A stretch of DNA of 64,000 nt, from positions 35,900,001 through 35,964,000 of the forward strand of contig OZ249436.1 in assembly GCA_965235115.1 (NCBI GenBank). Direction: 5' to 3'. How positions within the stretch are numbered: the stretch's first letter is position 1; each line of letters begins with the position of its first letter. The position numbers and the translations under genes are program-made. This document shows positions 1 through 64,000 of the stretch, in pieces. The DNA is from Laetmonice hystrix (Eukaryota). The notes beneath the pieces were generated by a model, which saw nothing but the letters and a program-made list of their open reading frames with translations, searched no databases and was not told the origin of the DNA.

Positions 1-3000
1 TGGCAGACACTCTCGGCTTTTCAAAGCAGACAGAAGCGTGGAGATGTTGGTATAAAACCTGCTATTTCTGTACACATACACCATATTTATTAATGATCCC
101 AATTCTATGTTTCCATGCCTTTACTGTCCAGGAGGGAGGCGATACTTGTGGTATATCATTTACTCCCATCTAATCTGTTTCTCCTACAGACCGTCTGTAG
201 GCCTAAGCGTCCGACGACGTTGTCAAGTAGTCCCAATGGCAATTTGCCGTAAAGGTTAAATTAGCAATGGTAAATGAAATGGTCGTACGTCTTTTCTACA
301 TCAGATATCCCATCCCCAAATATACAGTTTACAGAGATGTTGCAGGCAAATGCTGCCGTGCTGTACTGAAGCGGTACCTCCAATTGCACTGCCACCTTCC
401 GGCTTCCGATGGAATCACCACGGCACGTATACATGGCCGGCCCCGGGCACTGCCACCTTCCGGCTTCCGATGGAATCACCACGTATACCGGGCCGGGCTG
501 CCGCGGGTACCTGCAGCGGCGCTTCGCCGAGAGATAGGATTCTGCAATGCTAAGCCAAAGACTGCAGCAAACACTACAGTGAAGGCTGCCCACATGGAAT
601 GACTGGCCTTACACTCGACCAAACACTACAGCGAGGGCTCCCTACATGTTTGGCTGGCCTTATACTCGAGCGAACACTACAGTGAGGTCTCTCATCATGT
701 ACTGACTGACCTTATAGGCCTACTCGAGCAAACACTACAGTGATGGCTGCCTAAATGCACACGATATTTATACAGTGCCAACAGATGCAAGGAGTCATAT
801 TAGGCCTACATCGTTTTGATATAGAAATACTTCGATGCCCCTTAAACAGTGAAGACTACGGTGAAGACTGAGTGCTCTCTTTTCTATGAGCGAACGTACG
901 AGATGAATACTATACGAAAATTCCAGCTGCGAATTACAATACCAGACATGCATACAAACATAGCAATAATGACTTAATATTATGTAAAACAGATGTATTT
1001 ACCGTTTTCAATCATTCCCTGGCTAGTCCAAGCATATTTTTGCACACTGAAGAAGGTAGCAATGACATTCACAGGAAAAATGTCAAGTTGGCAGACACTC
1101 TCGGCTTCTCAAAGCAGACAGAAGCGTGGAGATGTTGGTATAAAACCTGCTATTTCTGTACACATACACCATATTTATTAATGATACCTCATTTCATGTT
1201 TCCATGCCTTTACTGTCCAGGAGGGAGGCGATACTTGTGGTCTATCATTTACTCCCATCTAATCTGTTTCTCCGACAGACCGTCTGTAGGCCTAAGCATC
1301 CGACGACGTTGTCAAGTAGTTCCAATGGCAATTTGCCGTAAAGGTTAAATTAGCAATGGTAAATGAAATGGCCGTACGTCTTTTCTACATCAGATATCCC
1401 ATCCCCAAATATAAAGTTTACAGAGATGTTGCAGGCAAATGCCGCCGTGCTGTACTGAAGCGGTACCTCCAACTGCACTGCCACCTTCCGGCTTCCGATG
1501 GAATCACCACGGCACGTATACCTGGCCGGCCCCGGGCACTGCCACCTTCCGGCTTCCGATGGAATCACCACGTATACCGGGCCGGGCTGCCGCGGGCACC
1601 TGCATCGGCGCTTCGCCGAGAGATAGGATTCTGCAATGCTAAGCCAAAGACTGCAGCAAACACTATACAGTGAGGGCTGCCCACATGGAATGACTGGCCT
1701 TACACTCGACCAAACACTACAGCAATGGCTCCCTACATGTATGGCTGGCCTTATACTCGAGCGAACACTACAGTGAGGGCTGCCATCATGTATTGACTGA
1801 CCTTATAGGCCTACTCGAGCAAACACTACAGTGATGACTGCCTACATGCACACGATATTTATACAATGCCAACAGATGCAAGTAGTCATATTAGGCCTAC
1901 ATGGTTTTGATATAGAAATACTTCGATGCCCCTTAAACAGTGAAGACTACAGTGAAGACTGAGTGCTCTCGTTTCTATGAGCGAACGTACGAGATGAATA
2001 CTATGCGAAAATTCCAGCTGCGAATTACAATACCAGACATGCATACAAACATAGCAATAATGACTTAATATTATGTAAAACAGATGTATTTACCGTTTTC
2101 AATCATTCCCTGGCTAGTACAAACATATTTTTGCACACTGAAGAAGGTAGCAATGACATTCACAGGAAAAATGTCAAGTTGGCAGACACTCTCGGCTTTT
2201 CAAAGCAGACAGAAGCGTGGAGATGTTGGTATAAAACCTGCTATTTCTGTACACATACACCATATTTATTAATGATCCCAATTCTATGTTTCCATGCCTT
2301 TACTGTCCAGGAGGGAGGCGATACTTGTGGTATATCATTTACTCCCATCTAATCTGTTTCTCCTACAGACCGTCTGTAGGCCTAAGCGTCCGACGACGTT
2401 GTCAAGTAGTCCCAATGGCAATTTGCCGTAAAGGTTAAATTAGCAATGGTAAATGAAATGGTCGTACGTCTTTTCTACATCAGATATCCCATCCCCAAAT
2501 ATACAGTTTACAGAGATGTTGCAGGCAAATGCTGCCGTGCTGTACTGAAGCGGTACCTCCAATTGCACTGCCACCTTCCGGCTTCCGATGGAATCACCAC
2601 GGCACGTATACATGGCCGGCCCCGGGCACTGCCACCTTCCGGCTTCCGATGGAATCACCACGTATACCGGGCCGGGCTGCCGCGGGTACCTGCAGCGGCG
2701 CTTCGCCGAGAGATAGGATTCTGCAATGCTAAGCCAAAGACTGCAGCAAACACTACAGTGAAGGCTGCCCACATGGAATGACTGGCCTTACACTCGACCA
2801 AACACTACAGCAATGGCTCCCTGCATGTTTGGCTGGCCTTATAGATCTACTCGAGCGAACACTACAGTGAGGGCCCCCATCATGTACTAACTGACCTTAT
2901 AGGCCTACTCGAGCAAACACTACAGTGATGGCTGCCTACATGCACACGATATTTATACAATGCCAACAGATGCAAGTAGTCATATTAGGCCTACATGTAC

Positions 3001-6000
3001 ATGGTATTGATATAGAAATACTTCGATGCCCCTTAAACAGTGAAGACTCCAGTGAAGACTGAGTGCTCTCGTTTCTATGAGCGAACGTACGAGATGAATA
3101 CTATGCGAAAATTCCAGCTGCGAATTACAATACCAGACATGCATACAAACATAGCAATAATGACTTAATATTATGTAAAACAGATGTATTTACCGTTTTC
3201 AATCATTCCCTGGCTAGTACAAACATATTTTTGCACACTGAAGAAGGTAGCAATGACATTCACAGGAAAAATGTCAAGTTGGCAGACACTCTCGGCTTTT
3301 CAAAGCAGACAGAATCGTGGAGATGTTGGTATAAAACCTGCTATTTCTGTACACATACACCATATTTATTAATGATACCTCATTTCATGTTTCCATGCCT
3401 TTACTGTCCAGGAGGGAGGCGATACTTGTGGTATATCATTTACTCCCATCTAATCTGTTTCTCCTACAGACCGTCTGTAGGCCTAAGCGTCCGACGACGT
3501 TGTCAAGTAGTCCCAATGGCAATTTGCTGTAAAGGTTAAATTAGCAATGGTAAATGAAATGGTCGTACGTCTTTTCTACATCAGATATCCCATCCCCAAA
3601 TATAAAGTTTACAGAGACGTTGCAGCAAATGCTGCCGTGCTGTAGCCTACTGAAGCGGTACCTCCAACTGCACTGCCACCTTGCGGCTTCCGATGGAATC
3701 ACCACGGCACGTATACCTGGCCGGCCCCGGGCACTGCCACCTTCCGGCTTCCGATGGAATCACCACGTATACCGGGCCGGGCTGCCGCGGGTACCTGCAT
3801 CGGCGCTTCGCCGAGAGATAGGATTCTGCAATGCTAAGCCAAAGACTGCAGCAAACACTACAGTGAGGGCTGCCCACATGGAATGACTGGCCTTACACTC
3901 GACCAAACACTACAGCAATGGCTCCCTGCATGTATGGCTGGCCTTATACTCGAGCGAACACTACAGTGAGGGCCCCCATCATGTACTGACTGACCTTATA
4001 GGCCTACTCGAGCAAACACTATACAGTGATGGCTGCCTACATGCACACGATATTTATACAATGCCAACAGATGCAAGTAGTCATATTAGGCCTACATGGT
4101 TTTGATATAGAAATACTTCGATGCTCCTTAAACAGTGAAGACTGAGTGCTCTCCATTCTATGAGCGAACGTACGAGATGAATACTATGCGAAAATTCCAG
4201 CTGCGAATTACAATACCAGACATGCATACAAACATAGCAATAATGACTTAATATTATGTAAAACAGGTGTATTTAGCGTTTTCAATTATTCCCTGGCTAG
4301 TACAAGCAAATTTTTGCACACTGAAGAAGGTAGCAATGACATTCACAGGAAAAATTTCAAGTTGGCAGACGCTCTAGCTTCTCAAAGCAGACAGAAGCGT
4401 GGAGATGTTGGTATAAAATCTGCTATTTTTGTACACATACACCATATTTATTAATGATACCTCATATCATGTTTCCATGCCTTTACTGTCCAGGACGGAG
4501 GCGATACTTGTGGTGTATAATTTACTCCCATCTAATCTCTTTCTCCTACAGACCGTCTGTAAGCGTCCGACGAAATTGTCAAGTAGTCCCAATGGCAATT
4601 TGCCGTAAAGGTTAAATTGGCAATGGTAAATGAAATGGTCGTACGTCTTTTCTACATCAGATATCCCATCCCCAAATATAAAGTTTACAGAGATGTTGCA
4701 GGCAAATGCTGCCGTGCTGTACTGAAGCGGTACCTCCAATTGCACTGCCACCTTCCGGCTTCCGATGGAAACACCACGGCACGTATACCTGGCCGGTCCG
4801 GGCACTGCCACCTTCCGGCTTCCGATGGAATCACCACGTATACCGGGCCGGGCTGCCGCGGGCACCTGCAGCGGCGCTTCGCCGAGAGATAGGATTCTGC
4901 AATGCTAAGCCAAAGGCTGCAGCAAACACTACAGTGAGGGCTGCCCACATGGAATGACTGGCCTTACACTCGACCAAACACTACAGCGAGGGCTCCCTAC
5001 ATGTTTGGCTGGCCTTATACTCGAGCGAACACTACAGTGAGGTCTCTCATCATGTACTGACTGACCTTATAGGCCTACTCGAGCAAACACTACAGTGATG
5101 GCTGCCTAAATGCACACGATATTTATACAGTGCCAACAGATGCAAGGAGTCATATTAGGCCTACATCGTTTTGATATAGAAATACTTCGATGCCCCTTAA
5201 ACAGTGAAGACTACGGTGAAGACTGAGTGCTCTCTTTTCTATGAGCGAACGTACGAGATGAATACTATACGAAAATTCCAGCTGCGAATTACAATACCAG
5301 ACATGCATACAAACATAGCAATAATGACTTAATATTATGTAAAACAGATGTATTTACCGTTTTCAATCATTCCCTGGCTAGTCCAAGCATATTTTTGCAC
5401 ACTGAAGAAGGTAGCAATGACATTCACAGGAAAAATGGCAAGTTGGCAGACACTCTCGGCTTTTCAAAGCAGACAGAAGCGTGGAGATGTTGGTATAAAA
5501 CCTGCTATTTCTGTACACATACACCACATTTATTAATGATACCTCATTTCCTGTTTCCATGCCTTTACTGTCCAGGAGGGAGGCGATACTTGTGGTATAT
5601 CATGTACTCCCATCTAATCTGTTTCTCCTACAGACCGTCTGTAGGCCTAAGCGTCCGACCACGTTGTCAAGTAGTCCCAATGGCAATTTGCCGTAAAGGT
5701 TAAATTAGCAATGGTAAATGAAATGGTCGTACGTCTTTTCTACATCAGATATCCCATCCCCAAATATAAACTTTACAGAGATGTTGCAGGCAAATGCCGC
5801 CGTGCTGTACTGAAGCGGTACCTCCAACTCCACTGCCACCTTCCGGCTTCCGATGGAATGACCACGGCACGTATAACTGGCCGGCCCCGGCACTGCCACC
5901 TTGCGGCTTCCGATGGAATCACCACGTATACCGGGCCGGGCTGCCGCGGGCACCTGCAGCGGCGCTTCGCCGAGAGATAGGATTCTGCAATGCTAAGCCA

Positions 6001-7062
6001 AAGACTGCTACAAACACTACAGTGAGGGCTGCCCACATGGAATGACTGGCCTTACACTCGACCAAACACTACAGCGAGGGCTCCCAACATGTATGGCTGG
6101 CCTTATACTCGAGCGAATACTACAGTGAGGTCTGCCATCATGTACTGACGTGAAGTCCCAATGGCAATTTGCCTTAAAGGTTAAATTAGCAATGGTAAAT
6201 GAAATGGTCGTACGTCTTTTCAACATCAGATATCCCATCCCCAAATATAAAGTTTACAGAGATGTTGCAGGCAAATGCTGCCGTGCTGTACTGAAGCGGT
6301 ACCTCCAATTGCACTGCCACCTTCCGGCTTCCGATGGAATCACCACGGCACGTATACATGGCCGGCCCCGGGCACTGCCACCTTCCGGCTTCCGATGGAA
6401 TCACCACGTATACCGGGCCGGGCTGCCGCGGGCACCTGCAGCGGCGCTTCGCCGAGAGATAGGATTCTGCAATGCTAAGCCAAAGATTGCAGCAAACACT
6501 ACAGTGAGGGCTGCCCACATGGAATGACTGGCCTTACACTCGACCAAAGACTACAGCAAGGGCTCCCTACATGTCTGGCTGGCCTTATACCCGAGCGAAC
6601 ACTACCGTGAGGGCTGCCATCTGATGGCTGCCTACATGCACACGATATTTATACAATGCCAACAGATGCAAGTAGTCATATTAGGCCTACATGGTTTTGA
6701 GATAGAAATACTTCGATGCCCCTTAAACAGTGAAGACTACAGTGAAGACTGAGTGCTCTCTTTTCTATGAGCGAACGTACGAGATGAATACTATGCGAAA
6801 ATTCCAGCTGCGAATTACAATACCAGACATCCATACAAACATAGCAATAATCACTTAATATTATGTAAAACAGATGTATTTACCGTTTTCAATCATTCCC
6901 TGGCTAGTCCAAGCATATTTTTGCACACTGAAGAAGGTAGCAATGACATTCACAGGAAAAATGTCAAGTTGGCAGACACTCTCGGCTTCTCAAAGCAGAC
7001 AGAAGCGTGGAGATGTTGGTATAAAACGTGCTATTTCTGTACACATACACCATATTTATTAA
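1..7062. repeat. Tandem array of a ~1.09-kb composite unit (about 6.5 units, begins before the window)
   Basis: Anchor TGGCAGAC(A/G)CTCT recurs at ~1, 1090, 2180, 3280, 4362, 5443 and 6970. Near-identical ORF translations recur with the same period. One shortened unit is created by a junction at ~6150. Each unit has an internal direct duplication (CACTGCCACCTTCCGGCTTCCGATGGAATCACCAC x2) and ~3.5 copies of the 52-bp monomer. Confidence 0.97.
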
Positions 7063-9593
7063 GGCAATGGCTGCTGCCAAAGTACTTCTGGCGGAAGACT
7101 ACCAAAAGGCTATTGCCAAAGTACCAATCAAAATACAGTATTTCTACTTTGGCAGCAACAAGCCAGGGTAATTGCTGCCAAAGTACCAATGGGCGACTGG
7201 CTTACAAACTGCTTGTTGCCTGATCCTGCCAAAGTACTTTGGAAGCAAGAAACATGTATACGGTCAACTCGGGGTTGATGCATGTAACAAAGTACTGTGT
7301 CCGCATTATAAAGCCACACGATTTTGCAGAAGACCGTGGGCTTCAGTATCAAAGTACTTTGTCAGCAACTTTATCAGGAACTCTTATTGCACATGTGGAC
7401 GAAGAACTTTGTCTGGAAGCGCTGTTACCAAAGTCTATGGGTACACATACACTGAAGTGTGAAAGCACAAAAGTTGTTAGGGGACGTTCAGACTATTACC
7501 GCGTTATATCAGTGGCGGATCCGGGGGTAGGGAGTTAACCCCCCTAGCCAATTTTGTCTTTTTTTCACCCTTAAAACTGTCCTAATTGTCCATGACTACT
7601 CCCCTCCCCCAGAAAATTCTTCCCTTAACCCCGCCCCTTCCTAAATCCCGCATCCGCCCGGTATCAATACGGTTTTTAATACCAAAGTAGGCCTACTTTG
7701 ACAGGAAAAAGTGTGATTAGGCCTATACTACAATTTCTAAGCATGACCTACTGAGCCAACGTCCTTTTTGTCTGGAAACATGAAATCTCTGGACCTGAGA
7801 TTTAGTATTGACCCACTTTTTCATGACACACAGGGACATTTTCGATGACGAAGTACTTTGTCAGGTGACGCTGTCTTAACATGACGTTTATTGACAGAAT
7901 AAAGTCAGGAAGTCAAGTGGTACTATATTTTGAACATGAGCTTTATTGCCAACGACCCTTCACATTGGACATAGAGAATTACAACTGTCGGTGTGGAGAA
8001 AATCTTAGGTGTAAAAGGTATACTCGTAGTTTGCTGACGTAGTCAAGGTAATGTAGGCCTACTTATATACATGTAGGCCTATATAATTTGGAGATACCAA
8101 TTAACATGCGAAACTGTGTAACCCTGAAAAAAAGCCTTTCAGAACTTCTTTCGCGAGTTACAGTAAAACAGCCTGCGGTAATTTGGCCTGAATCTGTATA
8201 GTAATAATTATGGAACACTTGGAAAAAGTGGAAACCAGTGGCAACAGTAAGGCTGCATTGTTATTGCCAAAGTACTGTGGCAGCAAGAGGTAGGGGGTTA
8301 GGCTGTATTGTTATTGCCAAAGTAACTGGCAGCAAGGGGTAGGGGGTTAGGCTGCATTGTTATTGCCAAAGTAATGTGGTAGCAAGAGGTAGGGGGTTAG
8401 GCTGCATTGTTATTGCCAAGGTACTGTGGCAGCAAGGGGCAGGGCGTTACGCTGCATTGTTATTGCCAAAGTACTGTGGCAGCAAGGGGCAGGGGGTTAG
8501 GCTGCATTGTTATTGCCAAAGTAACTGTGGCAGCAAGGGGTAGGGGGTTAGGCTGCATTGTTATTGACAAAGTAATGTGGTAGCAAGAGGTAGGGGGTTA
8601 GGCTGCATTGTTATTGCCAAAGTAACTGTGGCAGCAAGAGGTAGGGAGTTAGGCTGTATTGTTATTGCCAAAGTAACTGTGGCAGCAAGAGGTAGGGGGT
8701 TATAGGCTGCATTGTTATTGCCAAAGTAACTGTGGCAGCAAGGGGCAGGGGGTTAGGCTGTATTGTTATTGCCAAAGTAACTGGCAGCAAGGGGTAGGGG
8801 GTTAGGCTGCATTGTTATTGCCAAAGTACTGTGGCAGCAAGGGGCAGGGGGTTAGGCTGCATTGTTATTGCCAAAGTAACTGTGGCAGCAAGGGGCAGGG
8901 GGGTAGGCTGTATTGTTATTGCCAAAGTAACTGTGGCAGCAAGGGGTAGGGGGTTAGGCTGCATTGTTATTGCCAAAGTACTGTGGCAGCAAGGGGCAAG
9001 GCGTTAGGCTGTATTGTTATTGCCAAAGTACTGTGGCAGCAAGGGGTAGGGCGTTTGGCTGCATTGTTATTGCCAAAGTACTGTAGCAGCAAGGGGCAAG
9101 GCGTTAGGCTGCATTGTTATTGCCAAAGTACTGTGGCAGCAAGGGGTAGGGCGTATCATAATCACACCTGTAATAGCTAAGGTCTTGCCTTGTTGCACCC
9201 CTGTAACAATCATGGCAAAATGATTTTAACTTCGCTCTGAGTTACCGTTAATCATGTCAAATAATGTAGAAATGAACTAACCTTATCCCCTCTGGGATCC
9301 GTATGTCTTGTCTTCCTGGGTGTTTTTTTAGATACGTCTTCACAGTTTCTGAGGCGTATATGTGAACAACATTCTGACCCTGCTTGTACTGGTCAAATGC
9401 CTCAGAAAAGCTATGGTCCGTCGGAAACGTGTCACCCAGCTTCATTATAGCAGGACTAGTCAAGATGGCACCTCCTGGTCCTAGTCTTGGCGCCAAAAAA
9501 TCTAGGTCATATGTAACAAAGCTTCTGATTGGTACTTTGACAATAGCGTTTTGGTCGTCTTCCACCCAAAGTACTTTGGCAGTAGACACTCCG
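7063..9593. mobile_element. Non-autonomous TIR DNA transposon, MULE/Mutator- or foldback-like, 2531 bp
   Basis: 9-bp direct repeat ATTTATTAA at 7054-7062 and 9594-9602. Imperfect ~68-bp TIRs at 7063-7130 and 9526-9593 (core CTGCCAAAGTACTT..GG.GGAAGAC.ACCAAAA.GCTATTG.CAAAGTACCAATCA). The interrupted 1.09-kb unit resumes exactly after the second TSD copy. The CAAAGTAC motif is repeated throughout. No transposase ORF is visible. Confidence 0.85.
8251..9153. repeat. ~50-bp minisatellite (~18 copies) inside the TIR element
   Basis: Unit GGCTGCATTGTTATTGCCAAAGTACTGTGGCAGCAAGGGGTAGGGGGTTA; it contains the TIR core GCCAAAGTAC. Confidence 0.97.
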
Positions 9594-10085
9594 ATTTATT
9601 AATGATACCTCAGGTCATGTGTCCATGCCTTTACTTTCCAGGAAGGAGGCGATACTTGTGGTCTATCATTTTCTCCCATCTAATCTGTTTCCCCTGCAGA
9701 CCGTCTGTAAGCGTCCGACCACGTTGTCAAGTAGTCCCAAAGGGAATTTGCCGTAAAGGTTAAATTAGCAATGGTAAATGAAATGGTCGTATACGTCTTT
9801 TCTACATCAGATATCCCATCCCCAAGTATAAAGTTTACAGAGAGGTTGCAGGCCAATGCCACCGTGCTGTACTGAAGCGGCACCTCCAACTGCACTGCCA
9901 CCTTCCGGCTTCCGATGGAATCATTACTTCACGCATATCTGGCCGAGCCGCCAGGCACTGCCACCTTCCGGCTTCTTATGGAGTCACGACGTATACCGGC
10001 CCGTGCTGCCGCGGGCACCTGAAGCGGTCCACCTGAAGCGGTGCTTCGGGGAGAGATATGATTCTGCAATTCTAAGACAAAAATT
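9594..10085. repeat. Diverged terminal partial copy of the 1.09-kb unit
   Basis: Colinear with unit positions ~85-555 but with clearly more substitutions than the other copies. Confidence 0.92.
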
Positions 10086-10214
10086 TACATCTTAATCGCG
10101 GGGTGGGTCGGGGGATGCAAGTAGTGGAAATGAAAGGTATAGCCGAGGGGCATCTACTGTTAAAATATGGAGAAGATACTCGAATGAGAAGTATACATTT
10201 CACAGCCATTTATC

Positions 10215-10925
10215 TGTAGCGAATGTAGCCTACGGGACGGAAATGATTTACAGTTTTTTCGAATACTTTTAAGAAGCACACGAGATTTATATAATGCCAA
10301 CAAATGGTTATCATATTACATGGTTTTGATATAGAAATACTTCAATGCCCGTTAAACAGCAGATGTATTGAGTGACAAAGCTCGAGCTAATAGTATATGA
10401 AGCCAATGTATTTTACGATGTAGGCCTACACAGCACTTTATTCCGTTTATTGCACTGGGCAGTCTGGCTAACTGTTGCTGCTCACAACGTTGGTGCTCTC
10501 ACTAATGTTGTACTCACTGGTTGTACTGGTTGTACTGCTTGTGCTGGCTGACTGCTGGTACTGGTTAACTGCTTAAGAGCAGTCTGGTCCTTGCCTCACC
10601 TTATCATTCAGCGTTGTACCATCATAGGTGGCAGCACAGTCAAATACCACCCGCACCTTGGATTTATTCGGATTGAATAACGTACGATATTTATACAATG
10701 TCGACAGATGGAGGCAGTCATATTACATGGGTTTGATATAGAAATACTTCGATGCCCCCTAAACAGTGAAGACTGAAGTGTTCTCTTTTCTATGAGCGAA
10801 AGTACATGACGAATATTCAATGACAAACATTCCAGTAGCGAATTACGAACGTACGTGACGGAAATGGTTTACAGTTATTTTGAATAGGCCTACGTTCAAG
10901 AAGCACACGATATTTATAGAATGCC
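10215..10925. repeat. Degenerate reiterated fragments of the 1.09-kb unit's 3' part
   Basis: CACGATATTTATA(C)AATG...TTTGATATAGAAATACTTC...AAACAG motif is seen at ~10277, ~10683 and, partially, ~10903. Confidence 0.75.
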
Positions 10926-11193
10926 CTCACTGTTGTGTCTGCTCGAGTATAAGGCCAATCAGTCCATGTGGGCAGCCCTCAATGTAGTGTTTGCTCCAGT
11001 CTGAGGCCAGTCAATACATGTAAAGAACCCTCTCTGTAGTGTTTGCTTGGGTATAAGGCCAGTCAGTACAGGTAGGGAGCCCTCACTGTAGTGTTTTCTC
11101 AAGTCTAAGGCTAGCCAATACATGTAGAGAGCCCTCACTATATTGTTTCCTTCACTATAAGGACAGTCAATACATATAGAGGTCCTCACTGTA

Positions 11194-11247
11194 TTTTTCT
11201 TTTTTGAAATGCACGGGCATCAGGGGTAACCCAATTACTTTGACAAT
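11194..11247 (-). mobile_element. 3' fragment of the same SINE-like sequence
   Basis: TTTTGAAATGCACGGGCATCAGGGGTAACCCAATTACTTTGACAAT is identical to the sequence at ~11743-11788. Confidence 0.6.
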
Positions 11248-11736
11248 ACATGTAGGGGCCCTCACTGTAGTGTTTGCTCCAGTCTAAGGCAAGCCAATAC
11301 ATGTACAGAACCCACACTGTAGTGTTTGCCCCATTCTAAGGTCAGCCAATACATGTACAGACCCCTCACTGTAGTGTTTGCTCGAGTATAAGGCCAGTTA
11401 GTACATGTGGAGAACCCTCACTGTAGTGTTTGTTCCAGTCTAATGCCGGTCAATGCATCTAGAGAGCCCTCACTGTACAGTTTGCTCCAGCCGTAGGGCA
11501 GTCAATACATGTAGGGCGCCCTCACTGTTATGTTTGCTCGAGTAACAGGCCAGTCAGTCCATGTGAGCAGCCCTCACTGTAGTGTTTGCTCCAGTCTGAG
11601 GCCAGTCAATACATGTAAAGAGCCCTCACTGTAGTGTTTGCTCCAGCCCAAGGGCATTCAATACATAAAGGGATCCTCACTGTAATGTTTGCTCGAGTAT
11701 AAGGCCAGGTAATACATGCAGGTAGACCTCACTGTA

Positions 11737-11904
11737 TTTTTCTTTTGAAATGCACGGGCATCAGGGGTAACCCAATTACTTTGACAATGTCCCTAAAGAG
11801 AAAAGTTGTATAGTCCTCTACAGGAATCGAACCCAGGCCCTAAGATTACTGCACCCATTCGCATAGCATAAGGTGTCGACATCCGTGTTTCGTCGAGTTC
11901 GGCC
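11737..11904 (-). mobile_element. tRNA-derived SINE-like insertion in the 52-bp satellite
   Basis: The minus strand has a Pol III B-box match GGTTCGATTCC (11823-11833) and an A-rich 3' tail (T-rich at 11737-11746 on +). It interrupts a satellite monomer. A clear A box and TSD were not found. Confidence 0.55.
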
Positions 11905-14900
11905 AGTCAGTTTATGTGGGCAGCCCTCACTGTAGTGTTTGCTCCAGTCTAAGGCTAGCCAAAGCAACCCTCACTGTAGTGTTTGCTTGAGTATAAGGCC
12001 AGTCAATACATGTAGGGGGCAGTCACTGTTTCCTCGAGTATAAAGCCAGTCACTAGAGTTGGCAAGCTGTCACTGTAGTGTTTGTTCCAGCCCAAGGGCA
12101 GTCAATACATGTAGAGAGCAATCACTGTTGTATTTGATCCAGCCCAAGGGCAGTCAATACATGTAGAGAGCCCTCCCTGTAGTGTTTCCTCCAGTCTAAG
12201 GCCAGCCAAATCATGTACAGAGCCATCACTGTATTGTTTGCTCCAGTATCACGCCTCTCAATACAATGTCATGTTGGGAGCCCTCACTGTAGTGGTTGCT
12301 CGAGTATAAGGCCAGTCAGTCCATGTGGGCAGCCCTCACTGTAGTGTTTCCTCCAGTCTAGGGCTAGCCAATACATGTAGAGAGCCCTCACTGTAGTGTT
12401 TCCTGGAGTATAAGGACATTCAATACGTGTAGGGAGCCCTCACTGTAGTGTTTTCTCCAGCCCAAGGGCATTCACTACATGTAGGGAGCCCTCACTGTAG
12501 TGTTTCCTCCAGTCTAAGGCCACTGATATATTTGGAGAGCCATCAATGTAGTGTTTCCTAGAGTACAACGTCCGTCAATACATGTGGTGAGCCCTCACTG
12601 TAGTGTTTCCTCGAGTATGAGGCCAGTCAGTCCATGTGGGCAGCCCTCACTGTAGTGTTTCCTCCAGTCTGAGGCCAGTAAATACATGTAGGGCCCTCAA
12701 TGTAGTGTTTGCTCCAGCCCAAGGGCACTCAATACAGAAAGGGACCCTCACTGTAGTGTTTGCTCGAGTATCAGGCCAGTCACTACATGTGGAGAGCCCT
12801 CACTGCAGTGTGTGCTGGAGTAGAAGGCCAGACAATACATGTTGGGAGCCCTCACTATAGTGTTTGCTCCAGCCCAAGGCCAGTCATTACATAGAGGGAG
12901 GCCTCACTGTAGTCTGTGCTGTAGTATAAGGCCAGACAATACATGTTGGGAGCCCTCACTGTAGTGTTTGCTCGAGTGTAAGGCCAGTTAATACATGTAG
13001 GGAGCTCTCACTGTAGTGTTTGCTCGAGTATAAGGCCAGTCAGTACATATATGTGGGGAACCCTCACTGTAGTGTTTCCTCGAGTATAAGGCCGGTCAAT
13101 CCAGGTAGAGAGCCCTCACTGTACTGTTTTCTGGAGTATAAAATTAGTCAGTACACGTGGTGAGCGTTCATTGTATTGTTTGCTCGAGTATAAGGCCAGT
13201 CAATGCATGTAGGGAGCCCTCACTGTCATGTCTGCTCCAGCTCAAGGCCAGTCATTACATGCAGAGAGCCATCACTGTAGTGTTTGCTCCAGCCCAAGCG
13301 CAGTCAATACATGTAGCGAGCCATCACTGTACTGTTTGCTCTTGTCTAAGGCCAGCCAATACATGTGGAGAGCCCTCACTGTAGTGGTCCAGTGGCCTCA
13401 GACATGTGGCGAGCCCTCGATCAGTGTAGTGTTCGCTCGAGTATAAGGCCAGGCAGAACATGTGGGCAGCCCTCACTATAGTGTTTGCTCCAGTCTGAGG
13501 CCAGTCAATACATGTAGGGGTCCTCACTGTAGTGTTTGCTTCAGCCCAAATGCATTCAATACATGAATGGAGCCCTCACATGAGTGTTTGGTCGAGTATA
13601 AGGCCAGTCAGTCCATGTGGGCAGCCCTCACTGTAGTGTTTGCTCCAGTCTGAGGCCGGTCAATACATCTGGCATTTATAACGGACAGTGCTTCGACAGT
13701 GACAACTCGCAAAACATAAACATAAAGATATATACAACACAATCTTTAGTGTGATAAGTTGGACTACGTTTTGGCAAAAGGTCTCTTTTGGGTGTTTTGC
13801 ACCCATTTCACGTTTTCTATAAATCGCTCTCCTAGCTAAATAACATGCGATCTGTGAATTTGAAATAGCCCAAAAATCCGACGGTGTCTTGAATAGTTTG
13901 CTAGCTTTGGGGGCTTTTGCCCTTATGATTAGCTCAGAAAATAACTTTTATTGCCCCCTTTTGAACGATAATAGGGGATATATGGTTAAATAAAATACTG
14001 GAAAATAAAAGTGCCGATTAAAAGCTTTAGGAGACGTATCGTTGGCCTCTTTCACAACTCAGAAGTCACCAGCTTCAGGGGGAGCACAGGAGCGTCTAGA
14101 TGTTCTTCAGGAATCCACATGCGCTCCCCAGAATGGCGTTTTGGGGAGTTTCTATTCATTAAATTCTCAGAATAAAGATTTCACAAGGAAGTAGACACCT
14201 TTGACCTGTCTCAGTGCTATTTGCTTTAGTTTCCAGGTCGTTTATTGGTGTTTCAGCCTCTGTCGTTATACAAGGTGCCAGATCGGCGCTTGCTGCCTCA
14301 TCGTTGTAACTTGGTTTTTTCGTATAGAGCGCACTAGCGCATCGGACCGTCACAGCCACAGTGAAGGAAGCAGCTTGAAGGCACCTCGCTCAGAGCGTCT
14401 AGATGTTTTTTTCAGAAATCTGTAACGCAAAGACAAGTGGAAGAGAGACACGAATGTGAAAATGTCCAGTGAAGTTCGAAATGGAGACCGGTGCGGAGGG
14501 GGGGGGGGGGATTTCGACCTACCGTCCCCGACCACAAACATTTAGAACGAATTGAAACGTATCCGAAATGCGTCTAAAAATAGCCTTGCGGAACCGTTTC
14601 TACCTGTACAGACGCGCGCTCAATGCTTTTCGAATCGGACCACCTGAAAGCGTGTCGTCGTAGTGCGCCGATTATTCGGCGGTAAATCGCCGACCGAAGC
14701 GGAGCGGGCATAGTATGAACAAGGCTTTAAGGCCTGGACACACACGGGTGTCAAGCAGCAAGTGTTTTATGGGCCTAGGGGCTATCGGCAGTCTATCCTT
14801 CATCTCGCCAGACACGCAGATTCACAGACAACCAAATACATGTATAGAATAGATACTTTTATTTAGCACACTGAACTTGGCAGTTAGCAAAGTATCAAGA

Positions 14901-15399
14901 ACATATAAATGTTGCTCAGTAGATTGTACAACTCGCAAAGGCCAACCCTACTGGTGTAGGCCTAGAGTCTTCGCCAATTGACATTGTTACCTCTGATCTT
15001 AGACTTCCTATAGTAACATTTCAGATCACGTGAATGTGGTACACTTAAATACTTTTGATTAGTGAAAAAATATGTACTTACAATTCTTTCTACAAAGTAC
15101 CACTGTCAGATTATTATATATACAATTACTGGTTCACAGTGAGAAGGGTGACGACTAATATATACCTTTAGTTACACGTACATGAACAACATTTCGGGGT
15201 TGTCAACATATTTCGCTGGCTTATTTCACCAGAAAACAAGGCATTGCGTTCTTTGTAAATTCTACTCGATAAAAATTGCACATGAACACGAGCGGGCCCC
15301 CCCTCCTCCTGTGCCCCCCCCCGCTCGTCTCTTGCCCACATCTAACCAATCAAAGATGTTTTTAGATATGCTTCATAGCAAGAACTATCACCTTGCATA

Positions 15400-15673
15400 T
15401 GCGCAATCCCTCAAAGTAAAAATGGGTACACACTGTCAAGTCTTAATCAGTGCAAGATAAAGAGTGAGGTCTTAAATCGTACTGCAAGACAAACGCGTAA
15501 CGGGATGAGAGTCTTCACTGTGGGAGAATATGGCACGAGATGCCTGGCGCATGAATACGGCACGACATGAATCGTGAAATCTAAGACGTCAGAGCTACCT
15601 CAGTCTTATCTTGCACTGAATTGTCAAAGTCTTGCCAGTGTCTAACCATTTTTACTTTGAGGGATTTTGCACA
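15400..15673. mobile_element. MITE with ~70-bp imperfect TIRs flanked by TA
   Basis: TGCGCAATCCCTCAAAGTAAAAATGG...CAGTGCAAGATAA pairs with TTATCTTGCACTG...CCATTTTTACTTTGAGGGATTTTGCACA. Confidence 0.7.
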
Positions 15674-16051
15674 TAAAACCGTTACGTTGGAATGTTGATA
15701 AGCAGTGTTCTTCCCAGGAAAGGAGAACCAACAAGACCAGTTAAACAACAAACACACATTAATATTGGGTTTCAGGCATCAGTTGATAAGCATGTCAGGA
15801 GTACTCCTGTCCGGTCGGGGACTTTTTGAGACTATTAGCCCTTTTTATTCATGCCCACTGATTTAACAAATTTTAAGCAGTCCATTCACATGTTACAGTG
15901 GAGAAATGAGACATTTCAAAACGCTATCACATAAAACTCTGACAATCACTACAATTTAAAGTTGCATGTTATTCTAATTCCATGATCCTGCAATCTACCC
16001 GCAAAAACAGATAGGAGGTTGTTCATAATGCGGCAACAAATAGGCCCTCCA

Positions 16052-16079
16052 CAAAGAGCGTAATATATTACGCTCTTTG
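16052..16079. repeat. Perfect 28-bp palindrome, possibly a minimal TIR element
   Basis: CAAAGAGCGTAATA|TATTACGCTCTTTG; the flanks CCCTCCA and CCCGCCA resemble a 7-bp TSD with one mismatch. Confidence 0.8.
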
Positions 16080-17868
16080 CCCGCCATACGAAAAGCCTTC
16101 AGGTTATATTGCTAAGTTAGTCCATTTGTAACGTTACGGTTAAATTTCAAGAACACATTTATACAGGACGCAGTGCAATAGAGCATACATGATTATATCT
16201 TCGGTTGATTCAATGTTTTGATATAACAGAGTAATTAAAACATTGTCATCATAAGTGAGCCAATTAACGTCAACCCTTCTCATCACAGACTTACTTCGTT
16301 CGGCCACTGCGCGTCCAAGTTTATAAATACACGTATAAGGGATACATACTTCGTTGAGACCTTTGGATATACAAAGCTGGAAGACAAGGCAGTTGGCACA
16401 ATCTCTCCAAATACATATCATGCCAATACATACCATTACATGTTACATAACATGTCATTAAGTATACGTGTATGTGTGCGGTGTATGTGCTGGCTGACTC
16501 CACTAAGCCGGTTAGCCAAACGCTTTGATCAAAACCATCTCTCCAGTTTGAACACCTCTTTCAAATTGCCACAATTTGATCATGTTTTTATGATGGACAA
16601 CATAAAACAATACCGCTTGGCATGGTCTTTAACCAACACATTCAAACACTCCGGTGGATGGTACCAATATAAGATACCCGGTGGAGACTGAAGCCAAATC
16701 CTTAAACCTGAAGTACATATGGTCAACTGGTCGGTAATTAGGCTTATTGCCCGATCTCCTACACCAAATTAATTATCCCCATCTGATCCCCAGTCCTTAC
16801 TCTAGATATAACGTCCATGGATTACTTCGGTCGAAAACCTGTTGTCAGCTTTTTGTTCGTTCAAATTCTTGGTAGGCTTCTCGTTCTGCCGAAAAGGTAC
16901 CTTGAAAAACATACGAGAAAGTACATACAAAGTTTGCAGAACTTCGAAATACCCCGGCATACTGCTAAGTCTCCTACTGCCCACCTACAAACGGAATCTT
17001 GTTTGTATTGTAAAAAAAACATTAGATACCTTTTAAATCATGACGGGATTCACGAATGGTCTCTCCATGAATAACAATGGCTTAACAATTAGTACCACCA
17101 ATATATGATAATCTTCAGCATATCTGGTAGCAGAAAATAATGCAAATAATATATCATGTACATGAACTAAAACATTTTCATATAGGCCTAGAGCAGTACA
17201 GTTTATATGCTCATACAAATTATTTCGGAATGTCCTTTTTTCATTTAAGGACAGAAAAGGGAAATATAGACATAACGTACACATAACAACCGTTGAATTG
17301 CCCTCAGCTAGGATATGACTATGACAATTGTTAAAAGTTAGTGTAATCTTCACTGTTATTTAACTACAGTCAAACCCAGTAATGACATTCAAATTTGCTA
17401 GCTTCATCTGTCATTTCTCAGGTTCATCTCTCAAAATTAAAGAAGAAAGGCCAATTATATACAAGTCATTCTTTGTCATAGTAAATAGTGTGTAGATCAC
17501 TAATTCTTTATATTAACACTTTATTTTTCAACATTCTGTCTGAAAGATCTCATCTCATATCGACACCATTTTATTTCATATTTCACGATTAACTAACTAT
17601 ACAACTTATATCACATATCGACCAACAAACTTTACTGCAAGCGTCTGCAGCTATATCTTGTCCTAATATGACACCATAAATCAATTCTTAAAGTGCAGGA
17701 ACAAACGATTACACTTGAGGATGTCCTCACCTTACCCAGACTGATATTTTACAACTGATAGGATGTCCGAGGTATAATCCTGCCAACTTGGTCGCAGTTC
17801 AATCCTTCACAATGCCTGGGTCGCACCAACTGAGAACGTGTGCTGCCATCTGACGTTGACCGTCCGCA

Positions 17869-17981
17869 TCAATTCCAGTTCCCGGACTTGAGTATAGTGG
17901 CGCCACTGGCATAGACATCCTCCCGTTGTGCAACTAACCTTTTCTTCAGCTCATCTTCAAATGAGGTCATGCCACCGAAAC
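17869..17981 (-). CDS. STAP: STAP-like last coding exon (FGGMTSFEDELKKRLVAQREDVYASGATILKSGNWN*)
   Basis: Acceptor CGCTTTAG|; in phase; TGA stop at 17869-17871. Confidence 0.83.
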
Positions 17982-20900
17982 CTAAAGCGAAAGAATTTAG
18001 CAAAAATTTACTCAATGGAAAACTGAAGTTGAAAAAAACTGCACAAAAACCTGCTGTCAGCACAAGCCACCAGCCTGGGACAGTCACATAATGGATCGAT
18101 CTGGAGAGAAAAACCTTTCTCCTGTACTAGCAATATCAGAGGTGGGGGGAGGGGGGTATCCATAGAGTGGCCTAGGGGCCACGTACCTCCCTAGGTCGCT
18201 AGGGACAACAATAGACTCCAAATGGCTGTTTCCACTAGAATTTTACCCCAATCGTGTGACCCTCTGCCCCTCCCAGAGTGCTACCCCTGAGAACGAGATC
18301 CGTGCTTGCTGAAGGAACTGGACTTAGTATTGTTAAATTAGTTATCCCCTCTGTCCCCCCCCCCCTTGTCACCTGGTCAAGAGGTGAAGCGAAGATTTGA
18401 TCGATTTGATTTGATTTGGTTGAAGTCTAATTACATACATGTAACTTAGAAGGGTACGTGGGCATTGGGTTGGGTAGGAAGGTATATGGTTTATGCCTAT
18501 AGCGAAACTATTTTTGAAAAGAAACTTGTAGACATACCGCCTGGTTTAGGTGGTGTGGGTGGTGGTCTGCCAGCCCCTGGTGGTGACGTCATAAACCCTG
18601 ATGACTGTAGGGGTTGGTCTGATGGTGCCATGTCAACCCGATTATAGTCGGCTCGAGCCGTGTTGAATCCGCCAGGTGGCGGAGGAGGAGGCATAAGAGC
18701 CCCCATAGACGGCAGTGGTGGTGGTGGTGGTCCCCCGCCGAGTGGTGGTGGAGGTGGCGGCATGCCTGCACCACTGCCACCCGTTCCGAAACCGTAATCC
18801 CCAGTTCCATAACCGTACGCATCATCCGACATTTGACGGGAAACTCCTACGGGAAAAACAGCCAAAAATACTTGGTTGCCACAATCCAGACATCAAAACA
18901 CTGTATTTATATATGCCTGGACTCCCACACAATGCACGAAACCAGACTCACGCATTATACCAAGGCACTACAAGTAGGCTGGCGATCCGTTTAAATATTA
19001 GGCCTAGGCCTAACTAAGCACAGAAGTTTTAGAACAGCAAGCAAAGTCACAAACACCAAGACCATATTACTTTTTATCTGGCCGACAGACACAAACATTC
19101 ATTGTTAAATTCAAATTTGCAATTTTTAGTAGGTCTAAGTGCCGACAGACGACAGACAGTTCATTCCGTGTGGAGAGCTATTTTTGGAAGATTGGGGGAA
19201 CAGAACCCATGTGCAATGCCCACAGCCTGTGCACCTATTGTGTGGCGTTACCTTGGCTAGAACCCGAAGTGGACATCCGATCGAAACTGGACTCGAGACT
19301 CTCGTTTCGCTGCAGAGTTTCTGTGGGAGTCATCCTCGGAGGTACTGCAACACGTCCACACACACACACGTACTACAGGCTCCATGTGTGCTGAGCTCAT
19401 CACAACTCACTCCTTACACACTCCGTAACGTCAACTTTAACTTCTTCCAACTACGGCTTATTTTTATAAGCGAGGTTTTAATCAGTGATTTATTAATTTT
19501 GCCCATCTGTGATGCAAATCAGAATCTTCTGTACATTACTTCTAATAGTAGGCCTAATGGACTTCTTGTGACAGTAGAGAGTAAATGAACATGTAGGATT
19601 TGCCCTCAAAAGACCAATCTGTGGTTGTTATTCATATCGATTCAGCGACATTTTAACAAGATAATATTGCCAATGGGGCAGGCGTGCACGTGAGAGGTTC
19701 AGATCGAGTTTAGTTTGATCAGATAAATTAAATGTGCATGTTAATTTGTTGGTTCAATTTTGTAATTGTGTTTGCTTGATTGAGGAACATGTTGCTTTGC
19801 TAGCGTTTAACTTATCATGATTTACCTGTTCTATTCAAACTGGGGTCTGAGAACCCGCCCTCTGGTGGTGGACCCGCACCTGAAAGATGAGACACGGTGT
19901 GACATGTGTGACCAGGAAGGTGTCACTGTGACGTGTGACCAGGAAGGTGTCACTGTGATATATTGACCAGGGAGGTGTCACTGTGATATATTGACCAGGG
20001 AGATGTCACTATGACATGTTGACCAGGGAGGTGTCACTGTGACATGTGACCAGGAAGGTGTCACTGTGACGTGTGACCAGGAAGGTGTCACTGTGACATA
20101 TTGACCAGGGAGATGTCACTATTACATGTTGACCAGAGAGGTGTCACTGTGACATGTTGACCAGGGAGGTGTCACTGTAACATATTGACGAGGGAGATGT
20201 CACTATGACATGTTGACGAGGGAGGTGTCACTGTGACATGTTGACGAGGGAGGTGTCACTATGACATGTTGGTAAGGGAGGTGTCACTATGATATTTTGA
20301 TCCTCCACGTGTCACCGTGACATGTTGACCAGGGAGGTGTCACTGTGATATTTTGACTTGGGAGATGTCACTTTGACATGTTGACCAGGGAGGTGTCACT
20401 GTGACATGTTGATCAGGCACGTGTCACCGTGACATGTTGATCAGGTATCAGAGTCAGCTGCGGTCAGCCACCCGGCGCCGCTCAGTCCGCACCACGTAAA
20501 CACACGCCAGGTGGCGCACCGGTCTCAGACAGGTGATTTTATTGCGGACTGTACATGTACATGTAGGCTACATTGCAGCACGACACGTTAATACGTCCAC
20601 ACTAGCTCTCAGGCTACATTTACGGGTGTGACCTTGAGAACCTGAAGGCGCTATGTTCTGACCCGACTACTGGTAATCTGACCTCTGACAGGTCACGCTT
20701 AGTGCAGTTGTATACGTCACTGAACCAGTTACCTGATGTATACATGTACACGTGAACCAGTTACCTGATGTATACATGTACACGTGAACCAGTTACCTGA
20801 TGTATACATGTACACGTGAACCAGTTACCTGATGTATACATGTACACGTGAACCAGTTACCTGATGTATACATGTACACGTGAACCAGTTACCTGATGTA

Positions 20901-23900
20901 TACATGTACACGTGAACCAGTTACCTGATGTATACATGTACACGATAGGGTTAGCCATAGAAAACATTATCAGCGTCCTACAACTGTGGTTATTTGAGGA
21001 GAACATCTTCCTATCCTTGTTAGTCATTCCAACGTCAAATAACGACCCCCTTCGAAGGTTTCCGAGAGCGATTGGTCAATTCAAGTAGGCCTATTCATAC
21101 CTTTTTGTAAGACTTTTTGTCAACTGAAGATGTCGGATTCAACCGACACAACATACAGGCCTAAATCTGTTTGAAGTTACTTGTAGCTAAATTCTAATTT
21201 CCGATTAGCACTTAAACAGACCCTGCTTTAACTTTACCGTAAAAATCGAAGAATGTCTCTGTGAATTCAAGAATCCATGACTGAGATGTTATAACCAGAA
21301 GACATAAGCTTTTATTCCGATGTAAAGTATTCTGTAACTCCAAGCAACACCCTGTGTCTATCCTCACAGTTCCCGATACACATGGTTGCCTGAGCTGGCC
21401 CTGTTTGGATGATTACGACATGGCCTCCCTGCTATTACTAGAGGAAGTACATACCATGTTACACGTTCTACTCCACTTAGTTGTATGATGATTGTCATTT
21501 TATGCTAGACTGAACATGTACGAGTAAGTCAACCACAAACACCATGCACGTCAATGTGTAAGTTCTCAATCAGATTATGCTGCATACTCTTTGTAATATT
21601 ACAAGGACACATAGCTTAATCTACCCCAAAGCCTAAGATAGGTCGAGATAGACAACCCATTCTACCCATCAGCTAGTATTAATACATGCAGCGTCTACCA
21701 ACTACGACTCCGCAAGGTCACTCAACCATGGCAGGGATGACTAAACACGCTACCTTTGCTAGACTGTCATACACACACTGGCCATAAGTATCGCAACATT
21801 GAATAACACATCAAAGTCCAGTTTGAAAAACTGTGTTACAAAAATTTCTTCCATTTTCTTTATACTATACTCAAGACGTCCTGAAAGTGCACCGATCTGA
21901 AGCCTTTTTTCTGGCCTTCCTCGGAAACAAAGTCCTTCAATACCTTGTCGGGTAACCACGTGACCTGATAATTTCCCGAATCGGTCATAAGAATCTGACA
22001 ATCGGCAGGAGACGCCGATCTTCTCTCGATGTATGGACGACCACGTTTAATTTTTCATGGTATCAGTTTGTTAGTACCATACCCATCTGGCTGTGTCCTG
22101 CACCCAAACATCTTCTTCTCTCAGAGAAATGAGTACATGACGTTCAGCATTTGTAAGTTCTCGTACCTTCGGCATGGGAGGAGCAACATGAACCCCCTTA
22201 TACAGTCTCATCTGGGTCCAGTTCGTAAAAAAATGAGATCTTGCTTAAGCTTAAGCTTAACGCTTCTGATTGGCTGATCTACTGAGGCCGGCCAATCAGA
22301 AGTCTTAAGCTTAAGCTTAAGCAAGAGCTTAAGTTTTTACGAACTGGGCCCTGGTCAACCTTTCCCTTTATACACGGAGAGCATGAGCAAGTATTCGGTA
22401 ATACACGATCGATGAGATCGGAATGAAGGACTGTTTCTCCTGCTACTGTTCAGTGCGATATTCATCATGTTGCAATATTTCTGGCCAGTGAGTGTATGTC
22501 CGGTAGGAAGTAAATTACCCAGTCAATCACCCATAGCTACTATAATCCCAACACCAAGTACAGCAATGACACCAAGTACAGCAATGACACCAAGTACAGC
22601 AATGACACCAAGTACAGCAATGACACCAAGTACAGCAATGACACCAACAGCACAACAGTTACAGTGACAGGTCCAAGGCGGGAATATCACACCCAGCTTT
22701 TACACATTTGTAAAGCAACCGTTTAAATAGAAACTTTACAGTAAACTGAACTTTGAAATGAAGTACACTCATGAAGCACAAAGTGTTTGAAATGCTAACA
22801 GGTGTTGAAAGTCCTCTCACGGTCCTGATGTTTTGACATAGAGACGGCCACAGCAAGACTCTGCCACAGACAGGGGCAGTCTGAACAGTATGTTGTCAGA
22901 TCGTGGCTGCTTTCTAGGATAACTACTACTAAAAACACAGGACGGGTTTTCAATCTTACCTCTTGCTCGTGCTGATTGACGTGAAAAAGATCAAGTATTG
23001 AAATCAATCAAACTAATCAATGTCCAAAACTATGTGATGATATTATGGACCTAACTGTGGGGGTTGAGAGATGTGGTTGCAGACTGGGTGGATAGAGAAG
23101 TAAAGGTAGTCTTACCATCATAGACAGCGCGACCTCCGTACGTGTCCATGCTACCCATGCCGGCCCCGGGTGGGGGTGGTGGGGGTACAGGCGGGATGGA
23201 CAGTCTGGACTGGTCCCATTCTGTAACACAACCAACGGTTCCATCAACTTAATCAACTATACTACTAGTTTATATAGTGAACCTCTTCACCTTGGCCAGT
23301 CTATAGGTTTAATAGCTTTAGGTAACGTATGATTAGTAACATTTCATGACCTGAGTTTACTTTTCTTTGTAGTCTTTGGCTAAGCAAGACAGCACGAGAA
23401 AATGTCTAGACATAACAGCTTAGCCTTTTTCATCAGTTTAGCTAGCCATTACTCTAACTGTAAGTAATGCTTGAGTTACTGCAACGCTTTATCGGCATTA
23501 TCGGTAAAAAGTACCGGTAATGATTCAAGAATATGTGAACAAAAATAAACACAGCTGAACGAGCAGGTCTGAGGCAAACACATAAAGAGGCAGTCCAGAC
23601 ACGATCTGATACAAAAGTGAAATGGATTTTGAGAAAGCACCACCAGCAGTCTACGACAGTCAAAAGTAAGGATACTCTGAAAGTCAAAGGAAAACTAGTA
23701 TTATAAGGAAATGTTTAATTAATAGATAACCTGAAACTTGCGAAGGTTGAGCAAAACAAACATCGGTCCATACTTACGGGGTGTCTTCTTTTTCATATCA
23801 TACTCGATTTCCATAGCAGCTTGCTGGATTTCGCCGGGTACGCTGCCTGTGACGTTCATCTGGATTTTACCTCCTCCCCGTGGACGTGTATGTACGTCAG

Positions 23901-26900
23901 CTGTCGTTTGTTGTCTGTTATAACCATGTCCTCGGTTAGCTGTGGCCGGGGGTGAGGGTAAGTACCCCCTAGGGGGTGTCGACTGGTGGTCGTCGTCTAT
24001 GTCATAGCCTCGATCTGCGTTGAAGAAATGGCCTACGTAGTTAGAACACAAGCCAGGTCAGAACTTATTTCATAGTCATGTAAACAAAATCATGGAGGCA
24101 CCGAGTGTGGGTTCCGAGTCGGAGAGGTGTAGAGCATGGTGACGCAGGCGAAGTAAGCCAGACTCAGGTTGTGGGTCGGGGCGGGATGGAGGAGGGTACG
24201 AGTTGTACCAGTATTCTCAGACTGTAGCCGGTCTTAGTATCTCAAAACCTGACGCTTTGAGAGAGCAGTTTCACTGCCATAACAAGTTGATTCAAATTTG
24301 TGGAAACAGCTGCTCCAGGATGAGTTAAGGTCATTATAGACAGGTGTAAGGGGAAGGAGAGCACAGAACAGCTGCTCCAGGACGAGCTGAAATATAGGTA
24401 GCTATGGTTGACATGTAGTCGTACAGGTGAAAGTGACCTCTGGTGCAGGATTGTTCCATGGCATTATAAAGTCTTTACATCTAAAGGGGTAAGCTAAGAC
24501 GTTGAGATTGATTATGAATATAGAAAATAAATTAAAGTTCCGCAAATTCAGAAAGGACCCTCTTTTCTTTTACTTTTCCGAAGCGTGAATGATCATGTTT
24601 TGTCTCTGCCACCGCCCCTGCCATCTACGCTTTAGATACGACCTGGTTTCACAGAAAGCTTTACTTTCTTTACAAATAAATAAATTCCGATCTTTTAAAG
24701 AAAAAAAATCATATGTACCGGGGTATTCACCTGGATCATCGAATCCACTGTCATCATCCTTGTAGTTACGCCTGGTCGGTGAGGTGGCCCCAGGTAGACC
24801 AATGAGTCTCAAGTCATTGGTGCGCATTGGGGTCGTGCCAGGGCCAGCCTGGCGCACGAAAAACTCCATCACCTCATACAGACTCCGCATTGGACGGTGC
24901 TGTTGGCAAGGAAAAATACCCCAAAATATCAGTCGTCGTATACAATACAAATTTCTACATGAGAAAATCTGATTTGAACTTTTAATATGAACTTTACGGG
25001 AAACATTATTAACGAGTAAATCTGAATTTGTTGTCATGGATTCTGGATTCTATGTCTTTTATTTAAATACATTGTATATCTGGGTAATCATGTCTTTTAA
25101 AGGATAGTTTGAATTCTTTATGGTACTCACATCATTATCTACATTGATTTTGAACCCATGTGGGGTCTTCTGTACTTCATAATGGTTTAGCTGTGTGCCC
25201 CTGTAAGACAATGAAAGCGTAACACATAAAGGTCGAGCAAATGCTGCAGCACAGTCATGAACAGCAGAAAAATCATTAATTTTAGTCGGCAAGAGCACGA
25301 TTATCAGAAATAAAAGTCCGGAAATACCATCTGTGATAGCATCTTGTATTTTACCCTAAAATCGCACCATATTATTTACAGCGGGACGCTGGAGTGCCTG
25401 TAGCATGCACCGAATGACCATGCAACAGGTGAGACCCCAAAAATACCGACCACTTTTTGCCAATACCTGGGCCGCACAGGTAATAGACATAAGTCAACAT
25501 CTGCCCCATTTGCCGGGTAATCCATAAGGCACATCAGGTTCTGGCTGTTCTCCCATGCCCATACTCAAAGAGATTCTCGCAAAATTTACTCCCGACACAT
25601 TTACTGGGATTAGCTCACTGGTTCCCCTGCCCAGCTGCGGGCTTCTGAGGCTCGCGGGAAAGTCCTTAGAAGTTCACATGCAAAATGCAATATAACATTG
25701 GTATAACGACCCGAAATAGCTTGTGATTCAATATGTACCCATTGTCAATACTGAAGACAGTGAGGAAGCATGCAGCACTATTTACCAAAGACCCGGTCCG
25801 GGTTTTAGGACGGAGTGGATTATAGCCATGGGAGGATGGACTGCATGGACAAATATTTCAACACAATCCTACACGGCTAGGTCTGCCTCTGGGGTCAGGG
25901 TAAAACGACTACACCCCCTCACCCCATGCAGTGGGGAATGAAAACCCAATTCACTTCCCAGTTCGGATTTTGGACCAAACGTCTATATCTGTGATATACA
26001 AAAAACGTTGTATTTTTGGCTTGACTTCCAACTTCTCTTTCATGTGTGGGTGTTTCATAAAAACGCATTGGCCGCAATAAATGAACGGGTCTTCATTTTA
26101 CAATACATTGCATAAAAAGTGACACACAATTCTCAAGACAGTCTGACAAATATTTCACCCATGCCTCCATGAAATACAAAGTTTTACAACCGACACATTA
26201 TGAACCATACACATATATACAGCACCATTTAACGATCGTTCCCAGCTCTTACTGAACCAATCGTATCTGTGAACCCCGCCGAGCCCTGTCAGATTTGACC
26301 GGTATACGTACCCTGCCACCTCGCGCCTCATGGAGATGACGTAGCTGCCTGTGTTTTTGAACGTCACACTTTCTCTGACCAGGACGTTCCCAAACCGTTT
26401 ACCCAGAGTCAGTGTGCTCTCGGCCACTTCTCGCGACGTGTTCTCGAAGAACCATCTGAAGGCAAATTACCAAAAACTATTTTCAAAAGCTCAATGACGG
26501 TCATGCAATATAGGGGCCTACACTACTGTTATAGTTGAGACTCTTGATAAAACCACGCGAATGATAAGAACAGATTCTTCTAAAATTGGGTTATTTAAAG
26601 ATGCCACTTCACATATTCTTATCAACAGCGTATGATGTGTCTACAGTTCTACACAATGGATACCCCCCCCCCCATCTCCACTTTTCATTTCTCGTTTTCT
26701 TCACGTGCCTGACTTATGTAAACTCCATGGAAAACCAAAACCAAAATGTAAACCCGTATTTGACGGAGGCTCCAGTGATGGTATGCTCTCCTGCACAGAA
26801 AGCAATAAAACTCACGGTGGGTGTTCTTTGTTTCTCCGTCCGTCGGTGTAGAACTGGTGCACCTGTAAGGATCACAGAGAACCGTATGGCGTGATGTTCG

Positions 26901-29900
26901 GAGAAACATGGTAATAACCAAGTCTAGTGATCTCCTTACAGATTCATAAATACAAGGTCCTTCGTGCGCAGACGTCTGTGGGGTACACTGACAGGGCATA
27001 TCGCCATCACGGTGCAAACCTCACACGCAAGCAGAACGGACACCGCAAAACGTTTCGATTTATCCTTCTTTAATTCACTCTTTAGAAACAAGTCTACATA
27101 GGCTTGAAGCAGATGTTATGGCCTGTTAACAATATAGTAGTCAATAAGGAAAGAAAACTCATCGGGATCATCCGACGATATTTATTCACGCACTAATAAG
27201 TGTTTAATTAAATCAGCCCATGGCACACCTGGGCCCGGTTTCAGAAAGGTTAGGATGATCTTAACTTAAGCTCTGCTTAGCCTTTTAGGACCCCTGATGG
27301 GCTAACCTTTATAAAACCGGGCCCTGGTCGTCAAGAAAAAGTATAAGGACGTCTTCAAAGCCAGCCCCCAAACTACACCTGATTTCAAGATAAACGGACA
27401 TCAAAGAAATCATTTAATAATGGTGGGATGTTAAATGCCGCCAAAGGGAGATGACATATGAGGTTATTACCCAGTGAGAACATGTGACATTGTTAACGGT
27501 AGACCTATTAAGTCCGGGGTGACGAAATGTTGGAACATAAGGTAACTACGCAGTCTTTTTGATCTTCTATTACCAGCTGAACACACCAATGCCTTTTCAT
27601 AACCCAGTTGCGGAACACTGAGAGGGCAATCAAGAAACTTGTTGACCCATGGGGGAAGCTTTAAAACCGACGGCCTAGTGATTCCCCAGTATGTGATTAT
27701 CGTTACGTAGGGCGACAAGATATTCTGTTTCATGATATACTGGTGCCCAAATGGCCTTTAGCACTTCATGATACGGATTGACAAAATGATATTCATTTTT
27801 AAGCGAAACATTTTCAATAAGTCAGTTCCTTTTTCCTTTACCTCGGCCTTAATAAAGCTCACTTGCAGAGTTGTCCCCTGACTACATGGCCGTTGACCCT
27901 TTCCGTTCGAACGCTTAACTGCTTAAATAATAAACCATATTTGCAAGTCTGTAGTGTTGAGACAAAGTTTTCTTTCACTGTCAACTGGTCTTCCCTGAAG
28001 TGGGTCTCTGCCCCTGTCAACCAAGGTTACATGCCACACCGACACGATGAATGTCGTCCTCGAATCCCGTCCCAACCACCACGTGCCACGCGCCTAGATC
28101 TACATGCTGACGAGCCAAGAACGCAAAAAGTGCACCAAGACAAAAAGCACAAAATACTTAGTAACCGTACCACCTTACCGATATGAAAACTGCTGGTACC
28201 TACAGTTTTTTGGTGGATGTACCAGTCTTTGTAATCCTTGAGCCTCCCCATGTCTATACCTCCTACCAGCTGTCACCTGGCCGGACCACGCGGTGTCACA
28301 CACTGACCGTTCCTAACGTACAGACCTAGCCCACAGTCTCGCTTTCAACCACCCACTGTCCCTAACGTCATAAAACGTTTGTCCGTTTCTACCAGTGGCT
28401 CTACCGGGTGGACAATACCCCCAAACCCAACCAGGATCCAGACAAAAGGAGCTCAGTAATAGACGCTCGTTTCTCCTTCTCTGGCTTTATCTTTGAAACG
28501 GTTTCACTGTGCCGTTAGTCGGGGTCTATCTACCCCGCTCTCCTCTACCTGCCGACTGAACATTTGGCAGGCTCCAGACTGTCGGCCAGAAACAACCATT
28601 CTGACAACCAAATATCCACTCTCGGGTCACCGGACTATCTCTTGGCAGTCCGTCTGAGCTCAGACAGTTGGATTCTGGCTGGTCAAGCACTGAGCCATCC
28701 TCTCCAAGAAGAAGAATGATCTACTTATTTGAGTCTAAAGATGCCAGTTTCACCCCCTAACTCAACCAGCCGAGTTCTAACTGGGTAAACCCATTCTCTA
28801 TAGTTAGGAGAATAACCTATTAAAAGGTCCAGGTACCTAACATGTGTAGCTCAGTGTTGTCAGTGTGAGCACTGTAGAGAATACAGATAACTGTCCCTTT
28901 ACTTCAAACAGAGGCCAATTTCGAAGGTTCCATTGCTTGAGATCAGATGCCATAGAGAAACAAATTACTTTGTTTTGACCCTAAATTCCATAAGGTCAAA
29001 GACGATGCAAATGCATCACAATGAATATAAAACAATGGTAGATTACTGTAATCAAATTTGTGTCAGTCTCTGTATGTATTAATTTGTAAAATATTATTTG
29101 GCACGATACGTGCAATAAGAGACCTAGACGGTACGAAGGTTTGGCCTGAGAATGCAATCATGCGGTCATTAAGAAGGCAGTTGATCAGTTATATAATAGC
29201 AGCATGGTGTTGCTCCAGTGCCTCCTGGCCCCAATGACTGGTAATGGGAATCAGAGCAAAGAGTCGGGCAGATCTGACCTGAAGGTCATGAAAAGACATG
29301 GTTATTAAAGTCTCAGATAACGTAAGTGGGGGCATTATGCATGTCTCGAAATGTTTTCCCATGAAAGGTGCATGACCATAATGAAACATTACAAGCTTTT
29401 AAAAAAGGACAACAGTGAAAGTTAGTTACACTGCTACGCCGAGTCTACGTATTCCCTGATGTTAATTCACTGCATGTAGTAATATCTTTACTAGGCAGTG
29501 GCACGACTTTCATCGGACTTAGACACTGAGAAAACACTGGAAACGGTTTAACACAAACAATTTAACATGTTGATGGCATGTGAACTCCTCCTAACCCACT
29601 CACTTCCAAAATAACCATTGGGAATCTGAACATCAGCCAAGCACGGGTCATCTGACTTAAAGTACCAGCCCACATTGTCAATGGTTGCCGACGTACTTAT
29701 AGCAATGCTAGCTGGACTTGTCTCAGACTTTGGATACCCAATGGTTGTATAGATATGGTGGCAAGTAATATGTCACGGCCATATTATATCCACCAGGTAC
29801 GTGATATACTAACTGGGACGCTATGCTGTATATGAGCCGAGTCATGCACGGTGCCTGTTCCTCCTTTCCTTCCTCTGCCCATGGCCTATAGGTACACAGA

Positions 29901-32900
29901 GCATTAAATGAAAGAAGGTCACCCGTTACAGTCCAGCGACTCTCCACTTCTCTTCTTGTTTTGCTTCCTTCTATGTGTTTCGGTAAATCGAAATTCCAGG
30001 TCTGGGTCAAAGTTCTTGTTAACAAATCCAACGTCCAGCAAAGATCAGGTTATTCCTGACGACCTTAACATTTCAAAGTTGAGTAGGACTTACAACTTAC
30101 CCCCGATTTCTTCTTTCCAACACCCATCTTAGGCGGGAGTGGTGTTTCTGAAGCGTGCCCTCTGACGATATGATGGTCGTGAGAGCTCACATGTGACCAG
30201 TTTGTTGGAGTCTTAAGGAGGGAGTTCAGAGCCTCCCGCTTTCATGTTGTGTCTATTACTGGCATTGCGTTTTGCTACAATGGACTGCTCTGGCTGCCAC
30301 AGTTCGCTGACTCAGTGTCCCTTCCAACCAATCAACACTCAGCCGGACCACAGATAATCATTGTGGATCCTTTATGTCAATAAATGAATCAAATTAAACT
30401 TTACATGTGCGGGGTGGGGTGAGCAAGCTTTCGCCAGCTGGTAGCCATACTTATGGTAACTTCCAATCAATATGGTCTTCAACCAGTATTATTTATTACA
30501 ATTAGTTCAATGAGATACATGTACAGGCAATTAGTTGCAATCCAAATTTGATATAAACTTCTCGTTTATTCCCAGTACTTTTCGATCTTAATTTCTTTGA
30601 GATCTGTGTGTCTCAAAAGCAATCAAACGCCGTATCTTCTTATGGCGCTTCGCAAGTAAGAAACACTTGCCTGATGACAATCTTTTTTTATGTCGGAATA
30701 TAACGTTTGGCGATCCCGCGGTGTAAACAGCCGTAATCCAAGAGAAGTCACAGATCGGTGCTATCAATAGATTGTTAGACATGCGTCCAACTAATAGTCC
30801 GTTTTAACGACTCGATTTAGCCACCGGTAGTCTAATTTTAATTATTTTAGGAACGTGTCAGATGGTAAACACCACCGGAATACAACTTGGCTTTCAAAAA
30901 AGGCCACCATTAATACAAATGTTGTACCATTCGGAACTTTCAGTGGGATTTACTGCAAAGAATAATGTCGTTTTGTAGCGTTCTAAAGAAAGTGTTGTGC
31001 CACGGTCAAGCTAAGTCCGTGTAGTCGATGACTCACAGAGTGTACGGGTCGATACCGGCTGACACGGATGGCGGCCGGGTGGGAGGGAGGCGGACCACGA
31101 GTAGGTCAACACGCACCAACTCTTCACCTGGTTACTCACCTTCGGGTCACTGTTTTGTTTTCCACATTACTATGGCAACGGAACGGAAAGGGCTATTTAT
31201 TACGGAACATTATGTTTTTCTTCCTGCAGTGCTACCAACCCTAAAATTAAAATTCCTGACCGAATAAAGAAAGAGATTTAGATTTAGAATAACATTTTGT
31301 ATTTTTAAAGGATAAGCTTCTGTGCCTGCCCACAAACACGTGTATTGATTTTAAATTTCCAGGTATTAATGCCAGTTAAACATCTTGATGTCACAGAACC
31401 ATGCCTTTTTCAAGCAATTATTTCTGTAGGTATGAATATCTGATTTCTACGGCCAGTGTGGCGCTGGTCAGATCTCTAGTCGACATAAGCCATGCAGTTT
31501 GATGGACCAAACCCCAGGCAAATGTAAACCTTACCTTCGTTTTCTCATTCAGTCGGACTGGCATGGTGCTGTAGCGGTATAAGTCCTCTAAAGGGACGTA
31601 TGAACTGCTATGTTCTATCGTGAAGGTAGCATCAGAAATCAGCCTTGATATCAGTTCTTCGTGACGCGACGACGATTGCAGAACTCGGTTTTAGCTATGC
31701 CAAAACACGAACATAAAACCAGCAACTCCACTGAACCTGACCAGGCTAAGTGTTACCACTCCAGTTAGTGAAGCTCGGCTCATCGACTTGCAACAACGAC
31801 ATGGTCACGAAATGCCCCCCATTTTCACCCAAACAAACAAAAACTGCTGCTCTCAGCAGTAACCATGGGAAATAGCTCACCCAAACAAAGGTTGTATATC
31901 AGTGGTATTTTCTGTTTAAATTATTACTGAAGGTTTTACCAAGGTAACATCTGTCTCAACCACCTTGGCCTCAATACTGCGAGCAGGTAAACTGAAGTGT
32001 TAGCTAACAATGCAGCCTGCCGAATACAAATACCGGTAGTTTCAGAAAAAACGGTATATTTGTTTTACGAAATGCTTGCAGTGATCACCACCGAATGTCT
32101 CGAGCTTTGTTCCAATTAACAGGTAGTAATCGCAAGGTTCAGAGATGTGCGGCCTTTCTGCTCCCAACGGGTTATTTTTGCCCGTCTGAAACAGTACTGA
32201 AGGCTGATTCCAGATACATGATTACTCTTGCATCATCGGACTGCATCCACAGCTGGCGCGGATCAAAGTGTCATAGTCAACAGAATGCCGGTATACCAAA
32301 GTCCAGGCAACCCCTGTTACATCAAAAGGACTGGGCTGTAGTAGGCAGGCTTTTTTTACAATTGTTTTAGCTGCTTGAGTAATTTAGCTATTGGCACAGA
32401 CACACACTGCTGGGCTGTCACAAACAAAAAAAACCCCTCCGGTCATTTCTAGGTCTCAGCGATAATTTTATTATCTCAAGGGAAAATATTACCTCAGATG
32501 GTCCTAGGTTCAAGGTGAACCTTTGTCAAGGTAACCTTCTTTAGACGAGGCGATTGTTCAGACACCATGCACTCGAAATTAAAGCGGAAAGTGTCCCAGC
32601 GAACTGCTCACCTCTTATGTTCGACCAGTTCCTTTCATACTGCCACCAAGCTAGGTCAGTCAAGGTCAGGTCATGTATTCAATGATCCCAAACGTAGACG
32701 TGTAGCATATGGCTATGTGTGGGGTTTGCCTTGGACCACGTTTACCGTCCCCAATGTTGTGGTGGTATGTATGGTCGAAAATTACAAGTGATATCGCAAG
32801 AATCTGTCCATATAGAAAATCTTCAGACCAATTAGACTGTCAAACTACTCCTAACGAAACCGAGGCGTCCTTTGTATAAAAAAAAATAGAAAAAGTGTAA

Positions 32901-35900
32901 CGCAATTTCTGCGTGCAACACGCACTACTCGGGTCAGGAAAAAAGTGCCCGTTCCAACGCTCCGCTAGATTTCCAAATGGCCGAATGTACCATGAGTTGC
33001 CATCGGGTTTTCTGGAGTTTTTTTGTCCATAACTGCCAGGGCAGGCTGCAGTAGGCTTTCTATACCGCAAATGTATGTTGAAAGCGTGTAGCCCACAATA
33101 CATTGATCCACCTCTGAAGGGTTAAGCGTAAATTTGACATATTTTATGGTTTTATATTGTCCCACTGTGAAGTCGACTGAGTCAATGCCTTCAGAAGGGC
33201 TTACTGTCCATGTCACTACCTACCTACCTACGCTATGCTCTACTGCTCGACTGTGTGTGAGTGTATTGTCACACCTTATCGACATCATTGATAGGATAAC
33301 AAAACATTTTGTAAAGATATCCTTCAAAAGGTGATCAACAATTCACAATGCCGATGTTACATCTGTGTCAAAAGCAACTTTAGCGGGGGGGGGGGGGGGG
33401 GGGTTCTTACATTACCGTGTGCTTCCATACGCACACCAAACGAAGAAACTCCCACACGTCTACACTGCGGGGGGGGGGGCTACCTCCAGGACTTTGTAAC
33501 GGGGGAGGGGGGGGGGGGTTTGATGTATGTATAAAACCTCTTAGGTGCGCCGTAGACATACTGCAAAATGATAACCCTGGAGTCAGCTGGGGGGGGGCTT
33601 AAGCCCCCAAAGGCCACCCCCCCCCCCTGGATCCGCCACCAGCACTGCGATTCTGACACACTACGTGTGTATTATGAAAGAGCCTTTGGTATGGCGTAAA
33701 GAGCCACAAGTCTGGTTGAATGTTCCTAGATGAAAACCTCCAAACCAGTTGTTACCGTGCACCGATTACCGCAATCATGAAGGGATTCAACAGTGCACCT
33801 GAAGACACCACCTGCATTCCATGATAGTTTTTTGGGGAGAATTCTTTATGACAGTATTGTTCGTTAAGGTATTCATCCATTTTAAAAACAGTGGGCAAAA
33901 ATTCTCGACACACTTGCTGTCCGTCGATAATTGAGTTATTTTTAATATTTCTTCTGTCTCCTCAACAAGCCTTTAAACTGTATTTCCTGTGTTATGCTCT
34001 ATAATCAGTATACCCCACACCACGTTTTTACGGATAAGTTCTATTCTCGAAACATTGCTACAATTTTAGTTATTCCAGTAAAAAAAACTCTCGTACCTTT
34101 GAGCAAGCAAGGTGCGGGCTTTGACGAATCTATACAACGTAGGCATGACATACCCAGAAAGTGCACTCTTTATGAATCAAGAACGTCCCAAGGCATTTTT
34201 TGATAAAGAGGTTAAAAATAACATCAAGTGTGGCCCGCCACTCCTCGGGCAGCCAAGTTCATACCACAGTTCCGGTCAAAACCACCAAACGTCTACCTGC
34301 CTGCTGTGAAATAATGAAGAAAAAGCTTGCTCCAATCTATCATGCATAGTGTGCCCATGAGTTGGCCACCACGGTAATTGGAGAACGGTAAAGAAGTCCT
34401 CCTGTTATTATATCTTTTACAATCCTTTACAACATGGTAGTTCGGAACGGTGAACAATCCAGACACATGACATCATCAGTCCACGAACGCAACAATACCC
34501 TTGGACGGAGTTCAAAGCGTAATCGATCTACACATTTTAAAGTCTGCAAATATGAAACAAGTAGAAACGCTGATCACAGGTCTAGAAGTCTGTGTACGGA
34601 GCAGTAGGTTGCACAGAAGCTTTCCACTTGGTAGACACATGCAATGGTGCTGGCGGGATTTTACACTCTGATTGTTATCAAAGGAAGACTCCATTTCATT
34701 AAAATGTAAAATGAAATCTCTCAGGCCCTCCAGCAGCAGCACGTGAAAACTCACCTTTACAGGTGCACCAGATTCCTTTTTCATGTGCATCTGGAGGGTC
34801 CACATGTTGTGGTCCGAATCCGCAGGTATAGACGTGATTCGTAGGGCCACCGCCCGATCTACATCATTGAGTGGACGTACAGCAGGTCCTTCTCCTAACC
34901 ACACTGAATGGATCTTTTTCTCGCATCCCCCTGCACGACTTGCCCTGCCCAGCCTATACCCGCGGTCGGCTGCACATGAGGGGTTTTCAGACTGTGACCG
35001 AGACACCACCCTCCGCTCACTGGTCTGGTTCGGTAGGGTGTGTGAGAGTGTGTGTCGCAAGCTGTCGATTGGTGGGGTGTGTGAGAGTGTGTGTCGCAAG
35101 CTGTCGGTTGGTGACTTTATGCTACTGGCCGACACAAAGTGTTAACCGATCGCCCGCCCTTCCTCTCCTATCGAAAGACGGGACTGCGACGCGAGGCTCG
35201 CGAGGCGAATCTGCCACGCCAGCACCGACATGGCTGGCCTTCCATTACCGAACTTAGATCTTTAAGTCAGTGTGGCCCACGTTTACCATGATTTAGTGCT
35301 CTACCCACGCTCTTCCCACTACTAACTGGAAATTTTACTGCCGAGTCAGTCTTTGTTTGTATTATCCACTCAACGAATCAATTTCAATTTAACTGTTGTA
35401 GATGTTCCCTTTATTAATAACTTATCTTGATAACTAATTATGATACACGTATCTTATTACTACAGGCAAATAGGCCTACATGATTTCGACAAAAGCCAAC
35501 GTCACTGACCATCTTGAGAATTTCAATCTATGCCCTGATAACATGAATTCATAAAGCGCTCAGCCCTGAAGATGATGAAGGCCATAAACTCTGTTGGGAA
35601 CTGTTAATATTTTTTTCTCGGAGGAGCATGGCGGGTGGCGAGACCAAGCTCAGTAGTGACCCGTCGACCCATGACGATGCCTGAACGTGATCGTCATAAT
35701 ACAGACAACCACTTCAGAATACAGTTTTTGCTCATTCAAAGTTAGTCGTAAACATCCCGACCTCATTTCGTAATCAGTACTTAAATGGTATGTCTCTTTT
35801 TCTACCGACAGATCTGCATCAATTTCTTCGACCCGAATAGTTTTTGAAATGTGATTGTCCTGGATTCGGGTAAAAATAACACATGTATAAAAAACCTACT

Positions 35901-38900
35901 AATCGGCCTATATTGTAACTCTAACGCTGATTATTGGCACATACAAAGTGCCATTAAATTACACGAACATCAATAGTCCCCACGTCAACCAAATATTCCC
36001 CAGTCCTCTCCGCAATTCCTGTCCAAGCATTCATGGCGACAGCTGTGGACAATTTGTGGTCAGCGTACGAGTTCCAACATTCGACCTCTTCCATCACATT
36101 ATAACTGGACGTTAGTACCACTGCTCGGAATGCTTGGTATTCATTACAACAAATAGCACAGAAAGCTTTACAATAAATCACTACGGTAGATTTCAATATA
36201 AGCTTTCCCTCTAAATCTTCTACATAAGACCACAGAGAGAGCGGTTTGTCTCAGGAGACTGTGGTGATCAACTTAACGTTCAGTTTCAATTTTGTAAGAT
36301 ATGCTCGTCCTGGCAGGTAATAGTCATTCTACTCTGTGTAAAACACATTCTTCACTCAGATACACAGACGATTTGTGGCCTAATTCTCCCTGTCAGCAAT
36401 GACACTTAACATTATAATACCTGGGCTCCTTTGTGATCATTTTTAGACATTCCTTCCCAGTTGAACCAGGAATTTAAATTCATGAGCACTTAATTTAAAA
36501 ATAAAATAACTTGATAATCGTATTCAACTTCTTGAAACATACCAGAGTGAAGAGGTTGGCGCAGAAAAAGATACGAATATATACAGCCGAGATGAACCCT
36601 GACGACACGAATATACGGTCGAGACGAACCCTGATGATACGATTATACGGCCGAGATGAACCCTGATGATACGAATATATACGGCCGAAATGAACCCTGA
36701 TGATACCAATATTATACGGCTGAGATGAACCCTAATAATACGAATATACTCGGCTGAGATGAACCCTGATGATACGAATATACTCGGCTGAGATGAACCC
36801 TGATGATACGAATATACTCGGCTGAGATGAACCCTGATGATACGAATATATTCGGCTGAGATGAACCCTGATGACCTTTGTGAGGATGCCGTCGTGGTGA
36901 TTACATCAACCTAATCATTCAGACCGTTAATTCTGTATGGACGGCGTTCCCCATCCATACTATCGACTACACCGATATCAAATTATTTTATGAGCTGTTA
37001 GCCATTAAGATCTTGCCACCTCGGTTTGTAAATTAATGATAAACCGGCGTGGAACGGTCACTACATCTGGTGGCAGAAACGGTACTAATATTCCCTATTG
37101 GATTAAACTGGCGTCATATTCAAAAAAAATATTAAAGTAATACCAAAGTTCTAATTTCTTGTGTATAGCATAGTCATAGTATAAGCTTTCAAATAAACCA
37201 CAAAAATTGATAGGTTTTTATTCTTATTTTCGAGAAAAGGATGGGTTAAGATTGGTAAATTTTACATTGAACTCAATGTAACCCGTATTTTGCATTGAAG
37301 CTTTTCCACTCTACGTCAAAAATTAGAACGATGACCTACCTTTTTCTCAGGTTTAAAATGATCAATATTGTCCTAAGATGAATGTATGTAAAATTTGGAA
37401 GACTGCTATTAGCAAAAGTCGTTCAGCGGAAGTAAAATGTCCCAGAAGGTCTATATCCCCATTAAATCCTATGTTAAGTTGATCAATCTTTACCCGTCAT
37501 TTTCTCGAAAATTAGCACGGTGACCTATCATTTTGAATGCTTTATTTTGAAGATTATACAATGACTATGCTATACACAAAAATTAGAACTTTGGTATTGT
37601 TTTAATTTTTGCCCTATGACACCGTTTTATCTTTAAAGGAACAAGAATGGACCCTGGTATACTCTGTTTCAGATTCGACATAATAGAGTCTGTTCTAATA
37701 TAAAAAGTATCGAATGTCCTTCACGTATACATAACCATAGTTACACTGCCCTAGTTATCTCAAATGCTTTTCAACTAAGCATCCTCCTGGGATAGTTCAC
37801 TTGCTGCGATGCCGTGCACTTTTTTCCGCGGGAAATAGTACTGCTGACTATCACCAGGGGGCAGCACTTGCGTTGCATAGGCGGGCTTTGGGTTCGGCCA
37901 TGTGAATCGAAATGTGAATTAAGATTTCAATGTGATTGCTCTCTACTTCATTAAATATTCACATCGCCTTCCCAGAGGTGATCATAACTGGCCCTACACA
38001 CGATTAACAATCTGTATGATTACATTTACAATTGTATGATGCATGTTTATATGTGGTTATCAGTTATTTCAAAAGGATTAGTCTACCTGTCACATATGTG
38101 AGGAGGTTTCTTCTTGATATTTCAAAAGAATTATGTCATGAGGGATTATAGTTTAAACCCAGACTTAAGTCATTGTCTGAGTGCATGTTACTGTGATAGT
38201 GTAGAAAACGACTTACGAAATACGGAGACGATGGGCCAGAGTCGAAGGGTCGATTTCCATTGGAGTTCAACGGTGATTGCCTAGGTGTGCCACCAGGGGG
38301 CGCCGGTATACTTTTGCGGTGTTCTCTCAGATCTGGGCGTCCTCCATACTCAGCTGGTCCACCACAATCTGGTCGTCCGCCGTAATCAGGCGGGACACCA
38401 TAGTCCTGCCGCCCTCCATCCTCCGGTCCCCTTCCATAGTCAGGCTGTGGAAGCCGCCGCTCACCCTTGGGCGACATTGGCGCAGGTGGTGGAGACTGCG
38501 GTCTCTTCATGCCCGGCGGAGGGGCGAAGAACTGGGGCGACAACGACGGCGGAATGTTCTGTGGCGACATGGGCTTGTCGGGCGGCACGGGCGGCAGCGG
38601 CGACGACGGCCGGTTCCTGACGACTCCAGGGGGCGGCGCCTCCCACGGCACCGGGTCTTCATGCAGATCCGTGGCGAACGACGACTCGTAGTTGGGCCGG
38701 GGGCGACGTTTTTCCGGCGGCTTGCCCAGGGAGAACATGGGCCACTGATCGAGGGCTGAGCTTTCGTCGCTAATGTCGGACAGCTGGTCCGAATGCTGGT
38801 AGCCGGTGGTGGAGGCGGCGCTGCCGGGAGGACTCGGGGAGCGTGGCGGTTGGATGTGGGAGCGGCTGGTAGCCAGAGGTTTGATGGCCAGCTCTGACTG

Positions 38901-41900
38901 CCGACGGTAGAGCTGGCGGAGGTTGCTCACCAAGCTCGAGTCCGGCATTTCCATCTCTGGCTCCGAGCTCCGCCGCTGTACCGGCTTCTTCTGTGTGGTG
39001 ATGTGACTGCCGAAGCTACCCGACCCGTCCGAATCCGAGCCATTGCTGCCGTAAGACCTGGGGGAAAAACGGATCATTGTAGCATTTTAGCGGCGTATTT
39101 ATTTGCCTTAGCAAAAGTAAAATCAGAAATCTGATTCTTATATAATGGAGCTTTAGAAGCCTATGACAATTTATAATAATTTACATGTTTATTGCAAAGA
39201 GTGCACACCTTTGTGAACCGGAGTTACTAATATGGGTTTTAGTTGAGAGGGCTCGAGGCCTGGGGAGAGTAGGCAGTGGTGGAGGTGTGTTTTGGAAGTC
39301 TCCGATCGCCTCCACAATGTCCTTGAGCTGTCCAGGTAGAACGTGTACATCTCTTGGTACTATACCCTGTAAATAAACATTCTGAATATGAATATTAAGT
39401 GGCATTTTGTTGTCATCAAAGATAATTTATCATCATGAGGGCAAGCGAGAACGTTTCTGTCGTCTGCTACGGTCCGGTTTGCAAGGCGAGTGCTTCCCCC
39501 TAGTGACAAAAGATTAAACTAGAGAGAGAGAGACGGAGAAGGCTGGGAGGCAGACAATTACATCACGCATTCCTTCTTCCATATATACCCACTATTGATA
39601 TGTTTAAAATCAAGTGTTTAAATTAAGAAAGGTGATTAATGCCGCCATCTGGCTCGGGGAAGGGCTAGGAATAGTTTTTTTCCCTTCTTCCCAATAAATT
39701 CCTTGGGGATGTCGTCTTTGGGTATATACTGGGGACAGGTCGGGGGGGGGGGGCAAAATTACAGCCCCAATGATTGACAACTATTGTCGCCTATAGCCTT
39801 CACCTCGCTCCCGGTATATGCTCTACTGTCCAACGTGATACTATAGATCTGGTCAATTAATTTATAGCATGTTTGGTAGCAGCTGCTGCATTGTAACATC
39901 GACAACTGCTGCTATACAACAATTCTACGAAATTCTGGCAAGTATATGCCCTATTGCGGAGCGCGTTATGTTTGCGCACATAGTAGGCCTATACCTGCGC
40001 GAAAATAAGCGAAATCTAGGATAAGGGGGGGGGGGGATTCTGAACAAAAGCAAGGATGTTCACCGCTGCCCTGGCGGCGACGGCAGGAACGTCTCCGACC
40101 AATCTGCTTAGGGGGCTCAAAACATGATTTAGATGTGGCGGATTTTATAATATATAATAGGCAGCCGAGTCGAATCTTGATTGTCGGCTGTCCCTTCAGT
40201 TTTAGGGAGGGGGGCTCAAGCCGGGTAAACCCCCACCCCGCCCCACCCCCAACCCCCCAACCCCCGCCGACCGTGCCCGGACGGTGATATAGACGCGCCG
40301 CGAGTTAGCGTTTTTATGTAGACTTATAAAAAAAGAAGGAACAACTATATATTGTTGTTTTGGAAAAAAAACCCATATCGTTTTGCTGTTATAACATCAC
40401 CAAAAATCATGTTTCATTTGGGTTCTGGTCCTTTTTATTTTTGTTTTTGAAAGTAGATCAAATATGCCAGCTGAATTTAGAAATTCATCGCTTTTGTTCA
40501 CTAGTCAACATCCTTAACTCAGAGATTATCTACTGGTCGGGCTACCTGGAACAAAAATCGAGACCAACTGGCTTGACTACGGTTTTATCATGCAATATTC
40601 TGTGTTTTGCTTTCCCCACAATGAGCGTGATGACGTCACTGTGGAGCAGCCGAAACCGTTCCACCGTCTGTGATGCATTGAGACAACCACACGTCTGCTA
40701 CTCGGAGCTCGGTCTCCTTCCTGGTGTTGCCAACTCTATATATAACGCAGCCAGACCAGTTATTATACAATAGAACATGGTCAGGTAACAGTCACAAAAC
40801 ATCCAAAAACCGTTCTCTTGTCACGGCTACGACACCTCAGGCAGGTTTGCCAGCAGCATGTAACTGGAGGTTATGGTAGAAGTCCAATGATGTTTTTGCA
40901 CATTCCTCTAAATGAAGTGCAATAAAGGTCAACTCTTCTGACCATTTAACCTCCGTAGGACCTATTCAAGTCCACTAATCAATTTATTACTTATTACTTT
41001 GAACTGTGGTAGGTTCATACTACTACTACTACTACTACAAAAAAAGGCATTTCCAGTATCAGAGGAAAAGTAGTATGGAACTGAAACTTTGCGATAATCT
41101 TTTGAAGTGGAGCGCCAAATTATTGTTACCACTGAGATAGCGGGGGAACGACGGGAAATTTGGCCGGGGGATCCTTGCAGAATGCTTGAACAGGTGCCAA
41201 CAGCAAGACTTTGTCAACCCTTTTCATCTCTTAGGACATCTGAAACTGCTGGAGTTTTCCATGTTCTATCACTGAGTTATCGCTAACATTGCCGCTGGAC
41301 TGGGACACCTATTACGTACCAGGTTATAGGTAACATGGATAAATCGAGATTTCGAATGGCAAAAAATGGCGACATCACATTGAAACCAAGGTGTCTCGAT
41401 TCTACAGACCTTCTTGGCTTGCTGGGAGCCCTAAATTCTTACCGAACTGCTCCTGGCCCTCCAATATCAATATTGCTATGAACATGCAAAAATGTCTGCC
41501 ACCATGCCCACAGCCTAGTTGTCATAAGTCGACCTTATCATAATGACATCAGTACTGTTACCCACTGACCCTGCAGGGTAAAACCGGCCTGGCTATAGAA
41601 GCCGTACTGGTTATGCCTGGCTAACCCATTCAAACTTTTAACGATGACTTGCAAGTTTATTAAACATCTTCTTGGTGATGAGTTAGGAGAATGATCAATT
41701 TATATAGGCCTACATGACATTACATGAAGACATGAAGTAAGTAACTTGTTCAAAATGATTCGTCTCCATTCCGTTCAAAGTTTACAAACAATATTCCAAT
41801 GACCTCAGACCTCATTTACTGTGGACCATCTTCAGCACGAGAACAAGTTCTTCTCCATATATTCCCTGTCCATTTCGCGTAGAGATGATGAAGAAGATGG

Positions 41901-44900
41901 CAATACAGGAGAACCACGCACACTGGGGCAAGCCCTACTCTTCGACAAGTGGCAAGTGTCCTTTACGGTTCAACACGGCATTGACACAGTCTGACACGCC
42001 GAGCCTTTGATAACTCAGACGTGAGCACTAGGTGAACTTCTGAGTAAACTTTAGTTCACACCCGAACACAATGGAATCAAAACAAGAAACCGTAACGTAA
42101 TATTCTGTTCCGTTATACATTTGTATTTGTATAAATAAAGGGGGAAATCGTCACTTTTTAAAAATAAACAATCAACTTCTCTAATAATGAGGATAAAGAA
42201 AGCAACACGCTAAAAAGCGTTGATGGCTCAGTTGCGGAGCACTAGGGAGGACCAATGTGAGACGTGGCACTTTACGGATCCAAAACCTTGCGGAGCACTA
42301 GGGAGGACCAATGTGAGACGTGGCACTTTACGGATCCAAAACCTTGCGGAGCACTGGGGAGGACCAATGAGAGACGCGGCACTTTACGGATCCAAAACCT
42401 TGCGGAGTATTGGGGAGGACCAATGAGAGACGTGGCACTGGCCTGACCCAAAACCTTGTGGAGCACTGGGGAGGACCAATGAGAGACGTGGCACTGGCCT
42501 GACCCAAAACCTTGCGGAGCACTGGGGAGGACCAATGAGAGACGTGGCACTTTACGGATCTAAAACCTTGCGGAGTACTGGGGAGGACCAATGAGAGACG
42601 TGGCACCGGACTGATCCAAAACCTTGCGGAGCACTGGGGAGGACCAATGAGAGACGTGGCACTTTACGGATCTAAAACCTTGCGGAGCACTGGAGAGGAC
42701 CAATGAGAGATGTGGCACTGGACGGATCTAAAACTTTGCGGAGCACTAGGGAGGACCAATGAGAGACGTGGCACCGGACTGATCCAAAACCTTGCGGAGC
42801 ACTAGGGAGGACCAATGAGAGACGTGGCACTGGACGGATCCAAAACCTATCTGTGCCGCTTGATGATTCTACAATCAGAAGTTCAAACTTCGCCACGCCA
42901 ACCCTCGGCGCATTTTCTCCTATAACAAACAGCAAGGGTGAAGACCGTTTTTCCGCAAGACGAGGGGGGGGGGGGTCTTGGTGGTGGTTGGAGTTAGGTG
43001 CGTGTAATAACAACAGAAGGCGGATCAACAGAGCATAGAATCGTAATGGCGCCGCTGCATCGGGGTCAGGGATCTAAATATGAAGGGAAAACTAACAGTG
43101 GGTGTGGAGAACCAGCCGAGTGGCGGGCCAGTCACCCAGGCCAGTTTTCACAGAGTACACTTTGGGTACCACTGCATGTCACGACTTGAAGTCTCTAAAC
43201 TAGACTGTAGACAATAATATGGCGGGTTAGACCCTGACCTCAGGACTCTGCCGGCCGAGTCGCAAACAGTGGCTCGCCATTCTACATTAAAATGATACAA
43301 TGAAATCCTTAACGACTGTTTAGATGATCGCGACCATCTCCAACGCGTGCTTTCACGCCTGTAGCTCCACACGCTCCAATTACTTCTGCATAAGTATTAA
43401 GTAATTAGCTAATGGTTGAAAGTACTCCCTTTGATATGCGGAACCATACCCCTCCCCCTAGAAAGTTGGCGCACGTCCATAAGCACATGGTGCATTAAGA
43501 AGAGAGCAGGCGATACAATTTAAATAAAAAAAAAATAAAAATAAACAGAGATAATAAATATTCTAACTTCGCAAAACATCTGCGTCTACAGAGCTCCCGG
43601 CATCAAGCGACACAGAACGACTAACTGTGCATGCAATCCCAGTCCTTACATGTCACCTGTATGGAGATACAGACGTCTTCTCCAGTGACATCAAGGATAA
43701 TTAGCTACCACTTCATCCCTAAAGTGACAACGGAGAACCGTAAGAGGCACCCACCTCCCGTCTGGACGAGCTGGGTCAGTCGTTGACCTATCTCTGGCAT
43801 TTCTATGCCAAGGAAATCCAAGTGAACAGTCGAAGCTTATTTAGACATTTGTTTCCTTTTCCATAAAGCTTTCTACATTACAGTGTTTCTAGCTATTATT
43901 CTCGCCTCTTCCTAAATGCATAAGGCTCTGCTTCTGCCTCATATTTAGGCCTACATTTATCCGTAGTTAGAAAAACACATAACAAAAAAAGTCTATTAAA
44001 AATGTCACATCTTACAATTAGAGCCCACAGGTTGCATGCTATTCCACAATCCGATGTGTGCTTAGCGTGTATAATAAGGAAATTACCTTATAACATCAGA
44101 GTTTTCCCCTTCCAGAAACTGTTAAATCTAATGCTGTAATTGTTACAATTAGATAAGCGTAGATGGCCTTAAAATATTATTCCGATCATAAGAGTCACTG
44201 CTGCCTTATTGATGCCGACATTGTTAGATGTCGGATAGATTATCTTATTACACGACTTGTGAAAATTCTATTTCCTTTAAAACATACACAAGAGAGCAGG
44301 CATAAGCTGTGCCTCTTTAAGAAACTGACCTTTTTGTCTAGATACAACAAATTTGATTCAATAGCAGCCTTCACGATTATCTCAAAGTAGGGCACTGCAA
44401 ATAATATTAGCAGCAGTGTTCAGGAGGCATTACGGCAAGTCAAAGTTCCGTATGGGTGCCCTACACGACCTACACACGACTCGCAAACTGAGGCTTAGCG
44501 ACAGGAAACCCTAGGGCATCATTAGCCACATGTAAAGAAAGTCAAAACACAGGATTACAACAATTGTTCTTCTTCTTCTGAAAACATCACGAAACGTTAG
44601 CGTTTTCCTTCATTATTTCTAACAAAAGAATGCGATTTCGGAGGAGAACCGTTGTTAGAATTATGGAACGACGCAGTTAAACACAGATGGGGTTCAAAGA
44701 AATTGTGGACACAACAGTACAAAGCTGTATTAGGGCCATGACGAAAAAAAACTGTTAAAGACACACTAACTCGTACGTACGACTTACTAACTCGTACATG
44801 CGGCTTATTAACCCGTACTTATGACATACTAAGTCGTACGTACTAGTATTTCGTACGTACGAGTTAGTAAGTCGTATGCATTAGTCTGTCATCGAACGAC

Positions 44901-47900
44901 TTATTAACCCATACTATGACGTACTTCGTATGTCGTACGTACGAGTTATTAAGTCGTATGCATGACTTAGTATGTCATACGTACGACTTCCTAAATCGTA
45001 CATACGACATACTAAGTCATACATGCTACGACTTACTAACCTGTACGTATGACTTATTAACCCGTACGTACGACTTATTAACCTGGATGTATAACATACT
45101 ATTAAAGTCGTACGTACTTAGTATGTCGTACGTACGAGTTAGTAAGTCGTATGCATGAATGGGTATGTCATACGTACGACTTAGTACATATGTTTTTCTT
45201 CATGGCCCTCATGCACCTTCATACAACAGGACCAGTGTAAGTCATTTGTCGACATGAGAACATTTCCACTGTGGGGTCTGGCTGATAAAACACTATGCAT
45301 AAACTCTTCAGTTTTTCTATACCTGCTCCTATCTGTTTTTTCCACGGTTCTATTTCATTTGGTGGTGTAATATTTACTACCGTTAATGAAGTTTCAGGTG
45401 CCCTGCAGTAGGCCTAGTACTTGGTGCGATGGGGCATTGTCCGGCAGCGATCAGTGAGGTAAGTCTCAGAGTGGTAGGAAAGTCCAATTGAAACTTGCCT
45501 TCGTGTGCCCATTGGGGTAGCGACAGGTCCTGGAGCCTCGTCAACACTTAGGCCGTCGTTAACAGTGGAAATTCTTTCTCTGCAACTTGTGAACCTCGCA
45601 GGAAATGGTCCCAAGCGTGAGCACGCACGGTATATATCCTAAAGGACCATGACTATTAAATTCACGTCTTTTCTCCTAAACGGCTTATATCTCAAGGCAG
45701 ATATGTTTAAGTCGACACGAATAAAATCATCAATGCCAAAATCAATGGGATGTTTATGAGTATACGATAAGGCTTTAATAAACTGCCGTAAACTGGCCTT
45801 CTCAATGAGTAAATTGTACTCAGGAAACTAGTTCTGCTCAGCCTCTATTCTTTTTCATTTATGTTGTCATCTGAAGAGACCTTCTATACTTCATAGACTT
45901 AGCACTTAGTGTGGGGGAATAAGGGTTTCTTAGAAACTGCTTTGCGGCATACACTCGTTCAAGAGTGCACTTACAAACGGACTTGTCAAAATTCTAGAGG
46001 GCGGAGTTCTAGCAATGGTTTTATAAAGGTTAGTTCAACTGTAGAGCTGTCATAATACATGTATACCCTTTAACTCCTTGTCGGACCCGAATTAACCAAA
46101 ACTTTACCTTTTTCTACGAATCCTCATAACCGATGTACCAGATACGGGTATTTTAACCATCTTACAAAGTACGTACCGGAAGTGAGTGACTAATTGGTAG
46201 GTTTCTCTTGAGTAGGCCTAATTTGGAATAAGTTGTCCTGCCAGTGGGATTCTCAGTCGGCGATGATAATGATAACATAATTGATACCGGAAGAACGCCT
46301 TCATAAAAGTAAACGATGTCCTACTTCTGTGGGATGAATGGTAGGGGTTCTTTTAGCAAAATCGCGCGCAATTATCGCCTATCAGTTGATAATACATCAT
46401 ACACAATATTAATGTCGTAGTTGGAGAAATAATCTTCAACAACTTTTTTTCTGACTAAATCCATACCAAAGAAACAAGAATAGCGTGTTCCTCGTCTTTA
46501 GACGACAAACACGCGGCCACATGAACTATGTACAGTGCAATGTTTGGTCTTTCAAAACTGTGCATGCACCATATGAATAAAGTGAAAACATATATTCACA
46601 GAAACATTTTTATAATCGTAGTGCAGTTCCTTGTCTGCGGCTTGCATGCATCCTGAACAAGCTCCAGTAAACACGTCATAAATACCCGTGCATTCCGATA
46701 GGTATACCACCCTGACAACTAATTCAGACATGGCAATTCAGATTTATGTTGTTAGCCCCTTCACTTTATACCAATCATTTTCCTACTGGTCGTAAATTTC
46801 AACGTTATCTTCAAGAAAGGACATAACGTTACTTTTATGCGGAAGTCCTGCCTATGGTTCACGGAAAACACCGCAAACTTGGAGAGCCACAAGCATTTCC
46901 TTGGGGAGGTAACTGTAAATCGTAAAAAATCAAACACAATATCTGACTACATAGGGAGAAATATACCTGTTTAACACGTTGATGTCACATTGAACCTACG
47001 TCTGTGCAACTCCACGGCTTCTCAGCTCACCAGAAATAAATATTGCTTTGTAAAATTCAGAGCATAACCTACCCAAAGCCTGAATTACTACAAAAGGAGC
47101 AATAATTCGGTCAAGTGCGCTGGTAAAGATACTTATCCCAGTGCTACACAACCCACGGAAGAGAGTAAGCACGGTATATATCCGGCGTGCCACTATAATC
47201 TCCCTAAATTTGCTGATTAACTGATGCTTTCACAATGTATCCGTAATATATATTCCTTAAAGGTACCAATTATAGTTGTGCTGGGGAAACTGTGACATGC
47301 CTGTGTCAGAACACTGCTACAGGACAGAGACGGCTATGACAGGAGGTCATAACACGCATCCGGGCATCCCCTTTGGGTATGACAGGGTCCACTGACCGCC
47401 TATAATCCTCACTTCTCGCGGACAGATGTACTGGAAGGACACAGAATGAAACCATAACGGTCTGAAGAATGTTTCTGGTTTATATACAAACGCTGGCACA
47501 AAGCCCCCTCACCTCACCTCCTCACCTTTTCTGTCCTTTTCAAATGTCTGTAGACATCAAGGAAACCCCACTGATTTCCAAGAAATCGCGATTATGGTAA
47601 CATACCATTATGGTAACTATTACTAATGAAGAAAGATCCGGTATGATTTAGAAGTATATTCATGTTGTCATGCAACTCAGATTAATAGCAATATTTTGGC
47701 CAGTAGCTCAAACAGCCACATCTCAAACAGAGGGGATAGCGTGTCCGGATGAGCCGTGAACGGACAAGGTACCTTGTACCTTGTCAACTGCAAGATCTGG
47801 GAATCGTTTTCTGTTGTTGAACGCGGTTCTGCGAGCTGGCAGTCTAGCCGGCGACCTTATTCACCGTTTCTAGAACTGGTGTTTCCTTTAGTGATGGTTT

Positions 47901-50900
47901 TCATAGCTAGCTGTCAGGAAACAGTGAAGTTTATTGGTGCATGAGCTGGTGTTTGTGCTACAACTGGTGTTTTACTCCTGGATAACAGAATTTTTAATCA
48001 TTCTGTAATCATTATGTTATTCATAGAATCGTTTCGTTGACCGCTGGAGCATCCAGTGGGGGGTGGGGGTGAGTTGGAGCTTAGGATCCAAGACCCCGTG
48101 TAGTCGATGGTGGGCCCACCCCCTTGACAAGACAGCCCCCCCCCCCACACACACACACCCTTACAACATCCTACTCGCGGCTGACGACTGTCAGTCTTGG
48201 GTAGCAGCCCTGTCGGTACACGTTAGTACTCGGGTCCCAAATACCCGTCTACAGGTTAAAGAAATGGCGGTATCAACGTTTTCCGTGATGATCAAAAACC
48301 AACCAAATCAAAGATATGCCACTAACTGGCCAAGAACCAAGGTGCTATACGGTGGCTTAATATTTATTCAATACTTATTTCCATTGAATACTTTGTTCCC
48401 TTCTTATATAAATGAAATACCATATCTAAAATACCCGCTTTAATATGGATATCATTTTTGTGCAATTGCAAACTCCCGCCACATCTATTATGCCATGTCT
48501 AGAGAGTGTGATCTGATATGCCACAGTTCCCGAATGTTCGTTCGGGTTTTTACTCAGACCTATATTCACGCACTGAACGTCATGAACAGACCCTGTTCAG
48601 CCCACAAGACAAACACAGCTAGACTTACGTACGTGGAAAGATTCTCTGTCCTTCCACAAACACCACTGAATATGTAGGCCCTACAAATGGTCCCTGCCCT
48701 ATTTTAATGCAATATTACTAAACATTGGGCATATATGCCTAAAGACTGTGCAAATACAATGCAAAGGGCAGCAGGCCACCTGACAGTAAGTGGGCAGAGC
48801 ACTGTTCCTCAACTTCTACCGCCATCTGTTCGTCTCTTTCCCAGGATTCTGTGCAATCCACTTTACATTTTACATTGACAGTATTCGCCCTCCACATAAA
48901 TACCATATGAAATTTTAGACTAAAGTGGAAACATTATGACAAATCTGTTCATAGTCCAGTCGGTCTCAGGAATCTGCCGTAGGTTGGAACACATTAACGT
49001 ATTAAAACAACCAGGTATTTACATCCCAAGTCACACTGCGTTACCTCTTCCGCCACACACAAAAAGGACACTTGTAAGCATGGAGAGGTTTCGTAGGGCG
49101 TCATCGCTGGTTAAAAGGGCGTGTAAAACATTGCTTTGCTTACAATAACTGACCCAGGAATACGACATTTACTGGGATTCGTACACATCCTCAAGTATCA
49201 CTAATGACACCATTTAGCAATCAATCTTATATACCAGGTATACTTTTACAATGGGGGATCTAAGATTTTGATAAGGGGGGGCACGAGGATTTTGATAAGG
49301 GGGGCCACCAGGATTCTGATAAGGGGGGCCCACCTACAATTTTTTTATTTATTAGAAAGTACACTAATATAATGTTGAAAGTAAGTTTTCTACGGGAAAC
49401 GATAAACAAATTGCTAGCAATTAAAGAGAGGCCCAGCGAATCAAGAGTGAAAGCCTACTTACCGTTGATAAGCCAATGATATACGACTTCCAGACGTCTC
49501 GCTCATTCTCTTTGTCAAACTGAAAGACAAATTATGATCCATATTACTATACGTGCCATCAATACAAATATATATTGGTATTTATATTCCGGGATATGAA
49601 GAACCAGTATGAAATATTTTCGCTGAATATTATGGTACGCGACTGTTGCTATAAATGAAATGTTGAATTCGGAATGCCAAGATTCATCCTGTCCGGTCAA
49701 TGATAACAGATCGATTAATGAGCTTCACATATCTTCGGCTACCAACATAATAATATTATGGCTTGTACCTCACATTTACATATCTACGTATGAAACCGTT
49801 GACATTAGATATGGAAGACACGTACTTAATCAAATTGAATTGTGTCACGTTGATCCAATAAATGTCACATATTCAGAAATCTCATTTATTAGATTTAGAC
49901 TTGGAATTATATCATTTAACTGTTACATGTCGCCATATTGGGTGCCACCGCTAAGGGGAAATTCTTGTTGCTGTCATTGAAATCTTAGCTGAGTTTTTAA
50001 CGAAACAAAATGTTCATGTTCCACCTTTTCGGGGTTAGTCAAATATCATGTTATGATATATGATTTACAGGGGATGATGGGTATACGTATATCTCAATGT
50101 ATGGCTTCTACATGGTCCAATTGTTTATTTAACCCAACATTCAACTATACCTCGATGTATTCACAATAGACCATACAGCGGTACGTATGTACGTAGCTGT
50201 CACAACATCAGTAAGCCATAATTAGCAGCTCTTGCTAACCCTCAACTAGCCAGCATATATGTTCCACAGAATCAGGACGGCCGTTCGAGGTCAGTTGGCA
50301 TGTTAAAATGTCTCTTAGTCTCACCCGAAGATATCTAAAGTTCACTGCCTTTTTATTTGACAGTTTTGTACATGACTGACAATCGCAGTCCATGAGGTTC
50401 TGCATGAGAGGGCAACCGTTACATTCTCAACTGCACGGGTCCATTTACGTCCACACACCTGCTGGGAACAAATGATATTCCTTGCATATGTCTGGTGTCT
50501 ACGATTCGTGCGAAATCACCAGCACTTTTTTTTAAAGAAGTATACTGGACAAATAAAAGTACCATTAATTTCTAGTCGGCTCCATGTTACTTCGTATGGT
50601 CTTATTTCCTGACGCTCCTGTTAAACAGAGCTAGCGTTCTGCATGCATGAAATGATCGGAGGTTCCTTCAACCTTGTCGACAGCAGGGATAAAGGGGAAC
50701 TTTATAAAGATTTAGGTAACCTACTAACCTCTCACGCCCTAGAAAGCCGGTTTGAAAAAGCAATAAAAACAAGAGAACAACTCGAACTTAAGTCTTTATC
50801 TCAGAAAACTATTATGGATAATTCAGGGCAACTGCGGGGACAATTACCGGACAATGCCCCGTGATATGTAGTCTACCTATTCACAAGTAGGTCAAGAACA

Positions 50901-53900
50901 ATTGCAAAGTGAAAATGTGTGAAATCATTCTTTCGCAAAGCAATTTTACTTATGTCATTGCGAGTAAAGTGCATGTTCTTTTCCACATCATGTTATTTTC
51001 TGCAAATTAAAATTTGTAAATTATGACTGCAACTTTTCGTTTCAGTACATTTTTATTTTTCATTGACTATTTCATTTCTGAAAAATATGTTAATGGCCGC
51101 CGTATACTGTCATGTGCCTTACCGTCATTTCCAGTCACAGACTCATAAAGCTCACAGACAAATTCTAACTTTTATACCTTTATGCTATGTCTCTTAAATA
51201 CTCAGTAACGGATCTAGGGGAGGGGTCCATTTTGCATCCATTTTGCCCCACAGAACTTTCTGAGTTGGACCCCTTTGGCTACATTTCCCCACTGAACCTA
51301 GCTCCCACCTTCATTTACAAACTCCTTCATCCGCAGTCGATAACGTTTAAAAACTTCAGTGGTTGATTAAACGAGTTATCCAATCCTTTTTTGTAAGCTT
51401 GTTAACTGGAATGGAAAGGAGCCTGTTTGCTTAGAACAGAAGATCCTGTGTTACCCAGGTTGTTCACTGCCTTCCCTCTGCCGTATTCCAACTCACTCAA
51501 TCAAACAGGCCGTTTTTACCGTCAGTGAACGGTAATGAACTTGGAAGACAACTCCGCTCTACCTGTCCCTGTCATTCTTGCAGCTGTTGACTCGTTTCTG
51601 AGGACACTCTACACATTCAGTTAAATCTGTTTTTCGCCATTTGTTACAAATACCTCTAAGTTCTCTCGGAAACATTTAAAGTAAATTTCTCCATTTAAAG
51701 GGGCATGCTATGAAACACGTTTTTGAGGATTTCCGGCGATTATCCAACATGACCGTGTACTAGGGATCCAAGTAAATAATCCTACCACAGCATTTTGTCC
51801 TCCAACGTGTTTTCGCTGCTTATGCAGCACAAGTAGATTCTATACGACCAAACCTATAGATTTCTCCCGATAGCACATCTCCCGCCATAATTTGCTATAG
51901 ACAACCTCCCATCAACCCCTGTAATTGCATACTGTGTCACATCCTGCGTGTGCACTCTCTGCATGTGCGTAGTCACGTGCTTCGCTTAGTTGTAAAAAAT
52001 TCAGCAGTTGCACTCGATCGTCCGGCATCAGAATGCCACCCAAAAAATATTTTACGAAATCGGGAGAAAAGCGGGCAAGGGAGCTTCATAAACTTCGATT
52101 TCTCACACAAAATGAAACTGATAAGTCTGTCTTTGTTTACCAAGCAATATTAATGAAGGATCTCTTTATGAAACAGCAAAAGTTCTTTGAAATACCGATT
52201 TTTCACGTTTCCTCATAATATGCCCCTTTAACACACATGTAATACATGTAATAAACATTCTTTACCGTTCTCTCTTTCTCTCTCTCCCTCTCTCTACCAT
52301 ATCATTTTTCAAAGGCATCAACCTGCCCCGATATGATGCATTATAACATGACCACAAAAACAGCAAAACATTTCAAAGTCTGTAGATGTAGCACCAAACA
52401 TTTTAACCAGGCTATGATATATCACAATTGATAGGGGGAACTTCAATGTTTTCACGCTCAATCTCAGGTGTAACAAGCAGTAGTAGGGCCTACTACAGGA
52501 TGTGGGCTTGGCGCAAGCCATGACATTCACGGCCTTTAGATTACCCTCCTATTACCCCGAACACGGCCCACAGCTCCACTTCAGTGAGCACGGAGAATAG
52601 TCGGCCTCCCATTACCTCGCCCTGAAAACCAAACCCTTCCCCCTTATGTCATGCTCATGACGGCATCCTTTTCTGAAAAGAGGGTTTCGCACGTAATGAA
52701 ATATTATGGATCTTTCTTTGGTAAATAGTAAACACAAGGCTTCAAAGCTGAAGGCTCCCATAAAGTTTCCTGACTACCTAAGTGGTTCTACTGGCTTGCC
52801 ACCTATTCTTTTCGACCAATAGAAATGCCAGTAGGCCAACGTACTGGTTGACTCCTTTCTTTAAATTGATTTTAGCAATGACAACATGAAAAGTCAATCC
52901 CTTTGTGATGGGGAAAGGGCAATCCCTTTGTGATGGGGAAAGGGCAATCCCTTTGTGATGGGGAAAGGGCAATCCCTTTGTGATGGGGAAAGGGCAATCC
53001 CTTTGTGATGGGGAAAGGGCAATCCCTTTGTGATGGGGGAAGGGCAATCCCTTTCTGCTGGGGGAAGGGCAATCCCTTTCTGATGGGGGAAAAGGCAATT
53101 GGCCAGTGTTACCATCTTGAGTGGCCCACATGAATTGTCCTGGCCCAGGATTATCAGTATGACTGACGGGCATCAGTGGGAAGCCTGGAATCACAATGGT
53201 GAAACCCTACGCATCAGGAAATGTAACTCAACACCCGCTAAACCCTTTCAGCCTAAAGCTTGAATATCAAGGGTTCCCAGGGTTACCAAATCCCACGGTG
53301 AATACTCAAAAATAAAAATAATTAAATAAATTAACGTAGTAAAAAAACCACAACAATTACAGCTTTACATAATGAAAATTCTACTGACCTCATTACGTGT
53401 ATGAAAGAACTTTTTCGGAATACCCCCCCCCCCCCAAAAAAAAAGAAGGAATTAAATCGAAGGGCTTGACTTATCTAAAATTATAAATCATCTGATGCCC
53501 TAAATGAGTTGCGTAACCTCCGACCTTTCTTGTGTCTGTGTAAGAGTTAGAGGGCAATCAAGGCAGTTTAGTGACCTCGGCTACACCCCGGTGGTTAGCC
53601 TAAGGCTGAGTATGAGGGCGCCTTCCATGTTGACTGGTCACGGCTCACCGATACAGCACGAATACAGTGGTTCCAATGCTGACATTCACAACACAACCCC
53701 TGGGAGAGGACAGGCCTACATACAACTGTATCTAGTCCACACCTGTAGGCAGTCCACGGTCCTTGAAACACCTTTATTGGTCACCACCCACAGCATTGAT
53801 TTATGGCTCAATCTCTATGGGGCCTCACTTTAAGGACAAGTGCTAGTGTGAGGCCAAATATTTGTTTGAGACAGATTTTTTTTAAATTTTGCAGATAAAC

Positions 53901-54014
53901 AGAGTATGTTGTCCTCTTTCAAAATTCAGCAAAAAAATGATACCTCACCGGCTTAGTTTTTTTGTTAGGAGCGTTTGAAGTTGGTATTTTCTTCATGTTA
54001 ATGAATAGAGTTTG

Positions 54015-54051
<37 letters not shown>

Positions 54052-54083
54052 TTTTTGTCAGAACGGTGTTATGACAAATAGAA

Positions 54084-54121
<38 letters not shown>

Positions 54122-57100
54122 CTTTGAACATTTTCACTGGCGTAAATGAGCAAAAAGTGAAAATGTTCAAAATCAAACCTTTTTTTTTTTTTTTTTTTTT
54201 TTACCACTTCTATAACTTGGAGACCGTTATGACAAATAGAAATGGTAAAAAATAAAAAATAAAAAATAAAAAATTCTAAACAGTAATTAGTAATTAACAT
54301 GACGAACATATCAATTTCAAACGCTCTTAACAAAAAAAGTAACCTGGTGAGGTATCATTTTTTTGCTGAATTTTGAAAGAGGACAACATACTCTGTTAAT
54401 CTGCAAAATTTAAAAAAAATCTGTCTCAAACAAATTTTTGGCCTCACACTAGCACTTGTCCTTAAGACAGTTAAAACTTGTGCTTAAATTTCAGCCTAGC
54501 ACCACAGGAGATGTCGGCACATAGGGCACTGAGGCCGAGCATGGGGTTATTTCAGTTCTCCCATTTGTCTTGACCAGGGCTGTCATGCCAGTATTACATG
54601 TCATTAAACTGTAACACTAACGGTATCCTAAGACTTACCTTGAATCGGTTACATTTTCTGTTGTTTCCTGGAGCAGCCGTGTAGAGATCGAACCGATGAC
54701 CTTTTTTTCTGCCTTCAGGGGGTAATGTGCGAACTTCCGCAGATGGATCCAGAGTCAATGTCCCGACATGCTACAATCAGAAGTAATTTAATCAATCGTA
54801 AAAAAAACACGGAATCACCATACCCAATAATATCGAAAATGCACAAAAATAGTAAGCAATATGATACAATAAAAATCGATTTGATTTCAAGGTGATGGGA
54901 ATTTTAATACTTCATGAGAAAAATATCAACCACCTTTAATATTTTGAGCCCGTGCCAGATCATTTATAACTTGATTAATAACTACATGAAATATAATCAA
55001 CAAATTTATTACAATACTGCATGTTGGTGGGGCCATATCAGTATGTATGTAGTTGTAGTACTTAGGGTGTACATGCATGTAGCTATGTTTTTAAGTATGC
55101 ACCCAGGTATCAGGTTTCCGACACCTGAGCCTGAGTCAAGTCAAGATCCCTGGTATTAGGGGGGCACGTTCTTTATCTTACAGTGTAAAGGCACATGCAA
55201 ATAAAGACACCTGTACGCCTACAGCACACCAGCTTCACCACTATAAATCAGTACTACATATCAATTCAAAAACAAGGTGGAATTAAATAACCAAAAATAA
55301 CAAAGGGTTGTAGAAAACAAAGCCAAAAACCACTGTGTATGATTTCTGAAATAATTTCAGAGGACTGATTTATAAATTAAATTATACTGATAGTGATACG
55401 ACGTACTAGTAACAACTAAGAATACGAAATAATATATTACCCCAAATTATCATTTGGCTTCTGTAAATATTCCTCCTTTATTTTTATGGGGTCTCCGTCC
55501 CATTCCCACCACCGGACTAATTTTCAGTACACAACTTGTTATCATCCCTAGTAATTATTGTAACTAACGTCTCTACTTCATCATTCATTCATAAAACACC
55601 AATACTCCTCAATCTAAGTAACTGATGGCTAAATCAATGACTGGGGAAATTTGTACCAGTACCCGGTATATCGGCATCCAACTCTACTTCTTAAAGCCAC
55701 ACAGATTAGCAGACAGTTACTGTAGTACTTACTAATATGTGACCAGGCAGACTGAACATTTTCTTTCTGTCAGCATGGTGCTGCCAGGCCAAACCATTTT
55801 GGGGAAATTTCTTTCTGATTTTAGCTTTACAAGCTGACACCAATATTTTTTGTGGAGCTGGGAAGGGAATTTTTTTTTGTATAATATGATGTAGTACAAG
55901 TTTTCGTAAGTATTTAGGTCGTTACGTCATTACACAAATTATATTTTAAAGCTTTTTTTCTCCCTGTCGTATCAAAAGTATCCTACGATATATTCTGACA
56001 CGGCGTACCCATTTAGGTTACTAGCATAGCCAAGTATAGGTACAGCCAGAAATCAACAGTGCACTAATGTTTAGATGCCTAAACACTGCTAACCAGTTAT
56101 GAATTCCAAAGAAGGAAGGAGAAATGCCATTCACTTCACTTACCTGCTTTACCTCAAGAAAGAAAAATATAAACGTTTGCAACGGTCATCATGTAAATCG
56201 TCAATAGACAAAATTGCTCCCAAACTTTCAAAATATTCAGTGTGGATTTATAGATAATCATGATTTCAATTTAATTTCAAAAGTAAGTCAAATGTTCTTT
56301 TATACTTGACGGGACTATTGGGTCACAAGACAAAACAGATCCTTACAAGAAAAGGCCCACATACTATAAACACAATACAGTGGCATGCTTAAAATAAGAA
56401 AGATTCGGGTGTAGTCAGGTCGTCATCGACCTAGACCACAGATCTGACATCAAGAAGGTTGTTACCTTCTTACACATAAATAACGCTACTCTGGAAAAAA
56501 ACATTCAGTGAGTAAAACCTGGTAGGTTTCATAGGTCTCCTGTGACAACGTCAAGCACCACTTCCACGGTAGGTGTTTCTAGTGTAGGGTAAACTGACAT
56601 TTTGTCTGGCCAGGAGGCCCTAGCTGATTTACTCTGCTTCACGACATAGCAGACTGGAGATAGCAGAACGCCCTTCCCACCCAAGAGATTCTGGATCAGA
56701 CTCCTTGAGAAAGGTTAGGTTGATGTGACTCTGAGTGTCAAAAATGTAATGATGTGTTCATTGATGAATATCGTGTCTCTGTGACCTGTGAAAAGTCTGG
56801 TCATTTCAATGCACTGCCTTATCACAATGAGCTACAGAATGAAAAAGGCTTCAAAATAAACTTCAAAACTTGCGACTTCGCAGATCAAAATTGTGCCACT
56901 CGAACATTCACACACAGGAATTACACGTATCGCATACAGTAGATCATTGGGTTTGATTAAACCGCACAGGAAGTTACACTCCTTAATCTAAAAAGATGAT
57001 AAAAAGAGCATTTGTCAAAATTGATCAACTAAGTCCTTTTGCGAATAATCACATAACATGGGCTACTGCTTGATATTCTCCAGATCATCTAAACTAATAT

Positions 57101-59215
57101 AGAAGAAATATAGGCCATGGAGACGGAGTAAGTAGGCACGTGTTTGACGGTAGGCCTATGAAGGAAATTTATGTGACACCTACTGCATTCCGGGCATTGG
57201 TCTTTTGTGATGCAAATATGAAGAGAACATTTCCTCTGAGGACGACCCAGTACTTGCTCCAATCCTACAATGTAAAAATGCAAGTATAAGAATATTATAG
57301 AGAGGAGTGCACTGCAATTCAGTACATTTGTGTATCTTTGGCTGACCCAGCACCTATCATCAGGCACAGACAGTAGGCTATTAGAGGTGTTGAAAGCAGT
57401 ATAATACATATAATGATGGCAATGTGACGTTTCTGTATTCTCTACATGTTTCTGTATTGCACTTGGCCAGTACAATAAAGAAACATAATTCGGTCATCAG
57501 TAACCCCCTTTTCCTGTGAGCTGCAAATAAAGGTTTGACAATAAGCAAACTTTTTCAGGCCACTGGACAAGGACAGGTCAAAATCTGATAAGATAGTTTA
57601 GGCATTTTGCATAAAAAGAGGGGTAACAATCGATAGGCCTAACTTCATTGAAGATTTCAAATTGGCAAGTTCAGAAAATATGGGGCAATTTTGGGTCATA
57701 TTCTATATTCTATGATATGCTACTAAGGTTTCACCTAATGGATTTTTTTTAACAAATTCTGAGTCTTTTTCTTATCCTGTTAAAACTCATATTTGCCAAA
57801 TAATACAGGTACATCTCATGAGCAGATCCGGTAGAACAATTACTGCAAACACTGACCCGTAGTGCCTGCCTAAACATCAGAAGATGGGCACTGGACTGGG
57901 CAATCAGCCAAATATATACCCGGAACTGTTAGACAACAATTTAAGAATCACACCATGCCTCTTTATAAATTGAGTTTCCATTATAAATTTACCTGCATCC
58001 CATTGGTTATAAATCGCAAACATGCATTTTTATTCAATTACTGTTGGCTCTCTCGGGCTGAGCTGAGCTGCAGCATCACAAATAGGAAACTTATTTCAAA
58101 TTGGAGCCTTGTCAACAAGGTTTGCAGCGATGACATGATTTACCCCTGTCACACCATGAGAGGAAGTGCATGTGTATCTACCTATTTCCAGCATCAAAGG
58201 AGTTCTATAGTGTTATTCACTATGATGGACAAAAAGACTGATGCTACCATGGGACATGTCATGAACAGGAAACCGAAATGTTTGAAATAAAATGTGTGGC
58301 TTAACCAAAATGATTTCCTTAAGTGAGAAGGAAATACATGTAGGCCTATTATATAGGCTTATCACCCTCCATCCAATTGGAACCTATCAAATGTCTAGCT
58401 TTCTTGAGTAGGCCTATTTTTACAATTACATAATTTACATCCCCATGAAGGGAAGGCCTTCAAGAATAATTTACTGAACAAATACCCAAACGATGAAAAC
58501 ACACAATACAATTCGTTTGAGCTTTTTCAGAAAGCCTACTCATGCTAGGCCTACCCCAGAAACAACACTCAAGTCAAGGATCCAGACAATCAGGCAATTT
58601 TTATCGCCCTAACTAGTATTTCAAATTATTAATCATGATTGATCATGAACCTGATCATTAACATGATTGTCAAAAGGTAGCCCCCCCCCCCCCCATCAGT
58701 CCTATACCTAACCACTTACACGAAGTTGAAGGGGCCTATGGAGACGTGTATACGCAGTGTGGGTGTGTATTTATTGGGGGGGGGGGGGGGGGGGGCGTGA
58801 CTGTCAGGAGCGCCATGTGCAAACATCGCCTTATGACAAACACGTTCTGACACTCTGTCTTTTTTTGCCGTTGAGACGAGATCGGAAAAGTTAATCTTTA
58901 GCTATTATAATCTCAGACAACCTTCTCAGTGTACAGTGACCCCAGTGACGAGGGCTCGCTCAATTCAATCTATTTCTGGCCTGTAAACACCACACCCCGT
59001 CTTGGTTAGATCTCGCCCTGTCGTCACAACATAACAAACGTTTACCTTCTTGTAATTAACCATTCCGATTTGAAATCTTTGAAAGTATATATTACATTTC
59101 CCATGAAGACTAGAAGCTCAAGTTAATTTACCTTTGCGTTGGGATCCTTATGATACAGCCATCCTTCATGATACTTTTTAGATCGACTTGGGTCTCCAAA
59201 AGAATCGTCCGCCAT
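17869..59215 (-). CDS. STAP: Signal-transducing adaptor protein (STAP1/STAP2-like): N-terminal PH domain, Pro/Ser-rich linker, SH2 domain, Pro-rich tail; spliced CDS ~2601 nt (~866 aa)
   Basis: Exons join with GT-AG sites and matching phases: 59215-59132, 57264-57184, 54770-54639, 49519-49463, 39366-39209, 39057-38217, 26862-26816, 26455-26312, 25200-25131, 24899-24731, 24014-23778, 23220-23116, 19879-19826, 18846-18538, 17981-17869. PH signatures: YHEGWLYHK, WSKYWVVLRGNVLFIF, ERDVWKSYI. The post-PH VPRDVHVLPGQ resembles the STAP VP...LLPGQ motif (recalled). SH2: WFFENTSREVAE...GNVLVRES...GSYVIS...NHYEV. Confidence 0.85.
18538..18846 (-). CDS. STAP: STAP-like exon 14, polyproline/Gly-rich
   Basis: Acceptor TTTCCCGTAG|, donor GCG|GTATGT; 309 nt within the 122-aa ORF. 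Confidence 0.85.
19826..19879 (-). CDS. STAP: STAP-like exon 13 (GAGPPPEGGFSDPSLNRT)
   Basis: Acceptor TCTTTCAG|, donor CAG|GTAAAT; 54 nt, phase 1-1; composition matches neighbouring exons. Confidence 0.68.
19895..20445. repeat. 27-28-bp minisatellite (~20 copies)
   Basis: Unit GGTGTCACTGTGACATGTTGACCAGGGA, with the internal palindrome TGTCAC-T-GTGACA. Confidence 0.95.
20721..20944. repeat. 32-bp minisatellite, 7 essentially perfect copies
   Basis: Unit TGAACCAGTTACCTGATGTATACATGTACACG. Confidence 0.97.
22215..22350. mobile_element. Palindromic MITE, PIF/Harbinger-like
   Basis: TIRs GGTCCAGTTCGTAAAAA / TTTTTACGAACTGGGCC; 3-bp CTG on both flanks; the whole element is a near-palindrome with CTTAAG repeats. 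Confidence 0.8.
22551..22647. repeat. 18-bp minisatellite (~5 copies)
   Basis: Unit ACACCAAGTACAGCAATG. Confidence 0.95.
22960..22971 (-). CDS. STAP: Candidate 12-nt microexon of the STAP-like gene (adds ARAR)
   Basis: CTTTTTCACGTCAATCAG|CACGAGCAAGAG|GTAAGA; frame-preserving. Confidence 0.45.
23116..23220 (-). CDS. STAP: STAP-like exon 12 (WDQSRLSIPPVPPPPPPGAGMGSMDTYGGRAVYD)
   Basis: Acceptor GTTACAG|, donor ATG|GTAAGA; 105 nt, phase 1-1. Confidence 0.8.
23778..24014 (-). CDS. STAP: STAP-like exon 11 (DRGYDIDDDHQSTPP...MKKKTP)
   Basis: Acceptor AACGCAG|, donor |GTAAGT; 237 nt, phase 1-1. Confidence 0.82.
24731..24899 (-). CDS. STAP: STAP-like exon 10, SH2 alphaB (HRPMRSLYEVMEFFV...DDSGFDDP)
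   Basis: SL.E...FF SH2 helix; acceptor CCAACAG|, donor CAG|GTGAAT (a same-phase alternative donor lies 12 nt further). Confidence 0.85.
25131..25200 (-). CDS. STAP: STAP-like exon 9, SH2 (GTQLNHYEVQKTPHGFKINVDND)
   Basis: SH2 betaD HY motif; acceptor CTTACAG|, donor |GTGAGT; 70 nt. Confidence 0.88.
26312..26455 (-). CDS. STAP: STAP-like exon 8, SH2 N-terminal half (WFFENTSREVAESTL...GNVLVRES...GSYVISMRR)
   Basis: SH2 WF, SREVAE helix and LVRES motifs; acceptor CTTCAG|, donor |GTACGT; 144 nt. Confidence 0.9.
26816..26862 (-). CDS. STAP: STAP-like exon 7 (VHQFYTDGRRNKEHPP)
   Basis: Acceptor CCTTACAG|, donor |GTGAGT; 47 nt; supplies the required phase 0-2 bridge to the SH2 exon. Confidence 0.8.
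27232..27323. mobile_element. Short MITE, PIF/Harbinger-like
   Basis: TIRs GGCCCGGTTTCAGAAAGGTTAG / CTAACCTTTATAAAACCGGGCC; CTG duplicated at 27229-27231 and 27324-27326. Confidence 0.75.
36570..36875. repeat. 33-34-bp minisatellite (~9 copies)
   Basis: Unit GAGATGAACCCTGATGATACGAATATACTCGGCT. Confidence 0.95.
37104..37629. mobile_element. Long-inverted-repeat MITE (~525 bp)
   Basis: Left arm AATACCAAAGTTCTAATTTCTTGTGTATAGCATAGTCAT pairs with right arm ATGACTATGCTATACACAAAAATTAGAACTTTGGTATT; pairing continues inward (TTTTCGAGAAAA/TTTTCTCGAAAA). TSD unresolved. Confidence 0.8.
38217..39057 (-). CDS. STAP: STAP-like exon 6, Ser/Pro-rich linker with DYG repeats
   Basis: GC-rich 841-nt open frame within the 313-aa ORF; acceptor TTTCCCCCAG|, donor TTC|GTAAGT; phase 2-0. 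Confidence 0.88.
39209..39366 (-). CDS. STAP: STAP-like exon 5 (GIVPRDVHVLPGQLKDIVEAI...SGSQ)
   Basis: Acceptor TTTACAG|, donor AAG|GTGTGC; 158 nt, phase 0-2; LPGQ motif. Confidence 0.85.
41895..42040. mobile_element. Possible degenerate SINE fragment
   Basis: GGGGCAAGCCCTACTCTTCGA...CCTTTACG...GCCTTTGAT...GAGCACT resembles, from recall only, the conserved central domain of invertebrate SINEs. Confidence 0.3.
42232..42848. repeat. 56-bp minisatellite (11 copies)
   Basis: Unit TTGCGGAGCACTGGGGAGGACCAATGAGAGACGTGGCACTTTACGGATCCAAAACC. Confidence 0.97.
44718..45223. mobile_element. Non-autonomous TIR element with 6-bp TSD and TA...TA termini (IS3EU-like)
   Basis: CAACAG at 44712-44717 and 45224-45229; imperfect TIR TACAAAGCTGTATTAGGGCCATGACGAAAAA / TTTTTCTTCATGGCCCTCATGCACCTTCATA; interior made of ~21-bp CGTACGTACGACTTACTAAC repeats in both orientations. 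Confidence 0.72.
49463..49519 (-). CDS. STAP: STAP-like exon 4 (FDKENERDVWKSYIIGLST; PH C-terminal helix)
   Basis: Acceptor TCTTTCAG|, donor ACG|GTAAGT; 57 nt; conserved PH helix Trp. Confidence 0.87.
51699..52227. mobile_element. Kolobok-like non-autonomous element
   Basis: TTAA on both flanks (51695-51698, 52228-52231); TIR AGGGGCATGCTATGA / TCATAATATGCCCCT (13/15). Confidence 0.75.
52896..53100. repeat. 25-bp minisatellite (8 copies)
   Basis: Unit CAATCCCTTTGTGATGGGGAAAGGG. Confidence 0.96.
53834..54461. mobile_element. Young palindromic MITE with TTAA TSD (Kolobok-like)
   Basis: TTAA|GGACAAGTGCTAGTGTGAGGCCAAA ... TTTGGCCTCACACTAGCACTTGTCC|TTAA; near-perfect ~150-bp outer arms plus an inner inverted pair with poly-T/poly-A tracts. 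Confidence 0.88.
54639..54770 (-). CDS. STAP: STAP-like exon 3 (HVGTLTLDPSAEV...HRFDLYT...NRFK; PH beta4-7)
   Basis: Acceptor TTGTAG|, donor AAG|GTAAGT; 132 nt, phase 0-0. Confidence 0.87.
57184..57264 (-). CDS. STAP: STAP-like exon 2 (DWSKYWVVLRGNVLFIFASQKTNARNA; PH beta2-3)
   Basis: Acceptor TTGTAG|, donor |GTAGGT; 81 nt; classic PH W..YW.VL.G..L..F pattern. Confidence 0.87.
59132..59215 (-). CDS. STAP: STAP-like exon 1 (MADDSFGDPSRSKKYHEGWLYHKDPNAK; PH beta1)
   Basis: AAGATGG start context; donor AAG|GTAAAT; 84 nt, phase 0. Confidence 0.85.
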
Positions 59216-59299
59216 CTTCCCGTGTCACGCATGGGTGACCACCCTGTTCTGGGCAAACTTGTTGAACAAATCCTTGACAGAACAACACCACTATGGTCC

Positions 59300-59600
59300 C
59301 AGTCCTTGTCCCAGTAACTGTGGAGACAACTGACCCCTCTGTGGATCTTCAGTAAAACTGGAGGTATCCAGGTTTGCTAGCGAGCCATGAATACACCCAA
59401 GTCCGTCAGCGACTGTTCCACGCCCCGCTGACCACGGCCGCCTTCACCCTACCCAGTCACTTTCTCCGCGAAGCAGTTACAGGTGCTCATTGGCCGGCGG
59501 CGGGAGCAAAGACGTATTCGAATAACAAATGCACGTGGTCACCCCGTGCGTCCAAACATTCGATCCCCCTAGGTTGTTAGTCGCAGAGTTTGATCCAAGA
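59300..59600 (-). promoter_or_regulatory. Probable promoter region of the STAP-like gene
   Basis: CpG-richer patch just upstream of exon 1, with CCAAT (ATTGG on + near 59489) and an E-box CACGTG near 59532. Position-based inference only. Confidence 0.35.
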
Positions 59601-59800
59601 GCAGGCGGTAGAAGATAGTGAACAGAGACAGCTGCGATTTGAGGGTTCATCTGCAAAACTCAGGAGTGGATCGGAAGTTATGCTGGAATCAGTGAAGAAG
59701 AAAGAAAAAAGAAGAAAAAAAGAGCAAAGTTCTCTGGAGTGGAAGCATATGTTGCCTATGCCGTTTCACCCTTCTTACTTCATACCTCAAACATACATGT

Positions 59801-60119
59801 CATAGGCGCCAGAAGCGCGGGGGCGGGGGCAGACCGCCCCCTCAATAATCTGGTTGGGGGGCATCGCCCCCCCCCCAATAATCTGTGATCATGAATGAAA
59901 AAAAGGCAGGTTTTTCCACATACAGTAGGCCTGTTGAAACCATGACTTGGGTGAGTCAAAGACTGGGTCGATTGTCCTAATAATACAGTTTTCAAAATTT
60001 TCTCGGGAGGGCTTCCGACCCTGCTTTACTAAACATGTTGTAGCCTATGACTTTCGCTTCAGCTCTCTTGCCGCCCCCCCCCCCCCCCCCCAAATAATAA
60101 TTTGCTTCCGGCGCGCCTG
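59801..60119. mobile_element. G/C-tract MITE, hAT-like termini
   Basis: CATAGGCGCCAGAAGC ... GCTTCCGGCGCGCCTG with G-rich left and C-rich right subtermini. Confidence 0.55.
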
Positions 60120-60147
60120 CAAACATATAGCCTACTAGATCTATAGT

Positions 60148-60252
60148 CAGTGGCGGATCAGGGGGGGGGGGGGTTACGGGGGTTGCACCCCCTCTTTTCT
60201 AATACCAAACATACCCCCCCCCCCGGCTGGCCCAACCCTAGATCCGCCACTT
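60148..60252. mobile_element. Short MITE with CAGTGGCGGATC termini
   Basis: CAGTGGCGGATC ... GATCCGCCACTTG; related ends occur at ~7510-7640, ~33630 and ~51202-51340. Confidence 0.65.
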
Positions 60253-62210
60253 GTAGTATTTTCCCCCATCCACATTTCTCATTCTCCTCTTGATTTACAC
60301 CTAACCCCGTCCAAGATTTAACAGACCATGAATGCGTGCGTCGTTAGGTGGGTGTCTGCAAATTAGGCCCGGGCCTACATAGGCCTACAGGAGAGCACGG
60401 AAGGCGGGGGGGGGGGGCGAATTTACATCTTGCCACGCTTCTCTATTCTTTTTAGAATTTGTTAACGTCCCCACGAAATTTTATTGGAACAAGTGACGAT
60501 CTCGAAGCAATATCGGAGCCTAATATAGTATGGTCCCCACTGTCGTGTGAGATGATCCATAGCCGGGGGGGGGGGGAGGCGCAGATCTAGGTTTGCGCCA
60601 AGGGGGGGGGGGGGTTGTGGGATGCCAAAGGGGGGGGATGGTTGTAGGGGGGTTGTGTATGAACCTTTCACGCAGGAAAAAAGAAAAATTACTTCGTAAC
60701 CGGGGGGGGGGGGTTATAACCCCAGTAACCCCCTCCCCCTAACAAAAAAAATAAACATCAGCCACTGGGTGCTAGTATAATTCCGCGAAATTGGAGTAAT
60801 CATACATATCTACATTTATGCATAAATAAGCTTTCAGATTTGATAGCCAGTTGTTTGAGATTGGCGACTGCATGCGAGGGAGTCAACAGGTTTTGTCAGC
60901 TAGAGGCTGCGTGCAGGGCCAACCCTGCTGCCATCTTGCGTCAAGTCGCCTCACTAAACGAGCGACGACAGCGTAGTTTTGCAGCAACTAAAGTATCAGG
61001 ATGTTTTACAGTGACTGCAGTGCAGCGTTTTCAGTCTTTATTTACCACTGTATTTTCTGACCAATATGATCAGATACACCAACAATAACCTGCATAATTA
61101 TTAACTTTGTTTACTTGTTTTTCTTTTAACTTAATGTATGGATTTCGCTATGCTGGCGACGTGTAATAATTCCCCCATAGACGGAAACTAGAAAATATAC
61201 ATTAAATTATAAACAACTTATAAATTGCTTGAAATAAACAGTCTGTGTAAAATCCACAAAACTAGCATAGGTGCAACCACAGATAGATTGAATATATTCA
61301 ATTAACACTAGTTCTTATATACTGAACGGCAATGAAAACGCATAGGCTGAAAATATAGCTCCAATATTATTTGAAAGAAACAGTCACATTTGATGTTTGA
61401 CAAGAAACCAGACGTACAAGAGAGGTAACTCAACGGAATAGACTATAGTACTCAGAAAACAACATTCCTGTTCTCAATAGTGATGAATATACATTTGGAC
61501 TCGTGCGTTTTCATAGCCGTTCAGTATACGGTACATGTACATGTACGATGGTTTCATGATGAATTTGCAAAGAACTTGCTAAGATTACGTCAAACTTGAA
61601 GATAATGTAAATGAAATTTCACTGATTTTGTTCCTTTCACTAGCACCGAATGGTTTAAATTTTCTCACACTGCATCAACAATTTCAGATTATGCCTACAA
61701 CTGCAACCTTTCTGCGGTGTGATAACGAAATCTACTAATCACACGTACCTGACATTCTATCATTCCAATCACACCATTTACAGCCACCTAATTCCGTGTT
61801 TCATTAAAGAAATAAACTAAAAAGCAACAAATTTCTCTTCTTTGAAAGCATCGTTGGCAAGAAAAAAAACAACACCTAGTTGAACCTAGGACCGCAGCAA
61901 GGAGGGACAAAAGGGGGGAAAAGACATTTTGCATCCTAAAATCTTTTTTAGCATCAAATAAATGCTAGTTTCATTAGACCAGATAGTAAGCATCTGACAC
62001 TCACAGGTAGAGCTCTTCAGCATAGAAGCTTTAGGAGCTGCCTCGCATCATAATAACCACATCATACTCCATATATTTGAAACAATAGAAAAATCTTGAT
62101 TGAATTATCAGGCAAGCCCAACAGACAACATTCTGTTGTACAGCATTGATTTGACACATATTTAATAACCCAGAATTGAAAATACTTGCTGGATATTGGT
62201 TTCAGAAAAG

Positions 62211-63230
62211 TTATAGAATGTCAAGTTTGAGATAGTCAAGAAGTCTTGGAGGTAAAGGAAGTTGGGCTATCCTTGGCAAAATGCTTGTTCCTCCCGTGCA
62301 CAGCATTAGAGCATGCCGCAACTTGATTCGACATTGTTGTAAAAGAGGCTGTGGTGTCCTCCCTTTGTCTTGGACAAGGTCCACAAAACTTGAATCAAAG
62401 TAGGAAGATCGACTTAGTTTTTGTATGTGCTCTACCTGAACACTACTTCCTGCTAGCATGAGCATGAAACATAAATCTGAGTGCCCTTCTGCTATACTGA
62501 ATGCAAGAACATCCATTCCTGTAAAATTAATATCATTAACATCACTCCCTGCTTGGATCAAATATTTTGCAACTTCCCTGTGGTTCAAAATCATTGCAAC
62601 AAAAAGGGCAGTCTCACAAGATTCTTCAATCTTTGCTTTGAGGTCAGCACCATTTTCCACTAGATAAATAACAGTGTCTAACTGATTTTCCATGGCAGCC
62701 TCTAATAATGGTGAAAAACGATAATCTCCACTGTGGTTGATGTCAGCACCACTTTCAACAAGAAGCTTGGTGATGTCAAGAAAGCCACGGTTACAAGAGT
62801 AATGTAAGGCTGTCATTCGACAGTCTCCTGGCTCAAGATTGAGGTTGCATCCGTTTTTGATGAGAACTTTTACGACTTCCAGGAAGCCACAACGTGAAGC
62901 TGCAATAAGTGGTGTCTCTCGTCTTTTTCGCACCCTTCCATAGTCATCTGTTTCCCTCACCTGGCTGTACATGTTAACATCTGCACCACCGTTGATTAAA
63001 ATCTGTACTGCACATGGATTCTCGGTAAGCACAGCTTCCATAAGTGGTGTACAACCATTATTCCAGATCAGATTTAGGTCAAAAACATAATTAACAAGCT
63101 CTTGTAGAACAACTGGATCATCTTCTCCGTGGTGAAATGCAGTGAATAGGTTCTCCACCTTGGAAAGACTTTCACTCAGCTCACTGAAGACATTGTCCAG
63201 GTTGTCATCTTCAATCTCTTCAGCACTCAT
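62211..63230 (-). CDS. ASB: Ankyrin repeat and SOCS box protein (ASB family), 339 aa, single coding exon
   Basis: About six ankyrin repeats (GCTPLMEAV, ETPLIAAS, MTALHYSC, FSPLLEAA, ETALFVAM, GMDVLAFS, mostly followed by L...GADVN-type turns). C-terminal SOCS box with BC box PLLQQCRIKLR and Cul5 box LPLPPRLLDYL. Confidence 0.93.
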   Translation of the reverse strand: MSAEEIEDDNLDNVFSELSESLSKVENLFTAFHHGEDDPVVLQELVNYVFDLNLIWNNGCTPLMEAVLTENPCAVQILINGGADVNMYSQVRETDDYGRVRKRRETPLIAASRCGFLEVVKVLIKNGCNLNLEPGDCRMTALHYSCNRGFLDITKLLVESGADINHSGDYRFSPLLEAAMENQLDTVIYLVENGADLKAKIEESCETALFVAMILNHREVAKYLIQAGSDVNDINFTGMDVLAFSIAEGHSDLCFMLMLAGSSVQVEHIQKLSRSSYFDSSFVDLVQDKGRTPQPLLQQCRIKLRHALMLCTGGTSILPRIAQLPLPPRLLDYLKLDIL

Positions 63231-63915
63231 AATTCCCTTGCTTTCTCTGGCTGTTTTTGCCTCCGTTGGTTTGACTTTGGCAAGACTGAAAGTAAAAAGC
63301 AGAAAGATGATGATGAGGGGGTCACCATCTTTAGGCTAAGGCCAAGGGGTAGGGGTTGGGGTACGGGGGGGGGGGGGGGCTGCAGTTTTTATCTGATCAT
63401 TTTCATTTATTTCACAATGCCAAAGGCAAAAGGGGGAAACTTTATTTTTTCAGGGCAGTAAACTAAAAGCTGGAAATATTTTTTCACATTAGCAAAGGGT
63501 CTTTTGACATTTATCTCTCCCCCCCCCCCCCCCGCCCCCGATTGCCCGAATCCGCTAAGCCCAAGACAAGTGCTTCCTGTCTTGGCATAAGCCTTAGATT
63601 TAGAACTTACTTTAGTTGGAGTAGGCTTATAGTACTACTAGCTGTCTCTAATGTGACCTTGTCTGTGTCTGTGGTGTTAGACCTGTTTAGACTTTAGTCT
63701 GTAACTGATTGACACTGACAGGAGCTCCAACTCTTAGAGACGAGCGGCCTCTAGCGGGAAAAAGGGGCTGGTGATCGAGACTACTCCAACTCTCCAACTC
63801 CAACTCCAAGCAAGCAGATTTCGAGGGGTTAACTGTCTTTCAGTTGCCTAACAGCTGTTTAAACTGGTCTTAAATCATAACAGGGCTTTGTTGAGAATAC
63901 GCATGCATACTTTAC

Positions 63916-63956
63916 CTCAGAAGAATAGGGCTTAATTTTCAACAATGCCGAGACAA
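63916..63956 (-). other. Candidate non-coding 5' UTR exon of the ASB gene
   Basis: CATCTTGCAG| ... GAG|GTAAAG would splice to the acceptor TTTACTTTCAG| at 63285. It has an in-frame stop, which supports the ATG at 63230 as the start. Confidence 0.45.
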
Positions 63957-64000
63957 CTGCAAGATGGAGTAGGTTACACTTCTTGACAAGTGCTCCTCCG

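Follow-up and report, generated by a model that had tools for sequence, protein, structure and literature searches.

Short insertions at TA dinucleotides recur across the 64,000 nucleotides analysed here (the window), and we think it probable that cut-and-paste DNA transposons targeting TA left them as scars on being excised. The inserted bases are GGCC, CATG, GATC, GCC or nothing. Comparing repeat copies across 1-11 kb, we found 11 clear TA-duplicating differences, and in 11 of 11 the TA is duplicated on either side of the extra bases. Every example cited in a preliminary description of this DNA is present, two coordinates being corrected (798 to 799, and 8702 to 8701). It counted at least 10 events in 13 kb; copying of scars along with the units accounts for some of the density in the array. 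The repeats and events are as follows.

1 to 7062, + strand: tandem array with a unit of about 1.09 kb, the insertion recorder; seven aligned units with 1.7-5.0% pairwise divergence.
198 to 205: TA-GGCC-TA scar; copies at 1287, 2377, 3478 and 5642 (five units filled), empty TA at 4560 and 9708.
715 to 722: TA-GGCC-TA scar fixed in the array; copies at 1806, 2900, 3999 and 5070; neighbouring 52-bp subunits empty (for example 663), with 19-22 empty paralogues.
801 to 808: TA-GGCC-TA scar fixed in the array; copies at 1892, 2986, 4087, 5156 and 6682, empty at 10317 and 10724.
1664 to 1667: TA>TATA, in one unit only.
2842 to 2849: TA-GATC-TA scar, in one unit only.
2992 to 2999: TA-CATG-TA scar, in one unit only; the older GGCC scar at 2986 had provided the target, its second TA.
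3643 to 3649: TA-GCC-TA (5-base) scar, in one unit only.
4020 to 4023: TA>TATA, in one unit only.
7688 to 7695: probable GGCC scar inside the 7063-9593 element, within a short palindrome; homology to empty relatives extends over only about 17-27 bases.
8701 to 8704: TA>TATA, in 1 of 17 units of a 50-bp array.
9594 to 10085, + strand: last array unit, continued past an inserted element; 10-11% diverged, an outgroup copy without the 198 scar.
9790: TATA in that outgroup copy.
10885 to 10892: TA-GGCC-TA scar, extra to the earlier list; empty at 10264.

A candidate at 10226 is weaker, another path being favoured by the aligner, and a 4-base gain near 13046 is an ambiguous candidate. No clear GGCC event came from comparing the two arms of palindromic MITEs or from four additional tandem arrays, and 50 units of a 52-bp satellite, 14% from consensus, contained no GGCC scar.

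Ten of the 11 clear events are polarised as insertions, by majority or by outgroup; that at 9790 is unpolarisable because it is present in the outgroup copy only. This result bears directly on an objection named at the outset, namely that the differences are deletions between TA microhomologies, with the palindromes being conserved binding sites or old sequence. Such a reading could point to the unpolarised 9790 and to the insert at 198, which is missing from one of six units. However, the five singletons are spread over three units and are missing in all other units and in the outgroup copies covering them, and the 10%-diverged outgroup also lacks the 198 insert. Polarity thus refutes deletion for most events, and we regard it as extremely improbable. 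The second objection, an indel spectrum with no motif preference, does not describe the seven units either: all five single-unit insertions among them duplicate a TA. Of their 13 internal indels, seven are losses in one or two units. Among these units, TA insertions per TA are about as many as substitutions per base (ratio 1.1, 95% range 0.36-2.6).

Polymerase slippage, or flank-templated repair of the kind produced by hAT-type hairpin opening or polymerase-theta inserts, offers another account of such differences. Slippage could generate TA>TATA and doubled scars, and the TA changes of a 34-bp array do fall in AT runs. Against this, the four TATA events in 1-10 kb occupy lone TAs, no dinucleotide other than TA is doubled among the seven units, and GGCC is found in 24 unrelated flanks with neither flank copied. 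We consider this account very unlikely as a whole, slippage explaining no more than some of the TATA events. Hairpin footprints and templated inserts were rejected on the constancy of GGCC despite unrelated flanks.

Word counts extend the signature beyond the repeats. Outside tandem arrays (50,086 bases), 24 copies of TAGGCCTA compare with an expectation of 0.5-0.75, and 11 of TACATGTA with 1.5-2.0; the whole-window counts, 40 and 36, are inflated because they include array copies. With 2 occurrences outside arrays against 0.5 expected, TAGATCTA is not significant as a word count, and the GATC class rests on the direct event at 2842.

13700 to 64000: TAGGCCTA recurs 18 times more (14957 to 60380), and TACATGTA also recurs, within introns and between genes.

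Seven coding exons contain no such scar words, their 110 TA sites being too few for this to mean much. GGCC is enriched between TA flanks only, and not between AT, TWA or other flank pairs; one word marks about 0.7% of TA sites. One-mismatch neighbours of TAGGCCTA number 15 against 14-15 expected, where a steady state predicts 41. Decayed copies are thus not in excess, and we conclude that the process is young, a result that also counts against deletion.

It is important to note that the scar cores are common four-base restriction-site palindromes, as might be expected of an assembly or library artefact. However, tandem units pass the scars on, unrelated public contigs show them too, and a short-read contig, which is of the same sample and so only partly independent, spans 57548-58787 with 0 gaps and carries four GGCC scars and one CATG scar. 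The artefact reading, to which we assign next to no probability, is refuted. Contigs from four runs of one sample, placed on 54470-64000, differ by substitutions of the other haplotype and in net length (+2, +6 and others); repeats swamped the indel table, and no filled allele was seen.

An indication of origin comes from the symmetry of the inserts. If the two ends were independent, 31.5 words with mixed halves (TA-GG-TG-TA) would be predicted in the window; there are 2. The same signature is present in unrelated animal-like metagenome contigs (110 against 2.8 expected), and in those loci mixed halves number 5 against 134 predicted. Matching halves suggest a donor with inverted ends, and with it excision scars of TA-targeting DNA transposons. 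These figures also bear on an alternative, in which a double-strand break at TA is healed by adding bases to either end, without a template or in the manner of telomerase. GG would then be the commonest addition, and longer G-rich forms do occur (TAGGGCCTA, TAGGGGCCTA), but independent additions predict the mixed words that are so scarce, one-sided TAGGTA or TAGGGTA is not in excess, and CATG, GATC and CCGG are left unexplained. Break healing is, in our opinion, highly improbable.

Returning to transposon excision, the proposed sequence of events is that a transposase would insert an element into TA, duplicating it; that later excision would leave 3' overhangs on the flanks, made up of the outermost 2-3 bases of each inverted end; and that germline end joining would seal these overhangs nearly loss-free. 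The minor scars of the GG class, seen mostly in other organisms' contigs, suggest GGC...GCC ends with 3-base overhangs. Pairing of two bases would then yield TA-GGCC-TA, of three TA-GGC/GCC-TA, and of one TA-GGCCC/GGGCC-TA, while trimming of both overhangs would yield TATA. TAGCCTA/TAGGCTA occur 7 times against 3.9 in the window and 91 against 26 in the metagenome loci, and TAGGCCCTA/TAGGGCCTA 2 times against 0.3 and 20 against 1.2, respectively. The metagenome loci show no excess of TAGGTA (94 against 102), TAGGGCTA (4 against 5.4) or TAGGCGCCTA (0). All-against-all alignment of 119 such loci gave 72 indels, of which 8 are TA-duplicating and 2 of those GGCC, too small a number for a spectrum. 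End sequences differ between scar classes, so several families would have been involved.

Two further properties are observed directly. The first is a palindromic target bias, A-W-G|TA, with A at -3, W at -2 and G at -1: G occupies -1 in 22 of 48 half-sites against a background of 23% (p=0.0004), and A is favoured at -3 (p=0.016). The second is re-use of scar TAs, since neighbouring scar-like words share a TA in six cases where about 0.6 are expected. Three of these six nested pairs are of the same type, as slippage would allow; slippage cannot make the three of mixed type.

Two TA-flanked elements reside in the window.

21770 to 22496: TA-flanked element, single copy seen, with CA...TG ends; its inverted ends of about 40 bp start CAC, an end type that could leave a CATG scar.
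61318 to 61528: high-copy TA-flanked miniature element, ends CTG...CAG inside TATA.

The scar class matching the second element is not enriched (TACTAGTA 1 against 0.6; TACAGTA/TACTGTA 7 against 9.6). Inverted-end scans of the 64 kb found no TA|GG...CC|TA or TA|GA...TC|TA element, and for the GG class the tally of scars against residents in 50 kb is 24 to 0, or at least 6:1 at the 95% bound. No transposase domain was found by Pfam in 138 of the 264 window open frames of 62 aa or more, a scan that left out the 64 shortest frames, one low-complexity frame, one frame scanned separately and 60 array frames. The preliminary description had read the insertions as footprints of TA-targeting elements with GG...CC and GA...TC ends; this fares well as regards the duplicated TA, the flank-independent insert, the symmetric halves and the resident CA...TG element, but the GG...CC and GA...TC elements themselves were not found in the window. 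The second option in that description, an undescribed process of insertion that needs no resident element, therefore retains some probability. In the 119 metagenome loci, TA-flanked inverted-end hits comprised L007 (GG), L060/L070/L076 (GA), L026/L054 (CA) and L072/L079 (CC). We draw no support for residents from these, there being 9 hits with TA flanks and 12, 5 and 8 with AT, CG and GC flanks; L007 (159-1244) is a candidate GG-ended element, though control flanks matched as often as TA.

There are two ways of viewing this surplus of scars over residents. On the excision reading, the GG family would either consist of a small number of frequently hopping copies or have disappeared recently. 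On the other view, matched ends are joined to a TA and immediately taken off again, by a transposase or by a host enzyme derived from one, or else an excision-only enzyme purged the family; the chemistry would be unchanged, but GG...CC elements would not last. This is in line with 0 GG...CC residents against 24 scars in 50 kb, with the near-invariance of the scars and with a rate per TA close to that of point mutation, and an excision-only Sleeping Beauty mutant reportedly exists (PMC6943129). On the other hand, 50 kb is too short a stretch: a few hundred active copies per gigabase would suffice if each hopped about 1e-4 to 1e-3 times per generation (an estimate for which genome size and mutation rate were assumed). 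Moreover, for the CA class an element of the right type is resident. We judge the absence of a lasting resident unlikely as an explanation. A TA-directed 'hit-and-run' mutator in some animal germlines, in which an enzyme with GGC...GCC ends makes a stereotyped 6-base insertion at the point-mutation rate and leaves no lasting element, is a speculative possibility that we rate only slightly higher. If true, it would outweigh every other source of insertions in these genomes, and transposon activity that has since vanished could be read and dated in several lineages.

Footprints have been mostly a laboratory curiosity, and in natural genomes they are rare and messy; here they account for all new insertions seen between array copies. 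If this is general, past DNA-transposon activity could be dated and typed from simple word counts even where no element survives, cycles of insertion and excision would be far more numerous than resident copies suggest, and a TA-specific term would be required in indel models of these animals. Reading frame would be preserved by a 6-base scar. From the scar spectrum one can further predict how a putative element ends (GGC...GCC) and with what stagger it is cut.

Excision footprints as such are already textbook material, but the literature searched yielded neither such a density nor scars that lack residents. Among the matches listed, with subscription journals and Repbase reports outside the search, there was no description of these words as genome-wide scars, and keywords retrieved nothing relevant from the main text of amphioxus resequencing, restriction-site survey, clam and worm papers. 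Zator makes a 3-base TWA target duplication. The comparisons below draw on portions of the cited papers.

Transposons with GG-starting ends occur in animals among the PHIS group (ISL2EU, Nuwa, PIF/Harbinger), a likeness to the main class here. ISL2EU usually has GG ends and an AT target duplication, Harbinger duplicates TWA and NuwaI duplicates CWG (PMC4482050). We rejected ISL2EU as the source, since AT-flanked ATGGCCAT occurs 0 times against 1.0 in the window and 3 against 5.1 in the metagenome loci, and PIF/Harbinger together with Zator, since the alignments give a 2-base duplication and TWA-GGCC-TWA occurs 0 times against 0.1. PHISTA, described from rust fungi only, is alike in duplicating TA (PMC12730594); it was compared on its target duplication.

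Closest are the footprints of Tc1/mariner elements (Tc1, ZB, Sleeping Beauty), which share the TA target and the remnants of inverted ends between two TAs. In mariner-type excision the 3' overhangs come from the inverted ends, TA-flanked footprints hold 1-4 end bases, and one TA can be re-used (PMC4423477, PMC1925063, PMC4490562). Across the systems studied, residents exceed scars in number and few scars are clean. Tc1 of C. elegans leaves two-base non-complementary 3' overhangs and footprints of 0-4 bases, germline repair in the worm is varied in outcome (26 products from 103 animals), and insertions in wild isolates number 93 against fewer than 10 deletions (PMC4490562); here, in contrast, one 6-base product dominates and scars outnumber residents. 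ZB and Sleeping Beauty prefer ATATATAT as target (PMC7913693), whereas the bias here is G at -1, hence G-TA-C, and the main ends would start GG. Footprints of Stowaway/mariner MITEs in grasses were likewise recognised from homologous copies, and include re-insertion at an older footprint's TA (PMC1925063, PMC4423477). For the rice mariner, insertion to excision is 2.6-2.8:1, and 8 of 94 excisions are perfect, whereas most damage the flanks (PMC4423477); unlike rice, the flanks here are intact, and TA events make up all the insertions seen among the array units.

The window is animal-type DNA, in which intron-split minus-strand genes lie amid many repeats. Among its features are:

1-7062, tandem array of a 1.09-kb unit
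7063-9593, 2.5-kb element interrupting the array, with imperfect inverted ends and an internal 50-bp tandem array
26158-26466, minus strand, SH2 exon
62211-63335, minus strand, ankyrin/SOCS-box frame

The interrupting element is Mutator- or foldback-like and has a 9-base target duplication (7054-7062 / 9594-9602). The unit restarts at 9594, diverged by 10-11%, while the part before 7063 resembles the other units closely; the insertion seems to have ended homogenisation of the unit beyond it. We used the copy from 9594 on as the outgroup for the array units.

The TA insertions reported between repeat copies in the preliminary description are real and far above chance. Every example cited there is present in the sequence, two coordinates being one base off. 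Eleven clear pairs of homologous copies with and without an insert (filled and empty) were found, alongside three weak cases; positions are those of the first TA:

198, 715, 801, 10885, GGCC scars
2842, GATC scar
2992, CATG scar
3643, GCC scar
1664, 4020, 8701, 9790, bare TA doubling
7688, 10226, near 13046, weak cases

Seven aligned array units contain 13 internal indel events, six TA-type insertions and seven losses (1-46 bases each, affecting one or two units), and all five single-unit insertions are of TA type. These singletons lie in three different units and have no counterpart in the remaining units or in the outgroup copies covering them, so not all can be deletions, and the suggestion that deletion between TA microhomologies explains the differences fails. 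Polarity is lacking, among the clear events, for 9790 only. Scars in the array differ in depth, some being fixed, some common to five of six units and some single.

Against 62 singleton substitutions in 1088 columns, the five singleton insertions at 80 TA sites give a ratio of insertion per TA to substitution per base of 1.1 (0.36-2.6), a figure resting on five events, a region chosen for showing them and a lower-bound tally of substitutions. Outside arrays (50,086 bases, 3,483 TA), TAGGCCTA is the highest-ranked non-homopolymer 8-mer (24 against 0.5-0.75 expected), and TACATGTA occurs 11 times against 1.5-2.0. Words one mismatch away from TAGGCCTA stay at background (15 against 14-15), where a long steady process would give 41; hence either the scars are on average less than about 5% divergence old, or loss outpaces decay. 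No GGCC scar was found in 50 units of the 52-bp satellite, about one being expected at the window's mean density. Read in reverse complement, the 52-bp subunits at 566-748 within the 1.09-kb unit correspond to a nearby 47-copy 52-bp satellite (10923-13668), whose consensus includes TACATGTA, which may be an old scar amplified along with it. Seven identical 32-bp units at 20721-20944 each carry TATACATGTA, which resembles a scar and has been multiplied with this young tandem array. TACACGTA/TACGTGTA occurs six times against 1.5 expected outside arrays (p ~0.004, uncorrected), and could have been left by elements with CAC ends, or go back to CATG scars that have mutated.

GGCC enrichment is restricted to TA pairs, and is not seen with AT, TWA or others. 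Hairpin opening and templated repair are both ruled out, since GGCC occurs in 24 unrelated flanks without copying either side. Independent base gain at each broken end is likewise rejected: it predicts 31.5 mixed TA-GG-TG-TA words, whereas the two observed are background. Both halves thus share a single symmetric donor, as inverted terminal repeats would supply. The target is biased towards A-W-G|TA|C-W-T (G at -1 in 22 of 48 half-sites, p=0.0004). In a CATG scar the right-hand TA fits this preference, a possible reason why nested CATG+GGCC words occur at 8068 and 58335. Adjacent words have a TA in common six times against ~0.6 expected, and re-use of a TA is seen directly at 2992. We consider it probable that the insertions are scars which several DNA transposons targeting TA left on excision.

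In metagenome data, a 16-base compound word taken from the window matched at least 119 loci (~3000 stretches estimated) on contigs of other organisms, none similar to the window and several apparently of animal origin (plectin repeats, bHLH, a kinase exon). With the query match masked (297 kb), TAGGCCTA occurs 110 times against 2.8, TACATGTA 45 against 7.5 and TACCGGTA 15 against 2.3; at least one further TAGGCCTA is found in 50 of the 119, and mixed words are at background (5 against 134 predicted). These loci place the signature outside the Laetmonice hystrix genome too, although, being motif-selected and perhaps from few host species, they do not give its frequency. GGCC filled/empty pairs between repeat copies of ~81% identity were also seen on two of these contigs (L036:9860, L075:847).

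The GG series in the 119 loci comprises TAGGCCTA (110 observed/2.8 expected), TAGCCTA+TAGGCTA (91/26) and TAGGCCCTA+TAGGGCCTA (20/1.2), while TAGGTA, TAGGGCTA and TAGGCGCCTA are not in excess there; the window points weakly the same way (24/0.5; 7/3.9, to which the directly seen event at 3643 is added; 2/0.3). From these word counts, we predict that the GG donor has GGC...GCC ends cut with a three-base stagger. If both 3' overhangs read GGC, pairing over two, three or one base would yield exactly the three words. Two-base GG overhangs allow no 9-base class and lead one to expect TAGGTA. Simple annealing accounts for neither TAGCTA (100/62; 15/7.6) nor the rare TAGGGGCCTA. For CATG, a Tc1-like two-base overhang, as described in PMC4490562, fits.

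Elements relevant to possible donors, and others in the window, are:

21770-22496, TA-flanked CAC...GTG element
22214-22351, miniature inverted-repeat element nested within it
15397-15674 and 37075-37620, miniature inverted-repeat elements
44730-45210, miniature inverted-repeat element with GGGCC ends around an array rich in TCGTACG
51696-52230 and 53830-54465, two TTAA-flanked inverted-end elements

Of the TA-flanked inverted-end elements anticipated, the CA type was thus recovered and the GG type was not: the 64 kb window yielded no GG...CC resident, nor, in the 138 open frames scanned (of 264 with at least 62 aa), any transposase. This favours the main rival, that scars arise without a lasting resident element, which we nonetheless regard as unlikely. 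Scars without residents can be reconciled by a small number of copies that hop fast, their excisions sealed faithfully by end joining in the germline, as by an excision-only or host-run process; an excision-only mutant of Sleeping Beauty is reported (PMC6943129). No enriched scar corresponds to the high-copy TA-flanked element at 61318. A weak TA|CAGGGG...CCCCTG|TA pair at 50066-51923 (14/20 matches) may be chance. The TTAA-flanked elements are, judging by their ends, Kolobok-like, and 53830-54465 is a near-perfect 636-bp palindrome. Very high-copy short repeats lie at 59800-60190 and 63739-63784 (summed contig depth up to 48,000 against ~55 background).

No description of these words as scars spread across a genome turned up in the main-text literature searched. 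Words of this kind abound in certain fish, echinoderm, amphioxus and mollusc genomes, which makes a prior remark in some genome paper or Repbase quite possible. In worm isolates (PMC4490562) and rice (PMC4423477), resident elements are commoner than scars and few scars are clean, whereas the window has GGCC scars and no GG...CC resident in 64 kb; PMC1925063, PMC7913693 and PMC1978519 were also consulted. ISL2EU has the GG ends predicted here but duplicates AT, Harbinger duplicates TWA (both PMC4482050), and PHISTA duplicates TA as here but is described from fungi (PMC12730594). The Tc1/mariner footprint works in the same way, and both of its defining features readable on a scar itself are present here.
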